NCBI GenBank assembly: GCA_045649105.1
Contig: JAZRPG010000041.1
Location: 10,566-74,565 of the forward strand
Direction: 5' to 3'
From: Eubacteriales bacterium
Lineage (GTDB): Bacteria; Bacillota; Clostridia; Oscillospirales; JAAYXM01
DNA: 64,000 nt
Shown here: piece after piece, positions 1-64,000 of the stretch
How positions within the stretch are numbered: position 1 is the stretch's first letter
Layout: each line of letters opens with the position of its first letter
Notes under the pieces: generated by a model
Seen by the model: only the letters and a program-made list of their open reading frames with translations
The model's database searches: none
What the model was told of the DNA's origin: nothing
Program-made: the position numbers and the translations under genes

Positions 1-1190
1 TTCTCAAACGCTATTTTGCAAGCGTTTAAAATCTCTTCCTCAGTGATGTTCTTATTTATTGCATCACGCAGGCGCTTGCTGCCCGCCTCGGGAGCAAAAG
101 TCAGACCGCTGCTTCGTACCTTCTGAATCCGGTGCATGAGCTCTACGGAAAAGTTGTCAGCGCGGAGTGACGGAAGCTGAAGACTTATATTCCTCGGCTC
201 GCACCAATCGAGCAATCCGTCTGCAAGCTCGGGAAGCTCTCTGTAATCACTTGTTGACAATGATGCAAGCGATATTTCCTCATATCCCGATGATATGCAC
301 ATTTCCTTACCATGCGCTATAAGTGTTTCGGCGCGCTTTGCACGGACAGGACGGTATGCATATCCCGCCTGGCAAAAACGGCATCCGCGAATACAGCCGC
401 GGAACACCTCAAGCGATACGCGGTCATGTACTATCTCTGTCGAGGGGACTATCACCTTTTTAGGAACATATACAGAATCAAAATCCTCAATAATTCGTTT
501 TGTTACAACCTTTGGAGCACCGTCGCGCGCATCCACTGAGCAGACAGTTCCATCGTCATTATAGCTGACATCATACAGTGAAGGAACATATATCCCGCCT
601 ATCTTTGCGGCTTTTTTTAAAAACTCAGTCTTAGAACCTTTGCTTTTCTTATGCTCCTTGTATAAATCAATAAGCTCCTGCATCTGCTCCTCGCCCTCAC
701 CTATGCAGAACAGGTCAATAAAATCAGCAAGAGGCTCAGGGTTATATGTGCACGGACCGCCTGCGATAACGAGCGGTTCCTCCTCTCCGCGTTCCTCACG
801 GCGAACAGTTATCCCGCCGAGTGACAGCATATTGAGTACCGCAGAAAAACTCATCTCATACTGAAGCGTGAACCCGACAATATCAAACTCACAGAGCGCA
901 TCACCGCTTTCAAGCGCGAACAACTTTACATCATTCTCCTTAAGCTGCTCCTCCATATCGGGCCATACGGCAAACGCGCGTTCGCACCATACATCCTCAC
1001 GCTCGTTAAGAAGACCGTAGAGTATCCGAAGCCCAAGGTGCGACATTCCTATTTCGTAAATATCCGGAAAGCAGAACGCAAAACGGACATCTACCGCATC
1101 TTTATCCTTTACAACGGCGTTATATTCACCGCCTGTATATCTTGCAGGCTTTTGTACAGATGCAAGAATCCTTTTCTTTTTAATATCCAT
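1..1190 (-). CDS. B12-binding-domain radical SAM protein (TIGR03960-like); N-terminal part only, C-terminus runs off the left edge
   Basis: Absent from the ORF track because there is no stop in the window. My own reverse-strand translation from ATG at 1188-1190 reads MDIKKKRILASVQKPARYTGGEYNAVV...FRGCIRGCRFCQAGYAYRP (CxxxCxxC radical SAM motif) and stays open to position 1. Confidence 0.8.
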   Translation of the reverse strand, partial: MDIKKKRILASVQKPARYTGGEYNAVVKDKDAVDVRFAFCFPDIYEIGMSHLGLRILYGLLNEREDVWCERAFAVWPDMEEQLKENDVKLFALESGDALCEFDIVGFTLQYEMSFSAVLNMLSLGGITVRREERGEEEPLVIAGGPCTYNPEPLADFIDLFCIGEGEEQMQELIDLYKEHKKSKGSKTEFLKKAAKIGGIYVPSLYDVSYNDDGTVCSVDARDGAPKVVTKRIIEDFDSVYVPKKVIVPSTEIVHDRVSLEVFRGCIRGCRFCQAGYAYRPVRAKRAETLIAHGKEMCISSGYEEISLASLSTSDYRELPELADGLLDWCEPRNISLQLPSLRADNFSVELMHRIQKVRSSGLTFAPEAGSKRLRDAINKNITEEEILNACKIAFE

Positions 1191-1262
1191 AATTATATGA
1201 TTCCTTTCGGAAAGTTGCTTAACATACGCTACATTGTAACACAAACCGCAAAAAAAGGCAAT

Positions 1263-1293
1263 AAAAAAGGGCCTTCTGACGAAGGCCTTTTTT
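1263..1293 (-). terminator. Rho-independent terminator downstream of the zinc-ribbon gene
   Basis: Hairpin AAAAAAGGGCCTTC-tgac-GAAGGCCTTTTTT, with A/T tracts on both sides. Confidence 0.75.
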
Positions 1294-1299
1294 AATCAA

Positions 1300-1584
1300 T
1301 TACTGATTGTCTTCCTGACGCATACGTGCAAAGCAATCGCTGCAGTAAACCGGACGGTCTGTCTTCGGCTCGAACGGAACCTTAGCTTCTCCGCCACATG
1401 ATGCGCATGTTGCTGTGAAGTACTCTCTCGGTCCACGGCTTGCCTGCTTGCGTGCATCGCGGCAGCTCTTGCAACGCTGCGGCTCGTTCATGAAGCCACG
1501 CTCTGCATAAAACTCCTGCTCACCTGCTGTGAACACGAACTCTGCTCCGCACTCTTTGCACTGTAATGTCTTGTCTTCGTACAT
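1300..1584 (-). CDS. Zinc-ribbon (double CxxC) domain protein
   Basis: ORF 1300..1644 trimmed to MYEDKTLQCKECG... (AGAGAGGG RBS upstream). Four CxxC pairs: CKEC, CKSC, CASC, CSDC. Confidence 0.7.
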   Translation of the reverse strand: MYEDKTLQCKECGAEFVFTAGEQEFYAERGFMNEPQRCKSCRDARKQASRGPREYFTATCASCGGEAKVPFEPKTDRPVYCSDCFARMRQEDNQ

Positions 1585-1701
1585 TTTGTTACCCTCTCTT
1601 TGACTTAAGACTTGCCCCAGGACGGACTTCCACCGACACCTCAACTGCGCTCTGAATGATTTAAGCTACTTGGGCATTTTTAATATATGCTACACAGGTA
1701 T

Positions 1702-2355
1702 TTACCTGATGTCGCCTCTACCGGAAATATAACATGCGAACTTGCGCCTGATACGCTGTACCGCATTGTCAACTGATTTTTGCGGTTTTGATACCCGCTC
1801 GGAAATTTCCGCATACGGCAGGCCTTCGAGATACAGGCCAAGAACTTCAAGTTCAAAGCCGGATAAAATCCCCTGCAAAGCCTTTGAAAGCTCGTTATAT
1901 GCCTCATGCCCGATTATCTGCTCAACCGGGTCAAGTGACATACTTGCTCCGAGTGCCGCTTCACCGCAACACTCACTTTCCGAATCGGAAATAATCGTTT
2001 CAAACGGGATATAGTTATTAAGCGGACTATGCTTACTTCCCGACGCGTTTTTAATCGCCGAGTATAGCCTGTTTTTAATGCATGTGAAGGCGAATGTCTT
2101 AAATGCCGCATGGCGACGAGGATCAAAGCCCGAAATCGCCTTTATGACACCTATCATTCCCTCCTGGATAAGGTCCTCCGAATCACCGCCTGCGAGAAAA
2201 TACGGCCGAGCAAGACTGCGAACATATTTCGTATACCTTGAAACCAGAGCCTCCTCCGCATCACGGTCACCCTCACGGCAGAGAATAACAAGCTCTTCAT
2301 CGCTCAATTTCTCAAACTTTTCCAAATTCGGAACCACCATCTGAAACAGTATCAA
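1702..2355 (-). CDS. sigH: Sigma-70 family sigma factor, SigH-like (sporulation/transition state)
   Basis: 217 aa. Motifs DLIQEGMIGVIKAI (region 2), KHSPLNNY and LEVLGLYLEGLPYAEISERVSKPQKSVDNAVQRIRRK (region 4) resemble Firmicute SigH. The start is uncertain (TTG 2355 or ATG 2340) and no clear RBS is present. Confidence 0.75.
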   Translation of the reverse strand: MILFQMVVPNLEKFEKLSDEELVILCREGDRDAEEALVSRYTKYVRSLARPYFLAGGDSEDLIQEGMIGVIKAISGFDPRRHAAFKTFAFTCIKNRLYSAIKNASGSKHSPLNNYIPFETIISDSESECCGEAALGASMSLDPVEQIIGHEAYNELSKALQGILSGFELEVLGLYLEGLPYAEISERVSKPQKSVDNAVQRIRRKFACYISGRGDIR

Positions 2356-2439
2356 TTATGAATTATAAACTACATTTTTTTAAATGTCAAGCTATATTTT
2401 TGCAATTTAATATAACTCTGAACCCATTTTAGACTTAAA

Positions 2440-3486
2440 TTACAACTCAAGCTGACCTTCAAACGGAATGTTTAAATGGTCATATGCTTTTTTTGTCGCA
2501 CAACGGCCTCGCGGCGTTCTGCTTAAAAAGCCGAGCTGAAGAAGATACGGTTCTACAACGTCCTCTATTGTAACGGCTTCCTCCCCTATGGTTGCCGCAA
2601 GTGTATCTAGCCCCACAGGACCGCCGCCGAAATTATATATTATGCTCTCCAGCATGCGTCTGTCAGTCGTATCAAGCCCGATTTTATCTATCTCAAGAAT
2701 ACGCAGAGCCATATCAGCCACTTCACTCGTAATTTCGCCATTTGCACGAACCTCTGCAAAATCCCTGACGCGCTTTAAAATTCTGTTCGCTATTCGCGGT
2801 GTTCCGCGACTGCGCTTTGCAATCTCCTCAGCACCCGAATCATCAATCCTTATCCCGACTATACCGGCACTGCGCTTTACTATTCTTGCAAGCTCCTCAT
2901 GCGTATACATTTCAAGCCGCATCATTACTCCGAATCTGTCACGCAAAGGCGATGTAAGCTGACCTGCCCGTGTTGTTGCACCTATAAGCGTAAATTTATG
3001 CAGGCCGAGGCGCACACTCCGTGCCGACGGACCTTTGCCGATTATTATATCAAGCGCGAAATCCTCCATCGCAGGATATAATATTTCCTCAATGCTTCGG
3101 TTTAACCTGTGTATTTCGTCAATAAAAAGTATGTCGTTTTCGTTAAGACTCGTGAGCAGAGCCGCAAGGTCACCGGTTTTTTCTATAGCAGGGCCTGATG
3201 TCGTCCGTATATTTACACCCATTTCATTTGCTATTATCGCAGCAAGAGTGGTCTTTCCAAGCCCCGGAGGGCCATAGAGCAAAACATGGTCAAGAGCCTC
3301 GCTTCTTCCACGTGCCGCCTCTATATATACAGACAGCTTATCCTTAACTTTTTCCTGACCGGTATATTCAGTAAGCGTTCTCGGGCGCAAGCTGTTTTCA
3401 TTATCGTCATGATTTGTAAGCATTGTGGAAACCATACGTCCGTCTTCTTCAATTTCCTCCATAGGGTTATTAAACTCTATACTCAC
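2440..3486 (-). CDS. ruvB: Holliday junction branch migration helicase RuvB
   Basis: 348 aa. Walker [10 protein letters not shown] and an AAA+ RuvB-type sequence, in a ruvA-ruvB arrangement. Confidence 0.97.
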
Positions 3487-3499
3487 AGCCTACACCTCC

Positions 3500-4096
3500 T
3501 TATCTCATAAGCCTTGCAAGAGCAAGCTTCACAATATCCTCAACGCTCATTGTCGACGTGTCGACACCGCGCAGAGCAGAGTTTATCTCATCTCTTCCGT
3601 AGCCGAGTGCAGAAAGTGCCTCCGCCGCCTCACTCTCGCAACTCTGCGCTGTTCCTGCCGTCTCCTGTGCCGTTATAACTCCGCTATCCGTCATACCCTT
3701 TGCAAGCTTGTCCTTAAGCTCAAGTATTATTCGTCCGGCAAGCTTTTTCCCTACTCCGCTTGCAGCTAAAAGAGGTTTTTCATCTCCCGTTGCCACCGCA
3801 AGAGTAAGCGCGGATGGCGTCACCACAGACAGAATCGCAAGCGCGGCTTTCGGACCGACTCCTGATATTGATGTCAGAAGCTTAAAACACACAAGCTCGT
3901 CCTCATCACAAAAACCGTACAAATCCAAAATGTCCTCACGCACATGCAGATATGTATATAGCGTTGCAAGCTCTCCGACATTCAGCTTTGAACATGTAAC
4001 AAGAGATGTATTGCAGGCAAAGCCTACACCGCCGACATCCAAAACCACCATATTCGGTTCTATCATACCCACAGTTCCACGCAGATATTTAAACAT
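3500..4096 (-). CDS. ruvA: Holliday junction DNA-binding protein RuvA
   Basis: 198 aa. N-terminus MFKYLRGTV..., HhH region SISGVGPKAALAILS, immediately upstream of ruvB. Confidence 0.95.
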   Translation of the reverse strand: MFKYLRGTVGMIEPNMVVLDVGGVGFACNTSLVTCSKLNVGELATLYTYLHVREDILDLYGFCDEDELVCFKLLTSISGVGPKAALAILSVVTPSALTLAVATGDEKPLLAASGVGKKLAGRIILELKDKLAKGMTDSGVITAQETAGTAQSCESEAAEALSALGYGRDEINSALRGVDTSTMSVEDIVKLALARLMR

Positions 4097-4110
4097 CTCT
4101 ATACCTCACA

Positions 4111-4593
4111 TTATAATTTAATCAGAAGATTTCCCGAAGAGTTTGCATGGCATAGCGCTATTGCAAGCGCATCCGCAGCGTCGTCCGGCCGCGGAATCTT
4201 CTTAAGCCCCAGAAGGCGTTTTGTCATATCCATAACCTGGCATTTTTCCGCTCTACCGTATCCGACAACTGATATTTTTACCTGCAGAGGTGTGTACTCA
4301 TATATCTTTACACCGCATTTTATACATGCGAGGATTATTACTCCCCGCGCCTGACTCACATTTATCGCCGTTTTTTCATTTGTGTTAAAATACAGCTTCT
4401 CGATGGCGACATGGTCAGGTCTGAATGTACGCAAAAGCTCCGTCATATTATCATATATTTCGCAGAGGCGATTTTCTATGCTTATCCCCGCCTCCGTCCT
4501 TATCACACCGTACTGCAGAGTCTTCATATCCCTTGTGTCTATAAGACCGTACCCCACTATTGCATAACCCGGGTCAATTCCCAAAATAAGCAT
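4111..4593 (-). CDS. ruvC: Crossover junction endodeoxyribonuclease RuvC
   Basis: 160 aa. MLILGIDPGYAIVGYG... and a C-terminal DAADALAIALCH motif. Confidence 0.95.
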   Translation of the reverse strand: MLILGIDPGYAIVGYGLIDTRDMKTLQYGVIRTEAGISIENRLCEIYDNMTELLRTFRPDHVAIEKLYFNTNEKTAINVSQARGVIILACIKCGVKIYEYTPLQVKISVVGYGRAEKCQVMDMTKRLLGLKKIPRPDDAADALAIALCHANSSGNLLIKL

Positions 4594-6482
4594 CAGCGTC
4601 TGTTCCCCTTTTTCCGCCCATTGCCTGCGCGCTTTTTCTCAAAAGGCCTTGCGGCATAGTAGCTTTTTTCACGCTCGCTCTTTTTCTCGCGTTCAGGACG
4701 CACAAGGCACCTCTTTGCGTTGCCGATTAAATCCTCCCGGTGCGCCTTTTTAAGCGTCTCAATTACAACCGCTCTTAATTCCGGCTTGCGCCACTGAAGA
4801 AGGGCGCGCTGCATAGCCTTCTCCTGAGCCGTTTTCGGAACATATACGCTCTTCATGCTGACAGGATCAATCCCCGTATAATACATACAGGTCGATACCG
4901 TCCCCGGAGTCGGATAAAAATCCTGTACCTGCTCAGGCATGTGCCCGATACTGTTTAAATATTCCGCAAGCTTCACTGCATCCTCAAGCGTACAGCCAGG
5001 GTGTGATGAGATTAGGTACGGAACCAGATACTGCTCTTTTCCGCATGCAGCACACAAATCAAAATACTTTTTATAAAACCGACGGTACGTATCAAAACTT
5101 GGTTTCCCCATAAGCCTCAATACATTATCACACGAATGCTCAGGTGCAACCTTGAGCTGTCCGCTGACATGGTATTTCACAAGCTCTCTGAAAAACTCAT
5201 CAGACTTATCCGCAAGCACATAGTCAAATCTTATTCCCGAGCGTATAAATACACGCTTTATCTTAGGCAATGCACGCAGTTTTCTCAAAAGCGAAAGATA
5301 ATCGCTATGGTCTGCATCAAGATTTTTACACGGGCGAGGAGCAAGGCATCCGCCTTTACACATACCGCGCTCAAGCTGCTCTTTACATGATGTATGACGG
5401 AAATTCGCCGTCGGCCCGCCCACATCATGGATATATCCCTTAAAATCGGGAAGCTCAGCAAGCGCTTTAGCCTCATTTATAACAGACTCGTGGCTCCTTA
5501 CGCTTATCATGCGCCCCTGGTGAAATGCAAGCGAACAAAAGTTACACCCGCCAAAACAGCCGCGGTTGTGTATTATTGAAAACTTCACTTCTTCTATTGC
5601 CTTAACTCCGCCGAGCGCCTCATAAGACGGATGATAATTCCGCATATACGGAAGCTCGTACACATGGTCAAACCTCTCTGTTGTTATCGGCGGCTGCGGA
5701 GGCGTCTGGACTATATACTCCGCACCGTGCTTCTGGGCAAGTGCACGGCCGCGCACCGCGTCCTGCTCCTCCTGCTGGACTTTTGCTGCGAGTGCGTATT
5801 TTCTCTTATCCGACGAGACCTCTTCATATGACGGAACCTCTAAATACGGGTATATACAGTCATCAAGCGTTTTTGACCTGTAAACAGTGCCTTTTATGTT
5901 TCTGATTTGTGATATGTCCGCTCCGCCTGCCAACGAATCTGCAAGCTGTACAACCGTATCCTCGCCCATACCGTACATCAAAAGGTCGGCACCCGAGTCG
6001 AGCAATACAGAGCGTTTAACCTCATCATCCCAATAATCATAGTGTGCAAATCGGCGGAGCGATGCTTCAAGCCCGCCTATTGCAACAGGCAAGTCAGGAA
6101 AAGCTTCTTTAATCCGCTTTGCATATACCGTCACCGCCCTGTCGGGACGCTTTCCCAAAACGCCGCCCGGTGTATAGCTGTCACAGCGGCGACGGCGCTT
6201 TGCAGATGTATAATGTGCGACCATCGAATCTATATTTCCTGCGGTGACAAGTGCGGCAAGACGCGGTTTTCCAAGCTTCCGAAAAGCATCCGCGCTTTTC
6301 CAGTCAGGCTGGGAAAGAACTGCAACGCGATATCCCTCATCCTCAAGCACACGCGTTATGACAGCAAAGCCAAAACTCGGATGATCCACATATGCATCCC
6401 CCGTCACGCACAGAAAATCATAGTAGTCCCACCCGCGCTTTTCCATATCCGCTTTTGTCATAGGTAGAAAATCTTTTTGCAT
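4593..6482 (-). CDS. ygiQ: YgiQ family radical SAM protein (UPF0313)
   Basis: 629 aa. N-terminus LPMTKADMEKRGWDYYDFLCVTGDAYVDHPSFG, a CFGGCNFC cluster motif and a basic C-terminal tail. Confidence 0.9.
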   Translation of the reverse strand: MQKDFLPMTKADMEKRGWDYYDFLCVTGDAYVDHPSFGFAVITRVLEDEGYRVAVLSQPDWKSADAFRKLGKPRLAALVTAGNIDSMVAHYTSAKRRRRCDSYTPGGVLGKRPDRAVTVYAKRIKEAFPDLPVAIGGLEASLRRFAHYDYWDDEVKRSVLLDSGADLLMYGMGEDTVVQLADSLAGGADISQIRNIKGTVYRSKTLDDCIYPYLEVPSYEEVSSDKRKYALAAKVQQEEQDAVRGRALAQKHGAEYIVQTPPQPPITTERFDHVYELPYMRNYHPSYEALGGVKAIEEVKFSIIHNRGCFGGCNFCSLAFHQGRMISVRSHESVINEAKALAELPDFKGYIHDVGGPTANFRHTSCKEQLERGMCKGGCLAPRPCKNLDADHSDYLSLLRKLRALPKIKRVFIRSGIRFDYVLADKSDEFFRELVKYHVSGQLKVAPEHSCDNVLRLMGKPSFDTYRRFYKKYFDLCAACGKEQYLVPYLISSHPGCTLEDAVKLAEYLNSIGHMPEQVQDFYPTPGTVSTCMYYTGIDPVSMKSVYVPKTAQEKAMQRALLQWRKPELRAVVIETLKKAHREDLIGNAKRCLVRPEREKKSEREKSYYAARPFEKKRAGNGRKKGNRR

Positions 6483-6492
6483 ATCTGTAATT

Positions 6493-8898
6493 CTACAAGT
6501 CCTCTCTGCGCATCTTTATTTCCTGCCACTGTTCACGCGTTATAAGAATCTTTCTTGGCTTTGAGCCTTCAAATTCTCCTACGATTCCGCGTTCCTCCAT
6601 CTGGTCAATAATCCGTGCAGCACGCGAGTATCCGAGCTTTAATCTTCTCTGAAGCATTGATGTCGATGCCTGTCCCGATTCGAGAACCACATCCACTGCG
6701 GCATCGAGCATTTCGTCGGCATCGCTGTCTCCGACCTCTGCGCCTGCCGCCATGCCCTCACTCTTCTCTACATGCTTCTCTATCTGCTCCATTATCTCCT
6801 CGGAGTATTCTGCCGTACTGCTCTTCTTGACATGATTTACGACTGCCTCAACCTCATCAGAAGAAATGAAGCAACCCTGAACGCGTGTAGGCTTCGCTAC
6901 CCCCATCGGCTCGTACAGCATGTCCCCCCTGCCTATAAGCTTCTCGGCACCCATACTTCCGAGTATTATGTTTGACTCAATTTTGGATGCGACGGCAAAT
7001 GCAATTCTTGACGGTATGTTTGATTTTATAACACCCGTAATAACATCAACCGACGGACGCTGGGTGGCTATTATAAGGTGCATACCCGCAGCACGCGCCA
7101 TTTGGCTCAGGCGCATTATGGAGTCCTCAACATCCTTACGGGCAACCACCATAAGATCGGAAAGCTCGTCTATAACTATAACAATCTGCGGAAGAGGCTC
7201 CGCATCACCTGTTCGCGCGACCGCCTTGTTATATGATTTCATATCACGCACATTGCGCTCTGAAAACAGCTTATATCTCCGCATCATCTCCACAACGCCC
7301 CATTGGAGCGCGCCGGCGGCCTTTTTCGGGTCCGTAACGACAGGGACAAGAAGATGCGGTATTCCGTTATACACACCAAGCTCAACCATCTTCGGGTCAA
7401 TCATTATAAGCCTGACCTGCTCAGGTGTCGCCTTATACAAAATACTTACTATAATCGAGTTTATGCATACAGACTTTCCCGAACCTGTTGTACCTGCGAT
7501 AAGCATATGCGGAAGCTTTGATATATCACACACCATGCAATTTCCCGATATATCTTTGCCGAGTGCGAATGCAACATTGCTTTCGTTCTTTGTAAACTCA
7601 TCTGATGTGATTACCTCAGATATATTTACTACCTGTACAGACTTGTTAGGAACCTCAATTCCTATAAGTGATTTGTTCGGTATCGGCGCAATGAAAACTC
7701 CGCTTGCGCCGAGAGCAAGCGCTATATCATCAGAAAGCGCTGTAAGTTTTGAAAGCTTTACACCTGCATCAAGCTGAATCTCGTATCGGGTAACTGACGG
7801 ACCGCGCACTATATTGACAACGCGGGTATCGATGCCGAAGCTCTTTATCGTTTCGCCGAGCTTTATTCCGACGGTTTTAAGCTCATCTGAAGATGACGAC
7901 TTAGACTCTGCTTTAGGTGCGTTCAGAAGCGACATGGGCGGATATGCATACATGGTTTTATTCTCAAGCTCTTTTTCATCAGGAATTACAAAGCCCTCAC
8001 CGGGAGCAGGCTCTTTTTCACTTTCGTTTCCGTTTTCGCTCTCCTCTATTGCGCGGAGCAAATCTTCACTGAAATTGTCCTCATTTATATGAACAACCTC
8101 TTCAGGTGCCAATACTTCAGCAGGTGTTTTTACAGAAGTTGCCGCAAGACGGAAGCCCTTTTTCTCATTTTCTTCAGGCTCTTCCTCTTTTATATCATCA
8201 AGAGGAATGTCTATAACGGGGCGACGCCTTTTCGGAAGCTTAATCTCAGGGGCCTTTTGGAGCTCTTCCTCCTCGTAATACTCTTCTTCGTATTCCACTT
8301 CATGACGCATACCTGCAAAAAATGCGCGCAGGGCATCATAAGCGTTTATAACTGTTAAATTGAACGCGTTGAGAACGACAAAAACAGTAAACATAATGAA
8401 CAAAATCGTCGTTGCTATTCTGCTTATGCCCTGTATAAGAAGCGCAACAGGATACCCGGCGAGAATACCGCCGCCACGAAGCGTTTCTCCCGACATAACA
8501 ATTGCGTCAAACGAAAGCTCGTCCGTTCCGACAAGCGCATGCGACAGGGCTCCTATAGCATATGGGATAAGGAGCGCGCATATAACACGCCACTTAATGG
8601 GCCGGCCTCTGCTTATTATAAGAAGTCCTCCTGCAAGCAGGAAAGAAAACGGCATTGCAAAGAAGCCGGTGCCTATCGTCCAACAGGACACCTCTCCGAT
8701 AAATTCAACAAAAACCGCATCAACACGGAACATTGCAAGAAATATGAGCAGGGCCAGGAAAAACATCAAGAAGGCCCAGCGCTGATTTATCTGTGCTCGC
8801 CTTTTCTGTGTTATGCGCTTTATCTCACTGCTGCTTTTTTTTCTTGGAGCAGTAGCCCTTTTTGCTGCTGTTACGCGTTTTTTCTTTTTTTGTGCCAT
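6493..8898 (-). CDS. ftsK: DNA translocase FtsK/SpoIIIE
   Basis: Walker [10 protein letters not shown]-terminal TM segments, C-terminal gamma domain [22 protein letters not shown]. The track ORF (to 9048) is trimmed to MAQKKKKR at 8898, which has a GAGGTG RBS. Confidence 0.93.
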
Positions 8899-8983
8899 AG
8901 TACTTAACACCTCAAAAAAAATATGTACCAACTTAATTATACAGTATATCACAAACTGCAGAGAATTTCCAGTTTTTAATTGC

Positions 8984-9022
8984 AAAAAAACAGCTCTTTT
9001 AATTGAAAAAGAGCTGTTTTTT
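8984..9022 (-). terminator. Terminator downstream of the M20 amidohydrolase gene
   Basis: 10-bp stem CAGCTCTTTT/AAAAGAGCTG flanked by A7 and T6 tracts. Confidence 0.75.
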
Positions 9023-9079
9023 AATTTGCCTGTGTTTTTATAATCCAAAAACAGTAAATAAAGCGCCTGTATGTTTTAA

Positions 9080-10411
9080 TTAATCTGCTTTTACCTTTGC
9101 AAAGCCATCATTGTATTCTATTCTGTCGCCTGAGGAGTTTATACTGTCGACATATGCAAAATACTCTTCCTTCGAGTCAAATTGCGGCTCAAATGCCGCT
9201 ATAATCTCATTTGCGCGTTTTGCATTATTCTGAAGCAGAATCAAAAGCATTGCAAGCTGCAGCTTTGCAGACTTGACACAGGCTCTTTCAGGATCTTCTA
9301 TATAATAGCTGTCGCCGTGCTGTATACCTGTTTCACCGCCGGCATAAGGATGCACGACCGGCATAAGGCCGCAAAGCTCACCCATATCCGTACTTCCCGA
9401 GAGCGTAGTATGATCGATAAAGAACTTTTCCTCAGGGATTATGGCATCTGCCGCTTCTTTTGCAAGCTCCACCATATCCTGACAGTTTATAAGCGGTGCA
9501 TATCCCGGAGTGTCAATTATCTCGATATTCGTATCCATTGAAAGAGCCGCACCGCAAAGCGCCCTGTTAATCTTCCTGTTTGCATTTTTTATCGCTTCAA
9601 ATGTTTTGCCGCGCACAAAGCTCTCCAGCGTTACGAGCTCAGGGATAGCACTCGGAACCTCGCCGCCGTGAGTTATAATCGGGTGGAACCTTATGATATC
9701 CTTTTCGGCAAATGTCTCCCTTATTGCATTTGCCGCTGACATACCCTGTGTCGCAGCGTATATTGCATTCTTCCCTTCCCACGGAGCTATGCCCGCATGA
9801 GCCGATACGCCCTTATAATGCGCAGTCTTTGCGATACAACCGACCGAACCGTCATTTGCATAGAAATCCTTTGCGGTATGGACCATGAATGCCATATCCA
9901 CGCCATCAAAATAGCCGCGGTATAAAAACTCACTCTTTCCGCCAAAGTATTTTATTACCCCCTTGCTTCTAAGCTCCGTACGGAAGGCTATTTCAATTAA
10001 CTCCTCCGCAGGAACTGCGCAAAGACGAATCTTTCCGCAAAGCTTATCGCATATCTGTGGCTCCTTAAGCGCCGCCGCAACTCCCAGAAGCGCTGCGCAC
10101 TGTGCATGGTGACCGCAAGCATGAACGCAGCCTGTTTCAGGGTCTGCATCCTTATGATTCGGGCAAATCAAAGAGTCAAGCTCACCCAATATAAGTATCT
10201 GAGGCCCGGGACGACCGGTATCCAAAACCGTGTAAAAACCCGGAATATCTCCGGCACAGACCACATCATAGCCAAGCTCTTCAAACTTTTCCTTCATATA
10301 TTTTGAAGTTTTAACTTCTTTATAACCGGACTCGGGATTTTTCCAGATATATTGCTCTGCATCCAATATCAAATTACGGTGCTTTTCAACCGCACTTGCT
10401 ATATCCTTCAT
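9080..10411 (-). CDS. M20 family amidohydrolase/metallopeptidase
   Basis: 443 aa. HACGHHAQ metal-binding motif and M20D-type architecture. Confidence 0.8.
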   Translation of the reverse strand: MKDIASAVEKHRNLILDAEQYIWKNPESGYKEVKTSKYMKEKFEELGYDVVCAGDIPGFYTVLDTGRPGPQILILGELDSLICPNHKDADPETGCVHACGHHAQCAALLGVAAALKEPQICDKLCGKIRLCAVPAEELIEIAFRTELRSKGVIKYFGGKSEFLYRGYFDGVDMAFMVHTAKDFYANDGSVGCIAKTAHYKGVSAHAGIAPWEGKNAIYAATQGMSAANAIRETFAEKDIIRFHPIITHGGEVPSAIPELVTLESFVRGKTFEAIKNANRKINRALCGAALSMDTNIEIIDTPGYAPLINCQDMVELAKEAADAIIPEEKFFIDHTTLSGSTDMGELCGLMPVVHPYAGGETGIQHGDSYYIEDPERACVKSAKLQLAMLLILLQNNAKRANEIIAAFEPQFDSKEEYFAYVDSINSSGDRIEYNDGFAKVKAD

Positions 10412-10444
10412 TTTGCGTACTCCTTAGTTTCTTAAAATCTGCAA

Positions 10445-10867
10445 CTACCTGCGTCCCCGCCTCGAATTTCCCTGACGCCTGTCGGAATACTGCTTGAGGC
10501 TGGATATTTTGCTGTCACTGTCCTGCATAAACTGTCTGAGTTTGTCCTCAAAGCTGAGCTCTGCAGGTTCACGCTGCGCAGGTTTCTTTTGCGCATAGCC
10601 GCCCTGTCCTGCTGACGGTGCAGCCGACGGGCGCGGTAAAGCCTTGCGTATAGACAGGCTTATCCTGCCATTTTCGTCTATACCGATTATCTTCACCTTT
10701 ACATCCTGTCCGCTTTGCAGGTGGTCATTTATGTCATTGACATATGAATGGGATACTTCCGAAATATGTACCATTCCGCTTTTTCCCTCTCCCAGCTCTA
10801 CAAATGCGCCGTATTTAGTTATTGATGTGACCTTTCCGCTGCAAATTGTTCCTACCTCGAGTGCCAT
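10445..10867 (-). CDS. yabR: S1 RNA-binding domain protein (YabR-like)
   Basis: 140 aa. S1 fold GTICSGKVTSITKYGAFVELGEGKSGMVHISE. Sits after divIC, as in the B. subtilis yab cluster. Confidence 0.85.
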   Translation of the reverse strand: MALEVGTICSGKVTSITKYGAFVELGEGKSGMVHISEVSHSYVNDINDHLQSGQDVKVKIIGIDENGRISLSIRKALPRPSAAPSAGQGGYAQKKPAQREPAELSFEDKLRQFMQDSDSKISSLKQYSDRRQGNSRRGRR

Positions 10868-10906
10868 GCTCTCTCCTGCGCCCTCCTTTGTATTTTTGAT
10901 GTTTCT

Positions 10907-11197
10907 TCAGCTTCCTGAAACATCCACGAAAACGCGCTCATTCGGAGCCGCGTATCCTTGCTTTTGAGCTTCTTCTGTCATATATTCATCATCAATCTCG
11001 TCACTCAGCGCCTGCTCAAGCTGCGCTTTCTTCATCGATTCTGTGGCAATAAGCTCATCAAGCTTACGGGTATCGCTCTCCGTGTTATTAACCTTTATTT
11101 GTATTGATATGAGCGTAATGGCTGTATACACAACAAAAGCCGCAAGAATGAGCCTCGGAAATATTCCTTTTTTCTTCTTTTTTCTTCTCGCTGCCAT
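10907..11197 (-). CDS. divIC: Septum formation initiator (DivIC/FtsB family)
   Basis: 96 aa. Basic N-terminus, a single TM helix and a coiled coil. Synteny yabQ-divIC-yabR. Confidence 0.8.
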   Translation of the reverse strand: MAARRKKKKKGIFPRLILAAFVVYTAITLISIQIKVNNTESDTRKLDELIATESMKKAQLEQALSDEIDDEYMTEEAQKQGYAAPNERVFVDVSGS

Positions 11198-11202
11198 TCG
11201 CC

Positions 11203-11682
11203 CTACACCTCTTTCGTTTTTTTCTTTTGTTTTTTATCTCCGGCCAAGCGCCTTTTACGACGCAAACTCCTTACTTTACGGCACAGTTTCTGCTCGCTCT
11301 TTTTTGCTGTGCGCCAGACGCCCCGCAAAATCAGATATATCGGCCTTGTCAAAAGTGACAATATTCTCCTCGAAGCAACAACAACCGCTCGCATAACTTT
11401 GTAGATTATTTCGCTGAGCGCGGCAATATATACAAATCCGCCCGAAAACACACCCAGAAGCACATACCAACGCATTCTTCCGCCCGAAACCGTCATGGTA
11501 AATGCAAGCAGCGCTATTATTGCCGCAAACCAGAACAGGCTGTCTAAAGCTGCGGTTATTGCATGGCTTTTGGGAATATATGAGCGCAACACGCGCATCA
11601 CATCAAACAAAACGCCGAGACCGACGCCGAGCAGACCTGCATATAAAAATTCAAGTGTCTGCACAGATACGGAATTAATCAC
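11203..11682 (-). CDS. yabQ: Spore cortex biosynthesis protein YabQ
   Basis: 159 aa membrane protein. FLYAGLLGVGLGVLFDVMRVLR is typical of YabQ, and the gene follows yabP. Confidence 0.8.
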   Translation of the reverse strand: MINSVSVQTLEFLYAGLLGVGLGVLFDVMRVLRSYIPKSHAITAALDSLFWFAAIIALLAFTMTVSGGRMRWYVLLGVFSGGFVYIAALSEIIYKVMRAVVVASRRILSLLTRPIYLILRGVWRTAKKSEQKLCRKVRSLRRKRRLAGDKKQKKKTKEV

Positions 11683-11694
11683 AGCGCACCGCCA

Positions 11695-11979
11695 TTACTT
11701 AAACAAACGAGACCAGAAGCTTCCGCTCTGAATCTCATCGCTGTATTGTATTCCGTCAATTGTGCCTTCTACGGCAAGTTCGCCCGTCTCAAGGCTTAAG
11801 CGCTCAATATGTAGTCCCGAGCCGTGTATTACAAGCATTCCGCGGCTTGTGTAGAGAACGACCGTCGTATCATCAAAATTCTCAACATCTTCAACGCCGG
11901 ACACACTCATTCTGGCTCGGCCTTCTATAATTACATTGTGCGGAGCATCCTGTATTCTGCCCTTATCTTCAAACTGCAT
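11695..11979 (-). CDS. yabP: Sporulation protein YabP
   Basis: 94 aa. HNVIIEGRARMSVSGVEDVENFDDTTVVLYTSRGMLVIHG matches the YabP family pattern. Confidence 0.88.
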   Translation of the reverse strand: MQFEDKGRIQDAPHNVIIEGRARMSVSGVEDVENFDDTTVVLYTSRGMLVIHGSGLHIERLSLETGELAVEGTIDGIQYSDEIQSGSFWSRLFK

Positions 11980-12129
11980 GAGGCCACCTCCTATAATCTT
12001 GATAAAGTATATTAGGTGCCCCTGCTGTTTATTCTCAAAGTTTAGTATTATTACTTTCCGAAATCAGGTTTGAATCTTCCTTTTTCTCTGTAAAGTCAAA
12101 CTGCTTAACGGTAAGGTGTGCATAAAAAA

Positions 12130-12372
12130 TCAGCGCACCTCTTCATACATGGTGTGCGCCGTTTCCTTGTTCATATGTTCTGAAACGGCAAGAACACGAA
12201 CCTTTACTGTCCGTGTACCAAAAGAGATTTCAATAACATCGGAAACCTTGACATCATATGATGCCTTTACCGGTTTCCCGTTTACTGAAATCCTGCCGTT
12301 GTCACAAGCTTCGTTTGCAACTGTTCTTCTTTTTATTAATCTTGATACTTTAAGATACTTATCAATCCGCAT
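12130..12372 (-). CDS. yabO: S4-domain RNA-binding protein (YabO/Hsp15-like)
   Basis: 80 aa. MRIDKYLKVSRLIKRRTVANEACDNGRISVNGK S4 motif. Confidence 0.88.
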   Translation of the reverse strand: MRIDKYLKVSRLIKRRTVANEACDNGRISVNGKPVKASYDVKVSDVIEISFGTRTVKVRVLAVSEHMNKETAHTMYEEVR

Positions 12373-12399
12373 AGATTTTTCCTTGAAAGCTTAAAAAGT

Positions 12400-12432
12400 G
12401 GACCGCTTCGGGGCGAAGTATATTCTCCGCCC
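12400..12432 (-). terminator. Possible terminator downstream of hup
   Basis: GGGGCG/CGCCCC stem. The U-tract is displaced, so this is weak. Confidence 0.4.
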
Positions 12433-12448
12433 CGATATAGGTCAAAAA

Positions 12449-12724
12449 TTACTTCGCGACAGAATCCTTAAGAGCCTTACCGGCCTTAAATACCGGGTTC
12501 TTAGATGCAGGAATTGTTATTGTCTCCTTAGTGCGCGGGTTTCTGCCCTGTCTTGCAGCACGTGTCTTTACTTCGAAAGCGCCAAAGCCAACGAGCTGAA
12601 CCTTATCACCGCTTTTAAGAGCCTCTGTGATAGCGTCAACTGTAGCATTGATAACCTTCTCTGCATCCTTCTTAGAGAAGCCTGCCTTCTCTGCGACTGC
12701 GTTTACCAACTCTGTCTTGTTCAT
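12449..12724 (-). CDS. hup: HU family DNA-binding protein
   Basis: 91 aa. MNKTELVNAVAEKAGFSKKDAEKV...GRNPRTKETITIPASKNPVFKAGKALK. Confidence 0.97.
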   Translation of the reverse strand: MNKTELVNAVAEKAGFSKKDAEKVINATVDAITEALKSGDKVQLVGFGAFEVKTRAARQGRNPRTKETITIPASKNPVFKAGKALKDSVAK

Positions 12725-12804
12725 CTGTTTTGCCTCCTATTTTTTCTTTGTTTTATCTAAAAGGCGCGAATTACTCCCCAACCCTTTTAGCCATATTAAT
12801 TTTG

Positions 12805-13545
12805 CTAAAGCCTGTCCGCATTCTGACGGAGCAGATTCTCAAGCGGATCCCCCGACTTTTCAGCTTCTTTTTCAAGAATCCCGAACTCAGAAATAAAGCG
12901 TTCGCATCTTTCATACAGTGCCTGTTCAGGATTAACATCAAGCATTCTTGCTATTTTAAGAATATCGAAAAGGACATCTCCCATGTCAATACCGTTACCT
13001 GCATGAAGCTTATCCGTGATTTTATCAACCAATGTCTCAAGGCTTTCCTGCGGAACGCCGGCTTTTTTCGCCTTGCCGTGAAGCTTGTCCGCACGCATGA
13101 GCGACGGAAGGCTGCGCGCCACGGAATCCATCGCGGAATAATGCGTCCCCTGCTTTTTCTCACGCCTCTTTATATCGTCCCAGTTTTTTAAGACCTCCGC
13201 GGAATCCTTAACCGTGCAATCTCCAAAAACATGCGGGTGACGAAGGATAAACTTTTTGCAGACACCGTCTGCAACATCATCTATGTCAAACCGTCCCGCG
13301 TCGCGTTCTATCTCAGAATGAAATACAACCTGCGCAAGAACATCCCCGAGCTCCTCACAAAGAAGAACGGGGTCTTTGTTGTCAATAGCCTCGCACGCTT
13401 CGTAAGTTTCCTCAATGAAATTCATCCTGATGCTTTCGTGCGTTTGCTCTCTGTCCCAGGGGCAACCTTCATCCGACCTTAAAATTCGCATTATCTCAAT
13501 AAGGTCTGATATTCCGTATTTCTCTTTTTTTAAAAAATTTACCAT
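12805..13545 (-). CDS. mazG: MazG nucleoside triphosphate pyrophosphohydrolase (YabN-type MazG module)
   Basis: 246 aa. Tandem MazG repeats (CPWDREQTHESI, EETYEACEAI, ILRHPHVFG). Confidence 0.9.
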   Translation of the reverse strand: MVNFLKKEKYGISDLIEIMRILRSDEGCPWDREQTHESIRMNFIEETYEACEAIDNKDPVLLCEELGDVLAQVVFHSEIERDAGRFDIDDVADGVCKKFILRHPHVFGDCTVKDSAEVLKNWDDIKRREKKQGTHYSAMDSVARSLPSLMRADKLHGKAKKAGVPQESLETLVDKITDKLHAGNGIDMGDVLFDILKIARMLDVNPEQALYERCERFISEFGILEKEAEKSGDPLENLLRQNADRL

Positions 13546-13590
13546 ATTTATTGCTCTCCTGCAAGTATTTTTTTATAATACTTAAATTTT

Positions 13591-15174
13591 TCAATCATTT
13601 TTTAAAAAATTAAATATTTTTTTGTCGCCAAAAATGAGTTTTTTGTCATTTTTATCTATTGCCCCTGTGCAAACGATGCACAAAACACATACCAAAACAC
13701 CCGCCAAAACAGAAAAAATAACAAAACTGCGCACCTGCGCCATACCTTTGACATACATCTGGAAACAGTACGATGCAACACCCGTACATACGCCCGAAAT
13801 CATCGGCTTTATAAAAATTTTTGTTAAATCAAGCTGCATGAATGCATACTTCTTAAAGCCGTATATATTAATCAACGAGATAGTTATATAGCATAAAACG
13901 GTACTTATCGCCGCCCCGTATATGTTTATCGCAGGCTTTCCTACAAGAATCGCATTGGAAAGAATTTTAACTCCCGCTCCGCAGAGCATTGAAAAAACAG
14001 GAAAATTCACCCTTCCGAGTGACTGGTGTACGGCATTTGTAAGCGAAGTAACAGCAAGAAAGGGAATGGCAAACGAAAGTACGGCAAGCATTCTCCCCGC
14101 CGCAGCGATGCTTTCAGCCTCAACACTTGCGCCATAAAGCAGGTCAAGAATCGGATGTGCGAGCGCGAACAAGCCCGCCGCCGAAGGTATCGCAACAAGC
14201 ATTGTAAGCTTTAATGCCGAATTCACGGTCTTATCCAGCCGCAAAAAGCTCTTTGACGCATACGCACCTGAAACCGTCGGAATAAGCGCAACCGAAATTG
14301 TAGTTACCACCGTCGAAGGCAGGTTAAATAAATTCGCAGAATAGTTATAAGACCCGTAAAGCCATTTTGCTTCACGCAACGTAAAACCCGTCTTCTGCAG
14401 AAGATTCATAACAAGCGCACTGTCTATAACATTTGTAAGGCTTATTACCGCGGCCCCCATCGTTATAGGCACCGCAAGCCTCATAAGCTCTGCCAGTATA
14501 TTGCGCTTTTTGCGCCCCGCCCCTGCCGTGCTGTAGTCCGCACCGTCCTTCAGAAGCGCAAAATACAATGCCGACAAAAACGCACCGGCACTGACGCCCA
14601 GTACGGCCCCTGCGCTTACCGCACTGTCTCCAAAGCCACTTTTCTTAAGCCACAATGCAGCGCCAAGACCTATCACGAGCTTCCCGACAGCCTCTGTTAC
14701 CTCGGACACCGCTGTCGGATACATATTTGAGCGCCCCTGATAATAGCCTCTGTTTATGCTCGAAATTGCAACGAACATCACCGCCGGCGCAATTGCACGG
14801 ATTGATGTCTCCGCATCAGGGCTGCCCATAAATGACGCAAACACGGGTGCTCCGAAAAACATCACTGCAAAACCTATACCGCCTATAAAAGCGAATGCAA
14901 GATATGATACTTTATATATTCTGCGGACATCGCTCAGGTTCTCGAGTGTCATCGCCTCCGACACCATTTTGGACACAGCGGCAGGCACCCCTGCCGTAGA
15001 CAGCACAAAAAGAAGTGCATAGATATTATATGCTATCGAAAAATTCGCCATTCCCTCAGGACCGAGCACCGCACCCAGCGGAATTTTAAAGCATGCGCCT
15101 ATTACCTTTACCACTATTCCTGCTACAGCAAGAATTGCAGCGCCATGGATAAAACTCTGCTTTTTTGCACGCAT
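13591..15174 (-). CDS. MOP-superfamily polysaccharide biosynthesis protein / putative flippase (YabM/SpoVB/MurJ-like)
   Basis: 527 aa polytopic membrane protein in the yabM position upstream of mazG. Confidence 0.8.
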   Translation of the reverse strand: MRAKKQSFIHGAAILAVAGIVVKVIGACFKIPLGAVLGPEGMANFSIAYNIYALLFVLSTAGVPAAVSKMVSEAMTLENLSDVRRIYKVSYLAFAFIGGIGFAVMFFGAPVFASFMGSPDAETSIRAIAPAVMFVAISSINRGYYQGRSNMYPTAVSEVTEAVGKLVIGLGAALWLKKSGFGDSAVSAGAVLGVSAGAFLSALYFALLKDGADYSTAGAGRKKRNILAELMRLAVPITMGAAVISLTNVIDSALVMNLLQKTGFTLREAKWLYGSYNYSANLFNLPSTVVTTISVALIPTVSGAYASKSFLRLDKTVNSALKLTMLVAIPSAAGLFALAHPILDLLYGASVEAESIAAAGRMLAVLSFAIPFLAVTSLTNAVHQSLGRVNFPVFSMLCGAGVKILSNAILVGKPAINIYGAAISTVLCYITISLINIYGFKKYAFMQLDLTKIFIKPMISGVCTGVASYCFQMYVKGMAQVRSFVIFSVLAGVLVCVLCIVCTGAIDKNDKKLIFGDKKIFNFLKND

Positions 15175-15248
15175 AACAGAAGCTCACACCTTTTTTATCT
15201 GATATGCGAATTTATGCAAAAAGCGCGCTTTTTATAACCTCACGGAGA

Positions 15249-16526
15249 CTATCTTGCACGCATGGCGGAAAGTGCACGCTCAATATCAATCGTCTTGAAC
15301 TCACCGTTTTCGTAGAGAATCCTGCCTGCAACCATCGTGAGCACAACATCACTGCCGCGTGCGGCATATACAGCGTTTGAGATTACATTATGGCACGGGG
15401 TAAGATGCACTTTGTCAAAGTCAAGCATTATTATATCCGCCTCAAAGCCTTCTCGTATTATGCCGCAGTCGTCTCTTCCCTGTGCTTTTGCTCCGTTTAC
15501 CGTTGCAACCTTTATTGCATCATATGCACTGACCGCTGTCGGGTCACCGAGAACGCCCTTATGCAATATTGCAAACAGCTTTATTTCCTCAAACATGTCG
15601 TGGCTGTTATTGCTTGCAACACCGTCCGTACCCAGAGAGACATTTATTCCCCGACCGAGCATTTCCGGAGCAGGTGCTGTTCCCGAGGCCAGCTTCAAAT
15701 TGCTTACCGGGCAATGCGCAACGCTTGCCCCGATGTTTTTGAGTGTTTCCATATCCTCAGACGAAAGGTGACAGCAATGCGCAAGAAGGGGCTTTACCCC
15801 CTCAAACAATCCTTCCTCAAGAAACAGACCGGCAGGCGTTTTTCCGTATTTTTTCACGCACCCGTCGTTTTCTTTTTTAGTCTCCGACATATGAATCTGC
15901 AAAACCAGCCCGCGCTCACGGGCGATTTCCGCGGTCTTTTTCCGGCAGTCAGCTCCTGAAGTATATTCAGCATGGATTGAAACATCTGCACGAAGGCGCC
16001 CGCCGTCCTTTAAATGAATTCTGTCTATTAACCGGAGCTCCTCGTCAACGGAAGGCATGTCGTAATATCCGTCACCGCCCTCTCCGACAATTGAGCGTGA
16101 TAAATTCGCACGGATTCCTGTCTCTTCCGCTACATCGGCAATGGCATCAGTGAAGAAATAGCTGTCAGAAAACGATGTCGTACCTGATGCAAGCATTTCG
16201 GCAACAGCAAGACGCGCACCGTCACGCACTGCATCGGCTGTAAGCTTGTCCTCTGCAGGGAAGATATGCTCATGAAGCCATGTATCAAGCTCGCAGTCGT
16301 CTGACAATCCGCGGAACAGAGTCATCGGAATGTGAGTATGTGCATTTATAAGCCCCGGCATAATCACCTTTCCGCGCGCGTCTATAACGCGGTTGAATGC
16401 GTTTTTCGGTCGCTCCGTTCCGACATATGCAATTTTCCTGCCCGAAACTCCGATGTATGCATTTTCTATATACGGATTTTTCTCATCCATGGTAATAACA
16501 CGAGCGTTTTCAAAAAGTATATCCAT
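15249..16526 (-). CDS. mtaD: 5-methylthioadenosine/S-adenosylhomocysteine deaminase
   Basis: 425 aa amidohydrolase. PGLINAHTHIPMTLFRG and the ...HCCHL..., ...GTDG... metal ligand pattern. Confidence 0.85.
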   Translation of the reverse strand: MDILFENARVITMDEKNPYIENAYIGVSGRKIAYVGTERPKNAFNRVIDARGKVIMPGLINAHTHIPMTLFRGLSDDCELDTWLHEHIFPAEDKLTADAVRDGARLAVAEMLASGTTSFSDSYFFTDAIADVAEETGIRANLSRSIVGEGGDGYYDMPSVDEELRLIDRIHLKDGGRLRADVSIHAEYTSGADCRKKTAEIARERGLVLQIHMSETKKENDGCVKKYGKTPAGLFLEEGLFEGVKPLLAHCCHLSSEDMETLKNIGASVAHCPVSNLKLASGTAPAPEMLGRGINVSLGTDGVASNNSHDMFEEIKLFAILHKGVLGDPTAVSAYDAIKVATVNGAKAQGRDDCGIIREGFEADIIMLDFDKVHLTPCHNVISNAVYAARGSDVVLTMVAGRILYENGEFKTIDIERALSAMRAR

Positions 16527-16585
16527 ATTACCCTTCTTTTCTAATGAACCGCCGGCTGCCGCAAACCCGGCAGCCGACGGTGTTC

Positions 16586-16984
16586 TCAGTCGTCAAGTTT
16601 TTCCCCGCATTGCGAGCAATACTCACAATCACCGTCATGAGTTTTGCCGCAAGCGCTGCATTTTTTCGTGCCGCTCATATCCTTAAGAGCCTCACGCAGC
16701 TCCTCTATCTCGCTTATCTTTTCATCGATTGCAGTGAGCCTCGCGTCAATTTCTTCTGCCGAGGTTTCCTCATTGCAATGGGATGCATAAAGAAGCTTTC
16801 CAACCTCACGGTACAACACGTCAACGTCTGTTGTGAGGTCAAATATCTTAAGCTTTATTTTGGATGCGTTGTAGACGCCTGTGGCCTTCTTGCCGGCCGT
16901 ATTATACGTCTTTGTGGCAAACTCACCCGCCGCATATGCGCCTGCACGGATTTTGTCCACTATTGCCTTAACTTTTTCATTCAT
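16586..16984 (-). CDS. Coiled-coil protein with C-terminal zinc ribbon
   Basis: 132 aa. C-terminal CSACGKTHDGDCEYCSQCGEKL. Confidence 0.6.
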   Translation of the reverse strand: MNEKVKAIVDKIRAGAYAAGEFATKTYNTAGKKATGVYNASKIKLKIFDLTTDVDVLYREVGKLLYASHCNEETSAEEIDARLTAIDEKISEIEELREALKDMSGTKKCSACGKTHDGDCEYCSQCGEKLDD

Positions 16985-17034
16985 AAAGTAACGCCTCCTC
17001 CTTAATTACATTATACTATTACAACAAACAAAAA

Positions 17035-17970
17035 TCAATATCTGAAACTTCCCCCGCCTACAAACTCGCGCAGAAGCGAATCTGTCGGGACATATTCGTC
17101 GCCCAGGTCGTCAAATGCGTTTATATTCTCAAGCATCTGCAATATCTCATCATAACGCGCAATGCCCTCCGGCACAGAGGTTACCGCCTTTTTTAAATAT
17201 TTCTTGAGCACGCACATCTCATACTCATGAGTCGAGTTGATTATTATGTCTGCCCTGTCCTTGAACGGAGATATATACATCTTTTCGCCGCGGCGGATAT
17301 TATCCCATATGGTGAGCGTGAAATCCGCCGTTGTGCTTCGGAATTTTATATCTCGGACAATGCGGCGCACCAGCCTTGTCCATGTGCCCTTAAAATACAG
17401 CTCTCCGTTATATGTGAAATTACTTCTTGAGGATATATAGAGCTTTATACCATGCTCTCCTGCGGCACTTGTGACCATATCGTTAAGCGCATGTATTCCC
17501 TCGAATATTACGACCTCATTTTTCCCAAGACAAAGCGGGCGCACTGTATCCGAGCGGCGCTGATTTTTAAAATCAAACTTTGGTACATACACCTCTCGCC
17601 CGTCGATTATGTCCTTTATATGTCTGTTTAAAAGCTCTGTATCAAGGCATAACGGCGACTCATAGTCCACACCGCCGTCCTCCGTCTTCGGTGCCGTCTC
17701 AATGTCCACGGTCTTAAAATAGTCATCCAGTGATACGGGGCGTGTACGAACGCCAAAGGTCTCAAGCATACGCTCAAGCTTTAAGGCAGTCGTTGTCTTT
17801 CCTGAGCCCGACGGACCCGAAAGAAGCACAACGCAGCTCTCGCCGACTCTGTCGGCAATTTTTGCCGCCGCGTCTTTTATTGATTTTGCGTATTTTGCCT
17901 CACACTCCGTTACAAAGCCGTACGGGTCGCTCTTTATTCTGTCGTTAACTGCGGATATGTCAAATGCCAT
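17035..17970 (-). CDS. Uridine kinase/PRK-family nucleoside kinase-like P-loop protein
   Basis: 311 aa. Walker A GPSGSGKTT, with YVPKFDF and FEGIHALN motifs like Udk. Confidence 0.65.
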   Translation of the reverse strand: MAFDISAVNDRIKSDPYGFVTECEAKYAKSIKDAAAKIADRVGESCVVLLSGPSGSGKTTTALKLERMLETFGVRTRPVSLDDYFKTVDIETAPKTEDGGVDYESPLCLDTELLNRHIKDIIDGREVYVPKFDFKNQRRSDTVRPLCLGKNEVVIFEGIHALNDMVTSAAGEHGIKLYISSRSNFTYNGELYFKGTWTRLVRRIVRDIKFRSTTADFTLTIWDNIRRGEKMYISPFKDRADIIINSTHEYEMCVLKKYLKKAVTSVPEGIARYDEILQMLENINAFDDLGDEYVPTDSLLREFVGGGSFRY

Positions 17971-19458
17971 TCACCGCACCTCCTCTTCTTTTGCGAAGAA
18001 CTTACAAATCTCTGAAATTCCCGAATCTATCTTTTCTTTTGCATTATTGTATTCATATGGGTATTTGGGATTAAATATTCGCTGTATAATATTTTTTTCG
18101 CGGCGGATGAGCTTCGTTACGCCGCCTGCCCCTGCTGATAATATCGTATGAAGCTCATCCATTATATAATTGTTGTAAAGCCCCTCATATCCGGGCCTTG
18201 CATATCCGACATTCTCAAGATTTCCGGACATATATTTCTGCCTGTACAGATAGTACGGCACATATCCGCAATCGCGAAGTCTTGTCATTGCATACTCAAC
18301 CATGCAGGCCGTTCTCTCCCCCGTAGGAAGCGCGACCTTTTCACGCGAAAGCTCTGAGCCTTTTTTCAGAGCAAGCGTATGAACCGTTATATTCTCAGGG
18401 TCAAGCGCTATAACCCTGTCGAGAGAGGTCTTAAAGCTATCCGTCGTATCACCGGGAAGCCCTGCAATTAAATCCATATTTACACAGAGCCCGCCAAGCG
18501 CCTTTACCTGCGCCATTGCAGCCTCAACATCCTCCGCTGTATGGCGTCTGTCCATTGCGGCGAGAATATCGTTATTCATCGTCTGCGGATTAACGCTTAT
18601 ACGCGTCGCGCCAAACTCCTTGATTGCGCGAAGCTTTTCAATGCACATTGTATCGGGTCTTCCCGCCTCAACCGTATACTCTGAAACTGACGCAACATCA
18701 AAGCTTTCGCGGATGCATTTCAGAACTGCCCGAAACTCCTCAACACCAAGCGAGGTCGGCGTCCCTCCGCCTATGTATATTGTCTTTAAATTAAGCCCTG
18801 ATATTCTCGCAGCACGGCCAAGCTCCGATATTTCATACAAAAGCATTTCAAGATACGGCGCAACAAGAGCCCGAGCTTTTTCAACAGAGTGGCTCACAAA
18901 TGAGCAGTATTTACATCTTGAAGCACAAAACGGAATTCCGACATACAAAGATGCATCCCGCGGAGAAGTGCTGTCCGCAAGTGCCTTTGCCCTTAATGCA
19001 GCAGAAACCGCAAGCTCACTCCGCTCACGTGACACAAAGAAATCATCACACAGTATTCTTACCGTCTCCTCCGCCGATGCACCCGAGTCAAGATATCCTG
19101 CCGCAAACTTCGACGGACGAACACCGGTCAGCGCACCCCAGGCCGGAGGCTTCGGCAGTATTTGAACAGCCGCCTTATAAAACGATATTTTCACCGCACA
19201 CGAGGCAAGCCTTCTTCGCTCCTTAATATCGCTTTTCTGCGGTATTGCAACATCCGCGCTTCCCGTATGCTTTTCTCCTTTATCGTATATCTCCGTCACT
19301 GACAGAAATTCCGTCGGAGACTCTTCAAGGCGCGACAGGGCATAGCTTTCGCCCTCCGGCTCGCCCTCACATATTTCGGCATGAGAATCCTCAAACATGC
19401 ACATATATATCTGTTGCGCTGCGGCAACTAAATTATGACCTTTTAAATAAAGCTTCAA
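17971..19458 (-). CDS. hemZ: Oxygen-independent coproporphyrinogen dehydrogenase-like radical SAM protein (HemZ type)
   Basis: 495 aa. FCASRCKYCSF radical SAM motif plus an N-terminal extension typical of HemZ. Confidence 0.8.
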   Translation of the reverse strand: MKLYLKGHNLVAAAQQIYMCMFEDSHAEICEGEPEGESYALSRLEESPTEFLSVTEIYDKGEKHTGSADVAIPQKSDIKERRRLASCAVKISFYKAAVQILPKPPAWGALTGVRPSKFAAGYLDSGASAEETVRILCDDFFVSRERSELAVSAALRAKALADSTSPRDASLYVGIPFCASRCKYCSFVSHSVEKARALVAPYLEMLLYEISELGRAARISGLNLKTIYIGGGTPTSLGVEEFRAVLKCIRESFDVASVSEYTVEAGRPDTMCIEKLRAIKEFGATRISVNPQTMNNDILAAMDRRHTAEDVEAAMAQVKALGGLCVNMDLIAGLPGDTTDSFKTSLDRVIALDPENITVHTLALKKGSELSREKVALPTGERTACMVEYAMTRLRDCGYVPYYLYRQKYMSGNLENVGYARPGYEGLYNNYIMDELHTILSAGAGGVTKLIRREKNIIQRIFNPKYPYEYNNAKEKIDSGISEICKFFAKEEEVR

Positions 19459-20111
19459 TTCTGCATCGCCTCTGACATGTATATGTTTTTCTCGCGCTCA
19501 CGCATAAGCGTTGTACTCTCACCGTGTCCGGGGAAAACATCGTAATCCCCCGGGAGCTGATAAATCCTTTTTAATGACATGAGCATATCGCCGTAGTTCC
19601 CGCCTATCATGTCGCATCTTCCGCAAGTATCAAAGAAAAGCGTATCACCCGAGAAAATCATGTTCCCTGAAATTATGCAAACGCTGCCTTCTGTATGGCC
19701 CGGAGTTGAAATAAACTCAAAATGCATTTCTCCGACATCCGTACTGAATCCGTCAGAAATCTCGATATCAGCCTTAATCGGCTCATATTTCCGCGTTTTA
19801 AGAATTGTGTGGCCGGAAGCCTCCGCATCGCTTAAGCGGTAAACCTCAGCCTCATGAACAACTACTTTTGCGCCCGTTTTTTCTTTAAGCTCATTCACAG
19901 CAAGAACGTGGTCAAAATGCGCATGCGTCAGAAATATATAATCAAGAGTGAGAGATTTTGTCTCAATAATTTCCAAAATCTTATCCGCACCGGCACCCGG
20001 GTCAATCACCACGGCATGCTTTCCGTCATTCAGAACATAGCAGTTTGTGTTTATAAATCCGACTACAAGCGTTGTAAGTTCCATATCTGTGAATTTTCCT
20101 TTCTGCTTCAT
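19455..20111 (-). CDS. MBL-fold metallo-hydrolase
   Basis: 218 aa. THAHFDH motif. 4-nt overlaps with both neighbours indicate an operon. Confidence 0.85.
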   Translation of the reverse strand: MKQKGKFTDMELTTLVVGFINTNCYVLNDGKHAVVIDPGAGADKILEIIETKSLTLDYIFLTHAHFDHVLAVNELKEKTGAKVVVHEAEVYRLSDAEASGHTILKTRKYEPIKADIEISDGFSTDVGEMHFEFISTPGHTEGSVCIISGNMIFSGDTLFFDTCGRCDMIGGNYGDMLMSLKRIYQLPGDYDVFPGHGESTTLMREREKNIYMSEAMQN

Positions 20112-20554
20112 TGAGCATCTGTATCCATCATTATCGTTACAGGGCCGTCATTTACCGACAAAATTTCCATATATGCGCCGAAAACCCCTGTCTCAACCTT
20201 ATATCCCGCTTCACGCAGTAAAGAAATAAAATATTCATACAGCGGACGCGCAAGCTCCGGTCGTGCTGCATCTATAAAGCTCGGGCGGTTGCCCTTGGCC
20301 GTATTTGCATACAGCGTAAAATTAGATACTACCATAATAGATCCGTTAACCTGTGAGCAGGACAGATTGAGCTTTTCCTCAGAGTCCTCAAACACGCGCA
20401 TCTGTGCTATTTTCTTTGCAAGGTACTCCGCCTCATGCTCAGTGTCGTTTACCGAAACACCGAGAATTACCAAAAGTCCGTTACCTGTCTGAGAATGCGT
20501 GTGTCCGTCAATACGCACCTCGGCTGATTTAACACGTGTTACCACAGCTCTCAT
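20108..20554 (-). CDS. dtd: D-aminoacyl-tRNA deacylase
   Basis: 148 aa. MRAVVTRV...SNFTLYA...GNRPSF motifs. Confidence 0.95.
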   Translation of the reverse strand: MRAVVTRVKSAEVRIDGHTHSQTGNGLLVILGVSVNDTEHEAEYLAKKIAQMRVFEDSEEKLNLSCSQVNGSIMVVSNFTLYANTAKGNRPSFIDAARPELARPLYEYFISLLREAGYKVETGVFGAYMEILSVNDGPVTIMMDTDAQ

Positions 20555-20565
20555 TGTCTTACCTC

Positions 20566-22746
20566 CTAGCTTCTGGTCCTCTTTACATCTATTAAACCGC
20601 GCACTGCATGCAGCTTGTTCATAACAAACTCAAGCTGCTCTTTGCTGTTGATATTCATAACTACATTAACAATGGCATACCCGTCACCCAGGCGGCGGGC
20701 ATCTATCTGGTGGACAGGTATTTTCAGATTATTGAGAACCGTAACAATATCCATAAACAGTCCGTCGCGGTCTTTTGCGGAAACCTGAAGCGAGGTCTGG
20801 AATTTATCCTTTATCTCATCTGCCCATGACACGCAAATCCAGCGGCTTAAATCGTCAGAACTTTTCATTGCATTCGTGACATTCTTACAATCCGCCCTAT
20901 GGACGGAAACGCCATATCCGCGCGTTATAAATCCGATAATCGAGTCGCCCGGTATGGGAGTACAGCAACGCGCAAACTTGACCAGACAGTTTTCAACCCC
21001 CGGGACTATAACTCCTGAATTTGAGCTTGATGTCTTAGGTGTCTGCGAAAGCTTTTCACGTACTGCTTCGTCCTCGCTTTTGCTGTACACCTCACTCCTC
21101 TGCTGCTCGGAGCGGATTCTGTTTATGACACGGCTCATCTTTATTCCGCCGTATCCGAGGCTTGCAAACAGCTCATCTGCCTGCTTAAAGGACATTTTGT
21201 TCGCAACACTTGTGATAAGCTCATCAAACTCGCTCTGCGAAATTGATATGCCCTCTTTTTTCATCTCGCGTTCAAGCTCTGCTTTTCCGCGCGCTATATT
21301 CTCATCACGGCACTCTTTTTTAAACCACTGCTTTATTTTATTGCGAGCCTCGCCCGTTTTTACCATACCTATCCAGTCACGGCTCGGGCCACGGCCTGAA
21401 TTTGAAGTGATTACTTCTATAATCTCGCCGTTCTGCAAGATATATTCAAGCGGAACTATTCTTCCGTTTACCTTCGCGCCGACCATTCTGTTTCCAACGG
21501 CAGAGTGTATTGAATACGCAAAGTCTATAGGCGTTGAACCTGTCGGAAGGCTTATAACATCTCCCTTAGGCGTAAATACAAACACCTCGTCACTGAACAT
21601 GTCGGTTTTCAGTGACCTGACAAAATCCTCGTCCTCAACCTCCTGGTTTTCAAGGAGACGGCGCACCCACAGAAGCTTTTCGTCAAGGTTGTTCTTGCCG
21701 CTTACTCCCGATTTATACTTCCAGTGTGCCGCAATTCCGTATTCTGCAGTCTGGTGCATATCCTTTGTACGTATCTGCACCTCAAACGGGATTCCCTCAC
21801 GCCCGATAACCGTTGTATGAAGCGACTGGTACATATTCGGCTTCGGTGTGCTTATATAATCCTTGAATCGCCCAGGAATCGGCCTGTACATATCATGTAT
21901 GAATCCGAGAACATTATAGCAGTCCGACACCGTGTCCACTATTACGCGCATTGCATAAAGGTCATACACCTCGTCAATTGTCTTGTGCTGTGTATACATT
22001 TTTCTGTAAATGCTGTAAATATGCTTTACGCGCCCCTGGACATCAGCATCTATTCCCGCCTCAAGCAGACGCTCCGTCATGCGCTGCTTGATATGGCTCA
22101 TAAATTCTTCCCGCTCCTCGCTTCTGCGCTCAAGTTCTTCCGTAATTTCGGCATAACCTACAGGGTCAAGGCAGCGGAGAGAACGGTCCTCAAGCTCCCA
22201 TTTTATCTTCTGCATTCCGAGCCTGTGTGCAAGCGGACCATATACCTCCATCGTCTCAAGAGCTTTTTCGCGCTGCTTCTCAGGCTTATGAAACTCTATT
22301 GTACGCATATTATGAAGTCTGTCTGCTATCTTTATGAGTATTACCCGTATGTCCTTACCCATTGCAAGAAACATCTTGCGCAGATTTTCTATCTGTGCCT
22401 CTTCCTTGCTTGTATAGGGCATTCTTGTAAGCTTTGATACGCCCTCGACAATATCGGCGACTTCTTTTCCAAACTTCGCCTTTATTATCTCATATCCTAC
22501 CTCTGTATCCTCTATGCAATCATGCAACAATGCCGAAACCACGGAATCAGCATCAAGCTCCATGTCGGCAACTATTTCTGCAACTGCTATCGGATGCGTC
22601 ACATAGTCACTGCCGTCCCGGCGTTTCTGCCCCTCATGCGCCTGTATTGCGCAGTCGAAAGCAGCTTTAATTGCAGCCTCATCTTCACTTTTCAAATATC
22701 TCTTTATCTTATCTGTTAAATTTTTATATCTCTCATCAGGTATCAT
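20566..22746 (-). CDS. relA: Bifunctional (p)ppGpp synthetase/hydrolase (RelA/SpoT homologue)
   Basis: 726 aa. HD hydrolase (HPIAVAEI...LLHDCIEDT), synthetase, TGS and ACT regions. Confidence 0.97.
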   Translation of the reverse strand: MIPDERYKNLTDKIKRYLKSEDEAAIKAAFDCAIQAHEGQKRRDGSDYVTHPIAVAEIVADMELDADSVVSALLHDCIEDTEVGYEIIKAKFGKEVADIVEGVSKLTRMPYTSKEEAQIENLRKMFLAMGKDIRVILIKIADRLHNMRTIEFHKPEKQREKALETMEVYGPLAHRLGMQKIKWELEDRSLRCLDPVGYAEITEELERRSEEREEFMSHIKQRMTERLLEAGIDADVQGRVKHIYSIYRKMYTQHKTIDEVYDLYAMRVIVDTVSDCYNVLGFIHDMYRPIPGRFKDYISTPKPNMYQSLHTTVIGREGIPFEVQIRTKDMHQTAEYGIAAHWKYKSGVSGKNNLDEKLLWVRRLLENQEVEDEDFVRSLKTDMFSDEVFVFTPKGDVISLPTGSTPIDFAYSIHSAVGNRMVGAKVNGRIVPLEYILQNGEIIEVITSNSGRGPSRDWIGMVKTGEARNKIKQWFKKECRDENIARGKAELEREMKKEGISISQSEFDELITSVANKMSFKQADELFASLGYGGIKMSRVINRIRSEQQRSEVYSKSEDEAVREKLSQTPKTSSSNSGVIVPGVENCLVKFARCCTPIPGDSIIGFITRGYGVSVHRADCKNVTNAMKSSDDLSRWICVSWADEIKDKFQTSLQVSAKDRDGLFMDIVTVLNNLKIPVHQIDARRLGDGYAIVNVVMNINSKEQLEFVMNKLHAVRGLIDVKRTRS

Positions 22747-22755
22747 GACAACCCA

Positions 22756-24795
22756 TCATCTCCCACTGCCGTTAAGCGCTCTGTATATTGCAGAATCCGC
22801 CAAATTCACTTTATTATTATGATCTGCTACCGAAATATGTACCCTTTCCCCGTCACATTCAAACTCAAGAAGCCCTACTTCGCGGAATATCTCAAGTGCC
22901 GTCAGAAACTTATATACCGTTATCCCCCTGTCCGCAGCGCAGATTTTCTTCTGCATCGCGGTAATGGGCGCATCAGCCTCAAACACCTTTTTTGTAATCG
23001 TGCGCCAGATTGTACCAAGCTCGCCATACGAAACAGTCTCAGCACCGGAGCAATCCCCTGCTTTAAGCTTTTCAATAGTGCCGAGTGCGCCGTCTATCCG
23101 CTCAAGCTCCTCCTCGCACGGACGCGCATCCTTTATATGAAGCTGTACACTTCTGCCGTTATAGTTATTTATCTCAGGTGTGAACACGACATCTATGTAG
23201 TCGCCCTCTCCGAAAGAAATCTCCTGAAGTGTCTTCCCGAAATAAACGCACTGGAACCTTTTTCCGTGCTCTAACATAATTTTAAGGTGCCTGTTTCCGC
23301 CTATCGGGAATATTTGTGATACTTTGCAATTATTCATACGAAGCTTTGGCGCCTCATTCATCTTTCCGTACGGCTCCATAATGCTGAGTGCATCAAGCTG
23401 CTCTATCGTCAGCTCATCGGGACTTGCCTCAAAATCTATCTCAAGCACCGGCACATACTCCCGCATCTCCGGAAGCAACGCCTCACAAAGCTTTTTCCTG
23501 AACTCCGGAATATTTTCTCTTTTTATTACAACGCCCGCTGCAAGGTCATGCCCGCCGAATTTTTCGACAACATCTGCGCACTTACCGAGTGCACTGTGCA
23601 GGCTGATACCCGGAACACTGCGACCTGAGCCGCGACAACCATCCTCATCCGACGATATAAGGACTGCGGGTTTTCCAAACCGATTGCATATGCGTGACGC
23701 AACAATACCGAGAACTCCATGATGCCACCTGTCCCCGTCTATTACCGCAGCGCTTTCGTCAAGGTATTCGGGGTGTTCCTCTAGCTTTGCCAAAACCTCA
23801 CTCATTATTTTATTCTCGCACTCCCGCCGCTCGTTGTTCTTTTCACCGAGCTGCGCAGCAAGACGCTTTGCATCCTCCTTATTATCCGCAAACAGCAGCT
23901 CCAGCGCCAGAGACGCGCTGCCCATACGCCCTGCGGCATTTATCCTCGGCCCGATAAGAAAACCTATTGCGCCCGCGCTGAGCGGCTCTTTTTTTGTGGC
24001 ACCTGCATTATCAAGCAACGCTGCAAGCCCCGGGCTTTCCGTCTCCGACAAAAGCTCCACCCCGAGGGAAACGATTATTCTGTTTTCATCACACAGCGGC
24101 ATTACATCCGCAATCGTACCTATGCATACATACGGCAGGTATCTCCTCAAAACTTCCCTGTCATTTCCGCACATCGCACTCACAAGTTTGTAAGCAACGC
24201 CTACACCGGCAAGCCCGGAAAAGGGATACGAACAATCCTCTCTGCTCGGATTTACAACAGCGCATGCCTCCGGCAGTGTCTCTCCGCATTTATGGTGGTC
24301 AGTTATTATCATATCCATTCCGAGCTCTGTCGCAAGCTTTGCTTCATCTACTGCGGTAATTCCCGTGTCGACCGTAACTATGACCTTTACTCCCATATCC
24401 GCAAGCTCACGAAGGGTATTTGAGGCAACGCCGTACCCCTCGCTCAGTCTGTCCGGAATGTAATATGTACAGTCCGCGCCGATACTTTTTAAGTAGTGCA
24501 GCACAGTGTATGTCGCTGTGACGCCGTCTGCGTCATAATCACCGTAAACTGCGATTTTCTCACCATCATTTATTGCAGCATTAAGGCGCGCGACAGCCTT
24601 ATCCATGTCGCGCAAAAGAAACGGGTCATGCAACCCGTCTGTACTTTTTGCGAGGAATGCACGCGCATCGCCTACCGATACAATTCCCCTTGCTGCAAGC
24701 AGCTTTGACACAAGCGAAGGAAGTCCAAGCTCTTCCACAAGTCTCCGCGCAGCGGCTCCATCATAATTACCCGTTACCCATTTCGTTCTCTTCAT
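22756..24795 (-). CDS. recJ: Single-stranded-DNA-specific exonuclease RecJ
   Basis: 679 aa. DHH motifs (DYDADGVTA, ITDHH) and recJ-relA-dtd synteny. Confidence 0.93.
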   Translation of the reverse strand: MKRTKWVTGNYDGAAARRLVEELGLPSLVSKLLAARGIVSVGDARAFLAKSTDGLHDPFLLRDMDKAVARLNAAINDGEKIAVYGDYDADGVTATYTVLHYLKSIGADCTYYIPDRLSEGYGVASNTLRELADMGVKVIVTVDTGITAVDEAKLATELGMDMIITDHHKCGETLPEACAVVNPSREDCSYPFSGLAGVGVAYKLVSAMCGNDREVLRRYLPYVCIGTIADVMPLCDENRIIVSLGVELLSETESPGLAALLDNAGATKKEPLSAGAIGFLIGPRINAAGRMGSASLALELLFADNKEDAKRLAAQLGEKNNERRECENKIMSEVLAKLEEHPEYLDESAAVIDGDRWHHGVLGIVASRICNRFGKPAVLISSDEDGCRGSGRSVPGISLHSALGKCADVVEKFGGHDLAAGVVIKRENIPEFRKKLCEALLPEMREYVPVLEIDFEASPDELTIEQLDALSIMEPYGKMNEAPKLRMNNCKVSQIFPIGGNRHLKIMLEHGKRFQCVYFGKTLQEISFGEGDYIDVVFTPEINNYNGRSVQLHIKDARPCEEELERIDGALGTIEKLKAGDCSGAETVSYGELGTIWRTITKKVFEADAPITAMQKKICAADRGITVYKFLTALEIFREVGLLEFECDGERVHISVADHNNKVNLADSAIYRALNGSGR

Positions 24796-24953
24796 TTTTC
24801 ATTTCCTTTATTATTTATGATTATATTATATCAAATTTTTTTAAAAAAACAACCTTACCGGAATGCTCGGGCATAAGTATTTTATTTTTATTCTTTTAGT
24901 GCTATAATATACAGGAATAACTATTTTATATTTTATGTGGAGGCGATTGAATC

Positions 24954-25808
24954 TTGTTTGAGAAACTGCTTCAAATAAAACCCGGCTCCTCTGAATTCAC
25001 AATTGCCACCAAGGCACTTATACGGAATTTTCGCGAACACGGCGTCGGGTATGCAGGCGGTCAGATAGCATACTTTCTGATTCTGTCGCTTTTTCCGTTT
25101 TTGATTTTTATAAATGCGCTCATTGCCTCTTTTAACATTCCCGCCTTGAGCGTTATACAGTTTTTAGAGCCGTTCTTCCCCGAGCAAATCATTTCGCTCA
25201 TCGCAAAGTATATCGAGTACATCAGCCAAAACCGTGGTATAAGCCTTCTTTCCTTCGGTATTATTCTTGCTGTATTTTCTGCTTCAAAAGCTGTCAGGTC
25301 TCTTGTAAACGCCTTTAACAATGCATATAATATCCCGCCGCAGCGCGGCTTTTTCGCACAGCTTCTGTTTTCGATGCTCTTTATTTTCGTATTCGGAGTG
25401 ATAGTCCTTATATGTATTATGCTCGTTGCATTCGGAAACGAGTCCATATCAGGAATTATCGATGAAATTTCTGTTTCATTTGCTTTTATTGACTTGCTCG
25501 CAATATGGCGCTGGGTCACCATCTCCTTAATAATGTTTCTGATTATATCCGTTATGTACAAGCTTCTGCCGGATAAGAAAATAAAATACAAAGATACTCT
25601 CCCCGGTACTCTGCTTGCGCTTGCCGGATTTATCGTGCTGACATCTCTTTTCTCCCTATATGTGAATAATTTTATGGTAACATCTGCGCTCTACGGCTCT
25701 ATCGGCGCCGTTATCCTCCTTTTGCTCTGGGCGTATTTTGCAGGTACAATTCTTGTGCTGGGTGCAGAGCTCAACAACATATGCGAAATGATAAGAAAAA
25801 AACAATAA
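24954..25808 (+). CDS. YihY/BrkB family membrane protein
   Basis: 284 aa. TTG start with a GTGGAGG RBS. Polytopic, with the GGQIAYFLILSLFPFL motif. Confidence 0.8.
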   Translation: MFEKLLQIKPGSSEFTIATKALIRNFREHGVGYAGGQIAYFLILSLFPFLIFINALIASFNIPALSVIQFLEPFFPEQIISLIAKYIEYISQNRGISLLSFGIILAVFSASKAVRSLVNAFNNAYNIPPQRGFFAQLLFSMLFIFVFGVIVLICIMLVAFGNESISGIIDEISVSFAFIDLLAIWRWVTISLIMFLIISVMYKLLPDKKIKYKDTLPGTLLALAGFIVLTSLFSLYVNNFMVTSALYGSIGAVILLLLWAYFAGTILVLGAELNNICEMIRKKQ

Positions 25809-25815
25809 ACGCACA

Positions 25816-25846
25816 AAAGGCCCCGTTCATAATGAACGGGGCCTTA
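25816..25846. terminator. Shared hairpin terminator between the convergent YihY-family and acpP genes
   Basis: GGCCCCGTTC-ataat-GAACGGGGCC stem. Confidence 0.65.
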
Positions 25847-25865
25847 AATTATCCGTAAGCCTTAT

Positions 25866-26093
25866 TTACATATTTGCTTCGATATAATTTACAACATCAC
25901 CGACTGTTTTAAAGAGGTGCGCATCGCTGTCACTGACAGTAATCTGAAACTCCTCCTCAACAGACATCATAAGCTCAACCATATCAAGTGAATCTGCTCC
26001 AAGGTCATCTATTATGCTCGTATTCTCCGTAACTGTCGAAGGGTCTACATCGAGCTGTGTCTCCAAAATGTTTCTCAAAGTGTCAAGTACCAT
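25866..26093 (-). CDS. acpP: Acyl carrier protein
   Basis: 75 aa. DDLGADSLDMVELMMSVEEEF with a phosphopantetheine Ser. Not inside a fab cluster. Confidence 0.9.
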   Translation of the reverse strand: MVLDTLRNILETQLDVDPSTVTENTSIIDDLGADSLDMVELMMSVEEEFQITVSDSDAHLFKTVGDVVNYIEANM

Positions 26094-26192
26094 AAATTAT
26101 ACCTCCGTAACATAAATTAGTGGCTTCTGCCACATCTTCCTAACACGTATAATAGCACTAATAATCAAGTTTTGCAATAGGTGAATTTCAAG

Positions 26193-27305
26193 TCAGACAA
26201 GTTTCTTTTTTACAAGCTCCAAAAACTTCTCTGCCTCCTCCTCCGTACTGAAGCGGGACAGACTTATCCGCACAACACTGCCCGAAAGCTTATCAGAAAC
26301 CCGCAACGCCCGCAAAACATGGCTTTTCTTACCTCTGCTGCACGCAGAGCCTGATGATACATAAATTTCCGATTCCTCCAGAATCCGCATTGACACCTCA
26401 CTCGGATATTTTGTAAACGCAACAGAAAGAATGTGCGGAGCGGGATTGTGAGGTTCGATTACATATGCATTTTCAAAGGACGCTATCCCATCTGAAATCT
26501 TTTTGCGCAGACGAGATATTCTCTCCATATCCGGCATGCAGCTCTCCGAAGCTATCTTCACAGCCTCCCCGAAAGCGGCAATCAGCGGCACAGACTCCGT
26601 TCCCGAGCGCATACCGCGCTCCTGTCCTCCGCCGCAAATCTGTGGAGCAAGACGCACTCCGCGGCGGATATACAGCGCTCCCACCCCCTTCGGTGCATGG
26701 ATTTTATGCCCGCTTACGGATATTATATCCACTCCCAAGCGGTTTACATTCATCGGAATCTTAAGAAACGCCTGAACAGCATCCGTGTGTATAAGAACAT
26801 CTCTTTTTTTCGCCCTGACAGCGTTTGCAATCGCCCGAATATCCATCACTGAGCCTACCTCGTTGTTAACGCTCATAACCGACACCAGGAATGTGTCATC
26901 TCTTACGGCAGCAGCGACATCCTCAGCATGTACCGAGCCGTCTTCCCCCGGCTCTATAAACGTAACATCATAGCCGCGCGCCTCAAGCTTTTTTGCCGCA
27001 TTCAGCACAGAGGGATGTTCAAATGATGTTGTTATCATATGGCGGTGGCGACCTGAGCGTTCTGCCGCACCGAAAATCGCAAGATTGTTGCTCTCCGTTC
27101 CGCAGGAGGTAAATACAACTTCATCCCCGTCACACCCGAGCACAGCGGCAATCGCAAGTCTTGCCTTCTTAACTTCGAGCTCTGCAGATATACCCATTGC
27201 GTGTAACGATGACGGATTACCAAAACCGTCGCACATTGCCTTCAGAGCTGCATCTGCCGCTTCGCGAATCACTGCCGTGGTCGATGCATTATCAAAATAA
27301 ATCAT
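26193..27305 (-). CDS. Cysteine desulfurase (NifS/IscS family)
   Basis: 370 aa. PLP-Lys motif SVSGHKIHAPKG and active-site SSGSACS. Confidence 0.9.
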   Translation of the reverse strand: MIYFDNASTTAVIREAADAALKAMCDGFGNPSSLHAMGISAELEVKKARLAIAAVLGCDGDEVVFTSCGTESNNLAIFGAAERSGRHRHMITTSFEHPSVLNAAKKLEARGYDVTFIEPGEDGSVHAEDVAAAVRDDTFLVSVMSVNNEVGSVMDIRAIANAVRAKKRDVLIHTDAVQAFLKIPMNVNRLGVDIISVSGHKIHAPKGVGALYIRRGVRLAPQICGGGQERGMRSGTESVPLIAAFGEAVKIASESCMPDMERISRLRKKISDGIASFENAYVIEPHNPAPHILSVAFTKYPSEVSMRILEESEIYVSSGSACSRGKKSHVLRALRVSDKLSGSVVRISLSRFSTEEEAEKFLELVKKKLV

Positions 27306-27443
27306 TTAAAATCTCTCCGCCTTATCTTTATCATATGGGCACTTTTCCGCTTTATCTCAAGCTTTTCTGCCCGAAACACATGTCGTTGCACTCTCTTATT
27401 TTTACATTATAGAATATTTTTTCTGATAAATCCAGTATTAATA

Positions 27444-27473
27444 TTGTAAAAGCAGAGTGAAGTGTGTTATAAT
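27444..27473 (+). promoter_or_regulatory. Candidate sigma-A promoter for purA
   Basis: TTGTAA, an approximately 18-nt spacer, then TATAAT, about 80 nt upstream of the purA ATG. Confidence 0.45.
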
Positions 27474-27553
27474 ATGCGTTGGCATTGATAAGGCGCGGTT
27501 TTGCGCATATATATTTAAAGACTTTTCGGAACTATATAAGGGGGAGTCATTGC

Positions 27554-28828
27554 ATGTCAGGAAAAGTTATCCTCGGAGCGCAGTGGGGCGACGAGGGCAA
27601 GGGCAAATTTATAGATATATTCGCATCGGAGGCCGATTTGGTTGTCCGCTCGCAGGGCGGTAACAACGCGGGTCACACGGTAATTGTAGGTGATAATGTC
27701 TATAAGCTGCACCTCATTCCGTCAGGTATACTCTATAAAGGTACAATGAACATTATCGGGTCAGGTGTTGTTCTCGACCCGAAGGTTATTCTGTCCGAGA
27801 TGGACGAGCTCGCAGAAAAGGGTGCTCCGCTCGACAATTTATTTATCGACTCGCGCACGCATGTTATCATGCCCTGGCACATCGAACAAGATGGGCTTGA
27901 GGAGATTGCCCGCGGTGCAGGCGATATCGGAACAACAAAGAAGGGCATCGGACCCTGCTACATGGACAAAGCTCAGCGCATAGGCATCCGTATGCATGAC
28001 TTTGTTTCAGAGGAAAAGTTTTTTGCAGCAGTTAAGCGCATAGGCACTATTAAAAATAACCTTTTTGTAAAATACTACGGCGGAAAAGCACTTGACCTTG
28101 ACGCAATTGCCGCTGAATACTGGGAGTATGCAAAGAGACTCTCTCCCCTTGTCCGCGATACGACGGTCATGGTATATGATGCGCTCAAGAGTGGCAAAAA
28201 GGTTCTGTTTGAAGGTGCTCAGGGTACGCTTCTCGACCTTGATATGGGTACGTATCCGTATGTTACATCATCTCATCCTGTCGCCGGCGGCGTATGTGTC
28301 GGCTCAGGAATCGGCCCGACACTTATCGATGAAGTTGTCGGCATATTCAAAGGATACACGACACGCGTCGGAAAAGGTCCGTTCCCGACAGAGCTTGATG
28401 ACGAAATCGGCGAATATATACGCTCAGCAGGTGCTGAATTCGGCGTTACTACCGGTCGTGCGCGCCGCACAGGTTGGTTTGACGCCGTTATGGCGCGGTA
28501 TGCCGTCCGCGTAAACGGACTCACTTCTATAGTCATAAATAAAATCGACCCTCTTCGCGGACTCCCGACTTTGAAAATCTGCACAGCATACGAGATGGAC
28601 GGAAAGATTATAAACGACTTCCCTGCCGACCTCGATGACCTTGCTAAGTGCAAGCCGGTTTATGAGGAGCTTCCGGGATTTAACGAGGATATTTCCTCTA
28701 TAAAGCGCTACGAGGACTTCCCTGCAAATATAAAGAACTACATTGATGCGGTTGAACGCCTCTGCGGATGCCCGGTTTCAATAGTCGGCGTCGGACCTGA
28801 CCGCGAACAGATAGTATATAAAAAGTAA
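27554..28828 (+). CDS. purA: Adenylosuccinate synthase
   Basis: Track ORF trimmed to MSGKVILGAQWGDEGKGK (AAGGGGGAG RBS). GDEGKGK P-loop. Confidence 0.97.
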   Translation: MSGKVILGAQWGDEGKGKFIDIFASEADLVVRSQGGNNAGHTVIVGDNVYKLHLIPSGILYKGTMNIIGSGVVLDPKVILSEMDELAEKGAPLDNLFIDSRTHVIMPWHIEQDGLEEIARGAGDIGTTKKGIGPCYMDKAQRIGIRMHDFVSEEKFFAAVKRIGTIKNNLFVKYYGGKALDLDAIAAEYWEYAKRLSPLVRDTTVMVYDALKSGKKVLFEGAQGTLLDLDMGTYPYVTSSHPVAGGVCVGSGIGPTLIDEVVGIFKGYTTRVGKGPFPTELDDEIGEYIRSAGAEFGVTTGRARRTGWFDAVMARYAVRVNGLTSIVINKIDPLRGLPTLKICTAYEMDGKIINDFPADLDDLAKCKPVYEELPGFNEDISSIKRYEDFPANIKNYIDAVERLCGCPVSIVGVGPDREQIVYKK

Positions 28829-28847
28829 TTTTTCAAAACCTATTATG

Positions 28848-28883
28848 CGGCAGCGGACTTTTTACGGTTCGCTGCCGTTTTTT
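28848..28883 (+). terminator. purA terminator
   Basis: CGGCAGCG...CGCTGCCG stem followed by T6. Confidence 0.8.
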
Positions 28884-28904
28884 ATAGAATTCACACCGCG
28901 CGCA

Positions 28905-28952
28905 GTAGAAGATATAGTTATTTTACTAAAAATAAAATACCATATATTGTGT
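28905..28952 (+). promoter_or_regulatory. Tandem NrdR boxes upstream of nrdJ
   Basis: The proximal box ATACCATATATTGTGT (28937-52) matches about 14/16 of the consensus acaCwAtATaTwGtgt. The distal box GTAGAAGATATAGTTA (28905-20) matches about 10/16. Centre-to-centre spacing is about 32 bp. Confidence 0.55.
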
Positions 28953-28960
28953 TTTTGATA

Positions 28961-28989
28961 TTGACAGAAATTCAAATAAGTAGTAAAAT
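28961..28989 (+). promoter_or_regulatory. Sigma-A promoter for nrdJ
   Basis: TTGACA, 17 nt, TAAAAT. Confidence 0.6.
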
Positions 28990-29015
28990 AAATGCTATTG
29001 AAGGAGGAGAATACG

Positions 29016-31280
29016 ATGAAAATATCTGAAAATGCAATCAAGGTTCTCGAAAAAAGATACCTTGCAAAAGATGCAAACGGAAAGGTTACAGAATCTGTTG
29101 AAGGTCTGTTCCGCCGCGTAGCTGATGCAATTTCCGCATCTGACTTAAATTATGACAAAAATGCCGACATAAAGAAAATTTCGGACGAATTCTATAATGT
29201 TATGACGAATCTTGAGTTTTTGCCGAACTCGCCCACACTTATGAACGCAGGGCGTGACCTCGGCCAGCTCTCGGCATGCTTTGTGCTTCCGGTTGCCGAC
29301 TCCATGGGTGATATTTTTGAGGCCATCAAGCAAGCTGCCCTCATTCACCAGAGCGGAGGCGGCACAGGGTTTTCGTTCTCACGCCTTCGTCAGAGCGGCA
29401 GTGTTGTCCGCTCAACGGGTGGCGTTGCGTCCGGCCCCATATCGTTTATGAAAGTATTTAACATGGCTACTGAGGCCGTCAAGCAGGGCGGAACGCGCCG
29501 CGGCGCCAACATGGGAATCCTCAGGGTTGACCACCCCGATATTCTTGAGTTTATCTCCTGCAAGGAAAACACATCTGACATTACAAACTTCAATATATCA
29601 GTCGGAATTACGGAAGAGTTTATGAAAGCCGCCGAGGAGGGACGCGACTATGACCTTATCGCCCCCAATACCGGCGAGGTTGTTGCCACGCTCTCTGCGC
29701 GTGACGTCTTTTCAAAGATTGTAGACCACGCATGGTCAACGGGTGAACCGGGAATAATATTTCTCGACAGGCTCAACCGTGACAATGTCGTCCCGTCGCA
29801 GGGTGAAATTGAATCCACAAACCCCTGTGGCGAGCAGCCGCTTCTCCCCTATGAGTCATGCAACCTCGGTTCCATTAACCTCGTCGAGATGCTCGCTGAA
29901 AATGACTTTGACTGGAAGAAGCTTAAAAAGACAATTAAAACGGCTGTTCATTTCCTTGACAATGTAATCGATGCGAATAAATACCCCCTTGAGCTTATAG
30001 ATTTCACTACAAAGCAGACACGAAAGATTGGCCTCGGTGTCATGGGCTGGGCAGACTCGCTCTTAAAACTCGGAATCCCATATAACTCCGACGAGGCTGT
30101 AGAGCTCGCTGAGAAGGTTATGGGCTTCATTACCGAGGAAGGACGCGCTGCAAGCCGCGCTTTGGCAAAAGTACGCGGTGCATTCCCGCTCTTTAACGAA
30201 AGCATATACAAGGATGAGGAGCCGCTCCGCAACGCAACAGTCACTACAATAGCTCCGACAGGTACACTCTCAATAATCGCAAATGTCTCAAGCGGTGTTG
30301 AGCCTGTATTTGCTTATGCATACATACGAAATGTTATGGACGGAACGGAGCTTCTCGAGGTTTCCTCTCCGCTCCGCGATGAGCTTACACGCCGTGGCCT
30401 CTACAGTGATGAGCTTATGCGCAGCGTCGCAAAAGCAGGAAATCTGCATAATCTTGACGGCATTCCTGACGATGTGCGCCGTATATTCGTATCGGCACAC
30501 GAGGTTACGCCCGAGTGGCATATTAAGATGCAGGCCGCATTCCAGCGCCACACTGACAATGCCGTATCAAAAACCGTAAACTTCCCGAACAGCGCAACCC
30601 GCGAAGATGTTGCCGAGGTATACACACAGGCATATAAGCTCGGCTGCAAGGGTGTTACAATATACCGTGACGGAAGCCGCGATTCGCAGGTTTTAAACAT
30701 CGGTGAGGTAAAGCAGTCGGCAGAAAACAAACCTGCCGCTCCCGGAAAGATTCTTCCGAGAAAACGCCCCGAGGTTACTCACGGCATAACCGAGCGCTGC
30801 GAAATCGGATGCGGAAAGCTTTACATTACCATAAACTATGACGAAAACGGAATTTGCGAGGTATTCACAAACACCGGACGTCACGGCGGATGCCCATCAC
30901 AGAGCGAGGCTACAAGCCGCCTCGTAACAACTGCGCTCCGCTCCGGTGTAGATGCTCAATACATAATAAAGCAGCTTAAGGGCATACGCTGTCCGTCAAC
31001 AATCCGTCAGCCGGACAAGAAGGTCACCTCCTGCCCCGATGCCATTGCCCGCGCACTTGAGGGTGTTCTCAAAAACTACGAAAACGGAAATCTCAAGACA
31101 TGCGGAAGCGTAATAGAGTCCTGCAAGGCTTCGAAAAAGGCGCCTACAGCAGCATCTGCTGCGCATGACATTCCTGCCTCAGCTTCAAAAATCCGCGTAT
31201 GTCCTGAATGCGGTGCTGCAGTTGAGCACGAGGGTGGCTGTGTCGTCTGCCGCGACTGCGGATACTCAAAATGTAACTAA
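29016..31280 (+). CDS. nrdJ: Adenosylcobalamin-dependent (class II) ribonucleotide reductase
   Basis: Trimmed to MKISENAIKVLEKRYL (GGAGGAG RBS). Motifs NPCGEQPL, TIAPTGT, VSKTVN and a C-terminal Cys-rich zinc ribbon. Confidence 0.93.
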   Translation: MKISENAIKVLEKRYLAKDANGKVTESVEGLFRRVADAISASDLNYDKNADIKKISDEFYNVMTNLEFLPNSPTLMNAGRDLGQLSACFVLPVADSMGDIFEAIKQAALIHQSGGGTGFSFSRLRQSGSVVRSTGGVASGPISFMKVFNMATEAVKQGGTRRGANMGILRVDHPDILEFISCKENTSDITNFNISVGITEEFMKAAEEGRDYDLIAPNTGEVVATLSARDVFSKIVDHAWSTGEPGIIFLDRLNRDNVVPSQGEIESTNPCGEQPLLPYESCNLGSINLVEMLAENDFDWKKLKKTIKTAVHFLDNVIDANKYPLELIDFTTKQTRKIGLGVMGWADSLLKLGIPYNSDEAVELAEKVMGFITEEGRAASRALAKVRGAFPLFNESIYKDEEPLRNATVTTIAPTGTLSIIANVSSGVEPVFAYAYIRNVMDGTELLEVSSPLRDELTRRGLYSDELMRSVAKAGNLHNLDGIPDDVRRIFVSAHEVTPEWHIKMQAAFQRHTDNAVSKTVNFPNSATREDVAEVYTQAYKLGCKGVTIYRDGSRDSQVLNIGEVKQSAENKPAAPGKILPRKRPEVTHGITERCEIGCGKLYITINYDENGICEVFTNTGRHGGCPSQSEATSRLVTTALRSGVDAQYIIKQLKGIRCPSTIRQPDKKVTSCPDAIARALEGVLKNYENGNLKTCGSVIESCKASKKAPTAASAAHDIPASASKIRVCPECGAAVEHEGGCVVCRDCGYSKCN

Positions 31281-31287
31281 CGCCTTA

Positions 31288-31316
31288 TTGACACAATCCC
31301 TCTGTAATAGTATAAT
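31288..31316 (+). promoter_or_regulatory. Consensus sigma-A promoter for the nucleotide-sugar dehydrogenase gene
   Basis: TTGACA, 17 nt, TATAAT. Confidence 0.6.
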
Positions 31317-31360
31317 TACATGAGCAAAAAAACACACACTACCTGAAAAGAGGTACGGTT

Positions 31361-32587
31361 ATGTCAAAAATTAATGTTGTAGGCCTTGGATATATCGGTC
31401 TTCCCACAGCGCTCATGTTCGCCGCTCACGGAGTAGAGGTTGTCGGTACCGATTATAATGAGGAGCTTGTTAAAACTCTGAATTCAGGCAGCACCACCTT
31501 TGAGGAGGATGGCCTTGACGAGCTGTTCAATGCCGCTGTCGCACGCGGAATTACTTTTTCGACGGAGTATGCAAAAACCGATGTGTATATCATATCTGTT
31601 CCGACTCCGTATGTTAAGGAAAATAAGAAAATTGACCCAAAATATGTAATAAGCGCATTAAAAAGTGTTATGTCTGTTTGTCCGCGCGGTGCAACAGTCG
31701 TAGTTGAATCCACTGTTTCCCCCGGCACTATTGACAGATTCATTCGCCCCGTAATTGAGGAGCACGGTTTTGTCATCGGAAAGGACATAAATATCGCTCA
31801 TGCGCCCGAGCGCATAATTCCCGGCAACATGGTTTATGAGCTTGAGCATAATTCCCGCACCATCGGCGCTGACAGCATCGAAGTCGGAGAGGGGATAAAA
31901 GCGCTCTATTCATCTTTCTGCAAGGGTGAAATAGTCCTTACCGACATACGCACAGCCGAAATGACGAAGGTCGTGGAGAATACATATCGCGACATAAACA
32001 TCGCATTTGCAAATGAGCTTGCAAAAATTTGCCGCTCGGACAATATGGATGTTTACGAAATTATCAGAATTGCAAACAAGCATCCGCGCGTCAACATACT
32101 TTCCCCGGGCCCGGGCGTCGGAGGGCACTGTATCTCGGTCGACCCCTGGTTTCTCGTCGGAGATTATCCCGGCCTTGCAAACATTATCCTCGCCGCGCGA
32201 AAGATAAACGACTCAATGCCTGAATTTGTTCTTGAGCGCATAAACGAAATAATGGAGGAACACGGGATATCCGACACCTCTCGCGTCGGTCTTTACGGCC
32301 TTACCTACAAGGAGGATGTCGATGACACGCGCGAAAGCCCGTCACTTCAGCTTCTCGAGAGCATGAAAAAGCATCTCGGCGGAAAAATCACCGCATACGA
32401 TCCGTTTGTCAGCAAAAAGATATGCGCAGGTCAGGTCTTTGACTTTGACGAATTTCTCAAAAAAGTTGACATCGTCGTAATCATGACTGCGCACACGCAT
32501 ATAAAGGAAAACGCCTCAAAGCTTGACGGAAAAATTGTTCTTGACACAAGAAATGTCATAAACGGTGACAAAATTTATAAGCTTTAA
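31361..32587 (+). CDS. Nucleotide-sugar dehydrogenase, UDP-N-acetyl-D-mannosamine dehydrogenase-like
   Basis: 408 aa. N-terminal Rossmann INVVGLGYIGLPTA and GGHCISVDP catalytic Cys. WecC/Cap5O-like. Confidence 0.8.
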   Translation: MSKINVVGLGYIGLPTALMFAAHGVEVVGTDYNEELVKTLNSGSTTFEEDGLDELFNAAVARGITFSTEYAKTDVYIISVPTPYVKENKKIDPKYVISALKSVMSVCPRGATVVVESTVSPGTIDRFIRPVIEEHGFVIGKDINIAHAPERIIPGNMVYELEHNSRTIGADSIEVGEGIKALYSSFCKGEIVLTDIRTAEMTKVVENTYRDINIAFANELAKICRSDNMDVYEIIRIANKHPRVNILSPGPGVGGHCISVDPWFLVGDYPGLANIILAARKINDSMPEFVLERINEIMEEHGISDTSRVGLYGLTYKEDVDDTRESPSLQLLESMKKHLGGKITAYDPFVSKKICAGQVFDFDEFLKKVDIVVIMTAHTHIKENASKLDGKIVLDTRNVINGDKIYKL

Positions 32588-32603
32588 TAAACGACAACAT
32601 TGC

Positions 32604-32639
32604 AAAAAGGCTCTGCCGATAACGGCAGAGCCTCTTTTT
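32604..32639. terminator. Bidirectional terminator (dehydrogenase gene / HIT gene)
   Basis: 10-bp GC-rich stem GGCTCTGCCG/CGGCAGAGCC flanked by A5 and T5. Confidence 0.85.
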
Positions 32640-32654
32640 ATTTTGCTATAAATA

Positions 32655-32996
32655 TTAGGCCATTTGTGTATTGAGCGTCTCTCCCCCGAGAATGTGGAAA
32701 TGGAGATGCGAAACCGTCTGACCTGCGTCCGCTCCGCAGTTTGAAACTACACGATAGCCACCGTGAAGGTTCTGCTCACGCGCAATTTTTGCAATAACTT
32801 CAAAAATATGCGCAACGACAGCTGAATTACTTTCATCTATTTCCGCTACTGACGCAATATGCTCCTTCGGGATAACGAGAATATGCATCTTTGCCTGCGG
32901 AGAAATATCGAAAAATGCAACCACGCGCTCATCCTCATATGCCTTTTTCGACGGGATTTCCCCTGCCACTATTTTGCAAAAAATACAATCTGACAT
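32655..32996 (-). CDS. HIT family (histidine triad) protein
   Basis: 113 aa. HLHFHILGG motif. Confidence 0.93.
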   Translation of the reverse strand: MSDCIFCKIVAGEIPSKKAYEDERVVAFFDISPQAKMHILVIPKEHIASVAEIDESNSAVVAHIFEVIAKIAREQNLHGGYRVVSNCGADAGQTVSHLHFHILGGETLNTQMA

Positions 32997-33008
32997 AATC
33001 CTTTTCTC

Positions 33009-35645
33009 CTACTGAATATTCTTTTTAACAAATTCACGCGCTACATCGAGAGCTGCCTGAAGCTTTGTAACATCGTTTCCGCCGGCCATTGCGAAATCCG
33101 GCTTTCCGCCACCGTTTCCGCCTGCAGCCTGTGCTGTTTCGCGAATAAGATTTCCCGCTTTTATTCCGCGCGATACGGCATCCTTTCCGCAGCTTGCGGT
33201 AAATACGATTTTTCCGCCTGCAACTCCGGCAAGTACTGCTACAATGCTTGTATCAAGACTGCGAAGCTCATCGCCGATTGCGCGAAGGTCATCGCCCTTT
33301 ACACCTTCAATCGACTTTGTGATGAATTTAATTCCGGATATATCTTCCGCATCTGCGAGATACTCACGCGCATTATTTTGTGCAAGCTTTGAATTCATAT
33401 CGGAGATTTCCTGACGAAGGGCACGAAGCTCCTCTGCGCAGTGCTCAGCTTTTGATACAATCTCCTTCGGCGCTGCCTTAAGTGCTGCAGAAACATCGCC
33501 GATTGTATTTTCAAGCTCTCCGATTCTTTCAAGGACTGCCATTCCGCATATCGCCTCTATTCTGCGGACACCTGCCGCAACGGACGACTCAGAAACTATC
33601 TTAAAGAGGCCGGCTTTTGCAACATTATCAAGATGCGTTCCTCCGCACAGCTCAATCGAGTAATCGCCCATTTTTACAACGCGGACAATATTTCCGTATT
33701 TCTCGCCAAACAGTGCCATTGCGCCGAGCTTCTTCGCCTCATCAACAGGCATTTCCGAAACGGAAACAGAAAGACCGGACAAAATCGCGGCGTTCACTTT
33801 CTTTTCTACAGCCGAAAGCTCCTCATCAGTCATCTGTGAAAAATGCGCAAAGTCAAACCTTATACTGTCAGGCCCGACAAGTGAGCCTGCCTGCTCAACA
33901 TGTGAGCCGAGCACATCACGAAGCGCCTTCTGCAGAAGATGCGTAGACGAGTGCGCACGCATAATCGCCTCGCGTCTTTCCGTATCGACGCTTGCCGTTA
34001 CAGTTTCGCCGCTTTCTATTATTCCGTCTGCAACAACACCTATATGCAAGAACTTACCGTCTTTTGTCTTCTTGACATCAGATATCTTCAAAGAGCCGTT
34101 CTTTGCCTGTATTTTTCCCGTATCTGCAAGCTGTCCGCCGGACTCTGCGTAGAACGGTGTTCTGTCCAAAACGAGCTGAACGCGGGCACCCTCACTCGCT
34201 GCAGAGGCAAGCTCGTCACCCGTTACGATGGCAAGCACTTTTGCTTCACACGAGAGCGCATCATATCCCGCAAACTCGGTCTTTACGTCCTTGTCAAGGC
34301 CAAGGTCAAGCTTTTCCCAGGCAAAATCTCCGAGCGCCGCCTGTGCTGCACGGGCGCGCTGTCTCTGCTCATTGAGACATGCATCAAACCTGTCATGGTC
34401 AACCGACATGCCATGCTCCTCTAAAATTTCAAGAGTCAGATCTATGGGGAATCCGAATGTATCAGCGAGCTTAAATGCATCGTCTCCTGAGAGGATTTTC
34501 TCTCCATTTGCCTTATGCTTCTTTATCATATCTTCAAGAATTGAGAGGCCGGCATCTATCGTCCTGTTAAATCCGTCCTCCTCCATGCGGATTACCTTCT
34601 TAATATAATCCGCCTTTTCGACAAGCTCAGGATACGCGCCGCCGCTCTCAGTTATAACAGTGCTGCAGACATCATGCAGGAAAGTACCCTTTATTCCGAG
34701 CAGACGACCGTGACGTGCGGCACGGCGCAATAAGCGGCGAAGGACATAGCCTCTGCCCTCGTTTGACGGCATAACTCCGTCGCACACCATCATCGTTGTA
34801 CTTCTGATATGGTCGGTAATTATGCGGAGCGAAATGTCAGTTTTTTCATCTGCGCCATACTTCACATTTGCAATTCGCGAGATATGCTCCATGATATTCT
34901 TTACCGTATCAACCTCAAAGAGCGACTTTACACCCTGCATTATGCATGCAAGGCGCTCAAGACCCATTCCCGTATCTATATTTTTCTGAACAAGCTCTGT
35001 ATAGTTATTATTTCCGTCGTTGTGAAACTGCGTAAAAACAAGGTTCCAGAATTCTACATATCTGTCGCAATCACAGCCTACGGCGCAATCGGGCGAGCCG
35101 CATCCGTGCTCCTCTCCGCGGTCAAAGTATATTTCCGAGCACGGACCGCAAGGACCTGCGCCTATCTCCCAGAAATTATCCTCCTTGCCGAGGCGGACCA
35201 TATGGCTCTCTGCGACGCCTATGTCGCGAGTCCACATCTCGAATGTTTCATCGTCATCCTGATAGACGGATACATAAAGCTTATCTGTGGGGATTTGCAG
35301 AACTTCGGTCACAAACTCCCATGCCCATCTCGTGGCGTCCTTTTTAAAATAATCGCCGAAAGAGAAATTACCGAGCATTTCAAAAAATGTACCGTGTCTT
35401 GAGGTTTTTCCGACGCGCTCTATATCCGGCGTACGGATACATTTCTGGCATGTGGTGACACGTGTGCGCGGCGGCGTAATCTCTCCGGAGAAATACGGCT
35501 TCATCGGCGCCATGCCTGAATTTATAAGTAAAAGCGAGTTGTCCCCCTGCGGCAGAAGCGGAAAGCTCGGCAAACGCAGATGCCCCTTGCTTTCAAAAAA
35601 GTCCAGGAATTTTTCTCTCAACTCGTTTAGTCCCATGTACTGCAT
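33009..35645 (-). CDS. alaS: Alanine--tRNA ligase
   Basis: Track ORF trimmed to MQYMGLNELREKFLDFFESKGH (GGAGGT RBS). Full-length AlaRS with editing and C-Ala domains. Confidence 0.96.
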   Translation of the reverse strand: MQYMGLNELREKFLDFFESKGHLRLPSFPLLPQGDNSLLLINSGMAPMKPYFSGEITPPRTRVTTCQKCIRTPDIERVGKTSRHGTFFEMLGNFSFGDYFKKDATRWAWEFVTEVLQIPTDKLYVSVYQDDDETFEMWTRDIGVAESHMVRLGKEDNFWEIGAGPCGPCSEIYFDRGEEHGCGSPDCAVGCDCDRYVEFWNLVFTQFHNDGNNNYTELVQKNIDTGMGLERLACIMQGVKSLFEVDTVKNIMEHISRIANVKYGADEKTDISLRIITDHIRSTTMMVCDGVMPSNEGRGYVLRRLLRRAARHGRLLGIKGTFLHDVCSTVITESGGAYPELVEKADYIKKVIRMEEDGFNRTIDAGLSILEDMIKKHKANGEKILSGDDAFKLADTFGFPIDLTLEILEEHGMSVDHDRFDACLNEQRQRARAAQAALGDFAWEKLDLGLDKDVKTEFAGYDALSCEAKVLAIVTGDELASAASEGARVQLVLDRTPFYAESGGQLADTGKIQAKNGSLKISDVKKTKDGKFLHIGVVADGIIESGETVTASVDTERREAIMRAHSSTHLLQKALRDVLGSHVEQAGSLVGPDSIRFDFAHFSQMTDEELSAVEKKVNAAILSGLSVSVSEMPVDEAKKLGAMALFGEKYGNIVRVVKMGDYSIELCGGTHLDNVAKAGLFKIVSESSVAAGVRRIEAICGMAVLERIGELENTIGDVSAALKAAPKEIVSKAEHCAEELRALRQEISDMNSKLAQNNAREYLADAEDISGIKFITKSIEGVKGDDLRAIGDELRSLDTSIVAVLAGVAGGKIVFTASCGKDAVSRGIKAGNLIRETAQAAGGNGGGKPDFAMAGGNDVTKLQAALDVAREFVKKNIQ

Positions 35646-35694
35646 ATTAACCTCCGAAATGCAAAACAAAAAATTTTAAAAACACATGCTTTTA

Positions 35695-35722
35695 TTATAC
35701 CACATTGAAATTTCATGTCAAT
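35695..35722 (-). promoter_or_regulatory. Sigma-A promoter for alaS
   Basis: On the reverse strand: TTGACA, 16 nt, TATAAT. The leader is only about 45 nt, so there is no T-box. Confidence 0.55.
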
Positions 35723-35843
35723 ATTATGCTCTGACTGCTTTATCAAGTCATTATTAATATTTCAAAACACTTAGAATGCACTTGTATTCGTCCCGGAAAT
35801 GGCTTATAATATCTTTATTATATAAAGGGAGTTGTCAATATAT

Positions 35844-36671
35844 ATGAAAAGAGTAATTTGCGCCGTTCTCGCAGCCATGACTTTGCTGCTCATGCTTTCT
35901 GCCTGCTCCTCCGGATATAAGGAGCCGCCAAAAGGCGGATTCATAGTAACAGAGCATTTTTCCGGATATAAGCTCGGCATAATCAAAAACCAAATCGAAC
36001 CCTCAACTGTAAAAGAAAAAATAGAAAACCCTAAAATAGTCTCATATAATTCTGTCGACGACGGACTGAACGCGCTTCGCGACAAGCAGATACACGGACT
36101 CGTGCTTCCTGCAATTTACGCAAACAATGCCATTGAGAAAAGCAGCGACTTCAAAAAACTCATGGATACATTTGAGAAAAAAGAGCTCTGTGCAATATCC
36201 ATGGACACCTCAAAATTAATAATGCCGATTGATGCCGCCATTACTCTCATCAAAAGCAACGGCACTATCGACAAAATAGTTGCAAAGCATATTCAGAACG
36301 CAGAACATGCCGATGAATACACCGCACCCACTAATTATAATAAGGTAAGCGGACGCACCATTACTGTCGGACTGAGCAACGAAAGCGCTTTCCCGTACAC
36401 ATATCGCGATACAGTCGGCGATATTGTCGGAATCAATATAGATGTAGCACGCGAAATTGCAGCAGACTGTGCCGCTGAGCTTGTAATTAAGGAATACCCC
36501 GAAAACAAGCTTACCGAGGCTCTTGAAAACGGAGAAGTTGACTTTATAATGTCACAGTTTTCCAAAAAGGAGGACGCGCCAAAATCTCATATCTACTCTG
36601 ATTCATATTTTGATGCATCAACCTATATTCTTCTCAGAAGCCCGCTTGCAGATGTAAATAAAGAAAAATAA
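35844..36671 (+). CDS. Lipoprotein with an apparently circularly permuted type-II substrate-binding (SBP_bac_3-like) fold
   Basis: Signal peptide and lipobox MKRVICAVLAAMTLLLMLSAC. The C-terminal half (RTITVGLSNESAFPYTYRD..GINIDVAREIA...GEVDFIMSQFS...YSDSYF) resembles the N-terminal lobe of amino-acid SBPs. The N-terminal half resembles their C-terminal part. Confidence 0.7.
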   Translation: MKRVICAVLAAMTLLLMLSACSSGYKEPPKGGFIVTEHFSGYKLGIIKNQIEPSTVKEKIENPKIVSYNSVDDGLNALRDKQIHGLVLPAIYANNAIEKSSDFKKLMDTFEKKELCAISMDTSKLIMPIDAAITLIKSNGTIDKIVAKHIQNAEHADEYTAPTNYNKVSGRTITVGLSNESAFPYTYRDTVGDIVGINIDVAREIAADCAAELVIKEYPENKLTEALENGEVDFIMSQFSKKEDAPKSHIYSDSYFDASTYILLRSPLADVNKEK

Positions 36672-36680
36672 ACGGAGCGA

Positions 36681-36730
36681 AATAACAAGGAGTGTATTAC
36701 CGCTTTTGCGGCAATACACTCCTTGTTATT
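36681..36730. terminator. Long hairpin terminator between the convergent lipoprotein and fumC genes
   Basis: Stem of about 23 bp with one mismatch: AATAACAAGGAGTGTATTACCGC-tttt-GCGGCAATACACTCCTTGTTATT. Confidence 0.8.
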
Positions 36731-36739
36731 TAAATTATG

Positions 36740-38116
36740 TTATACCATTTCTTCCGGATGAAACACCTCGTCAAACTGTTGCGCAGTAAGAAATCCGAGT
36801 TCAACACACGCTTCCTTTAAAGAAATATTGTCTGCAAATGCCTTTTTTGCAGTTTTGGCGGCATTTTCATATCCGATATAAGGATTAAGCGCAGTTACAA
36901 GCATAAGAGAGTTATGCAGATTGTGATGCATTTTTTCCTTGTTCGCTTTAATCCCGGAAGCACAGTTTTTGTTAAATGACTCAATCGCCTCCGAAAGAAG
37001 CCTTGCCGACTGCAGAAAATTATATATACAAACCGGCATAAAGACATTAAGCTCAAAATTTCCCTGAGATGCGGCAAGTCCGACCGCCACGTCATTCCCC
37101 ATCACCTGAACTGCGACCATTGTAACCGCTTCGCACTGAGTCGGGTTCACTTTCCCCGGCATGATGGATGAGCCCGGCTCATTCTCAGGAATAAAAATCT
37201 CTCCGAGTCCGTCTCTCGGACCTGACGCGAGCCAACGGACATCATTTGCAATTTTCATCATATCGCAGGCAAGCGCCTTAATTGCGCCATGCGCAAACAC
37301 GAGCTCATCCTTTGATGTGAGTGAATGAAACTTGTTCGGCGCCGTCCTGAACGGCTTGTGTGTAATATTGCTTACCTCACGCGCAACAGTCTCTGAGAAA
37401 GACGCCGGTGCATTAAGGCCCGTTCCGACAGCTGTACCGCCGAGAGCAAGTTCGTAAAGCGGCTCTATTGAACTCCTGATAAGCTCGATATCTCTTTCAA
37501 GGCTTGCACGCCATCCGCTGATTTCCTGACTGAATTTAATGGGCGTTGCATCCTGAAGATGCGTTCTTCCGCTCTTCACTATTCCCTCATTCTCTTTCTC
37601 AAGGCGCCTGAATGTTTCTGCGAGCGCCTCAGCCGCAGGGATAAGCTTGTCCTCCAGAACAAGCACTGACGCAATGTGCATTGCAGTAGGGAATGTATCA
37701 TTCGAGGATTGGCTCATGTTCACATCATCATTGGGGTGAAGCAGCTTTTTTTCTGCAATCTGATTCCCTCGGTTTGCTATAACCTCGTTTGCGTTCATGT
37801 TAGACTGCGTGCCCGAGCCTGTCTGCCACACAACAAGCGGAAAGTGGTCATTCAGCTCTCCGGACATCACCTCGTCACACGCTTTTGAAATTGCAGACAT
37901 TTTTTCTTTTGTCATTTTTTCAGGGCGCAGTGCATTATTTGCAATCGCCGCCGCTTTTTTCAGCACGCCGAATGCATGAATTATCTGTGCCGGCATCGTT
38001 TCAATCCCGACACCGATTCTAAAATTCTCATGGCTCCTCTGTGTCTGCGCCGCCCAAAGACGGTCAGCCGGCACATTAACCTCGCCCATAGAATCATGTT
38101 CAACACGGTACTTCAT
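36740..38116 (-). CDS. fumC: Class II fumarate hydratase
   Basis: 458 aa. GSSIMPGKVNPTQCEA signature. Confidence 0.95.
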   Translation of the reverse strand: MKYRVEHDSMGEVNVPADRLWAAQTQRSHENFRIGVGIETMPAQIIHAFGVLKKAAAIANNALRPEKMTKEKMSAISKACDEVMSGELNDHFPLVVWQTGSGTQSNMNANEVIANRGNQIAEKKLLHPNDDVNMSQSSNDTFPTAMHIASVLVLEDKLIPAAEALAETFRRLEKENEGIVKSGRTHLQDATPIKFSQEISGWRASLERDIELIRSSIEPLYELALGGTAVGTGLNAPASFSETVAREVSNITHKPFRTAPNKFHSLTSKDELVFAHGAIKALACDMMKIANDVRWLASGPRDGLGEIFIPENEPGSSIMPGKVNPTQCEAVTMVAVQVMGNDVAVGLAASQGNFELNVFMPVCIYNFLQSARLLSEAIESFNKNCASGIKANKEKMHHNLHNSLMLVTALNPYIGYENAAKTAKKAFADNISLKEACVELGFLTAQQFDEVFHPEEMV

Positions 38117-38204
38117 ATTCTAACACCCTTTTCCTGCGTTTTCTAATTAATAAGTATATCACAGCACATATAAACAAGTAAATAGTTTTACTTTTTAAGT
38201 ACAT

Positions 38205-38234
38205 AAAAATGCCGCCCGTGCAGGCGGCCTTTTT
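38205..38234 (-). terminator. Terminator downstream of the DMT transporter gene
   Basis: GCCGCC-cgtgca-GGCGGC with flanking A/T tracts. Confidence 0.7.
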
Positions 38235-38248
38235 ATATCTTTCTATTA

Positions 38249-39133
38249 CTATTCAAATATTTTTATGAGGAGCATTGACAGAAGGCATATTACAACGCCC
38301 GCAACGCATTTAAACGAAACTTTTTCCTTATATACTATAGCACCTACTATTACAGTTACAACGGTTGCCCCGCCCATTACAAAGGTGAAAAGCACAGCCG
38401 AGGAAAGCATCGGCGTCAGTATCGTAACAAATTGCTGTACTATAAAGACAGCGAATGCAAGGAACAATGCATACAATATTATATTTTTAGAAAGCGGTTC
38501 TTTCTTTTCTCCCGTTGCTTCAATAGGCTTAAGCCCCAAGAATAAAATGACGGAGGGTATCAAAAATGTCATAAGCGAAAACATGGAGACATTGCCGTCC
38601 GGCTGTAATTCACCAAAAAGCTTCTGGCAAAACATGGTCATACCGTTTGAAACCAGACCTCCCAAAAGGTAAATCAACATTTTGGGAGAAAAGTGTCCGT
38701 ATATCTTCTTGGAGGAATCAACAATCAAAACTGATGCTGCGAAAAATACGAATATACAAATAAACTGTATATAATTCATAGGTTCATCAAAAACGAATAT
38801 TCCCAACAGGCACGGAACAATAAGACCCGCTGTGCTGAAAATCGATGACAAAACCATCGTTCCGCCCTTTAATGCCTCAATCTGGAGCCAAGAAGAAATG
38901 GCAAGAAAAATTCCGGAAAATGTTGCAATAAGCAGTCCCTGCAAATTAAAGCCGCCGAAATCCCCCGCTATAATAAGGCTTACAAGAGCAAAACCTGCCG
39001 CGAGGAATTTTGAAATCATTATATACTTTATGTATGCATACATAGAGCCGGGCAGTTCAAGATTCGCCTTCTTACTGTAAAAGCTTTGCACAACACGCAT
39101 GCAAATTATGATGACCAGATACAGAGCTATCAT
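38249..39133 (-). CDS. DMT/EamA-like membrane transporter
   Basis: 294 aa with about 10 predicted TM helices. No specific motif recognised. Confidence 0.6.
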   Translation of the reverse strand: MIALYLVIIICMRVVQSFYSKKANLELPGSMYAYIKYIMISKFLAAGFALVSLIIAGDFGGFNLQGLLIATFSGIFLAISSWLQIEALKGGTMVLSSIFSTAGLIVPCLLGIFVFDEPMNYIQFICIFVFFAASVLIVDSSKKIYGHFSPKMLIYLLGGLVSNGMTMFCQKLFGELQPDGNVSMFSLMTFLIPSVILFLGLKPIEATGEKKEPLSKNIILYALFLAFAVFIVQQFVTILTPMLSSAVLFTFVMGGATVVTVIVGAIVYKEKVSFKCVAGVVICLLSMLLIKIFE

Positions 39134-39358
39134 TTTCTCCTATGCCCCCTATAAATGTTATGCGTTTATTATATATGTAGTCTTTTTGCAAACAGGCCAA
39201 AAACGAACCGATTGCAACACTCAGTATTATACGCTAATAAAATAAATTGTCAAGCAAAAAACAGAAAAAAAGTTCATGAAAATCGCAACCTTTTCAACTT
39301 CAGGACAAGACAGTTTAATCGGAAAAAATCAAAAAGAACTCCGAAATAATTATTTTCC

Positions 39359-39387
39359 TTGACAAATCGAAATTTCGGGTATATAAT
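39359..39387 (+). promoter_or_regulatory. Consensus sigma-A promoter of the aro operon
   Basis: TTGACA (39359-64), 17 nt, TATAAT (39382-87). Confidence 0.7.
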
Positions 39388-39420
39388 ATCTACCAATAAT
39401 AAAGAAAGGAAGAATCGCAT

Positions 39421-39504
39421 ATGCCAGTAGCGCTTAACACAAAACGCAATCGATTTTATTTTAGCCATCCGTGCGGTTTTTCATTCTTTGCAAAAACCCG
39501 TTAA
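39421..39504 (+). CDS. Candidate leader peptide (27 codons, Phe/Tyr-rich) of the aro operon
   Basis: AGAAAGGA SD 8-10 nt upstream of the ATG. Peptide MPVALNTKRNRFYFSHPCGFSFFAKTR, with aromatic codons clustered at 39454-62 and 39478-89. No homology evidence. Confidence 0.35.
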   Translation: MPVALNTKRNRFYFSHPCGFSFFAKTR

Positions 39505-39552
39505 ATCGATGGCTTATGAGCTGTCGGCTTGATGGCAATTACAAAGTAAACT

Positions 39553-39602
39553 GAAGTCCGCACGGAATTTGATTTCAAATCAAAATCGTGCGGACTTTTT
39601 TT
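39553..39602 (+). terminator. Leader (attenuator) terminator of the aro operon
   Basis: Stem AAGTCCGCACG/CGTGCGGACTT with an AU-rich upper extension, followed by T7. Confidence 0.8.
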
Positions 39603-39621
39603 AGTAAGGAGATTATAGATT

Positions 39622-40650
39622 ATGAATTTGATATTTGAAAGAAAACTTCCCATACCGAAAGAGATTAAAGAGATGTGTCCGTTATCACCGGACTTAAGTA
39701 GAATAATCAAAGAAAGAGAAAAGGAAATTGCGGATATCTTCACAGGAAAGAGCAATAAGCTCATCCTTATAATCGGCCCCTGCTCCGCCGATAACGAAGA
39801 CAGCGTCATAGATTATATTACAAGGCTTAGGCGCGTGCAGGAAAAGGTTTCTGATAAAATCTTTATCATTCCGCGAATTTACACGAACAAGCCGCGGACA
39901 ACAGGCGACGGCTACAAGGGCATGCTTCATCAGCCCAATCCTACCGAAAAGCCTGATATGCTAAAGGGCATTATGATGATTCGTGATTTGCATATAAGAG
40001 CAATCAAGGAAACAGGCTTTTCATGTGCAGACGAGATGCTCTACCCTGAAAATTACAGGTATCTGGATGACATTTTAGCCTATGTTGCAATCGGTGCAAG
40101 AAGCGTCGAAAATCAGCAGCACAGATTAACGGCAAGCGGAATCTCCATCCCTGTCGGAATGAAGAATCCCACAAGCGGAGATTTATCCGTTATGATGAAC
40201 GCAATAAAGGCAGCTCAGCACAAGCATACATTCATATACCGCGGCTGGGAAGTACATTCTCAGGGAAACCCATTGTCACACGCGATTCTTCGCGGATATG
40301 TAAACAAGCACGGTCAGTCGCTTCCGAACTACCATTACGAAGACCTTGAACTTCTGTGCAAGTTATACAGCGAATCAGGCCTTGAAAACCCGGGCGTAAT
40401 CATCGATACAAACCACTCAAATTCAGGAAAGCAAGCACTTCAGCAAATGCGCATCGCAAAGGATGTTATGCACAGCACAAGACACGACAGCGCCATCAAG
40501 AAGCTTGTAAAAGGCTTTATGATTGAAAGCTATATCGAAGACGGCGCTCAAAAAATCGGCGAGTGTATCTACGGTAAATCCATAACGGACCCGTGCCTTG
40601 GCTGGGAAAAGAGCGAAAAGCTTATTTTCGATTTAGCGGAATTAGTCTAA
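39622..40650 (+). CDS. aroF: 3-deoxy-7-phosphoheptulonate (DAHP) synthase, class I
   Basis: 342 aa. IIGPCSA and KPRT motifs. First gene of the aro operon. Confidence 0.92.
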   Translation: MNLIFERKLPIPKEIKEMCPLSPDLSRIIKEREKEIADIFTGKSNKLILIIGPCSADNEDSVIDYITRLRRVQEKVSDKIFIIPRIYTNKPRTTGDGYKGMLHQPNPTEKPDMLKGIMMIRDLHIRAIKETGFSCADEMLYPENYRYLDDILAYVAIGARSVENQQHRLTASGISIPVGMKNPTSGDLSVMMNAIKAAQHKHTFIYRGWEVHSQGNPLSHAILRGYVNKHGQSLPNYHYEDLELLCKLYSESGLENPGVIIDTNHSNSGKQALQQMRIAKDVMHSTRHDSAIKKLVKGFMIESYIEDGAQKIGECIYGKSITDPCLGWEKSEKLIFDLAELV

Positions 40651-40667
40651 GGAAAGGAAAAAGACAA

Positions 40668-41504
40668 ATGAAAATAGGAATTATAGGACTCGGACTTATC
40701 GGCGGCTCCATGGCAAAAGCAATAAGACTTAATACTGACCATTATGTTTTAGGAATGGATATTGACCGAAAGATAGTAACAAAAGCAAAAATCATAGAGG
40801 CAATAAATGAGGAGCTTACGGAGGAAAACATCGGCGAATGCGATATGCTTATCCTGGCACTATACCCCGATGCAACTGTCAATACGGTCAAAAAATACGC
40901 CCATCTGATTAAAAAGGGCGCATACCTTATTGATTGCGGCGGTGTTAAAGAAAAGGTATGTGACAATATCCCTGAAATCGCAAGAGAAAACGGATTTATA
41001 TTTGTCGGCGGGCATCCCATGGCAGGTATTGAGAAAATTGGCTTTAAGTACTCAAATGCCGAGATTTTTACAGAAGCATCCATGATTTTAACACCCGATG
41101 ATAATGTAAAGGTTGAGGACCTTGTCAATATAAAAATATTCTTCCTCTCAATAGGTTTCGGCAAAATAACGGTGAAAACGGCAAAGGACCATGACAGAAT
41201 AATCGCTTATACCTCTCAGCTTGCCCATGTACTCTCAAACGCTTATGTAAAAAGCGAAACAGCAAAGGAGCATAGGGGCTTATCGGCAGGAAGCTTTAAG
41301 GACCTGACAAGAGTTGCGTATCTTAACGAAACAATGTGGACCGAGCTGTTTTTTGAAAACAAAAACAATCTTATTTCTGAGCTTGACACGCTTATAAATA
41401 ACCTTGGCGAATACAAGTCCGCACTTGAAAAAAATGACGAAGACAAACTGAAGGAACTTCTCAGAATCGGAAGAGAAACAAAAGAGGCGCTTGACAATGA
41501 ATAG
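40668..41504 (+). CDS. tyrA: Prephenate dehydrogenase
   Basis: Trimmed to MKIGIIGLGLIGGSMAKAI (Rossmann fold). GGHPMAG motif. Confidence 0.9.
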   Translation: MKIGIIGLGLIGGSMAKAIRLNTDHYVLGMDIDRKIVTKAKIIEAINEELTEENIGECDMLILALYPDATVNTVKKYAHLIKKGAYLIDCGGVKEKVCDNIPEIARENGFIFVGGHPMAGIEKIGFKYSNAEIFTEASMILTPDDNVKVEDLVNIKIFFLSIGFGKITVKTAKDHDRIIAYTSQLAHVLSNAYVKSETAKEHRGLSAGSFKDLTRVAYLNETMWTELFFENKNNLISELDTLINNLGEYKSALEKNDEDKLKELLRIGRETKEALDNE

Positions 41505-42549
41505 AAAAGTTACGGTCAGCGGTGTCACAAAGCCTTACGACATCATTATAGGAAATAATATTCTAAACATACTCCCCGATAAAATAAAAGAGCTTACAGG
41601 GGCAAAAAACGTCGTTATCATAACTGATGATAATGTTGACAGGCTGTACTCCGAGAAGCTTTTAAGCATAGTAAATGATGCAGGGTTTAATACTCTTAAA
41701 TTTGTATTCCCTCACGGAGAGAATCACAAGACAATGGAAACAGTCCATGACATATTGGAGTTTATGGCAGAAAACAACATAACCCGCTCCGACCTGATTA
41801 TTGCCCTCGGCGGAGGTATTGTCGGAGATGTGACGGGATATGCGGCGGCATCATATCTCCGCGGAACAGCTTTCATTCAGGTCCCCACCACCTTCCTGGC
41901 TGCCATAGACTCATCTGTCGGAGGCAAAACGGGAGTGAACTTAAAATCAGGAAAAAATCTTGCAGGCGCGTTTTATCAGCCACGACTCGTCGTTTGTGAC
42001 ACTGACACCTTTAAAACACTGCCGAAAGAAAACTTTAAGGAAGGCGTTTGTGAAGCAATAAAGTACGGTGTAATTTGTGATAAGGAACTGTTTGATTTGC
42101 TTTCAAAAAACGAACGCACAGATATAGAGAGCGTTATAGAAAGATGCGTCTCCATCAAGGCCGAAATTGTAGCAGCGGATGAATTTGACACAGGCAAAAG
42201 ACAGCTTCTGAATTTCGGGCACACAATCGGCCACGCAATCGAAAAGGCAACAGACTTTAAAATTTCTCACGGAATTGCAGTCGGAATCGGAATGGCGCTT
42301 ATTTCCAAAATCAGCGATTGCCTGGGGTGGTCGAAGGAAGACACGCACTCCCCGATTATGAAATGTCTTAAAAACAACGACATTCCGACAGACACCGATG
42401 TTAAAACCGATGCGCTTCTGTCTGCCATGCTAAAGGATAAAAAGAGAAACGGAGACGCAATAAACCTTGTTGTCCCCGAAAAAATCGGGGCTTGTGTGCT
42501 TAAAAGCATACATATTGCCGAGCTTGAGGAAGTGTTAAAATGCAGGTGA
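41497..42549 (+). CDS. aroB: 3-dehydroquinate synthase
   Basis: Start taken at ATG 41497 (AAAGAGG RBS 9 nt upstream), which overlaps the tyrA stop. GGGVVGD-type and HGIAV motifs. Confidence 0.92.
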   Translation: MNRKVTVSGVTKPYDIIIGNNILNILPDKIKELTGAKNVVIITDDNVDRLYSEKLLSIVNDAGFNTLKFVFPHGENHKTMETVHDILEFMAENNITRSDLIIALGGGIVGDVTGYAAASYLRGTAFIQVPTTFLAAIDSSVGGKTGVNLKSGKNLAGAFYQPRLVVCDTDTFKTLPKENFKEGVCEAIKYGVICDKELFDLLSKNERTDIESVIERCVSIKAEIVAADEFDTGKRQLLNFGHTIGHAIEKATDFKISHGIAVGIGMALISKISDCLGWSKEDTHSPIMKCLKNNDIPTDTDVKTDALLSAMLKDKKRNGDAINLVVPEKIGACVLKSIHIAELEEVLKCR

Positions 42550-43796
42550 AAATAAAACCCGTAAATCCATTCGGCGAAGTTTCCGCCATCAGCTCAAAAT
42601 CAGATGCGCACAGAGCAATCATCTGCTCTGCACTCTCTGATGACAAAACCTCAATACACATATCGCATATATCAAAAGACATTGAGGCGACTTTAAACTG
42701 CATAAGAAAAATGGGTGCGGATTTTTCAAAAAACGGCAATTTATATGAAATAACACCTGTTCAAACCCCCGTTTTAAACCCCGTTCTGGATTGTAACGAG
42801 AGCGGCTCGACACTGAGATTCTTATTCCCTGTTTTGTCGGCACTCGGTTGCGGCGCTACATTTATCGGCTCAGGCAGACTTCCCGAGCGGCCGATGGAGC
42901 TTATCGTTGATTTATTAAAGGAGCACGGAAACAGCTTTTCGTCAACCGGGCTTCCCATAACCGTATCGGGAAAAACTACCGCAGGGACATTTGACATCGC
43001 AGGAAATGTAAGCTCACAGTTTATATCCGGGCTTTTATTTGCACTTCCCCTGCTTCGAAAAAAAAGCGTTATAAGACTCACATCAAAGCTTCAGTCATCA
43101 GCTTATGTCAACATGACGGTTGACACTTTAAAAAACTTCGGAGTAAATATCACGCAAACCGAGAACGGGTTTATTGTAAATGCAACCGATAATTACACAT
43201 CGCCAAAAAAATATATTGTTGAAGGCGATTGGTCGAATGCGGCATTTTTTATGGTTATGGGCGCCCTCGGCGGTAATGTCACAATAAAAAACCTTAATTT
43301 AAACTCTCATCAGAGCGACAAAATGATTCTGGACGCGTTATCTCTTGCAGGAGTGGATTTCAGTCTTTCCGATAACCTGATTACAGTTTCAAAAAGCGAA
43401 ATAAAGCCTTTTGATTTTGATGTGTCAGAGTGTCCCGACCTGTTCCCCGTTTTGTCTGTTTTAGCCTGCAGAGCAAAAGGCAAATCAACTCTTTATAACG
43501 CAGAGCGGTTAAGGATAAAGGAAAGCGACAGAATCAAAACAACCAAAGAGCTTATATTAAATCTCGGCGGAAATGCGGAGGAAACCGACGACAGCTTAAT
43601 CATATACGGAAACGGGAAATTAAGCGGCGGGCAGGCAGAAAGCCATAACGACCACAGAATTGCAATGTCGGCATTTACCGCAAGTGTGATTTGCGAAAAC
43701 GATATTATTCTCAAAAATGCGGAAGCGGTAGACAAATCCTATCCGACATTTATGGAGGATTTCAGTAAAATCGGAGGTGCTTTTGATGTCATCTGA
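42540..43796 (+). CDS. aroA: 3-phosphoshikimate 1-carboxyvinyltransferase (EPSP synthase)
   Basis: 418 aa. SKSDAHRAII, LRIKESDR and NDHRIAM motifs. Confidence 0.95.
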   Translation: MQVKIKPVNPFGEVSAISSKSDAHRAIICSALSDDKTSIHISHISKDIEATLNCIRKMGADFSKNGNLYEITPVQTPVLNPVLDCNESGSTLRFLFPVLSALGCGATFIGSGRLPERPMELIVDLLKEHGNSFSSTGLPITVSGKTTAGTFDIAGNVSSQFISGLLFALPLLRKKSVIRLTSKLQSSAYVNMTVDTLKNFGVNITQTENGFIVNATDNYTSPKKYIVEGDWSNAAFFMVMGALGGNVTIKNLNLNSHQSDKMILDALSLAGVDFSLSDNLITVSKSEIKPFDFDVSECPDLFPVLSVLACRAKGKSTLYNAERLRIKESDRIKTTKELILNLGGNAEETDDSLIIYGNGKLSGGQAESHNDHRIAMSAFTASVICENDIILKNAEAVDKSYPTFMEDFSKIGGAFDVI

Positions 43797-44853
43797 AACA
43801 GGAAAAAAAATAAAAGTCAGTATTTTCGGCGAATCCCACGGCAGTGCTGTCGGCGCTGTAGCAGATAACCTGCCTGCAGGAGAATATATTGATTTAAACG
43901 AGCTGCAGCGCTTCCTAAAGCGCCGTCAGGGCGGAAACAACAAATACTCCACGCCGAGAAAAGAAGCCGATATCCCCGAAATTGTATCCGGAATCAAGGA
44001 TAATATAACAACAGGCGCTCCCCTGTGCCTTATTATCAGAAACGAAAATACCCGCTCAAAGGATTATGAAACGGACATTCCGAGACCCGGACATGCAGAT
44101 TTTACCGCTCATACAAAATACAACGGCTTCTGCGATTTAAGAGGCGGCGGGCATTTTTCAGGCAGACTGACCGCACCGATTTGTGCAGTCGGCGGAATAT
44201 TGATGCAAATATTAAAAAGGCGCGGCATTGATATAGTTGCGCATTTGTCATCAGTCGGCAATATTTTTGACGATAGAATAAACAATCTTGCGCTTGATGA
44301 AAATCAGCTGAGCAAGATAAAGAGTTCCTGCTTCCCCGTCCTTTCAGATGCTGCAGGTGAAAAAATGCAGGATTTGATTATGAGCGTTAAGGACGAAGGA
44401 AATTCCGTCGGCGGATGCGTTGAATGCGGAATATACGGCCTTGATGCAGGCATCGGAAACCCGATGTTTGACGGGCTGGAAAATGCAATAGCTTCTGCTG
44501 TTTTCGGCATTGGCGGCGTAAAGGGCATCGAATTCGGACTCGGGTTTGAGGCTGCTAAAATTAAAGGCTCGGAAAACAATGATGAGTTTTATATGGACGG
44601 AGGTTCGGTAAAGACAAAAACCAACAACCACGGCGGAATCCTTGGAGGCATAACAACGGGAATGCCCGTCGTATTTAACGTTGCATTCAAGCCCACTCCT
44701 TCAATTTCGCTCAACCAGCAAAGTGTGAGCTTTTCAAAAAAAGAAAATGTTAATTTATCAGTAAAAGGCAGACATGACCCCTGCATTGCAGTTCGCGCAG
44801 TGCCTTGCATCGAGGCCATATCTGCAATAGCTGTATCGGACTTTTTACTGTAG
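43786..44853 (+). CDS. aroC: Chorismate synthase
   Basis: Start at ATG 43786 (GGAGGTG RBS). FGESHG and RPGHAD motifs. Confidence 0.95.
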   Translation: MSSETGKKIKVSIFGESHGSAVGAVADNLPAGEYIDLNELQRFLKRRQGGNNKYSTPRKEADIPEIVSGIKDNITTGAPLCLIIRNENTRSKDYETDIPRPGHADFTAHTKYNGFCDLRGGGHFSGRLTAPICAVGGILMQILKRRGIDIVAHLSSVGNIFDDRINNLALDENQLSKIKSSCFPVLSDAAGEKMQDLIMSVKDEGNSVGGCVECGIYGLDAGIGNPMFDGLENAIASAVFGIGGVKGIEFGLGFEAAKIKGSENNDEFYMDGGSVKTKTNNHGGILGGITTGMPVVFNVAFKPTPSISLNQQSVSFSKKENVNLSVKGRHDPCIAVRAVPCIEAISAIAVSDFLL

Positions 44854-44864
44854 AGGTGGTAAAA

Positions 44865-46007
44865 ATGGGTTTAGATGAATTACGAAATGAAATAGACGCA
44901 ATAGATGATGAAATTCTAAATCTTTTCTTAAAAAGAATGGAGAAGGCATCACAAGTCGCAGATTACAAAAAAGAAAACAAGCTTTCCACCTTGCAAAAAG
45001 GCAGAGAAAGAGAAATCCTCAAACGAGTGAGCGAAAAGTCAGGAAGCGAAATGGCGGAATACTCCCGGATGCTTTTTTCGCACCTGATGGACTTAAGCAA
45101 AAATTATCAGAACAAAAGAAACGCCGACTCCTACGGAGAGCTTTCCGAAAAAATAAAAAATGCACTCAGCAATACTCCGAAAATTTTTCCGCACTCAGGT
45201 ACCGTTGCGTGTCAGGGCATTGAGGGTGCATATTCACAGATTGCGTGCGACAGGCTTTTTAAAGACTCCGACATTCAGTACGTCAAAACATTTGAGGATG
45301 TTTTTAAAAAAGTGGAGGACGGAACCTGCAGTTATGGAATTTTGCCTATTGAAAATTCAATCCACGGGACTGTAATTGCCGTTTATGACCTTATGAAAAA
45401 CTATAATTTTCATATCATTAAAAGCATCAAACTAAAGATTAACCATGCTCTCATGGCAAACAAAGGTACAAAGCTTTCGGATATTCGGGAAATTGTTTCC
45501 CACGAGCAGGCAATCGGACAATGCTCGGAATTCTTAAAGGAGTATCCCGACATAAAGATAACCGTTTGTGAAAATACCGCAGTTGCCGCAAAGCTTGTTG
45601 CAGACTCGAAAAGACACGATATCGCTGCCATTTCTTCTCCCGATTGTGCAGAGAATTACGGACTTTTTGTTCTTGATGATAAAATCGCAAACTCCGACAG
45701 TAACTTCACAAGGTTTATCTGTATCACAAAGGAGCTCTTGATTTATCCCGGTGCCGACAGGATAAGCATTATAATGAACCTGCCGCACACTCCGGGCTCA
45801 CTGAACAGCATTCTTTCAAAATTCGCAACGGCAGGACTTAACCTGACAAAGCTTGAATCAAGACCGCTTGCAGGAAGGGATTTTGAGTTTTCCTTCTATT
45901 TTGATTTGGAAGCATCAATATATGCAGAGGAAACACTCAGCATCTTAGATGAGCTTGCATCAGGAAACAATAACCTGATTTTCCTCGGAAGCTATCTGCA
46001 GTCTTAA
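44865..46007 (+). CDS. pheA: Bifunctional chorismate mutase / prephenate dehydratase (P-protein) with ACT domain
   Basis: Trimmed to MGLDELRNEIDAIDDEILNLFLKRM (CM_2 domain; GAGGTGG RBS). PDT region GILPIENSIHG and a C-terminal ACT domain. Confidence 0.92.
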   Translation: MGLDELRNEIDAIDDEILNLFLKRMEKASQVADYKKENKLSTLQKGREREILKRVSEKSGSEMAEYSRMLFSHLMDLSKNYQNKRNADSYGELSEKIKNALSNTPKIFPHSGTVACQGIEGAYSQIACDRLFKDSDIQYVKTFEDVFKKVEDGTCSYGILPIENSIHGTVIAVYDLMKNYNFHIIKSIKLKINHALMANKGTKLSDIREIVSHEQAIGQCSEFLKEYPDIKITVCENTAVAAKLVADSKRHDIAAISSPDCAENYGLFVLDDKIANSDSNFTRFICITKELLIYPGADRISIIMNLPHTPGSLNSILSKFATAGLNLTKLESRPLAGRDFEFSFYFDLEASIYAEETLSILDELASGNNNLIFLGSYLQS

Positions 46008-46123
46008 GACAAAAAACAAAACGCACATAAGCGCAATAATCCCCTATCACTCTCCCCTGCGATAAGGGAAAATTTCAGTCTGATATTTAGCTGTTGCAGG
46101 GCGGCGGAACGGAATTTATAAGT

Positions 46124-47362
46124 ATGAAATACGGATGCATAGGTGAGCATTTAACACACAGCTTTTCAAAGGAAATACATAACAGTCTTGCGGATTACGA
46201 TTATGTACTAAAGGAAATTCCGAGGGAAAATCTCAGTGAATTTCTGACTGGCCGCGATTTTAAGGCTGTTAATGTAACAATTCCTTACAAAGAAGCTGTC
46301 ATTCCATATCTTTATTATACAGACGATGCCGCAAAGGAGATTGGCGCAGTAAATACCGTTGTAAACAAAGACGGTAAGCTTTACGGATATAATACTGACT
46401 TTTACGGAATGAGAATGCTGTTATCCCACGCAGGAATCACCCTTAAGGACAAAAAAGTTGCAATCTTAGGCACAGGCGGCACTTCAAAAACTGCCGCAGC
46501 TGTTGCAAAATCACTTTCAGCAAAAGAAATTCTCATCGTTTCAAGAGCCAAAAAGGACGGCACGATAACATACGAGGAATTATATGAAAATAACAAGGAT
46601 TCGGATATTATTATAAACACAACGCCGCTCGGCATGTTTCCGGACATTTTTACAAAGCCGGTTGATATACAAAAATTCACAAACCTCTCAGGCGTGATTG
46701 ATGCAGTGTACAATCCTCTTAAAACCGGACTCATCTGTGATGCAAAAAAACTCGGAATAAAAGCAGAGGGTGGCCTTTATATGCTTGTGGCTCAGGCAGT
46801 TCTGGCATCAGAGATATTTACAGAAAAAAAATACGAAAAAGGAACGCTTGATGCAATCTTTAAGAAACTGAAAAAGGAAAAAGAAAACATTGTCCTAATC
46901 GGGATGCCTTCATCAGGCAAAAGCACGACAGGAAAAGAAATTGCAAAAAGGCTCGCCCGCAAATTCTACGATACTGACGAGCTCATAGAAAACGAAACAG
47001 GCAGAAAAATATCTGAAATTATCGCTGCAGCGGGCGAAGAATCATTCAGAAGCGCAGAAAAAGACACCGTATGCGAGGTATCAAAGAAAACAGGGGTTGT
47101 TATCGCTACAGGCGGCGGTGTTGTACTGAAAGAAGAAAATGTAAGAGCACTGTCACAAAACGGCAGAATATATTTTTTGGACAGACCTGTTGAATTACTT
47201 CTGCCGACAAAGGACAGGCCCCTCACAAGCACAAAGGAAGCTCTGCTTCAAAAATTCAGCGAAAGATACAGTATTTATGAACAGTCGGCAGATGTCAAAA
47301 TTGATGCATCAGGCGATGTGGATACGGTTTCAAATGCGGTAACAAAAGATTTCAAAGAATAA
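46124..47362 (+). CDS. aroE/aroK: Shikimate dehydrogenase / shikimate kinase fusion
   Basis: Trimmed to MKYGCIGEHLTHSFS. N-terminal AroE (NVTIPYK, NTD), C-terminal AroK with Walker A GMPSSGKST. Confidence 0.9.
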   Translation: MKYGCIGEHLTHSFSKEIHNSLADYDYVLKEIPRENLSEFLTGRDFKAVNVTIPYKEAVIPYLYYTDDAAKEIGAVNTVVNKDGKLYGYNTDFYGMRMLLSHAGITLKDKKVAILGTGGTSKTAAAVAKSLSAKEILIVSRAKKDGTITYEELYENNKDSDIIINTTPLGMFPDIFTKPVDIQKFTNLSGVIDAVYNPLKTGLICDAKKLGIKAEGGLYMLVAQAVLASEIFTEKKYEKGTLDAIFKKLKKEKENIVLIGMPSSGKSTTGKEIAKRLARKFYDTDELIENETGRKISEIIAAAGEESFRSAEKDTVCEVSKKTGVVIATGGGVVLKEENVRALSQNGRIYFLDRPVELLLPTKDRPLTSTKEALLQKFSERYSIYEQSADVKIDASGDVDTVSNAVTKDFKE

Positions 47363-47396
47363 CTCCGCACTTTTTAAAATTTTTTTCTAAAAGTAC

Positions 47397-47426
47397 TTGA
47401 CAAAACAAAAGACAAAGGAATATAAT
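47397..47426 (+). promoter_or_regulatory. Sigma-A promoter of the T-box unit
   Basis: TTGACA, 18 nt, TATAAT, about 30 nt upstream of Stem I. Confidence 0.6.
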
Positions 47427-47454
47427 ATAATACAAATTTGAATATCACAAAAAA

Positions 47455-47720
47455 CGACTATGATGAGGACGGTCGGATTGCAAAACCTTGAGAGAGTTGC
47501 CGGTTGGTGCGAGGCAATGGCAGAGCTTTCCAATGACTTATCACCTCTGAGTCGGAGGACCGAAAAGCTATGGCTTAGTAGACTCCTTCCGTAATGCTGC
47601 GTAAAAGCAAAGGGCTTGTCAGAGCTCGGTAAGTGACGGAAATTTATGAATTTTCGTAATTTGAGTGGTACCGCGGGTTATTATAACTCGTCTCAAAGTT
47701 ATCTTTGAGGCGAGTTTTTT
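47455..47720 (+). promoter_or_regulatory. T-box riboswitch leader (specifier most likely AUC, Ile; Leu registers possible)
   Basis: Stem I carries a K-turn (CGAC-UAU-GAU-GAGG / CCUC-UGA-GUCG), AG bulge AGAGAG and distal loop GGUUGGUGCGA. Also present: an AGTA box, an F-box-like CCGTAA, Stem III, the T-box sequence AATTTGAGTGGTACCGCGG (47658-76), and a 13-bp terminator plus T6. Confidence 0.9.
47686..47720 (+). terminator. T-box terminator
   Basis: ACTCGTCTCAAAG-ttat-CTTTGAGGCGAGT followed by TTTTTT. Confidence 0.9.
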
Positions 47721-47780
47721 GTTTTATTCAAATTCGTAACCAAATGCTGAATTTGTCAAAACCGGAAAGGAGACAAAACA

Positions 47781-50081
47781 ATGGATTACAGTTTGAAAGA
47801 GGTAGCAGGCAGAATCAAGGGTCTGCGCGAAGCAAAAGGATACACACAGGAAGAGCTTGCAAGGCTTTGCGGTGTATCGGCAGAAGACTATAAAGTCCTG
47901 GAAAACGGTGAAAAGGATTTCAGCTTCACATTTATTTACAAGTGCGCAAAAGCTTGCGGTGTTGAGGTTGTAGATTTGCTCGAAGGAACAAGCACAACTC
48001 TTACTTCTTTCGCCATCACAAGAAAAGGCGAAGGTCTTAAAATCGTTAAAAAGCACGGTGTGGAATACAACAACCTTGCCCCTAAGTTCAGAGAAAAGCT
48101 TGCCGAACCTTTCCTCGTTAAATTTCCGTACATTGAGGAGGAGCAGAACACTCCGATTCAGTTAAATTCACATAACGGTCAGGAATTTGATGTTATTGTC
48201 AAAGGTTCGCTCAAGGTTCAGGTCGGAAATCATGTGGATATACTCCGCGAGGGTGATTCCATTTTCTATAACAGCCTTATTCCCCACGGTATGGTCGCAG
48301 CAAGCGAGGGCGGCTGCGAATTTCATGCGGTAGTACTCAATCCGCAGGACGGCAAAGTCAGCGAAGAATATCCCGAAGCTCCGATGATTGCTGCAAAGGC
48401 AGCTGCCAAAAAGAAAAAGACAGAAACAGTTGCAGATAAGTTCATCGAATCATCTTATGATGAAAACGGTGTGTTCAGCGGTATCAAATTCAAGAATGCA
48501 GATTCATTTAACTTTGCTTATGACTGCGTTGATGCCATTGCCGAAAAGAATCCCGAAAAACTCGCCATGATGTGGGTGGCAAACGACAAGACGGACAGAC
48601 GCTTTACATTTTCCGATATGAAAAAATATTCTGCAAAAACCGCAAACTACTTTGAATCACTCGGCATCAAAAAAGGCGACACGGTAATGCTCGTATTAAA
48701 AAGACATTATCAGTTCTGGTTCTGTATGCTTGCACTTCACAAAATCGGTGCTATCGCAATCCCTGCAACAAATCAGCTTGTAGAGCACGACTTTGATTAC
48801 AGATACAAGGCAGCAAAAGTAAAAGCAGTTGTATGTACCGCAGATGGTGATGTATCACTTGAGGCAGAAAAAGCAGCTGCAAATTATCCCGGCATGGTAA
48901 AAGTATTGGTTGGCGGAAATAAAGAAGGCTGGCACGATTTCAATGTTGAAATGGAACGCTTCAGTACACACTTTGACCGCACGGAAAACACACCTTGCGG
49001 AAACGACCCGATGCTTATGCTCTTTACATCGGGCACTACAGGCTATCCGAGAATCGCAACACATTCATACAAATACGCACTCGGTCATTATCCTACAGCG
49101 AAGCATTGGCATAATGTAAATCCTGACGGACTCCACTTCACAATCTCCGATACAGGCTGGGGTAAAGCACTTTGGGGTAAGCTTTACGGACAGTGGCTAT
49201 GCGAAGCGGCACAGTTTACCTATGATTTTGACAGATTCCATTCGGAAGATATTTTGCCGATGTTTGCGAAATACAACATCACAACCTTCTGTGCACCGCC
49301 TACAATGTACCGTTTCTTTATTAAAGAGGATTTGTCAAAGTATGACCTTTCTTCTATCGAGTATGCGACAACCGCAGGCGAAGCATTAAACCCCGAAGTA
49401 TTCAATCAGTTTAAGAAAGCAACGGGTCTTACAATTATGGAAGGCTTCGGCCAGACAGAAACAACCCTTTCCATCGCAAACTTTGTCGGCTCAACACCGA
49501 AAATCGGTTCCATGGGCAGACCTTCTCCGCTTTATGATGTAGTCGTTCTCGACCCTGACGGCAACGAATGCAAAACGGGCGATACAGGCGAAATCTGTAT
49601 CAGAGTGAAAGATGATATCCCTTGCGGGCTCTTTATCGGCTATTATCTTGACGAAGAAAAGACAAATGAGGTATGGCATGACGGATACTATCATACAGGC
49701 GACCAGGCAACAATGGACGAAGACGGATACCTTTGGTATGTCGGCCGTATAGATGATGTTATCAAATCGTCAGGCTACCGCATCGGGCCTTTTGAAATCG
49801 AGAGCGTTATCATGGAGCTTCCCTATGTTCTTGAATGCGCAATCACACCCGTTCCCGATGAAGTTCGCGGTCAGATTGTAAAGGCTACCATCGTGCTCGT
49901 CAAAGGACATAACGGCACGGATGAACTCAAGAAAGAGATTCAGGAATATGTCAAAACACACACCGCGCCGTACAAATATCCTCGAATCGTTGAATTTGTC
50001 GATGAGCTTCCAAAAACAATCAGCGGTAAGGTAAGGCGTGTTGAAATCCGTAAAAATGATATGAATAAAATGCAAAAATAA
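47781..50081 (+). CDS. Fusion protein: XRE-type HTH + cupin domain + AMP-forming (medium-chain-type) acyl-CoA synthetase
   Basis: 766 aa with an AAAGGAG RBS. N-terminal HTH (GLREAKGYTQEELARLCGVS), a cupin (GQEFDVIVKG...HGM) and a K/A-rich linker. Adenylation motifs TSGTTGYPR, GRIDDVIKSSGYRIGPFEIE and PKTISGKVRR. Confidence 0.85.
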   Translation: MDYSLKEVAGRIKGLREAKGYTQEELARLCGVSAEDYKVLENGEKDFSFTFIYKCAKACGVEVVDLLEGTSTTLTSFAITRKGEGLKIVKKHGVEYNNLAPKFREKLAEPFLVKFPYIEEEQNTPIQLNSHNGQEFDVIVKGSLKVQVGNHVDILREGDSIFYNSLIPHGMVAASEGGCEFHAVVLNPQDGKVSEEYPEAPMIAAKAAAKKKKTETVADKFIESSYDENGVFSGIKFKNADSFNFAYDCVDAIAEKNPEKLAMMWVANDKTDRRFTFSDMKKYSAKTANYFESLGIKKGDTVMLVLKRHYQFWFCMLALHKIGAIAIPATNQLVEHDFDYRYKAAKVKAVVCTADGDVSLEAEKAAANYPGMVKVLVGGNKEGWHDFNVEMERFSTHFDRTENTPCGNDPMLMLFTSGTTGYPRIATHSYKYALGHYPTAKHWHNVNPDGLHFTISDTGWGKALWGKLYGQWLCEAAQFTYDFDRFHSEDILPMFAKYNITTFCAPPTMYRFFIKEDLSKYDLSSIEYATTAGEALNPEVFNQFKKATGLTIMEGFGQTETTLSIANFVGSTPKIGSMGRPSPLYDVVVLDPDGNECKTGDTGEICIRVKDDIPCGLFIGYYLDEEKTNEVWHDGYYHTGDQATMDEDGYLWYVGRIDDVIKSSGYRIGPFEIESVIMELPYVLECAITPVPDEVRGQIVKATIVLVKGHNGTDELKKEIQEYVKTHTAPYKYPRIVEFVDELPKTISGKVRRVEIRKNDMNKMQK

Positions 50082-50085
50082 TAAT

Positions 50086-50139
50086 ATTGCCACTGTCCTG
50101 AAGTAATTATGAAAATAATTACTGTCAGACAGTGGCAAT
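50086..50139. terminator. Composite hairpin between the convergent acyl-CoA synthetase and membrane protein genes
   Basis: 12-bp outer stem ATTGCCACTGTC/GACAGTGGCAAT enclosing an 8-bp inner hairpin GTAATTAT/ATAATTAC. Confidence 0.65.
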
Positions 50140-50174
50140 TAATTTTCTGTAACCGGATTTTAAAATTTTTAGTG

Positions 50175-50921
50175 TTAATGCATACTCAATTTTCTGCAAT
50201 ACTGTGTACAGAGCTTGTCGGTACACTCGGAGCATCTGAGCGCCATATTGCTGTTTTCCCAGAATCTTTCGGGATATGTAAACACACACACTTCCCATAC
50301 AAGCCATATAAGGAATGAAAATATAACGAGCGACCATGAATAAAAACTGTTTACCGTTATAATCGGCAGAAACATCATCAGGTGGTCCCAATTAAATATT
50401 CTGCAGGTAGTGCAGCATTTGTTTTTCATTATGAGCCTGAACGGGCACCAAACAAGGACACATATCAAATCGCACACATAAAAGAATGTGGATATAAGTA
50501 TCATCATGCCCGTATCTATAATTACCGTCATATGCAATATACTGATTACAACTGTAAGCAGAATCCATATTATCATAACTTTGTATGCCGCTGCTGTTGT
50601 ATCTTTGATATATTTTTTCAAATTTTCATAATTAATTTTCTCTTTTATGGGTCTGAACAGTGACTCAAAAACCTTCTGTGACCCTATGGAGATGTGTGCT
50701 TTGACGGGAATAAGTTGCAAAAACATATCCCATATCCAGATTGCCCATAAAATATGGAGAGGAGAAAATTCATTAAAAAAATTCCACCCGTCTGCTGTAT
50801 TGAATCTTTCATTGTCAAAAATGTATATCAAAACCGCAATGAGAAATATGGCTATTCTGCCTGCCAATCTAAAAAAATAAATCCCTCTTGTTTTTGACAT
50901 ATGCGTGTTTTTTTGTTGCAT
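50175..50921 (-). CDS. Hypothetical polytopic membrane protein with Cys-rich motifs
   Basis: 248 aa with an AAGAGGA RBS. Several TM helices. CCTTC and a C-terminal CSECTDKLCTQYC. No family recognised. Confidence 0.55.
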   Translation of the reverse strand: MQQKNTHMSKTRGIYFFRLAGRIAIFLIAVLIYIFDNERFNTADGWNFFNEFSPLHILWAIWIWDMFLQLIPVKAHISIGSQKVFESLFRPIKEKINYENLKKYIKDTTAAAYKVMIIWILLTVVISILHMTVIIDTGMMILISTFFYVCDLICVLVWCPFRLIMKNKCCTTCRIFNWDHLMMFLPIITVNSFYSWSLVIFSFLIWLVWEVCVFTYPERFWENSNMALRCSECTDKLCTQYCRKLSMH

Positions 50922-51001
50922 CTGATGATATCCTCTTAAATTGCTTATCTTTATTTTTGTATATCATATCATAAAAGTTATCACAATTCAACTAACTTGA
51001 T

Positions 51002-51039
51002 AAAAAAGACATTTTTCCTTTAAGGAAAAATGTCTTTTT
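51002..51039 (-). terminator. Terminator downstream of tRNA-Pro
   Basis: GACATTTTTCC/GGAAAAATGTC stem with flanking A/T tracts. Confidence 0.75.
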
Positions 51040-51116
<77 letters not shown>

Positions 51117-51243
51117 ATATTAAGTCTCTCTTTAATAAATTCCCCCGACTGCGGAGAAAATGTACCTGTTGACGATTTGATGCCTGTTTTGATTTTCCGT
51201 ACTCCGCAACGCCGAGACACAACCTGCTTTCGACAACTATTTT

Positions 51244-51272
51244 AGTATACAGATATACTCGCAATTTGTCAA
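51244..51272 (-). promoter_or_regulatory. Sigma-A promoter reading towards tRNA-Pro
   Basis: Reverse strand TTGACA, 17 nt, TATACT, about 120 nt upstream of the mature tRNA 5' end. Confidence 0.5.
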
Positions 51273-51393
51273 GTTTTTTTTATTATTTTTTCTTTTAAAA
51301 ATTGAATATTATGCCATGAAGAAATTACAACTAATAATAAGCTGCAAGCAGGTCAAAATACTAATGAAAACAAAACCGAGGAGGTGAAATGCA

Positions 51394-51576
51394 ATGGCAA
51401 TAGTTCCTAACGCACAGGAGGCTCTTGATAAGTTCAAGATGGAGGCTGCGTCCGAAGTTGGCGTAAACCTCAAGCAGGGTTATAACGGAGACCTTACTTC
51501 CCGTCAGGCTGGTTCTATAGGCGGTCAGATGGTTAAGAAGATGATCATGTCCTATGAGCAGAATTTAAGCAAGTAA
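51394..51576 (+). CDS. Alpha/beta-type small acid-soluble spore protein
   Basis: 60 aa with a GAGGAGGTG RBS. EALDKFKMEAASEVGV...LTSRQAGSIGGQMVKKMI is the SASP signature. Confidence 0.93.
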   Translation: MAIVPNAQEALDKFKMEAASEVGVNLKQGYNGDLTSRQAGSIGGQMVKKMIMSYEQNLSK

Positions 51577-51590
51577 CTTAAACGATAAAT

Positions 51591-51639
51591 AAGGCTGCTG
51601 CTTTTCGATTTTTTAAAAAATCGTTTTGCAGCAGCCTTA
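51591..51639. terminator. Long hairpin terminator between the SASP and O-antigen-ligase-like genes
   Basis: AAGGCTGCTGC...GCAGCAGCCTT outer stem with an inner CGATTTT/AAAATCG helix. Confidence 0.8.
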
Positions 51640-51650
51640 AATTCTGTATT

Positions 51651-53234
51651 CTACTCTGCCCTTTTCTTATGTGACCTTCTCCTTATAAAACCAATAAACA
51701 TCACAGCGGCAGCAAGACCCCAGAAGTATGCATTCATATACGGAACTTCGAAAATATTTTCAAAAAACGAGTGTGAGAGAACTCCGATTCCGCCTGACAC
51801 AATCCCGCTCGAAAGATATGACATTCTGTCTTTCCGCGTTCTGAAAATGCTCCTGCACGACCAGAGAAGATTCTTAAGGAGCAACCACACATACGACACA
51901 AGACCCACAAGCCCCATCTCCGTCAGCGTCTTGAGATAGTAGTTATCCATATAATAATAGACAAGGCTGTCTATCTCCTGATTCTGCATTGCAATCGCGC
52001 CGCCGTATCTTCCAAGGCCAAAACCGAATATCTTATTCTGCCGCCACAGCGAAAGGCCTATTTGCCAGCGCTCGCCGCGGCCGCCCGTAGCATTTGCCGC
52101 AGCAAAATCAGATGTGAATAAGAAAGCAATTCTGTTTGAAATTTCCGGCACGCTGATAATTATCGCCCCTATTCCGATTGCACCAAACAGAAGAAGCTTC
52201 CTGTCCACCAGCAGCGCAAAAACAAATACAGCTACCGTAAGCCCGAACCATGCTCCTCTTGAAAATGTGAACAGCGTTGCAAGGCATATAATGCCCGTGC
52301 AACCCCACATGGCACATTTTACCCAAAGCTTTTTTGCGTAATATGCACATGCCGCAAGCATCGGCGCCGTCATGACCATAAGCGCGCCCATTACATTCGG
52401 ACTTCCCGTAATTGAGTATACACGCGTACGCACACCTGCCTCTGCCTTTGCTACCCACTGCTCAGGCATAGGCGCATTCGTTATATACTGATAAATACCG
52501 TGCAGAGCAACAACGGTCGCCATAGCACAAATCGTAAAATACAGCACGCGAAGGTCAGAATCGCTCTCAATAAGCCTCGTGAGCACAAAAAACCAAAGCA
52601 TAAACTGGCAAACAGCACGGTATCCGCCTATAGCGACACCAAGCTTTGGCGAAACGACAGCCAGCACAAGAAGCGAAGCCGACATAAAGAAAATGAGCGG
52701 TGCATCAATCGGCGTAACACGCGGCTTAATTGCCTTCTCCGCCGTGCATAGTCTGAAAAAGATATACATTACACAAACAAGCATGAACCCTTCGTCCCAG
52801 ACAGAGGACAGAAAATCGATGCCGAGCACATTGCGGATAAATACATCAGCGGGAAGATACAGCGCAAAAACCATAAGCAATATACCACGCAAGCCAAGCC
52901 GCTTTACAGCGTTCAAAGCAACACTGTGTGATACGCTCTCCGACGAAGAAATCCTGCGCGCAACGCGCATTATAACGCTTCCCTCCGCCACTTGCCGAAG
53001 CACATTTCCTATCCTTGCAAGCGCGTTATTAACTCCTAAAAGCAGCGCATAAAGCTTTGAATACACAGTCTTCGGCGCCGCAGAAAAAAACGCAACAAAA
53101 AGGCGGAGCGTAGCCGAGTCTTTAAACTTACGCCCGAGAAGTGCAGAAAGTTTGCCCGGAATGCTGTACGGGTATGCCCGTTTTATGGCTCCGCAAAACT
53201 TTGCAATCGCACAGCCTCTTATAATTTTATCCAT
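51651..53234 (-). CDS. O-antigen ligase/polymerase family (Wzy_C-type) membrane protein
   Basis: Polytopic, about 527 aa. The start is taken at MDKIIRG (GGTGGAG RBS) and overlaps the upstream gene by 8 nt. Family assignment rests on overall architecture. Confidence 0.7.
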   Translation of the reverse strand: MDKIIRGCAIAKFCGAIKRAYPYSIPGKLSALLGRKFKDSATLRLFVAFFSAAPKTVYSKLYALLLGVNNALARIGNVLRQVAEGSVIMRVARRISSSESVSHSVALNAVKRLGLRGILLMVFALYLPADVFIRNVLGIDFLSSVWDEGFMLVCVMYIFFRLCTAEKAIKPRVTPIDAPLIFFMSASLLVLAVVSPKLGVAIGGYRAVCQFMLWFFVLTRLIESDSDLRVLYFTICAMATVVALHGIYQYITNAPMPEQWVAKAEAGVRTRVYSITGSPNVMGALMVMTAPMLAACAYYAKKLWVKCAMWGCTGIICLATLFTFSRGAWFGLTVAVFVFALLVDRKLLLFGAIGIGAIIISVPEISNRIAFLFTSDFAAANATGGRGERWQIGLSLWRQNKIFGFGLGRYGGAIAMQNQEIDSLVYYYMDNYYLKTLTEMGLVGLVSYVWLLLKNLLWSCRSIFRTRKDRMSYLSSGIVSGGIGVLSHSFFENIFEVPYMNAYFWGLAAAVMFIGFIRRRSHKKRAE

Positions 53235-53727
53235 CAAACTCCACCGTCTCAATAATTGCATTAAGCTCTACAGTCTGCGTTTTAAATATAAAGCCGCGAC
53301 CTATCCTTACTTCCTGATTGCCTATTTTAAGCGCAGGGTCAGTTTTAGAAGCCTTCCCCTTCACTGTGATGAGCAGGTCCCTTTTTTGCGGGTCGTTTGC
53401 CGTGCGATACTCACCGTCCGCAGTCGAAGCGGCAGAGAGATACGGAATGCTCTCAACGGAAACAAGAGTAGCATCCAGAAAATCATTTCCGGAAACAAGT
53501 CTTTCACCGGGGGTGAGCTTTAACACTTCGCTCTCGAGATAGTCCATAGCGGCGCGCACGCGCATGGTTACATACATATCAGCCTTCGGCGCAATAACCT
53601 CTCCCGCAGCGGGTGCTGCAAACTTGTACACAGCAGCAACTGCCGCAAGCGCGATTGCAAGAAGAATAATCAAATCCACAACATTGATAATTCCAAAGAG
53701 CTTTCCCTTTTCGTTAACTATTTTCAT
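53227..53727 (-). CDS. DUF4330-like protein (N-terminal TM anchor)
   Basis: 166 aa. MKIVNEKGKLFGIINVVDLIILLAIALAA... pattern. Confidence 0.65.
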   Translation of the reverse strand: MKIVNEKGKLFGIINVVDLIILLAIALAAVAAVYKFAAPAAGEVIAPKADMYVTMRVRAAMDYLESEVLKLTPGERLVSGNDFLDATLVSVESIPYLSAASTADGEYRTANDPQKRDLLITVKGKASKTDPALKIGNQEVRIGRGFIFKTQTVELNAIIETVEFDG

Positions 53728-53757
53728 AACTTCGATGTTCCTTTCATTTTATATTGC

Positions 53758-53786
53758 TTGACCGATTATCTATGTTATTATATAAT
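53758..53786 (+). promoter_or_regulatory. Sigma-A promoter for the GT4-CsaB gene
   Basis: TTGACC, 17 nt, TATAAT. Confidence 0.55.
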
Positions 53787-53841
53787 ATATAACAAAATAT
53801 AACAATACCTTTTTTCAATAATGAGAAGCAGGAGAACACTT

Positions 53842-56076
53842 ATGAAGATACTGCATATGATAGGCGGCGGCGATGTCGGCGGAGCAAAAACGCATGTCCT
53901 CTCACTTGTTCAGAGACTCTCTGAAACAAATGAGGTTATTCTCATCAGTTTCCGCGCAGGGGAATTTGCCGATGAGGCAATCAATCTCGGAATAAATACA
54001 AAAATAATCAGCAGCGGAAACCCGCTCTCTGATTTAAAAGAGCTTAAAGAGCTCATACTTCATGAAAACTTTGACATTGTGCATTGTCACGGTGCAAAAG
54101 CAAATGTCATGGGCACACTTATCAAGCACATTTGCCGCGCACCTGTTATAACAACCGTTCACAGTGATTACCGTCTCGACTATCTGGGCAATTTCTTAAA
54201 GCGTTGCACAAACGGTTTATTAAATACAGCGGCGCTTCGCTTTCTTGACGCATATATAGGCGTTACAAACGCCTTTGCCGACATGATGATTTCGCGCGGG
54301 TTTGACCCATACAAGCTCTTTACGCTTAACAACGGCATCGACTTTGACATACAGCCAAATCCACAGACCACACGCGAGGAATATTTAAAGAATCTCGGTA
54401 TCGAATGCACAGACAAAACCGTTATATGCGGAATTGCCGCAAGATTTCATCCCGTAAAGGACATCGGCACCGCCATCCGTGCCGTCGCCGCTCTCAAGCA
54501 GTCCTGCCCGGACCTTTATCTCGTCCTCGGCGGCGGCGGTGAGGACGAGGCTCATCTGCGCAGTCTTGTAGACGAGCTCGGTGTATCTGACCGCGTTAAA
54601 TTCGCGGGCTGGATAAACGACATGGACACATTTTTAAACGCTGTAGATATAAGCATAATATCCTCGCTCAGCGAGGGTTTCCCTTACAGCATCCTTGAGT
54701 CTGCGCGGGCACACTGTACTATGGTTTCAACAGAGGTCGGCGCAATGCCATCGATTATCGACCACGGCGCAAGCGGACTTCTGTTCATACCGCGTGATGT
54801 ATCAAAGCTCTCCGAGCATCTTCGTTTCCTGTACGAAAACAGCGACGAGCGCCGCGCTATGGCGGACAGGCTCTTTGAAAAGTCACGCGTTGAGTATTCC
54901 TTCGATGCGATGGTTTCAGCTCAGCTTGCCATATATGAGCGCGTAATAAAACTTCAGAGGCGCAGCAAAAAGCGAGACCAGATAATCGTCTGCGGCTCAT
55001 ACGGGCGCGGAAACGCCGGCGATGATGCCATACTTAAGGCTGTAACCGGTGAAATATACAGCGTTGATGACGGCGCACGGATATGCGTCATATCCCGAAA
55101 TCCCGAACAGACGCGACTTAAATACCGCGTGCGTTCCATATATACTTTTTCTGTGTTCCGTATGCTTTTTTCCATGTTCCGTTCACATCTGTATATAAAC
55201 GGTGGCGGAAGTCTCATTCAGGACTCAACAAGCAGCCGCTCGCTGTATTTTTATCTGTTCACCCTTATAGCGGCTAAACTTTTCGGCTGCCGCGTGCTTA
55301 TGTACGGTTGCGGAATCGGTCCCATTCGCCGTCCGATAAACCGCAGATTGTCAGCAAAAATCATAGACCGCTTTGTTGACAGTATAACACTCAGGGACCC
55401 GGGCTCATATGACGAGCTGTGCCGCATGGGCGTCAAAAATCCCGACATGTGCCTCGCGGCAGACCCGACGCTGTGTCTTGCCCCTGATGACGGTGTGAAG
55501 ATTAAGAGTGTCTTTTTCAAAGAGGGTCTTTGTGAAGGTGAGAAATACCTGTGCCTTGCCATGCGCAACTGGCATGACATAGACGAAAAACTCGCGCACA
55601 TTGCCCGGGCGGCAGATTATGCCGCAACAGAATACGGGCTTAAGACCGTGCTGATACCCATGGAGCAAAAAAAAGATTTGCCGATAGCAGAGCGCATACG
55701 CGATAAAATGTCAAGCAGCGCGATTATAATAAGCGGCGAATATGATGTACACACCGTTATTGGTCTTCTTTCCAAAATGCAGATAATTATGGCAATGCGC
55801 CTGCACGCACTTGTCTTCGGCGCAGGTCAGGGTGTCCCTACTATCGGCATTGCATATGACCATAAGGTAAGCGCTTTTATGGATTATATCGGCCGCGAAA
55901 TGTGTACCGACTATAGTGAATGCAGTTTTGAGAAGCTCCGCAGTTTTATAGACAGAACTGTACGAGACGCGGAATACGGCGAGCATATGCAACGCGCCTG
56001 CCGCAAGATGCGCGAAAACGAGATTGAAAACACAAATATGCTGCGCAAGTTTTTTGATAAAGAGGTTGAGAAGTAA
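53842..56076 (+). CDS. Fusion of GT4-family glycosyltransferase (N) and polysaccharide pyruvyl transferase CsaB-like domain (C)
   Basis: Trimmed to MKILHMIGGGDVGGAKTH (AGGAG RBS). N-terminal half is GT4 (EGFPYSILESARAHCTMVST). C-terminal half is CsaB-like (IVCGSYGRGNAGDDAIL...YINGGGSLIQD...MRLHALVF). Confidence 0.8.
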   Translation: MKILHMIGGGDVGGAKTHVLSLVQRLSETNEVILISFRAGEFADEAINLGINTKIISSGNPLSDLKELKELILHENFDIVHCHGAKANVMGTLIKHICRAPVITTVHSDYRLDYLGNFLKRCTNGLLNTAALRFLDAYIGVTNAFADMMISRGFDPYKLFTLNNGIDFDIQPNPQTTREEYLKNLGIECTDKTVICGIAARFHPVKDIGTAIRAVAALKQSCPDLYLVLGGGGEDEAHLRSLVDELGVSDRVKFAGWINDMDTFLNAVDISIISSLSEGFPYSILESARAHCTMVSTEVGAMPSIIDHGASGLLFIPRDVSKLSEHLRFLYENSDERRAMADRLFEKSRVEYSFDAMVSAQLAIYERVIKLQRRSKKRDQIIVCGSYGRGNAGDDAILKAVTGEIYSVDDGARICVISRNPEQTRLKYRVRSIYTFSVFRMLFSMFRSHLYINGGGSLIQDSTSSRSLYFYLFTLIAAKLFGCRVLMYGCGIGPIRRPINRRLSAKIIDRFVDSITLRDPGSYDELCRMGVKNPDMCLAADPTLCLAPDDGVKIKSVFFKEGLCEGEKYLCLAMRNWHDIDEKLAHIARAADYAATEYGLKTVLIPMEQKKDLPIAERIRDKMSSSAIIISGEYDVHTVIGLLSKMQIIMAMRLHALVFGAGQGVPTIGIAYDHKVSAFMDYIGREMCTDYSECSFEKLRSFIDRTVRDAEYGEHMQRACRKMRENEIENTNMLRKFFDKEVEK

Positions 56077-57227
56077 TGAAAAAAATAGTTTGTCTGTCCA
56101 CAAGCTGTTACCATCCGTTCCCTACACGCAAACAACATGTTATGAACAGAATCGATTCAGAAGAAATACTTTATTTTGACCCACCCATAACATACATTGC
56201 ACCTCTAAAAGACAAAAGTGCGTGGAAGCGCCTTTTTGCATACCGTGCACCGGGCGAGCGAGCACGCAAAAACCTCACGGTATACGCACTTCCGCCGGTA
56301 TTTCCCTTTTTTAACAAATACCGCTTTATAAATAAAATAAACCAGCGCATAATCGCCTTTTTCGTTAAAAAAAAGATGAAGCTTCACGGTTTTTCTGACC
56401 CGATTCTATGGTGCTATTCCCCGACTTCCGCGGATGCTGCACCGCTTATTCCGCACAGCGCGCTTGTATATGACTGTGTGGACCGCCACAGCGCATATAA
56501 AGGCTTTATAAACGAAGAAACGGTAAATGGTCTCGAAAAAAGCCTTGCAACGCAAGCCGATACTGTTTTCGCTACAGCCGTCGGACTCTATGACACACTC
56601 GCCGAGTATAATAAAAATGCAGTAATGCTTCCAAACGGCGTTAATTTTGAGCACTTTAACCGCGCCGCAACAGAAGATCTCCCCGTACCTGATGATATAA
56701 AAGACATTAAACACCCCATCATCGGATTTATCGGAATGCTTCAGGAATGCATAGACTATGAGAAAATTGAGCTGATTGCAAAAGAGCGTCCTGATTGGTC
56801 TGTTGTCCTTGTGGGAAAACCGCTCCCCGGTGTCAATCTCGATTATCTGAAGAAATATGACAATATCCATTTCCTCGGAATGAAGAAATACGACGATATT
56901 CCCGCCTACATAGCTAATTTTGACGTTTGCCTGAATGTATTTCGCTCAGGAAATCTGTCACGCGATGTAAGCCCGCTTAAATTTTATGAATACCTCGCAA
57001 CAGGAAAGCCCGTCGTCAGCACGCCTCAACCCGAGCAGGTGCTCGGATACTCCGATTCTGTTTACATAGCGCGCGGCACAAGTGACTTTATAGAACAATG
57101 TGAAAAGGCGCTGTCTGAGCCCGATAACAAAAAGCGCGAGCTTCGCATCACATATGCACACGCCTGCTCATGGGACGCGCGTGTGCGTGAGATGGAGGAA
57201 ATTCTTTCACAGCACGGGGTCTGCTGA
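56076..57227 (+). CDS. Glycosyltransferase (TuaH-like, GT1/GT4 fold)
   Basis: 383 aa. Its start overlaps the upstream stop. C-terminal motif SPLKFYEYLATGKPVVST. Confidence 0.7.
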   Translation: MKKIVCLSTSCYHPFPTRKQHVMNRIDSEEILYFDPPITYIAPLKDKSAWKRLFAYRAPGERARKNLTVYALPPVFPFFNKYRFINKINQRIIAFFVKKKMKLHGFSDPILWCYSPTSADAAPLIPHSALVYDCVDRHSAYKGFINEETVNGLEKSLATQADTVFATAVGLYDTLAEYNKNAVMLPNGVNFEHFNRAATEDLPVPDDIKDIKHPIIGFIGMLQECIDYEKIELIAKERPDWSVVLVGKPLPGVNLDYLKKYDNIHFLGMKKYDDIPAYIANFDVCLNVFRSGNLSRDVSPLKFYEYLATGKPVVSTPQPEQVLGYSDSVYIARGTSDFIEQCEKALSEPDNKKRELRITYAHACSWDARVREMEEILSQHGVC

Positions 57228-57249
57228 TTATATTAACACACAAAAAAAC

Positions 57250-57285
57250 AACAGGAATGAAAAAACTCATTCCTGTTATTTTTTA
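57250..57285. terminator. Bidirectional terminator (glycosyltransferase / LarA-like genes)
   Basis: AACAGGAATGA-aaaaac-TCATTCCTGTT with flanking A and T tracts. Confidence 0.85.
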
Positions 57286-57291
57286 TTTACC

Positions 57292-58566
57292 TTAAAACTT
57301 TTTCTTATCCGCCCAAAGGCCAAGCGCAGGATTTCCGATATAGAAAATCTCCTCGCCGTTGTCCATTTTATTTATGCCGTTCTTAAGCTTTGCCGGGTCG
57401 TATTTCTTAAGCGCCTCATCAAGCGACATATACTTAAACCCTGCACCCTCGACCTCCTCACGGGAAAGGTGCCGTGTCGCATATGTTATTGAGAATCTGC
57501 CGTCGGACGAGCCGTGCACCAGATGCGCCGCAACGCCCTGATTCTCCTGCAGGTCCTTCTCTGTTGCAAAGAGCTTTAAGATGTTCTCACGCCCGATATA
57601 CCCGTATTTGCGGATAAGAGCATCGTTTGTGTCGTCCTCTCCGAAGTGGCGTACACCCGGTGCGAGGATTATAAGCTCACCGTCATCTGCCATTGCCATT
57701 CGCGTACGGTACACGGCCTTGTTTCCGAGCCATGTGCTCTGGAACTCCTCTTCATCGAGCCAGACAACGCATTTTTTAAACGGCTCGTCTACAAAGGTCA
57801 TGTTCTTCTCCTGGGCAAGCTTTACCGCCTTTTCAAATACCGAGCGGTTATCGCCGATAAACAGACCGTGGATTTTAAGACCATCCTCATCATTCGTGGT
57901 GACCGTCAGTATATAAACTATCGGAAGTTTTGAGAGGAAATTCTCCTGCGCATAGTCAAACACGCGCCTTACAGGCGTACCATCGCGGCCCATTATGCGC
58001 TCCATTCCGTAAAGCGCGCCGAGCATGTGCGATTTATTTATAAAGCTGCTGCCGCCGACACCGACAAGAATGTTCTTCGTGTAGTTTGCCATGCCGATAA
58101 CCTCATGCGGCACGACCTGACCTATAGATATAATTTTCCCGTAACCGCCCTCAACAAGAGCACGGTTGACCTCAACATCAAAACTTTCATTGACGATGCC
58201 CTCCGATACCTCTGAGACAAACTCCTTCGGAACAACACCGACTTTCATAACATCCTCGCGCCAGTTGTGGTCTAAAAAACGCTCCTTTGGGATATCCGTT
58301 CCGAAAAATGTCTCGCGCTGAACATCACTTACCGGCTCATGAGTTCCGAGTGCCGGCATAAGGTCAACATGGCTTCTGTCCCCGATTTCCTTATAAAGCA
58401 TCTGCGAAATCATGCCCGCTCCTGAGTGCATGCGCGTAAAGTCCGGAGGAATAAGAAGTGTGCGCTCAGGGATTTCTGATTCATCTATGAATTTTTTGAT
58501 GGCCGCCTCTATCGAAAACTTCGATAAACCGCGCTTATCATTTGCATACAATACTATATCCTTCAC
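57292..58566 (-). CDS. LarA-like (nickel-pincer-dependent 2-hydroxyacid racemase/epimerase family, DUF2088) protein
   Basis: 424 aa. GTG start with an AAGGAGG RBS. VVPHEVIGMANYTKNILVGVGGSSFINKSH reproduces the His-x9-Lys-x15-His spacing recalled for LarA His174/Lys184/His200. Confidence 0.75.
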   Translation of the reverse strand: MKDIVLYANDKRGLSKFSIEAAIKKFIDESEIPERTLLIPPDFTRMHSGAGMISQMLYKEIGDRSHVDLMPALGTHEPVSDVQRETFFGTDIPKERFLDHNWREDVMKVGVVPKEFVSEVSEGIVNESFDVEVNRALVEGGYGKIISIGQVVPHEVIGMANYTKNILVGVGGSSFINKSHMLGALYGMERIMGRDGTPVRRVFDYAQENFLSKLPIVYILTVTTNDEDGLKIHGLFIGDNRSVFEKAVKLAQEKNMTFVDEPFKKCVVWLDEEEFQSTWLGNKAVYRTRMAMADDGELIILAPGVRHFGEDDTNDALIRKYGYIGRENILKLFATEKDLQENQGVAAHLVHGSSDGRFSITYATRHLSREEVEGAGFKYMSLDEALKKYDPAKLKNGINKMDNGEEIFYIGNPALGLWADKKKF

Positions 58567-58581
58567 GTATTATCCTCCTTG

Positions 58582-58616
58582 AAAAAAGCGGGAATGCGCA
58601 CAGCAGCCCCGCTTTT
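58582..58616 (-). terminator. gnd terminator
   Basis: Reverse strand AGCGGG...CCCGCT stem followed by T6. Confidence 0.65.
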
Positions 58617-58631
58617 ATTCCTGTTTTTAAG

Positions 58632-60086
58632 TTATGCCTCGTATGTGCTTGCCGCAGTGTCTCCGCCGCGACCTGTCCAATTCGTGTGGAAGAATTCCCC
58701 GCGAGCCTTGTCGACTCTCTCGTATGTATGTGCACCGAAGTAATCGCGCTGTGCCTGGAGAAGGTTTGCCGGGAGTCTGTCTGTTGTATACCCGTCAAAA
58801 TATGTGAGCGCTGATGTGAGTGCAGGTGCAGCGATTCCGTTAAGTACTGCTGTTGAGCAGACACGGCGCCAGCTTTCAAGAGACTTTGAAACCGTCTCTT
58901 TGAAGAACGGGTCAAGAAGGAGGTTTGAAAGAGCGGGATTATTATCAAACGCCTCTTTAATCTTCTTTAAGAAGACAGAGCGGATAATGCATCCGCCTCT
59001 CCACATAAGAGCGATTCCGCCGTAGTTCAGATTCCATTTATATGTCTCTGCCGCAGCGCGCATGAGTGTGTAACCCTGTGCATATGAAACAATCTTTGCG
59101 GCATAAAGCGCATTCTTGATATCCTCTATAAACTGCTTCTTGTCGCCTGTGAAGTTAACCTTCTTTACACCCTCGTATGTCTTTGCGGCAACAACGCGCT
59201 CTTCTTTAAGTGCCGAAAGGCTGCGTGCAAACACGGCCTCACATATAAGTGTTACGGGCATACCCTCGTCAAGAGATGCAATAGCAGTCCACTTACCTGT
59301 TCCCTTCTGGCCTGCAGTGTCAAGTATTTTATCAACTATCGGAGCGCCGTCAGTATCCTTATATGCGAGAATATCGCGTGTAATCTCGATAAGGTAGCTG
59401 TCAAGCTCGCCCTCGTTCCACTCTTTAAATACCTCGTGCATTTCGTCTGCCGACATGCCGAGAACTTCCTTCATAATCTGATATGCCTCGCATATAAGCT
59501 GCATATCACCGTATTCAATTCCGTTATGGACCATTTTTACAAAGTGGCCTGCGCCATTCTCTCCGACCCAGTCGCAGCATGCGCTTCCGTCTTCAACCTT
59601 TGCGCAGATGCTCTGGAATATCGGCTTTACATATTCCCAGGCTGCAGGCGAGCCGCCCGGCATCATGCTCGGGCCAAGAAGCGCGCCCTCCTCACCGCCG
59701 GAAACACCCGTTCCGACATAGAGAAGGCCCTTTGACTCAACATACTCCGTACGGCGGATAGTGTCCGGGAAATGCGAGTTTCCGCCGTCAATGATTATGT
59801 CGCCCGGCTCAAGATACGGGATTATTGTATCGATAAACTCATCTACTGCTTTTCCCGCCTTAACCATCATCATTACCTTGCGGGGCTTCTCAAGATTGTC
59901 GACAAGCTCCTGAAGCGAATATGTGCCGATTATGTTTTTGCCCTTAGCGCGGCCGTTTACAAATTTCTCGACCTTTGATGTTGTTCTGTTGTATACCGCA
60001 ACGGTAAATCCCTTGCTCTCCATATTCATAACAAGGTTCTCACCCATAACGGCGAGGCCTATAAGTCCGATATCTGCCTTTTTCAT
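58632..60086 (-). CDS. gnd: NADP-dependent 6-phosphogluconate dehydrogenase (decarboxylating)
   Basis: 484 aa. IGLIGLAVMGENL Rossmann fold, GAGHFVKMVHNGIEYGDMQLI signature. Confidence 0.96.
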   Translation of the reverse strand: MKKADIGLIGLAVMGENLVMNMESKGFTVAVYNRTTSKVEKFVNGRAKGKNIIGTYSLQELVDNLEKPRKVMMMVKAGKAVDEFIDTIIPYLEPGDIIIDGGNSHFPDTIRRTEYVESKGLLYVGTGVSGGEEGALLGPSMMPGGSPAAWEYVKPIFQSICAKVEDGSACCDWVGENGAGHFVKMVHNGIEYGDMQLICEAYQIMKEVLGMSADEMHEVFKEWNEGELDSYLIEITRDILAYKDTDGAPIVDKILDTAGQKGTGKWTAIASLDEGMPVTLICEAVFARSLSALKEERVVAAKTYEGVKKVNFTGDKKQFIEDIKNALYAAKIVSYAQGYTLMRAAAETYKWNLNYGGIALMWRGGCIIRSVFLKKIKEAFDNNPALSNLLLDPFFKETVSKSLESWRRVCSTAVLNGIAAPALTSALTYFDGYTTDRLPANLLQAQRDYFGAHTYERVDKARGEFFHTNWTGRGGDTAASTYEA

Positions 60087-60120
60087 ATCAATTGTCCTCC
60101 TTATTTATTTGTTGCTCTTT

Positions 60121-61014
60121 TTACTTTTCCGGCTTCCATGGCGGAAGCTCAGGAAGATAAGTGTCAAACTCAGCAATGAGAGCTGCCTCATACTCACCTG
60201 CATATGTTCCGTTGACAAAGCGTTCAAGCGCCTCGTCGTAAAAGCGCTTCCATGCTCTGTCCTCGTCTCCCGGCAAAATCGGGAAGAACAGGACTCCGTT
60301 TGCCTTTGCAGCTTTCATGTCGCCCGGCGCATCGCCGACCATGAGGACATGGTCATTCTCATATCTTCCGTTTTTGGAAATATCGATACAGTGAGCTTTA
60401 TTGCCCATTTCCTGACCTGCGATTACCTTTACAAACTTTGCTATGTCATGCTCTGCCCATTCGCGCTCAAGTGCCTCGCTCGGCGTTGCCGAAACAACAA
60501 TTGCATCAGCATACTCCTGCATCTTTTCAAGAGATTTTTTTGCATACGGGAACGGCGGAACATCGCGCACGATTTTTGTGACCGTATCGTTTACTGCAAC
60601 AGACCATCTGAGCGTTCTTTCAAGAACAGGGTCCTTTGTCTCCTCAACAGCCTTTATAAGTGCAGGGTTACCGAGGTTTTTCTCTGTATTCTGCCATTCT
60701 AAAAGCTTTGCGTATTCAGGAAGCTTAAATCCTCTGTCCTGAACCTCCTTACGGTCCGCAAGAAGCTCAAACACCTTTATAAGTGCGGGGAACCGGTTTA
60801 TTCCGCGATATTTCGAATAAAGATTTACAAACTCTGCCGCTTCACGGGCATATTTGGATACTGCCTGAAGTCCCCACTCGTTTATCGTGTTCGGGCAGAA
60901 GCACTCCTTGTGCTTTATCTCCATTGTATCGAACGCACACCCGTCCGAATCGATGCAGATAAGAAAATCCTTTGTCTTTTTAAGGTCAATAAGCGGTTGT
61001 GATGGATTCTGCAT
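60121..61014 (-). CDS. HAD-superfamily hydrolase
   Basis: Trimmed to MQNPSQPL (AGGAGG RBS 6 nt upstream, overlapping the pfp stop). DSDGC motif I and GDAPGD motif. Confidence 0.75.
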   Translation of the reverse strand: MQNPSQPLIDLKKTKDFLICIDSDGCAFDTMEIKHKECFCPNTINEWGLQAVSKYAREAAEFVNLYSKYRGINRFPALIKVFELLADRKEVQDRGFKLPEYAKLLEWQNTEKNLGNPALIKAVEETKDPVLERTLRWSVAVNDTVTKIVRDVPPFPYAKKSLEKMQEYADAIVVSATPSEALEREWAEHDIAKFVKVIAGQEMGNKAHCIDISKNGRYENDHVLMVGDAPGDMKAAKANGVLFFPILPGDEDRAWKRFYDEALERFVNGTYAGEYEAALIAEFDTYLPELPPWKPEK

Positions 61015-61024
61015 TTTTTGCCTC

Positions 61025-62320
61025 CTATTTCTTTCTAAGTGCTTCAAGCTCATATGCCGGAAGCTTTTTCTCCGCAAATATGGGTTTAAAACGCGTAAAG
61101 CGCATACGCCCGTCTATTGTCGGAATTGAAACAAAGTCTTCGCCTATGAGCGGCTTTGCATATTTTACATACTCATCCGTAACATCCATACGGTTCTTTG
61201 TGAGCCATGCTTCCGGGAAAGTACGCTCAGAGTTCGCAACAACAGAGAGCGGAACCTTGTCATAATCCACATTATAGATTATGCCCGGGCGGCGTGTGAG
61301 CGTCGACATATATCCGTTTCCGTCCTCACGCGCGATAAGAACAGCTTTCTGACCAAGCTTATATGCCTCGTCAAGGTCTACTGCGGAGACAAAGTTTATG
61401 TTTCCGCGCTGATCCGTTCCCGGAACCTGAGCACGGGCAGCTCCGCGTGTGCGAAGGCCGACCTCATTCAGATAATTTACAACTATCTGCGCAACAGTTG
61501 TTTTGCTTGCACTGAACTGTGTATGACCGAAGGAATCCTTTGTATCTCCGAGGCTTCCGACATCTACGCCCTCTCCGATTACAAGCATTGCACGTCCGCG
61601 GGAGATAAGCATCTCATTTACGCGCTCGGCAATCTCGGGAAGCGTAATCTTTGATTCTGCCATGCAAATAAGAAGCGGAAGCTCACGCTCCGGATCTGCA
61701 AGACGCGCAGCCGCCGGGATATAACCGATCTTTCTGCCCATTGCCTGCATTACGAGAACCGGATCCGCCGGAGATGAGCCGTTATTTTCCTCGTTTGCAT
61801 TCTGAACCATACTTGCCCAATATTTTGCAACACTTCCGTAACCGGGAGTGTGGTCTATAACCTTAAACTCCGTGTCGCCGACATCATTGTCTATTGTCTT
61901 TGGCACACCTGTAGCGATAAGCTCAAGTCCGCTCTCGCGGGCAAGCTTGCTTATTTTATTCGCAGTGTCCATCGAGTCGTTTCCGCCTATGTAGAAAAGA
62001 TATCCGATATCGTGTGCGCGGAACACCTCTATAAGACGCTTAAAATCCTCCTGCTGATGGCTTTTGAGCTTATATCGACATGTGCCGATTGAGCCCGCTG
62101 TCGGTGTTGTGCGCAGGAGCGAAATCTCCTCCTGAGGCTGGTCACTTAAATTGAGGAGCTCCTCATTAAGTATTCCTTCAACTCCATGATATCCTGCATA
62201 CACCGTTCCGAAAACCTCCGGGAACATTTTGCATGTCTCAATAACTCCGCGGAGTGAATTATTGATAACCGGAGTGGGTCCTCCCGACTGGGCAACAACC
62301 ACATTGCGCGGTTTACTCAT
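61025..62320 (-). CDS. pfp: Phosphofructokinase, probably diphosphate-dependent (PPi-PFK)
   Basis: 431 aa. GGNDS and PKTIDND (Lys in place of the Gly of ATP-PFK PGTIDND) favour PPi dependence. Confidence 0.8.
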   Translation of the reverse strand: MSKPRNVVVAQSGGPTPVINNSLRGVIETCKMFPEVFGTVYAGYHGVEGILNEELLNLSDQPQEEISLLRTTPTAGSIGTCRYKLKSHQQEDFKRLIEVFRAHDIGYLFYIGGNDSMDTANKISKLARESGLELIATGVPKTIDNDVGDTEFKVIDHTPGYGSVAKYWASMVQNANEENNGSSPADPVLVMQAMGRKIGYIPAAARLADPERELPLLICMAESKITLPEIAERVNEMLISRGRAMLVIGEGVDVGSLGDTKDSFGHTQFSASKTTVAQIVVNYLNEVGLRTRGAARAQVPGTDQRGNINFVSAVDLDEAYKLGQKAVLIAREDGNGYMSTLTRRPGIIYNVDYDKVPLSVVANSERTFPEAWLTKNRMDVTDEYVKYAKPLIGEDFVSIPTIDGRMRFTRFKPIFAEKKLPAYELEALRKK

Positions 62321-62509
62321 CTTTAATAATCCTCCTATTCATTGATGCCGTAGAACAAATGTTAATTACTTAATATTCTATACCATATATGAAAAAATTT
62401 CAACTCTTTTTTAGCACTACAGGGCTTATTGTTCTGTTTTTTTAATCAACTTTCTTATATTGCCTTTTGAATGCAATTGTGGTAACATATCCCTCGGGGT
62501 GAAATTATT

Positions 62510-63004
62510 ATGATTTATAAATTTGGAGATATCAAACCAACAATCAGCAAAGACGCATTTGTTGCCGATGAGGCCTCGATTATAGGCGATGTAACCGTTA
62601 ACAGCGGCGCAAGCATATGGTTCGGTGCAGTCCTTCGCGGTGATCAGGCACATATCGAAATCGGAGAGATGTCAAACGTCCAGGACAACGCAACGGTCCA
62701 CGCAAATACTACGCTCGGACGCGGTGTTACCGTCGGGCATAATGCGATTGTTCACGGCTGCACAATCGGCGATAATACGCTGATTGGCATGGGCGCAATA
62801 GTTCTCGACGGCGCAGAAATCGGCAAAAACTGCATCGTAGGCGCAGGAGCACTCGTTACGGGCGGAAAGAAATTCCCCGACGGCTCACTCATTATAGGCG
62901 CTCCCGCCTCTGCAAAGCGCGAGTTATCGCCCGAGGAAATTGCCTCAATCAAAGAAAATGCCGACGAATATGTTGAGCTTTCCCGCAAATACAGAAAGAT
63001 TTAA
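62510..63004 (+). CDS. Gamma-carbonic-anhydrase-like left-handed beta-helix protein
   Basis: 164 aa. Hexapeptide repeats; IWFGAVLRGD...NVQDNATVHA. Confidence 0.88.
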   Translation: MIYKFGDIKPTISKDAFVADEASIIGDVTVNSGASIWFGAVLRGDQAHIEIGEMSNVQDNATVHANTTLGRGVTVGHNAIVHGCTIGDNTLIGMGAIVLDGAEIGKNCIVGAGALVTGGKKFPDGSLIIGAPASAKRELSPEEIASIKENADEYVELSRKYRKI

Positions 63005-63016
63005 GTATTTTTAGAC

Positions 63017-63058
63017 AAAAAAGCAGAGTATAGGTTTTTACCTATACTCTGCTTTTTT
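63017..63058. terminator. Bidirectional terminator (gamma-CA-like / kinase genes)
   Basis: 12-bp stem GCAGAGTATAGG/CCTATACTCTGC flanked by A6 and T6. Confidence 0.85.
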
Positions 63059-63064
63059 ATTATT

Positions 63065-64000
63065 TTATATCAGTTCTTTTATAATCGCGTTTAATTCGTC
63101 ATACTTTTTAAGTATATCCTTTGCAAGCGCAAGCTGTGAACGGCACCTGTCAAGATTATGCCCCGGATAATCCGTCTTAAAATAGCGGTCACCCGTCAGA
63201 TAGTCATCAAGAAAACGGCCTGCAATCTCCATTGTGATTGCAAATGCTCCGTGTACAAGATTTGAAATCTCGACATCCTTGAGAACATTCCCCGCAACGC
63301 TTAAGTAGCCGCGCGAAAGGGCGCGGAATTTATCCAAATCTATCGATACCTTTGATAAATTCGTCTCGTCCTCTGCCGCCGTATTCGCACAAAAACGAAC
63401 CGCATCGCCGAAATCATGAAGCGCAAGGCCGGGCATTACCGTATCAAGATCTATAACTGCAAGCGCCTCATGTGTTTCTGTATCAAACAGGACATTATTG
63501 CATTTCGTGTCATTATGTGTGACGCGCACGGGAAGCATGCCGGCCTTCTGCATTGCTGTAAGCTTTACGGTTTCTTCAAGATTCTCTCTGAAAAACTTAA
63601 GCTCCGCCGATGCATCCGCCGCACGCCCGAGCATATTTTCTTCTGCGTGCTTAAACAGAGTCGCCATGCGTTTTTCCGTATCGTGAAAATCCTCTATCGT
63701 TTCAAAAAGCTCGCTCGCATCAAAGTCGTCAAGCATCATCTGAAAACGCCCGAAAGCGATTCCTGTCTGTTCAAGAACTTCAAGATTGTCACAAGTATCA
63801 TATGTAACAGAGTTGTCTATAAATTTATATGCACGCCAACAATGTAATTCTTCATCAAAATGACAGCTCTTGCCGTTACGGTCCCTCAAAAACTCAAGCA
63901 CCATTCGCCCCGTTTTTGCGCCGAGTTTTTTTGATATATGCGAAGTGACCTTGAATATATTATCCATCATACGTTCAGGATTTTTAAAAACATATGTGTT
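63065..64000 (-). CDS. N-acetylhexosamine 1-kinase-like (APH-fold) phosphotransferase; N-terminus beyond the right edge
   Basis: The reading frame stays open upstream of the track Met to position 64000 (...NTYVFKNPERMMDNIF). WRAYKFI, VTHNDTKCNNVLFD and IDLDTVMPG resemble NahK/LnpB. Confidence 0.75.
   Translation of the reverse strand, partial: NTYVFKNPERMMDNIFKVTSHISKKLGAKTGRMVLEFLRDRNGKSCHFDEELHCWRAYKFIDNSVTYDTCDNLEVLEQTGIAFGRFQMMLDDFDASELFETIEDFHDTEKRMATLFKHAEENMLGRAADASAELKFFRENLEETVKLTAMQKAGMLPVRVTHNDTKCNNVLFDTETHEALAVIDLDTVMPGLALHDFGDAVRFCANTAAEDETNLSKVSIDLDKFRALSRGYLSVAGNVLKDVEISNLVHGAFAITMEIAGRFLDDYLTGDRYFKTDYPGHNLDRCRSQLALAKDILKKYDELNAIIKELI

Follow-up and report, generated by a model that had tools for sequence, protein, structure and literature searches.

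The aromatic amino acid operon found in the window (the whole 64,000 nt stretch of DNA that was analysed) is preceded by a leader which, with a probability of about three in four, acts as a ribosome-mediated phenylalanine and tyrosine attenuator, sensing how much charged tRNA-Phe and tRNA-Tyr is available. To judge from its pattern of conservation, this leader is a real element under selection. Its features, and those of the operon behind it, are the following:

39359-39387, + strand: sigma-70 promoter (TTGACA at 39359-64, 17-nt spacer, TATAAT at 39382-87; score 12/12)
~39394, + strand: predicted transcription start
39400-39423, + strand: strand A, the 5' strand of helix A:B, containing the Shine-Dalgarno (SD) sequence of an upstream open reading frame (uORF), AGAAAGGAAG at 39403-12, and its AUG at 39421-23
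39421-39504, + strand: leader uORF of 27 codons plus TAA, encoding the peptide MPVALNTKRNRFYFSHPCGFSFFAKTR, with 5 Phe and 1 Tyr
39451-39462, + strand: putative regulatory codons CGA-UUU-UAU-UUU (Arg-Phe-Tyr-Phe), in the A:B loop
39466-39490, + strand: strand B, the switch strand, partner of A or, via 39468-81, of C
39498-39535, + strand: hairpin P2, with the uORF stop codon in its 5' strand (-17.4 kcal/mol; RNAalifold columns 111-148)
39553-39566, + strand: strand C, the terminator 5' arm and also the 3' strand of the antiterminator B:C
39553-39602, + strand: intrinsic terminator (lower stem 39554-65/39586-97, upper stem 39568-72/39580-84, U7 at 39596-39602)
39606-47362, + strand: regulated operon, from NCBIfam assignments and ORF coordinates
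39606-39611, + strand: aroF SD AAGGAG, followed by aroF at 39622-40650

Leader conservation and distribution

The operon comprises, in order, aroF, tyrA, aroB, aroA, aroC, a gene for chorismate mutase/prephenate dehydratase (pheA) and an aroE-aroK fusion. It thus includes tyrA and pheA without any trp genes, and the leader uORF peptides lack Trp codons. The initial annotation had described a consensus promoter, an SD (core AGAAAGGA at 39403-10) well spaced before the ATG at 39421, a 27-codon uORF with five Phe and one Tyr, and a terminator ending in seven U residues; all of these could be read from the window at the positions listed, and translation yielded the expected aromatic codons. The terminator hairpin (39553-39598) has a folding energy of -24.4 kcal/mol, and is overlooked by a simple terminator scan owing to its loop of more than 8 nt.

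Ten homologous leaders were identified at the closest relatives of aroF (nhmmer E 1e-63 to 1e-77), making 11 with that of the window. The relatives were obtained through a homologous-protein search; an exact-protein look-up of the window aroF gave no match. All counts of conservation refer to these 11 leaders, which belong to one narrow clade with aroF 90-100% identical, as aligned in A1. This alignment establishes the conservation of the uORF, of its aromatic core, of three covarying helices and of the geometry that relates them. The promoter is present in every leader as TTGAC, a spacer of 17-18 nt and TA(T/A)AAT, with an extended TG in most. The uORF is likewise intact and in frame in 11/11 leaders, with its SD, ATG and the same stop codon retained and a length of 24-28 codons. 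Across the span of the uORF, the 11 leaders contain 0, 13 and 26 stops in frames 0, +1 and +2 respectively, and even the variable N-terminal part alone contains 0, 7 and 16. Three insertion or deletion events lie within the uORF (+3, +3 and -9 nt), all of which keep the frame; those downstream of it are of 1, 2 or 3 nt.

The aromatic codons are conserved in the same manner. The run Arg(CGA)-Phe-Tyr-Phe/Tyr, which lies 6 to 14 nt 5' of the antiterminator strand, is found in all 11 leaders, and the sole substitution is an exchange of UUU and UAU at its last codon (6 vs 5). The only insertion in the run is an extra UAU (in L088), and the codons that flank it diverge freely. The core is therefore invariant apart from Phe-Tyr swaps. 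Aromatic residues constitute 19-37% of the leader peptides, as against 7.6% in the long ORFs of the window, in which UUU and UAU are preferred codons and CGA is rare, at 4% of Arg codons. An excess of Phe and Tyr in the variable N-terminal codons was also considered and rejected, as the 12 among ~100 codons do not clearly exceed the expectation for AT-rich sequence. Nor does the second Phe cluster, which the initial annotation had flagged as a misfit to the textbook model, survive comparison: it is not conserved as Phe, and corresponds to the U-rich strand B that pairs with the purine-rich SD. Here base pairing is retained although the encoded peptide varies (Pro to Leu/Val, Cys to Tyr, Ser to Cys).

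Three blocks of the alignment are invariant or nearly so at the nucleotide level: UCGAUUUUAUU, GCAAAAACC and ACAAAG. In the 11 nt of UCGAUUUUAUU the synonymous sites are invariant, the rare CGA codon included, which codon identity alone does not explain; this stretch may therefore have a function at the RNA level besides coding.

The leader has an extremely narrow distribution. Among GTDB representatives, 79/80 aroF loci (68-93% identical) have no leader, and at most of the leaderless loci either a promoter lies 30-50 nt before aroF or another gene precedes it. L001 has the leader, positioned upstream of an intervening thioesterase gene. Such a gene, which the initial annotation did not mention, separates leader and aroF in 3/11 loci. 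A search of JGI metagenomes with a degenerate core peptide/RNA pattern returned one match, a chance one inside a coding region, and covariance model R1 detected no more copies over 607 kb of loci. Its origin or acquisition is recent and confined to a very narrow clade of uncultured gut and rumen Oscillospirales.

Three mutually exclusive helices

The leader folds far more stably than dinucleotide shuffles of the same sequence (z = -4.6). Its strongest helix is A:B, absent from the initial annotation, in which 39400-23 pairs with 39466-90 (RNAalifold columns 7-30 with 79-103); 98.2% and 90.9% of its cells are paired across the 11 leaders. The antiterminator B:C joins 39468-81 to 39553-66 through 13 pairs, with 92.3% of cells paired. 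The nonamer TCCGTGCGG at 39468-76, which had been noted at the outset as the exact reverse complement of 39558-66, indeed is so. In the terminator, C:D, 97% of cells are paired, and the U-tract is present in 11/11 leaders. The terminated fold overall has 96.1% of cells paired, a level reached by 0/500 shuffles. Because all 11 leaders come from one narrow clade, the counts of double changes are few and partly inherited: three pairs in B:C, three in C:D, one in P2 and six in the terminated fold overall. One B:C column pair (84/177) occurs as AU in six leaders, GC in three and GU in two. In L090, columns 25, 86, 175 and 205 shift jointly, so that C-G, G-C and C-G become U-A, A-U and U-A; the first of these is the C-G to U-A change of column pair 25/86 in A:B. 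It is thus the set of terminator, antiterminator and anti-antiterminator that covaries, and not a compact aptamer.

The duplex energies of the three helices are near-isoenergetic, at -20.3 (A:B), -21.1 (B:C) and -21.9 kcal/mol. Before strand D has been made, the minimum free energy (MFE) fold contains B:C in 8/11 sequences; at full length, it contains A:B and the terminator in 10/11.

Other pairings are also conserved. Hairpin P2 has 95.7% of its cells paired, and may be a spacer or a pause hairpin; the ribosome model does not require it. The initial annotation had proposed three local helices that could sequester the antiterminator strand. Two of these, 39463-69/39508-14 and 39475-81/39492-98, are retained as an alternative pairing of the P2 5' strand with 39463-81 (94.8% of cells paired). 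The third, given as 39449-56/39503-10, really spans 39449-55/39504-10, and was rejected, as the relatives retain no more than a 4-bp core of it. The alternative B:E hairpin is conserved and likewise not required by that model. A complementarity between 39451-61 and 39577-88, seen in the window, was dropped as it is not conserved.

Proposed mechanism and competing explanations

The leader was tested against other classes of regulator. In agreement with the initial annotation, which had classed it as a non-T-box leader, the T-box covariance model (RF00230) gave no match in 39330-39660 at E values up to 10; the same model scored 91.4 bits at 47451-47698 of the same window, which serves as a positive control. 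TRAP leaders, as in Bacillus trp and aro operons, carry nine to eleven (G/U)AG triplets spaced 2-3 nt apart; not even two consecutive ones are found in 39394-39621. No family of Rfam 15, including the curated amino-acid leaders, gave a real match at the leader when searched at E up to 10, the only hits being chance matches of miRNA and sRNA models to the terminator hairpin (E 0.3 to 9).

From the arrangement of the strands we infer where the ribosome stands, in what order events follow kinetically, and how the leader responds to amino acids. Transcription would start near 39394, and helices A:B, B:C and C:D, of ~-20 to -24 kcal/mol each, would compete. If the uORF is not translated, A:B would close once B has been made, C:D would follow, and transcription would stop at ~39600. 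When Phe and Tyr are ample, the ribosome would cross B to the stop codon at 39502-04, blocking B from C meanwhile; once there, its trailing edge at ~39487 would be past B, so that A:B would zip up behind it, C:D would form and the operon would be off. Under Phe/Tyr starvation, the ribosome would stall with CGA-UUU-UAU-UWU (39451-62) in its decoding sites, filling the A:B loop of 33-45 nt and covering the top of the helix, with its leading edge at ~39466-72. A:B could then not close, and most of B would be free to pair with C as this emerges; with B:C formed there would be no terminator, and aroF-tyrA-aroB-aroA-aroC-pheA-aroEK would be transcribed. The stalled ribosome would not occupy strand 1; its place would be the loop enclosed by the anti-antiterminator A:B.

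The initial annotation had cautioned that only a stall at the first Phe codon would leave 39468-76 outside the ribosome. This concern is eased, as B:C extends to 39481 (13 pairs), such that a stall at any of the three aromatic codons would leave 8-13 pairs free. The behaviour of the ribosome at the stop codon is less simple. About 12 nt are protected 5' of the ribosomal P site, and with this assumed footprint a ribosome at 39502-04 covers only 39487-90 of strand B. Since the regulatory codons lie outside strand 1 and the stop is too far downstream, the model needs a steric or kinetic argument, a step that thermodynamic masking did not confirm: with the stalled ribosome alone masked, A:B is still the MFE winner in 3 to 6 of the 11 sequences. 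The near-equal energies of A:B and B:C prevent such footprint-masked folding from separating the models. A second ribosome queued on the SD was considered and rejected; the spacing suits 10 loci, and is marginal in L091, where the N-terminus is three codons shorter.

The initial annotation had offered a ligand- or protein-responsive leader as the alternative to ribosome-mediated attenuation, and tests on orthologous leaders, set beforehand, favour the latter. A riboswitch or protein-binding RNA, in which Phe, Tyr, prephenate, chorismate or a protein would stabilise A:B and the single-stranded blocks, would account for the strong folding of the leader, for nucleotide conservation beyond the needs of the codons (UCGAUUUUAUU, GCAAAAACC, ACAAAG and the rare CGA), for a conserved P2 without a role in the ribosome model and for the sequestration of the SD by A:B, as in many translational riboswitches. 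It would also make the uORF incidental, and this is hard to reconcile with a frame that survives three indel events, with the distribution of stops among the frames or with a core that tolerates Phe-Tyr swaps only. Furthermore, the region enclosed by A:B varies in sequence and length outside the aromatic codons, unlike an aptamer core, neither Rfam matches nor TRAP repeats were found in the searches described, and the extremely narrow distribution differs from that of riboswitch classes, which are usually broad. This explanation is consequently considered unlikely. A general sensor of translation coupling, in which any ribosome on the SD and AUG would block A:B, cause read-through and thus make the leader a gauge of total translation capacity, the aromatic codons being a U-rich by-product, appears rather improbable too. 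In its favour, the ribosome binding site itself forms strand A, the leader is AT-rich with UUU and UAU as preferred codons, and masking the start region before strand D has been made gives B:C as the MFE fold in 11/11 sequences. However, Phe-Tyr-(Phe/Tyr) is invariant amid diverging codons, the lone insertion is another Tyr codon, and Phe and Tyr are exactly what the operon makes; moreover, B is not freed by loading alone, as any translating ribosome has to pass over it.

The nascent peptide might instead be the sensor. Arrest with Trp is known for TnaC, and here N-R-F-Y-F/Y...H...G-F would stall the ribosome over B when free Phe/Tyr is abundant, favouring the terminator. A stall at codons 17-23 would cover B and so have the right sign for a biosynthetic operon, and His16, Gly19 and Phe20 are invariant. 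Nevertheless, residues 15, 17 and 18 change non-conservatively (Ser to Cys, Pro to Leu/Val and Cys to Tyr), and the invariant residues coincide with invariant A:B base pairs, so that RNA pairing explains them; arrest in place of attenuation by the ribosome thus seems highly improbable. It is also very unlikely that the uORF encodes, in place of a hungry-codon sensor, a TnaC-like sensor of free Phe/Tyr with the opposite outcome, or that it harbours, on top of ribosome sensing, a ligand-binding RNA element. A possible basis for either is the nucleotide-level invariance of Asn-Arg(CGA)-Phe-Tyr-Phe and of His16, Gly19 and Phe20. Were the TnaC-like reading true, abundant Phe/Tyr would arrest the ribosome on B and the biosynthetic operon would be terminated.

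Relationship to known attenuators

Aromatic operons of Firmicutes serve in textbooks as examples of regulation by T-boxes or TRAP; leader-peptide attenuation of the classical type is considered uncommon in this phylum. On the comparative evidence, the present leader probably belongs to a known kind of ribosome-sensing attenuator, one that is rare in Firmicutes and that here has unusual wiring, and would add a well supported case of leader-peptide attenuation for uncultured gut and rumen Oscillospirales. Its predicted wiring is unusual in that its own ribosome binding site is strand 1 and the sensing codons occupy a hairpin loop. This suggests a ribosome that acts as a wedge in a hairpin, and a leader that switches off its own translation after each decision. 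Changes to the regulatory codons, which are unpaired, would leave the helices intact, and this makes the design easy to test. The leader would also mark the operon as Phe/Tyr-repressed in organisms that are not yet culturable.

With trpL, pheL and hisL the leader shares a uORF that is under selection and has an SD and start codon of its own, successive codons for the end product (here Phe/Tyr), exclusive helices 1:2, 2:3 and 3:4, an intrinsic terminator whose 5' arm is used by the antiterminator, and termination as the predicted default without translation. By contrast, in those systems the regulatory codons lie within strand 1, whereas here strand 1 is the SD and AUG (39400-23) and the aromatic codons (39454-62) are in the loop. 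The classical placement of the stop, from which a terminating ribosome masks strand 2, also differs from that seen here, 21 nt past 39468-81, and strands 2 and 3 are separated by an additional conserved hairpin, P2.

Any suggestion that such a leader is new for Firmicutes has to be qualified by two published systems, an Acholeplasma aroF uORF motif and a Phe-Tyr-Phe leader of aroF in Corynebacterium. Leader peptides elsewhere in the Firmicutes include a His leader of Bacillus hisS/hisZ paralogues (PMC2965389) and a Leu-rich attenuator peptide of the S. aureus ilv operon (PMC5794164). These represent classical attenuation in place of T-boxes, but they concern other amino acids and operons, are unrelated in sequence, and none is from Clostridia or controls aro genes.

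The uORFC-13-1 motif occurs exclusively upstream of aroF, in Acholeplasma and unassigned environmental sequences only (Brewer et al. 2021, PMC8632094). Its consensus comprises -35 and -10 boxes, an RBS, a start codon, a Phe-encoding U-run and a further paired substructure; it lies directly upstream of an intrinsic terminator and has been suggested to respond to how fast Phe is incorporated (PMC8632094). Compared by description, all of these features are present in the leader studied here, with a thioesterase gene intervening in the three loci mentioned above; the lack of an Rfam match excludes membership of uORFC-13-1 only if that motif is in Rfam. In C. glutamicum, according to the account in PMC11802643, the aroR leader peptide upstream of aroF contains Phe-Tyr-Phe, stalling at these codons raises read-through (Neshat et al. 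2014), and the effect comes from Phe limitation only. As here, the operon is one for DAHP synthase and is immediately preceded by a short leader ORF with Phe-Tyr-Phe. Yet C. glutamicum belongs to another phylum, the Actinobacteria, and the likeness is one of description. The Phe-Tyr-Phe shared by aroR and the present leader probably reflects convergence.

Features of the aroF leader

The initial annotation had placed a non-T-box attenuator containing a Phe/Tyr-rich uORF upstream of aroF (39359-39621). This observation is confirmed, as all of the features it listed are present at the positions it assigned:

39359-64 and 39382-87, promoter, TTGACA and TATAAT separated by a 17-nt spacer (promoter score 12/12)
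39403-10, Shine-Dalgarno sequence (SD) of the uORF, AGAAAGGA, with the start codon ATG at 39421
39421-39504, uORF of 27 codons, encoding the peptide MPVALNTKRNRFYFSHPCGFSFFAKTR
39553-39598, terminator hairpin (-24.4 kcal/mol), with U7 at 39596-39602
Directly 3' of the terminator, aroF SD and ATG (39622)

The sequence TCCGTGCGG (39468-76) is also, as had been claimed, the exact complement of 39558-66, and the leader folds far more stably than shuffled sequence (z = -4.6). The operon downstream consists of aroF, tyrA, aroB, aroA, aroC, a chorismate mutase/prephenate dehydratase gene and an aroE-aroK fusion. Searching the leader with Rfam 15 gave no match at gathering thresholds, and only chance matches of miRNA and sRNA models to the terminator at E values up to 10; the same method detects a T-box in the same genome. 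No TRAP-type (G/U)AG repeats are found in the leader.

The T-box forms part of a second attenuator (47397-47780), just 3' of the aro operon:

47397-47426, perfect promoter
47451-47698, T-box leader (91.4 bits, E = 6e-21; gathering score 93)
47685-47716, terminator of the T-box leader

A default Rfam scan misses this T-box because its score falls just below the gathering score. The specifier position is AUC (Ile) in the cmscan alignment, and the gene that follows encodes a 766-aa protein in which HTH_3, Cupin_2 and an MbcS-like acyl-CoA synthetase are fused (47781-50081), an arrangement that may reflect Ile-controlled activation of a branched-chain acid.

Distribution and genomic context

Amongst 80 aroF loci from GTDB species representatives, the leader was found at a single one (L001, aroF 93% identical), upstream of a gene intervening before aroF, and not at the other 79 (68-81% identical). 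It is also carried by contigs encoding the closest aroF proteins, 90-98% identical (L081, L082, L083, L087, L088, L089, L090, L091 and L092). A degenerate-pattern scan of JGI metagenomes yielded one match, a chance occurrence inside coding sequence. With 11 copies detected in total by nhmmer (E 1e-63 to 1e-77), and no additional copies by a covariance model over 607 kb, these searches indicate that the leader is real, but restricted to a single narrow clade of uncultured Clostridia, made up of Oscillospirales-like MAGs. Its upstream neighbours differ at almost every locus (fumC, alaS, pfk, murJ, and genes for an oxidoreductase and an EamA transporter), which indicates that the leader moves together with the operon.

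A gene for a 4HBT/PaaI-like hotdog thioesterase of 129-135 aa lies between the leader and aroF in L001 (2579-2986), L087 (1084-1473) and L091 (1099-1488). About 40 nt of its 3' end is left after the terminator in L092 (about 1430-1470), and it is wholly absent from the window, L081 and L090. This pattern indicates that the window lineage has lost the gene, the ancestral order probably having been leader, thioesterase, aroF.

The EamA-family transporter gene on the minus strand of the window (38249-39133) is served by a separate, divergent promoter that is likewise perfect (TTGACA, 16 nt, TATAAT, 39253-39226). In L081, a 98%-identical relative, the 633 nt that separate fumC from aroF contain no called gene, and the hairpin after fumC is a copy, with a one-base difference, of that at 38211-38228 in the window; comparison of the two suggests that an insertion or deletion occurred recently beside the leader.

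Two other relatives (L085, 1-1408, and L086, 1-1433; aroF 92% identical) have genes for a PaaK-like AMP-binding ligase and an ACT-domain protein directly before aroF, and the leader was not found within the 1.5 kb examined; this arrangement may point to Phe being made from phenylacetate. The contig of an Oscillospiraceae MAG (L020, 1-56; aroF 76% identical), which ends 56 nt upstream of aroF, carries a strong terminator-like hairpin whose U7 tract ends 22 nt short of the aroF ATG, which may represent a different, unrelated attenuator.

Competing helices and probable translation of the uORF

Consensus structures were derived from RNAalifold and pair counts over the 11 aligned leaders (alignment A1). 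In the full-length leader, strand A (39400-23) pairs with strand B (39466-90) as an anti-antiterminator (39400-04/39486-90 and 39408-23/39466-82), alongside a hairpin, P2 (39498-39535), and the terminator, in which strand C (39553-66) pairs with the 3' arm, D. This fold has 96.1% of cells paired and six pairs changed on both sides, a result reached by 0 of 500 shuffles; A:B ties up both the SD and the AUG of the uORF, a feature absent from the initial annotation. In the B:C antiterminator (39468-81 with 39553-66), 92.3% of cells are paired and three pairs show double changes, column pair 84/177 being AU in six leaders, GC in three and GU in two. The local helices previously suggested, 39463-69/39508-14 and 39475-81/39492-98, correspond to a conserved alternative hairpin, in which 94.8% of cells are paired and one change is compensatory. 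In L090, columns 25, 86, 175 and 205 are altered jointly, from C-G, G-C and C-G to U-A, A-U and U-A; this linked change, read from the L090 row of the alignment and consistent with the pair counts, lends support to A:B, B:C and C:D simultaneously. The duplexes are nearly isoenergetic (-20.3, -21.1 and -21.9 kcal/mol), and MFE folding predicts B:C in 8/11 sequences without strand D and A:B plus the terminator in 10/11 with it. The architecture, as modelled, is that of a kinetic attenuator.

The uORF is conserved in all 11 leaders, along with the promoter, SD (GAAAGGAAG), ATG and TAA. The nine to eleven codons 3' of the ATG have almost wholly diverged, yet contain no in-frame stop codon: across the 11 leaders, stops in frames 0, +1 and +2 number 0, 13 and 26 over the uORF, and 0, 7 and 16 over the variable part alone. 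Inside the uORF there were three indel events, of +3, +3 and -9 nt, whereas 3' of it indels of 1 and 2 nt occur often. The Phe/Tyr richness noted in the uORF extends to the relatives, an Arg-Phe-Tyr-(Phe/Tyr) run being invariant in the 11 leaders. Its last codon is UUU in six and UAU in five, and its sole insertion, in L088, is an additional UAU. Of the residues in the leader peptides, 19-37% are aromatic, against 7.6% in the long ORFs of the window, and Trp is not found in these peptides. The second Phe cluster of the initial annotation does not survive the comparison, varying between FSFF, FPVF, FSIF, FSVL, FSNF and others; nor are peptide residues 15 (Ser/Cys), 17 (Pro/Leu/Val) and 18 (Cys/Tyr) conserved as amino acids. 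The frame, indel, stop-count and codon evidence favours a translated leader in which the aromatic run is the only peptide-level constraint.

Proposed mode of action and relation to known systems

Ribosome-mediated Phe/Tyr attenuation, the interpretation originally preferred, is supported by this comparative evidence, with a probability of roughly three in four. The main support for other readings is the invariance of UCGAUUUUAUU (39450-60) in all 11 leaders, even at synonymous sites, the preceding codons diverging freely. It could reflect selection for four consecutive slowly decoded codons, read by wobble or inosine pairing, or possibly an RNA-level function. Within it lies CGA, which accounts for 4% of Arg codons in the window and is the rarest of them there. 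Neither of its candidate pairing partners, 39504-10 and 39577-88, is conserved. Set beside the Rfam and TRAP-type searches, a riboswitch or protein-binding RNA appears unlikely; an unspecific sensor of translation coupling, to be weighed against the invariant aromatic run, is hardly probable; and a sensor based on nascent-peptide arrest, given the variation at residues 15, 17 and 18, is very improbable.

Under Phe/Tyr attenuation, the ribosome would stall at the aromatic codons (39454-62), which lie in the A:B loop, 6-14 nt 5' of the antiterminator strand. Counted from the first P-site nucleotide, a bacterial ribosome covers about 12 nt on the 5' side and 15 nt on the 3' side, so one awaiting Phe- or Tyr-tRNA at these codons would take up the greater part of the 33-45 nt loop. 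Its leading edge would lie at 39466-72, such that A:B could not close and 8-13 of the 13 B:C pairs would be free, leading to read-through. With ample charged tRNA, the ribosome would cross B, making it unavailable during synthesis of C, and halt at 39502; its trailing edge (about 39487) would then be past B, so A:B could zip up behind it and the terminator form. Without translation, A:B would form immediately, followed by the terminator, and A:B would additionally prevent re-initiation on the uORF. The steric step is inferred, MFE folding with a masked ribosome giving no confirmation. A variant involving a second ribosome queued on the SD would fit ten loci, and be marginal for L091.

Such an attenuator would be clean, easy to test and unusually wired, in a lineage not previously known to use control of this type, although both the kind of regulation and the aroF/F-Y-F theme have been published before. 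The AroR leader peptide of C. glutamicum, as summarised in PMC11802643 (Neshat et al. 2014), combines Phe-Tyr-Phe with ribosome stalling, and shares with the present leader both this motif and its position before an aroF operon. The uORFC-13-1 motif of the Breaker laboratory (PMC8632094) has 24 representatives, found in Acholeplasma and in environmental DNA of unassigned origin, and is described as exclusively upstream of aroF. It is said to combine -35 and -10 boxes with an RBS, a start codon, a run of U that encodes Phe and a further paired substructure, and to have a terminator next to it. The present leader matches this account, the comparison being by description only. Leader peptides are rare but documented in Firmicutes: for example, hisS/hisZ paralogues in Bacillus have His leaders (PMC2965389), and an ilv attenuator peptide is described in S. 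aureus (PMC5794164). In contrast to trpL, pheL and hisL, the regulatory codons of the present leader lie outside strand 1, and its terminating ribosome would leave strand 2 unmasked. Because it differs in these two defining features, it is best described as functioning like a leader-peptide attenuator, yet as a variant rather than a plain member of the trpL/pheL/hisL design.

What the first reader, a model, noticed from the sequence alone, without database searches (positions are those of the whole stretch)
47397..47780. A canonical T-box (Ile or Leu specifier) controls an acyl-CoA synthetase instead of an aaRS, biosynthesis or transporter gene
Seen in sequence: a promoter (TTGACA/TATAAT) followed by a complete T-box leader. 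Stem I (47455-47554) has a K-turn, AG bulge AGAGAG and distal loop GGUUGGUGCGA. An AGTA box (47577-80), an F-box-like CCGUAA (47589-94) and Stem III (47636-57) follow. The T-box sequence is AAUUUGAGUGGUACCGCGG, followed by a 13-bp terminator plus U6. The 3' strand of the specifier loop is GACUUAUCA (47535-43). Under the positional rule (codon is the 3 nt before the last unpaired purine next to the basal GAGG/CCUC helix) the specifier is AUC (Ile) followed by A. Other registers give CUU or UUA (Leu). The UGGU bulge implies discriminator A73, which fits Ile or Leu but not Trp. The only gene downstream is an AMP-forming acyl-CoA synthetase. Established knowledge: T-boxes read uncharged tRNA. Rumen and gut anaerobes synthesise Ile/Leu/Val by reductive carboxylation of 2-methylbutyrate, isovalerate and isobutyrate (work of Allison and colleagues), and Ile can also derive from propionate via 2-oxobutyrate synthase. 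These routes need the acid activated to its CoA thioester. Inference: this may be a tRNA-sensed, starvation-induced short or branched-chain acid activation step feeding amino-acid salvage. I do not know this regulon link to be described.
Basis: partly seen in the sequence, partly recalled or inferred. Interest (0 to 1): 0.72.

Follow-up and report, generated by a model that had tools for sequence, protein, structure and literature searches.

The report
Isoleucine T-box controls branched-acid CoA ligase
A tRNA-sensing RNA switch that reads isoleucine shortage turns on an enzyme that most likely activates the gut fatty acid 2-methylbutyrate, apparently so the bacterium can rebuild isoleucine from it. 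This gives a genetic handle on a rumen pathway known only biochemically since the 1960s.

Summary
Window 47451-47698 (+) is a complete transcriptional T-box leader (RF00230, 91.4 bits against a cut-off of 93, E 1e-20). It follows a perfect TTGACA-18-TATAAT promoter and ends in a 14-bp terminator. The specifier is AUC (Ile): that triplet is invariant in 75 orthologous leaders while the flanking bases vary, which rules out the Leu registers.

The regulated gene (47781-50081) is more than an acyl-CoA synthetase. It fuses an HTH-cupin module to a ligase 55% identical to Methanosarcina MacsMa, whose preferred substrate is 2-methylbutyrate.

- A paralogue carries Val (GUC/GUA) T-boxes.
- A residue four positions before the acyl-pocket Trp (Gly or Ala) tracks the specifier in 128 of 128 genes.
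- In 19 of 61 metagenome relatives the ligase gene or genes are followed on the same strand by a P-loop gene and a four-subunit 2-oxoisovalerate:ferredoxin oxidoreductase (VorB above its cut-off).
- One relative adds an aminotransferase.
- Related loci hold Phe T-boxes before PaaK-like ligases and Leu T-boxes before another ligase.

No VOR lies in this window or in its 80 closest relatives, and nothing has been tested biochemically. I found no published description.

The parts
47397..47426 (+). Sigma-70-type promoter: -35 TTGACA (47397-47402), 18-nt spacer, -10 TATAAT (47421-47426)
   Evidence: 12 of 12 consensus matches; sequence read
47451..47698 (+). T-box leader (Stem I, Stem II, IIA/B region, Stem III, antiterminator)
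   Evidence: RF00230, 91.4 bits, E 1.2e-20, model positions 1-219. Covariation in 75 orthologues
47455..47554 (+). Stem I: K-turn base helix (GAGG/CCUC), specifier loop, AG bulge AGAGA 47491-47495, distal loop GGUUGGUGCGA 47502-47512
   Evidence: Rfam alignment. Helices 1-6 carry compensatory changes, e.g. column pair 76/90 is CG 45, GC 14, UA 13
47540..47543 (+). Specifier codon AUC (Ile) at 47540-47542, followed by A47543
   Evidence: A95, T96 and C97 of alignment A1 are invariant in 75 of 75 leaders while the preceding bases vary. Same slot in the Rfam alignment
47554..47606 (+). Stem II with AGUA box (47577-47580), then F-box-like CCGUAAUGCUGCGUAA
   Evidence: Rfam alignment. Helices 7-8 covary
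47636..47657 (+). Stem III
   Evidence: Rfam alignment. Helix 10 has 3 pairs with changes on both sides
47660..47697 (+). Antiterminator holding the T-box sequence. The UGGU bulge (47666-47669) would pair with the tRNA 3' end ACCA (discriminator A73)
   Evidence: Folds at -10.6 kcal/mol when the terminator's 3' half is left out. The sequence is invariant across orthologues
47685..47722 (+). Intrinsic terminator: 14-bp stem 47685-47716 with loop UUAU, plus U-tract. Its 5' half overlaps the antiterminator's 3' half
   Evidence: dG -20.5 kcal/mol, z -8.78; terminator scan
47767..47772 (+). Ribosome-binding site AAGGAG, 8 nt before the ATG
   Evidence: Read from the sequence
47781..50081 (+). Regulated gene, 766 aa: HTH-cupin module fused to a MACS-type acyl-CoA synthetase
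   Evidence: ORF list and translation. Pfam HTH_3, Cupin_2, AMP-binding and AMP-binding_C. AlphaFold model, mean pLDDT 88.8
47781..48365 (+). N-terminal module, aa 1-195: five-helix HTH (aa 5-68) plus cupin barrel (aa 86-186). His131, Glu135 and His169 are invariant. A low-confidence Lys/Ala-rich linker follows (aa 190-210)
   Evidence: Pfam. 12-sequence alignment A3. Models. Nearest solved folds are HppE (E 2e-14) and the regulator 1Y9Q (E 3e-13)
48441..50078 (+). Acyl-CoA synthetase domain, aa ~221-766. Gly461 is the residue that tracks the specifier. Trp465 corresponds to MacsMa Trp259. Gly557 stands where Acs has Trp414. The P-loop is TSGTTGYP (aa 416-423) and the presumed catalytic Lys is Lys750
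   Evidence: 3ETC: E 8e-203, 55% identity over 529 aa; Foldseek TM 0.96, rmsd 1.7 A. Motif positions. Best NCBIfam model is MbcS, 454 bits, below its 850 cut-off

Best explanation
This is a canonical transcription-attenuating T-box riboswitch that reads tRNA-Ile.

Proposed mechanism:
1. Transcription starts at a consensus promoter (47397-47426).
2. When tRNA-Ile(GAU) is mostly charged, the 14-bp terminator (47685-47716) forms and transcription stops before the gene.
3. When isoleucine is short, uncharged tRNA-Ile pairs its anticodon with the AUC specifier (47540-47542). Its elbow docks on the Stem I distal platform. Its free 3'-ACCA end pairs with the UGGU bulge (47666-47669).
4. This stabilises the antiterminator and transcription runs into 47781-50081.
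5. The product is a medium/short branched-chain acyl-CoA synthetase that most likely converts exogenous 2-methylbutyrate, ATP and CoA into 2-methylbutyryl-CoA.
6. That thioester is then reductively carboxylated by a VOR-type 2-oxoacid:ferredoxin oxidoreductase to 3-methyl-2-oxopentanoate, which is transaminated to isoleucine. This is the rumen 'Allison' route.

Shown here: the RNA anatomy, the Ile specifier, the enzyme family, and co-evolution of specifier and enzyme across relatives, including VOR operons. Inferred: tRNA binding and read-through, the substrate, and the fate of the acyl-CoA in this particular organism. The role of the fused HTH-cupin module is not explained. It may be a DNA-binding or ligand- or metal-binding regulatory module.
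For: RNA element:
- T-box match with all its elements, plus the competing terminator and antiterminator.
- Covariation in 75 leaders.
- Every one of the 74 of the 80 closest genome loci that have enough upstream DNA carries the T-box motif about 110 nt upstream.
- AUC is invariant.

Enzyme:
- Best solved relative is MacsMa/3ETC: E 8e-203, 55% identity, TM 0.96. Its preferred substrate is 2-methylbutyrate (PMC10455477).
- The MacsMa residues named in that paper are all conserved: Trp259, the Gly at the Acs-Trp position, Gly459, Tyr460, Lys461, Arg490, Lys519, Tyr525 and Tyr527 (read; motif positions).
- Best NCBIfam model is MbcS, an enzyme selective for 2-methylbutyrate and isobutyrate (PMC10026030).

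Specifier tracks enzyme:
- Across 130 T-box-led genes of this family, 103 leaders read AUC and 25 read GUC or GUA (Val). One is ambiguous and one is disrupted (Rfam alignments).
- The residue four positions before the pocket Trp is Gly in 103 of 103 Ile-led genes and Ala in 25 of 25 Val-led genes. The window protein and MacsMa both have Gly.

Pathway context:
- 19 of 61 judgeable metagenome loci have the order ACS(s), P-loop NTPase, OFOR delta/alpha/beta/gamma on one strand. The alpha subunit matches VorB at 538.7 bits, above its 399 cut-off.
- L091 has Ile T-box, ACS, ACS-like gene, aminotransferase.
- Parallel units: Phe (UUC) T-box before a PaaK-like ligase plus ACT protein, and Leu (CUC/CUG) T-box before a LeuA-like protein plus TIM-barrel::ligase.
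- Reductive carboxylation of 2-methylbutyrate to Ile is the accepted route in a rumen methanogen (PMC2812497).
Against: - No VOR, P-loop or aminotransferase gene lies in the 64-kb window or within 6 kb of the gene in the 80 closest genomes. The downstream steps are therefore unverified for this organism.
- The substrate is inferred from 55% identity plus one covarying residue, and ligase specificity can shift with few changes.
- MbcS, the best-scoring named family, feeds lipid synthesis rather than amino-acid synthesis. The match is also far below its equivalog cut-off (454 against 850 bits).
- RF00230 scores 1.6 bits under the gathering threshold.
- In a crude NJ tree three Ile-led genes sit inside the Val cluster.
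- The conserved HTH-cupin module has no place in the model.
- No tRNA-Ile gene is in the window to check pairing.
Confidence: 0.7

Rival explanations
1. Lipid-primer supply. The ligase makes 2-methylbutyryl-CoA as the FabH primer for anteiso branched-chain fatty acids, as S. aureus MbcS does. The Ile T-box would switch it on when Ile, the normal source of that primer, is scarce, so Ile is spared rather than synthesised.
For: The best NCBIfam match is MbcS. [quoted passage not shown] Branched short acids are incorporated into membrane lipids of a rumen Prevotella (PMC7709123). In the window's own clade the gene stands alone with no VOR.
Against: Relatives place the ligase in operons with VOR and, once, an aminotransferase. 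These are the enzymes of the keto-acid/amino-acid branch. The parallel Phe T-box before a PaaK-like ligase has no lipid rationale. The two uses are not mutually exclusive.
Confidence: 0.15
2. Propionate route. The enzyme activates propionate. Propionyl-CoA is reductively carboxylated to 2-oxobutyrate, which enters the ordinary ilv pathway to Ile.
For: MacsMa adenylates C3-C8 acids, including propionate.
Against: MacsMa completes the CoA step best with 2-methylbutyrate. MbcS is poor on propionate. The paralogue with Val T-boxes and a Gly-to-Ala pocket change fits a 2-methylbutyrate/isobutyrate pair, and propionate has no Val counterpart. The linked oxidoreductase is VorB-type.
Confidence: 0.05
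3. The regulator is the point. The T-box mainly controls production of an HTH-cupin transcription factor, which then governs an Ile-related regulon. The ligase domain would serve as sensor or co-repressor synthase, as in BirA.
For: There is a Pfam HTH_3 hit. The N-terminal module is conserved down to 37% identity, with invariant His131, Glu135 and His169. Its fold matches the regulator 1Y9Q at E 3e-13.
Against: The nearest folds are equally the Fe(II) enzymes HppE and HEPD, whose HTH-like domain does not bind DNA as far as I recall. All ligase catalytic motifs are intact. The only operator-like motif tested was no more frequent than chance. This rival is compatible with the main explanation rather than opposed to it.
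Confidence: 0.08
4. Fortuitous or decayed leader. A T-box-like relic with no regulatory role.
For: The RF00230 score is just below the gathering cut-off.
Against: E is 1e-20. All elements are intact. The leader is conserved, with covariation, in 75 species-level genomes and in divergent relatives whose leaders score above the cut-off (L095 101.5 bits, L073 94.4 bits).
Confidence: 0.02

Closest known systems
T-box riboswitch leaders (Rfam RF00230), e.g. Bacillus subtilis tyrS, ileS and glyQS, and the ilv-leu operon leader
   Same: Same architecture and presumably the same mechanism. Stem I has a K-turn, specifier loop, AG bulge and distal loop. Stem II, the IIA/B region and Stem III follow. The UGGN bulge sits in an antiterminator that competes with an intrinsic terminator. 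The Ile specifier AUC follows the 'C-rule'.
   Different: The target is neither an aminoacyl-tRNA synthetase, a classical biosynthesis gene nor a transporter, which together make up 92% of targets in the Wels 2008 survey. It is a carboxylic-acid CoA ligase fused to an HTH-cupin module. In relatives a ligase-VOR operon is the target.
MacsMa, medium-chain acyl-CoA synthetase of Methanosarcina acetivorans (PDB 3ETC)
   Same: 55% identity over 529 aa and TM 0.96. It shares the alternate acyl pocket (Trp259, with Gly at the Acs-Trp position) and the named CoA-site residues. The specifier-linked residue is Gly in both. Its preferred substrate is 2-methylbutyrate.
   Different: MacsMa is archaeal and has no N-terminal HTH-cupin module. 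No T-box is known for it, and its physiological role was not established in the text I could read.
MbcS, methylbutyryl-CoA synthetase of Staphylococcus aureus (NCBIfam NF047394)
   Same: It is the best-scoring named family for both the Ile-led and the Val-led paralogues. It is selective for 2-methylbutyrate and isobutyrate, the two acids the paralogues appear to divide between them.
   Different: The score is 454 bits against a cut-off of 850, so this is not an equivalog. MbcS feeds FabH for lipid synthesis. It has no HTH-cupin module.
Reductive carboxylation of branched and aromatic acids to amino acids in rumen anaerobes (Allison and colleagues; Methanobrevibacter ruminantium)
   Same: The same chemical logic: acid to acyl-CoA, to 2-oxoacid via a ferredoxin oxidoreductase, to amino acid. 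The organisms here are ruminant-gut Clostridia.
   Different: The classical work is biochemical and based on labelling. Here the candidate genes and a tRNA-sensing control are identified. As late as 2020 a rumen Prevotella paper called the reverse reaction 'not proven yet'.
HTH-plus-cupin two-domain proteins: the XRE-cupin regulator 1Y9Q and the Fe(II) enzymes HppE, HEPD and MPnS
   Same: The N-terminal 195 aa have the same two-domain fold (E 2e-14 to 3e-13). A conserved His-Glu-His set is present. From memory, it resembles the HppE facial triad.
   Different: Here the module is fused to an adenylate-forming enzyme, and the organisms are presumed strict anaerobes. Whether it binds DNA, a metal or a ligand is unknown.

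Membership tests
T-box leader (RF00230) | Stem I with K-turn, specifier loop (codon followed by a purine), AG bulge and distal loop | tested here: met
   Rfam alignment. The helices covary in 75 leaders. AUC followed by A at 47540-47543.
T-box leader (RF00230) | Conserved T-box sequence with a UGGN bulge in an antiterminator that excludes a downstream intrinsic terminator | tested here: met
   AAUUUGAGUGGUACCGCGG at 47658-47676. Antiterminator -10.6 against terminator -20.5 kcal/mol, sharing bases 47685-47697.
T-box leader (RF00230) | Score at or above Rfam's curated gathering threshold (93 bits) | tested here: inconclusive
   91.4 bits, E 1.2e-20, which is 1.6 bits short. Homologous leaders of the same gene family pass: L095 101.5 and 93.5 bits, L073 94.4 bits. 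The cut-off is a curation score, not a structural feature.
T-box leader (RF00230) | Binding of cognate uncharged tRNA, and read-through that depends on it | not testable with these tools
   Needs in vitro transcription or a reporter assay. There is no tRNA-Ile gene in the window.
MACS/MbcS-type short branched-chain acyl-CoA synthetase | AMP-binding fold with intact adenylation and thioesterification motifs | tested here: met
   Pfam AMP-binding and AMP-binding_C. Motifs TSGTTGYP, GFGQTET, YHTGD and PKTISGK are present. TM 0.96 to 3ETC.
MACS/MbcS-type short branched-chain acyl-CoA synthetase | Alternate acyl pocket: Gly in place of Acs Trp414/416, and a Trp at the MacsMa-259 position | tested here: met
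   Gly557 and Trp465. The definition comes from PMC10455477.
MbcS equivalog (NF047394) | NCBIfam curated cut-off of 850 bits | tested here: not met
   454.3 bits. It is a related subfamily, not MbcS itself.
MACS/MbcS-type short branched-chain acyl-CoA synthetase | Preference for 2-methylbutyrate | not testable with these tools
   Inferred from homology and from the Gly/Ala residue that tracks Ile/Val specifiers in 128 of 128 genes.
T-box-controlled ligase-VOR reductive-carboxylation operon (defined here from relatives) | A VOR-type 2-oxoacid:ferredoxin oxidoreductase encoded downstream on the same strand | tested here: not met
   Present in 19 of 61 metagenome relatives. Absent from the window and from L001-L080. 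In this genome the ligase is monocistronic.
XRE-family HTH-cupin transcription regulators | HTH_3 domain followed by a cupin barrel | tested here: met
   Pfam HTH_3 (40.6 bits) and Cupin_2 (34.2 bits). The model shows five helices plus a barrel. Match to 1Y9Q at E 3e-13.
XRE-family HTH-cupin transcription regulators | Sequence-specific DNA binding | not testable with these tools
   The fold is equally close to the enzymes HppE and HEPD. No operator was found.

The most novel reading that the evidence does not exclude
Gut and rumen Clostridia may carry a previously undescribed tRNA-sensed 'acid-salvage' regulon. T-boxes for Ile, Val, Leu and Phe would each switch on a dedicated carboxylic-acid CoA ligase, together with a shared VOR, to rebuild the cognate amino acid from fermentation acids.

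The Ile and Val ligases would in addition be bifunctional. Their fused, metal-binding HTH-cupin module would add a second, protein-level control. It could act through acyl-adenylate- or amino-acid-dependent DNA binding, as in BirA, or through allosteric feedback. The ACT protein of the Phe unit and the LeuA-type regulatory domain of the Leu unit would be its counterparts.
Probability: 0.2. Interest if true: 0.8.

Novelty: new variant of a known kind. Interest (0 to 1): 0.7.

Why it matters
Rumen and hindgut fibre degraders have been known for sixty years to need or use branched-chain volatile fatty acids, and isotope work showed that these acids are carboxylated to amino acids. The activating enzymes and their regulation in Clostridia have stayed unassigned.

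Here the T-box specifier labels each ligase with its amino acid: Ile, Val, Leu or Phe. The operon context supplies the carboxylating enzyme (VOR). A single pocket residue (Gly or Ala) predicts the choice between 2-methylbutyrate and isobutyrate. This turns an old physiological question into concrete experiments: enzyme assays, a G461A swap, and labelling. It extends the T-box regulon to acid activation. It also gives gene markers for branched-chain fatty acid use, which matter for ruminant feed supplementation.

Tried and rejected
- Leu (CUU/UUA) and Tyr (UAU) registers of the specifier loop. Rejected because those bases vary among orthologues while AUC does not.
- A link to the aromatic pathway, suggested by the aro operon immediately upstream (39622-47362). 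Rejected because synteny around the gene is not conserved and the specifier is Ile.
- A 1163-aa ORF after an Ile T-box in L140 looked like a possible PFOR. It is an Arg/Pro-rich alternative-frame artefact over the ligase gene.
- The conserved 5' leader motif TTGAATATCACAA as an operator for the HTH. Its occurrences in the window are no more than chance.
- My regex-based specifier caller misread about 20 leaders, through helix-length variants and an artefactual one-base helix extension. These were re-read by eye and with Rfam alignments. One leader remains ambiguous (L141, GUCAA) and one is disrupted (L132).
- The window holds no VOR, IOR or ilv genes.
- Unfused homologues: the two loci of P0125 (559 aa) and the one of P0122 (706 aa) show no T-box at E <= 0.001.
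- Papers I wanted but that are not held: Vitreschak 2008, Shah 2009 and Meng 2010.
- The NJ tree does not give clean reciprocal monophyly of Ile- and Val-led genes.
Full report
**1. Observation**

- A perfect sigma-70-type promoter lies at TTGACA 47397-47402, 18-nt spacer, TATAAT 47421-47426.
- A leader follows that Rfam's T-box model aligns end to end at 47451-47698, model positions 1-219. The score is 91.4 bits, with E 1.2e-20 on the region and 1.2e-18 on the whole window.
- That score is 1.6 bits below the curated cut-off of 93, which is why the default scan reported only a tRNA-Pro.
- All landmarks are in place: AGAGA 47491-47495, distal loop 47502-47512, AGUA 47577-47580, CCGUAA 47589-47594, Stem III 47636-47657, and UGGU 47666-47669.
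- The 14-bp terminator 47685-47716 (dG -20.5 kcal/mol, z -8.8) shares its 5' half with the 3' half of the antiterminator 47660-47697 (dG -10.6).

**2. Is it more than chance, and which specifier?**

A scan of one genome per species returned 80 loci encoding the same protein at 88-96% identity. All are MAGs of ruminant or other gut Clostridia, labelled Oscillospiraceae, Acutalibacteraceae, Ruminococcus and similar. All 74 loci with enough upstream DNA carry UGGUACCGCG about 110 nt before the start codon.

In the 75-sequence alignment:
- 98.5% of cells pair.
- 27 of 53 pairs change on both sides. Shuffles give 14.4 +/- 1.5 (0 of 500 reach 27), and slid controls give 7-10.
- A47540, U47541 and C47542 are invariant, while the three preceding bases vary (CUU, CCC, CCU, UCU). 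The following base is mostly A, sometimes C or G.

The specifier is therefore AUC (Ile). The Leu registers and a UAU (Tyr) register are excluded.

**3. The regulated gene**

The ORF 47781-50081 (766 aa) is monocistronic. The next gene is on the other strand.
- Pfam finds HTH_3 (aa 12-65), Cupin_2 (aa 127-184), AMP-binding (aa 252-622) and AMP-binding_C (aa 672-750).
- The ligase domain's best solved relative is 3ETC, MacsMa of Methanosarcina acetivorans: E 8e-203, 55% identity over 529 aa, and Foldseek TM 0.96 with rmsd 1.7 A on an AlphaFold model of mean pLDDT 88.8.
- MacsMa prefers 2-methylbutyrate. It has an alternate acyl pocket built on Trp259, with Gly where acetyl-CoA synthetase has Trp (PMC10455477). 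The window protein keeps these as Trp465 and Gly557, and it keeps the named CoA-site residues.
- The best NCBIfam model is MbcS (454 bits, below its 850 cut-off). MbcS is the S. aureus enzyme selective for 2-methylbutyrate and isobutyrate (PMC10026030).

**4. Paralogues and specifier switching**

A search of 50%-identity cluster representatives showed the fusion architecture in several divergent clusters.
- One of them, P0121 (55% identical), lies in tandem behind another fused ligase. The first gene has an Ile (AUC) T-box and P0121 has a Val (GUC) T-box.
- A metagenome scan seeded with P0121 gave 80 diverse loci.
- Across all loci I read 130 T-box-led genes of this family. Of these, 103 leaders read AUC, 15 read GUC and 10 read GUA. 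One is ambiguous and one is disrupted. Representative leaders were confirmed by Rfam alignments, two of them at or above the gathering score.
- The nearest neighbour below 85% identity always has the same amino-acid class (124 of 124).
- A crude NJ tree puts the Val-led genes in a derived cluster that also holds three Ile-led genes.
- Two alignment columns separate the classes. The residue four positions before the pocket Trp is Gly in 103 of 103 Ile-led genes and Ala in 25 of 25 Val-led genes. The Thr of GQTE is mostly Ser in Val-led genes.
- The window protein and MacsMa both have Gly and Thr.
- A bulkier residue beside the pocket in the enzyme paired with the smaller acid (isobutyrate, C4, against 2-methylbutyrate, C5) is what a specificity switch would look like. 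This last point is inference.

**5. Pathway context**

- In L126 the order on one strand is: Ile T-box, ligase, P-loop NTPase (6 nt later), 4Fe-4S delta subunit, alpha, beta, gamma of a 2-oxoacid:ferredoxin oxidoreductase. The alpha subunit matches the VorB model at 538.7 bits, above its 399 cut-off.
- By tblastn, 19 of 61 metagenome loci with at least 900 nt downstream show the P-loop gene after the ligase or ligases, and 15 of them reach the VOR beta or gamma subunit.
- L095, L104 and L107 read: T-box(Ile)-ligase, T-box(Val)-ligase, P-loop, VOR.
- L091 reads: T-box(Ile)-ligase, a ligase-like gene with a degenerate P-loop, and a class I/II aminotransferase.
- None of this is linked in the window or in its 80 closest relatives. 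The rest of the window is housekeeping genes plus a complete aro operon.

**6. Parallel units**

The same genomes hold Phe (UUC) T-boxes (95-117 bits) before a PaaK-like phenylacetate-CoA ligase and an ACT-domain protein. They also hold Leu (CUC or CUG) T-boxes (up to 128 bits) before a divergent LeuA-like protein and a TIM-barrel::acyl-CoA ligase fusion. Acid-CoA ligases under a T-box for the cognate amino acid are thus a recurring design in this clade.

**7. Mechanism and rivals**

The best-supported reading is this. Ile shortage leaves tRNA-Ile uncharged. The uncharged tRNA stabilises the antiterminator, the ligase is made, 2-methylbutyrate is activated, and VOR plus a transaminase convert it to Ile. 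An AMP-forming ligase fixes the direction as acid to thioester. Induction by uncharged tRNA fits synthesis, not degradation.

- The main rival is supply of the anteiso fatty-acid primer, as with MbcS. It is plausible as a second use. It does not explain the VOR and aminotransferase operons or the Phe unit.
- A propionate route fits the Val paralogue and the VorB-type enzyme poorly.

**8. The N-terminal module**

- It is conserved down to 37% identity, with invariant His131, Glu135, His169 and Cys179.
- Modelled alone, it has mean pLDDT 88.2.
- Its nearest solved folds are the Fe(II) enzyme HppE (E 2e-14), the XRE-cupin regulator 1Y9Q (E 3e-13), and HEPD/MPnS.
- I cannot tell whether it binds DNA, a metal or a ligand. 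It remains unexplained.

**9. Novelty**

- T-box regulon surveys list aminoacyl-tRNA synthetases, biosynthesis genes and transporters. In Wels 2008, 8% of targets are unknown or unrelated. No CoA ligase appears in that paper's text or supplements, nor in Sun 2013 or the TBDB paper.
- Full-text searches pairing T-box with acyl-CoA synthetase, phenylacetate-CoA ligase, branched-chain volatile fatty acids or 2-methylbutyrate found nothing relevant.
- The library lacks most subscription papers, so earlier mention cannot be excluded.
- The RNA mechanism is canonical. The new elements are the class of target and the regulon logic.

Noticed in passing
window 47781-48365: The 'acyl-CoA synthetase' carries an N-terminal HTH_3 + cupin module of about 195 aa, joined by a disordered Lys/Ala-rich linker (aa 190-210). 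His131, Glu135, His169 and Cys179 are invariant down to 37% identity. The nearest folds are the Fe(II) enzyme HppE and the regulator 1Y9Q. Its function is unknown.
   Followed up: partly
L012 11517-11765; L026 8515-8764; L037 1507-1756; L073 5965-5717 (-); L075 3724-3476 (-): Phe-specifier (UUC) T-boxes (95-117 bits) precede a PaaK-like phenylacetate-CoA ligase (TIGR02155, 532 bits, below its 646 cut-off) and an ACT-domain-pair protein. This may be a Phe-from-phenylacetate counterpart of the Ile unit.
   Followed up: partly
L012 1412-1656; L032 2776-3028; 13 loci of L001-L080 with the order LeuA-like, TIM::ligase, ACS: Leu-specifier (CUC, sometimes CUG) T-boxes precede a divergent LeuA-like protein (HMGL-like + LeuA_dimer, far below the leuA cut-offs) and an 844-aa fusion of a xylose-isomerase-like TIM barrel to an acyl-CoA ligase. 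L039 has CCC in the codon slot instead of CUC.
   Followed up: partly
L089 9648-9903 and 10001-12307; L095 2733-2974; L104 3163-3424; L107 3146-3413: A paralogous HTH-cupin-ligase has Val (GUC/GUA) T-boxes. It often lies in tandem after the Ile-led copy. The paralogues differ at Gly461/Ala and Thr559/Ser (window numbering).
   Followed up: yes
L126 3859-7121, and 18 other metagenome loci: A 224-aa CbiA/ParA-like P-loop NTPase with no NCBIfam match always sits between the ligase and the VOR delta/alpha/beta/gamma genes. It might be an Fe-S maturation or assembly factor.
   Followed up: no
L091 4493-6769 (P0126) and 6797-7978: A second ligase-like gene behind the Ile-led ligase has a degenerate P-loop (LQSYSYGMAKP instead of TSGTTGYPR) and no HTH hit. 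It is followed by a PRK06836-type aminotransferase.
   Followed up: no
window 39622-47362 (+): A compact aromatic amino-acid operon lies directly upstream: DAHP synthase, prephenate dehydrogenase, aroB, aroA, aroC, chorismate mutase/prephenate dehydratase, and a fused shikimate dehydrogenase-shikimate kinase. No riboswitch or T-box was detected before it.
   Followed up: partly
window 33009-35669 (-): An alanyl-tRNA synthetase gene has no T-box detectable at E <= 0.01, although alaS is commonly T-box-controlled in Firmicutes (Wels 2008). This leader is the only T-box in the 64-kb window.
   Followed up: no
L085 2910-2987 and 3996-3919 (-); L086 2504-2581 and 3590-3513 (-): Two convergent Gut-1 RNA-like elements (49.3 and 43.8 bits, cut-off 50) flank a DUF6199 gene just downstream of an unfused homologue of the ligase, which itself has no T-box.
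   Followed up: no
L001-L080 against window 47781-50081: The fusion protein is 88-96% identical across 80 species-level genomes even though the surrounding gene order is almost never conserved. This suggests strong constraint or recent horizontal spread.
   Followed up: no
window 47438-47450: TTGAATATCACAA, between the -10 box and Stem I, is conserved in most orthologous leaders. It could be the transcript's 5' end or an operator. No further copies occur in the window beyond chance.
   Followed up: partly
L012 866-954; L075 13833-13617 (-): A SAM riboswitch (50.6 bits) and a Val (GUC) T-box before an 877-aa valS-like gene lie in related loci.
   Followed up: no
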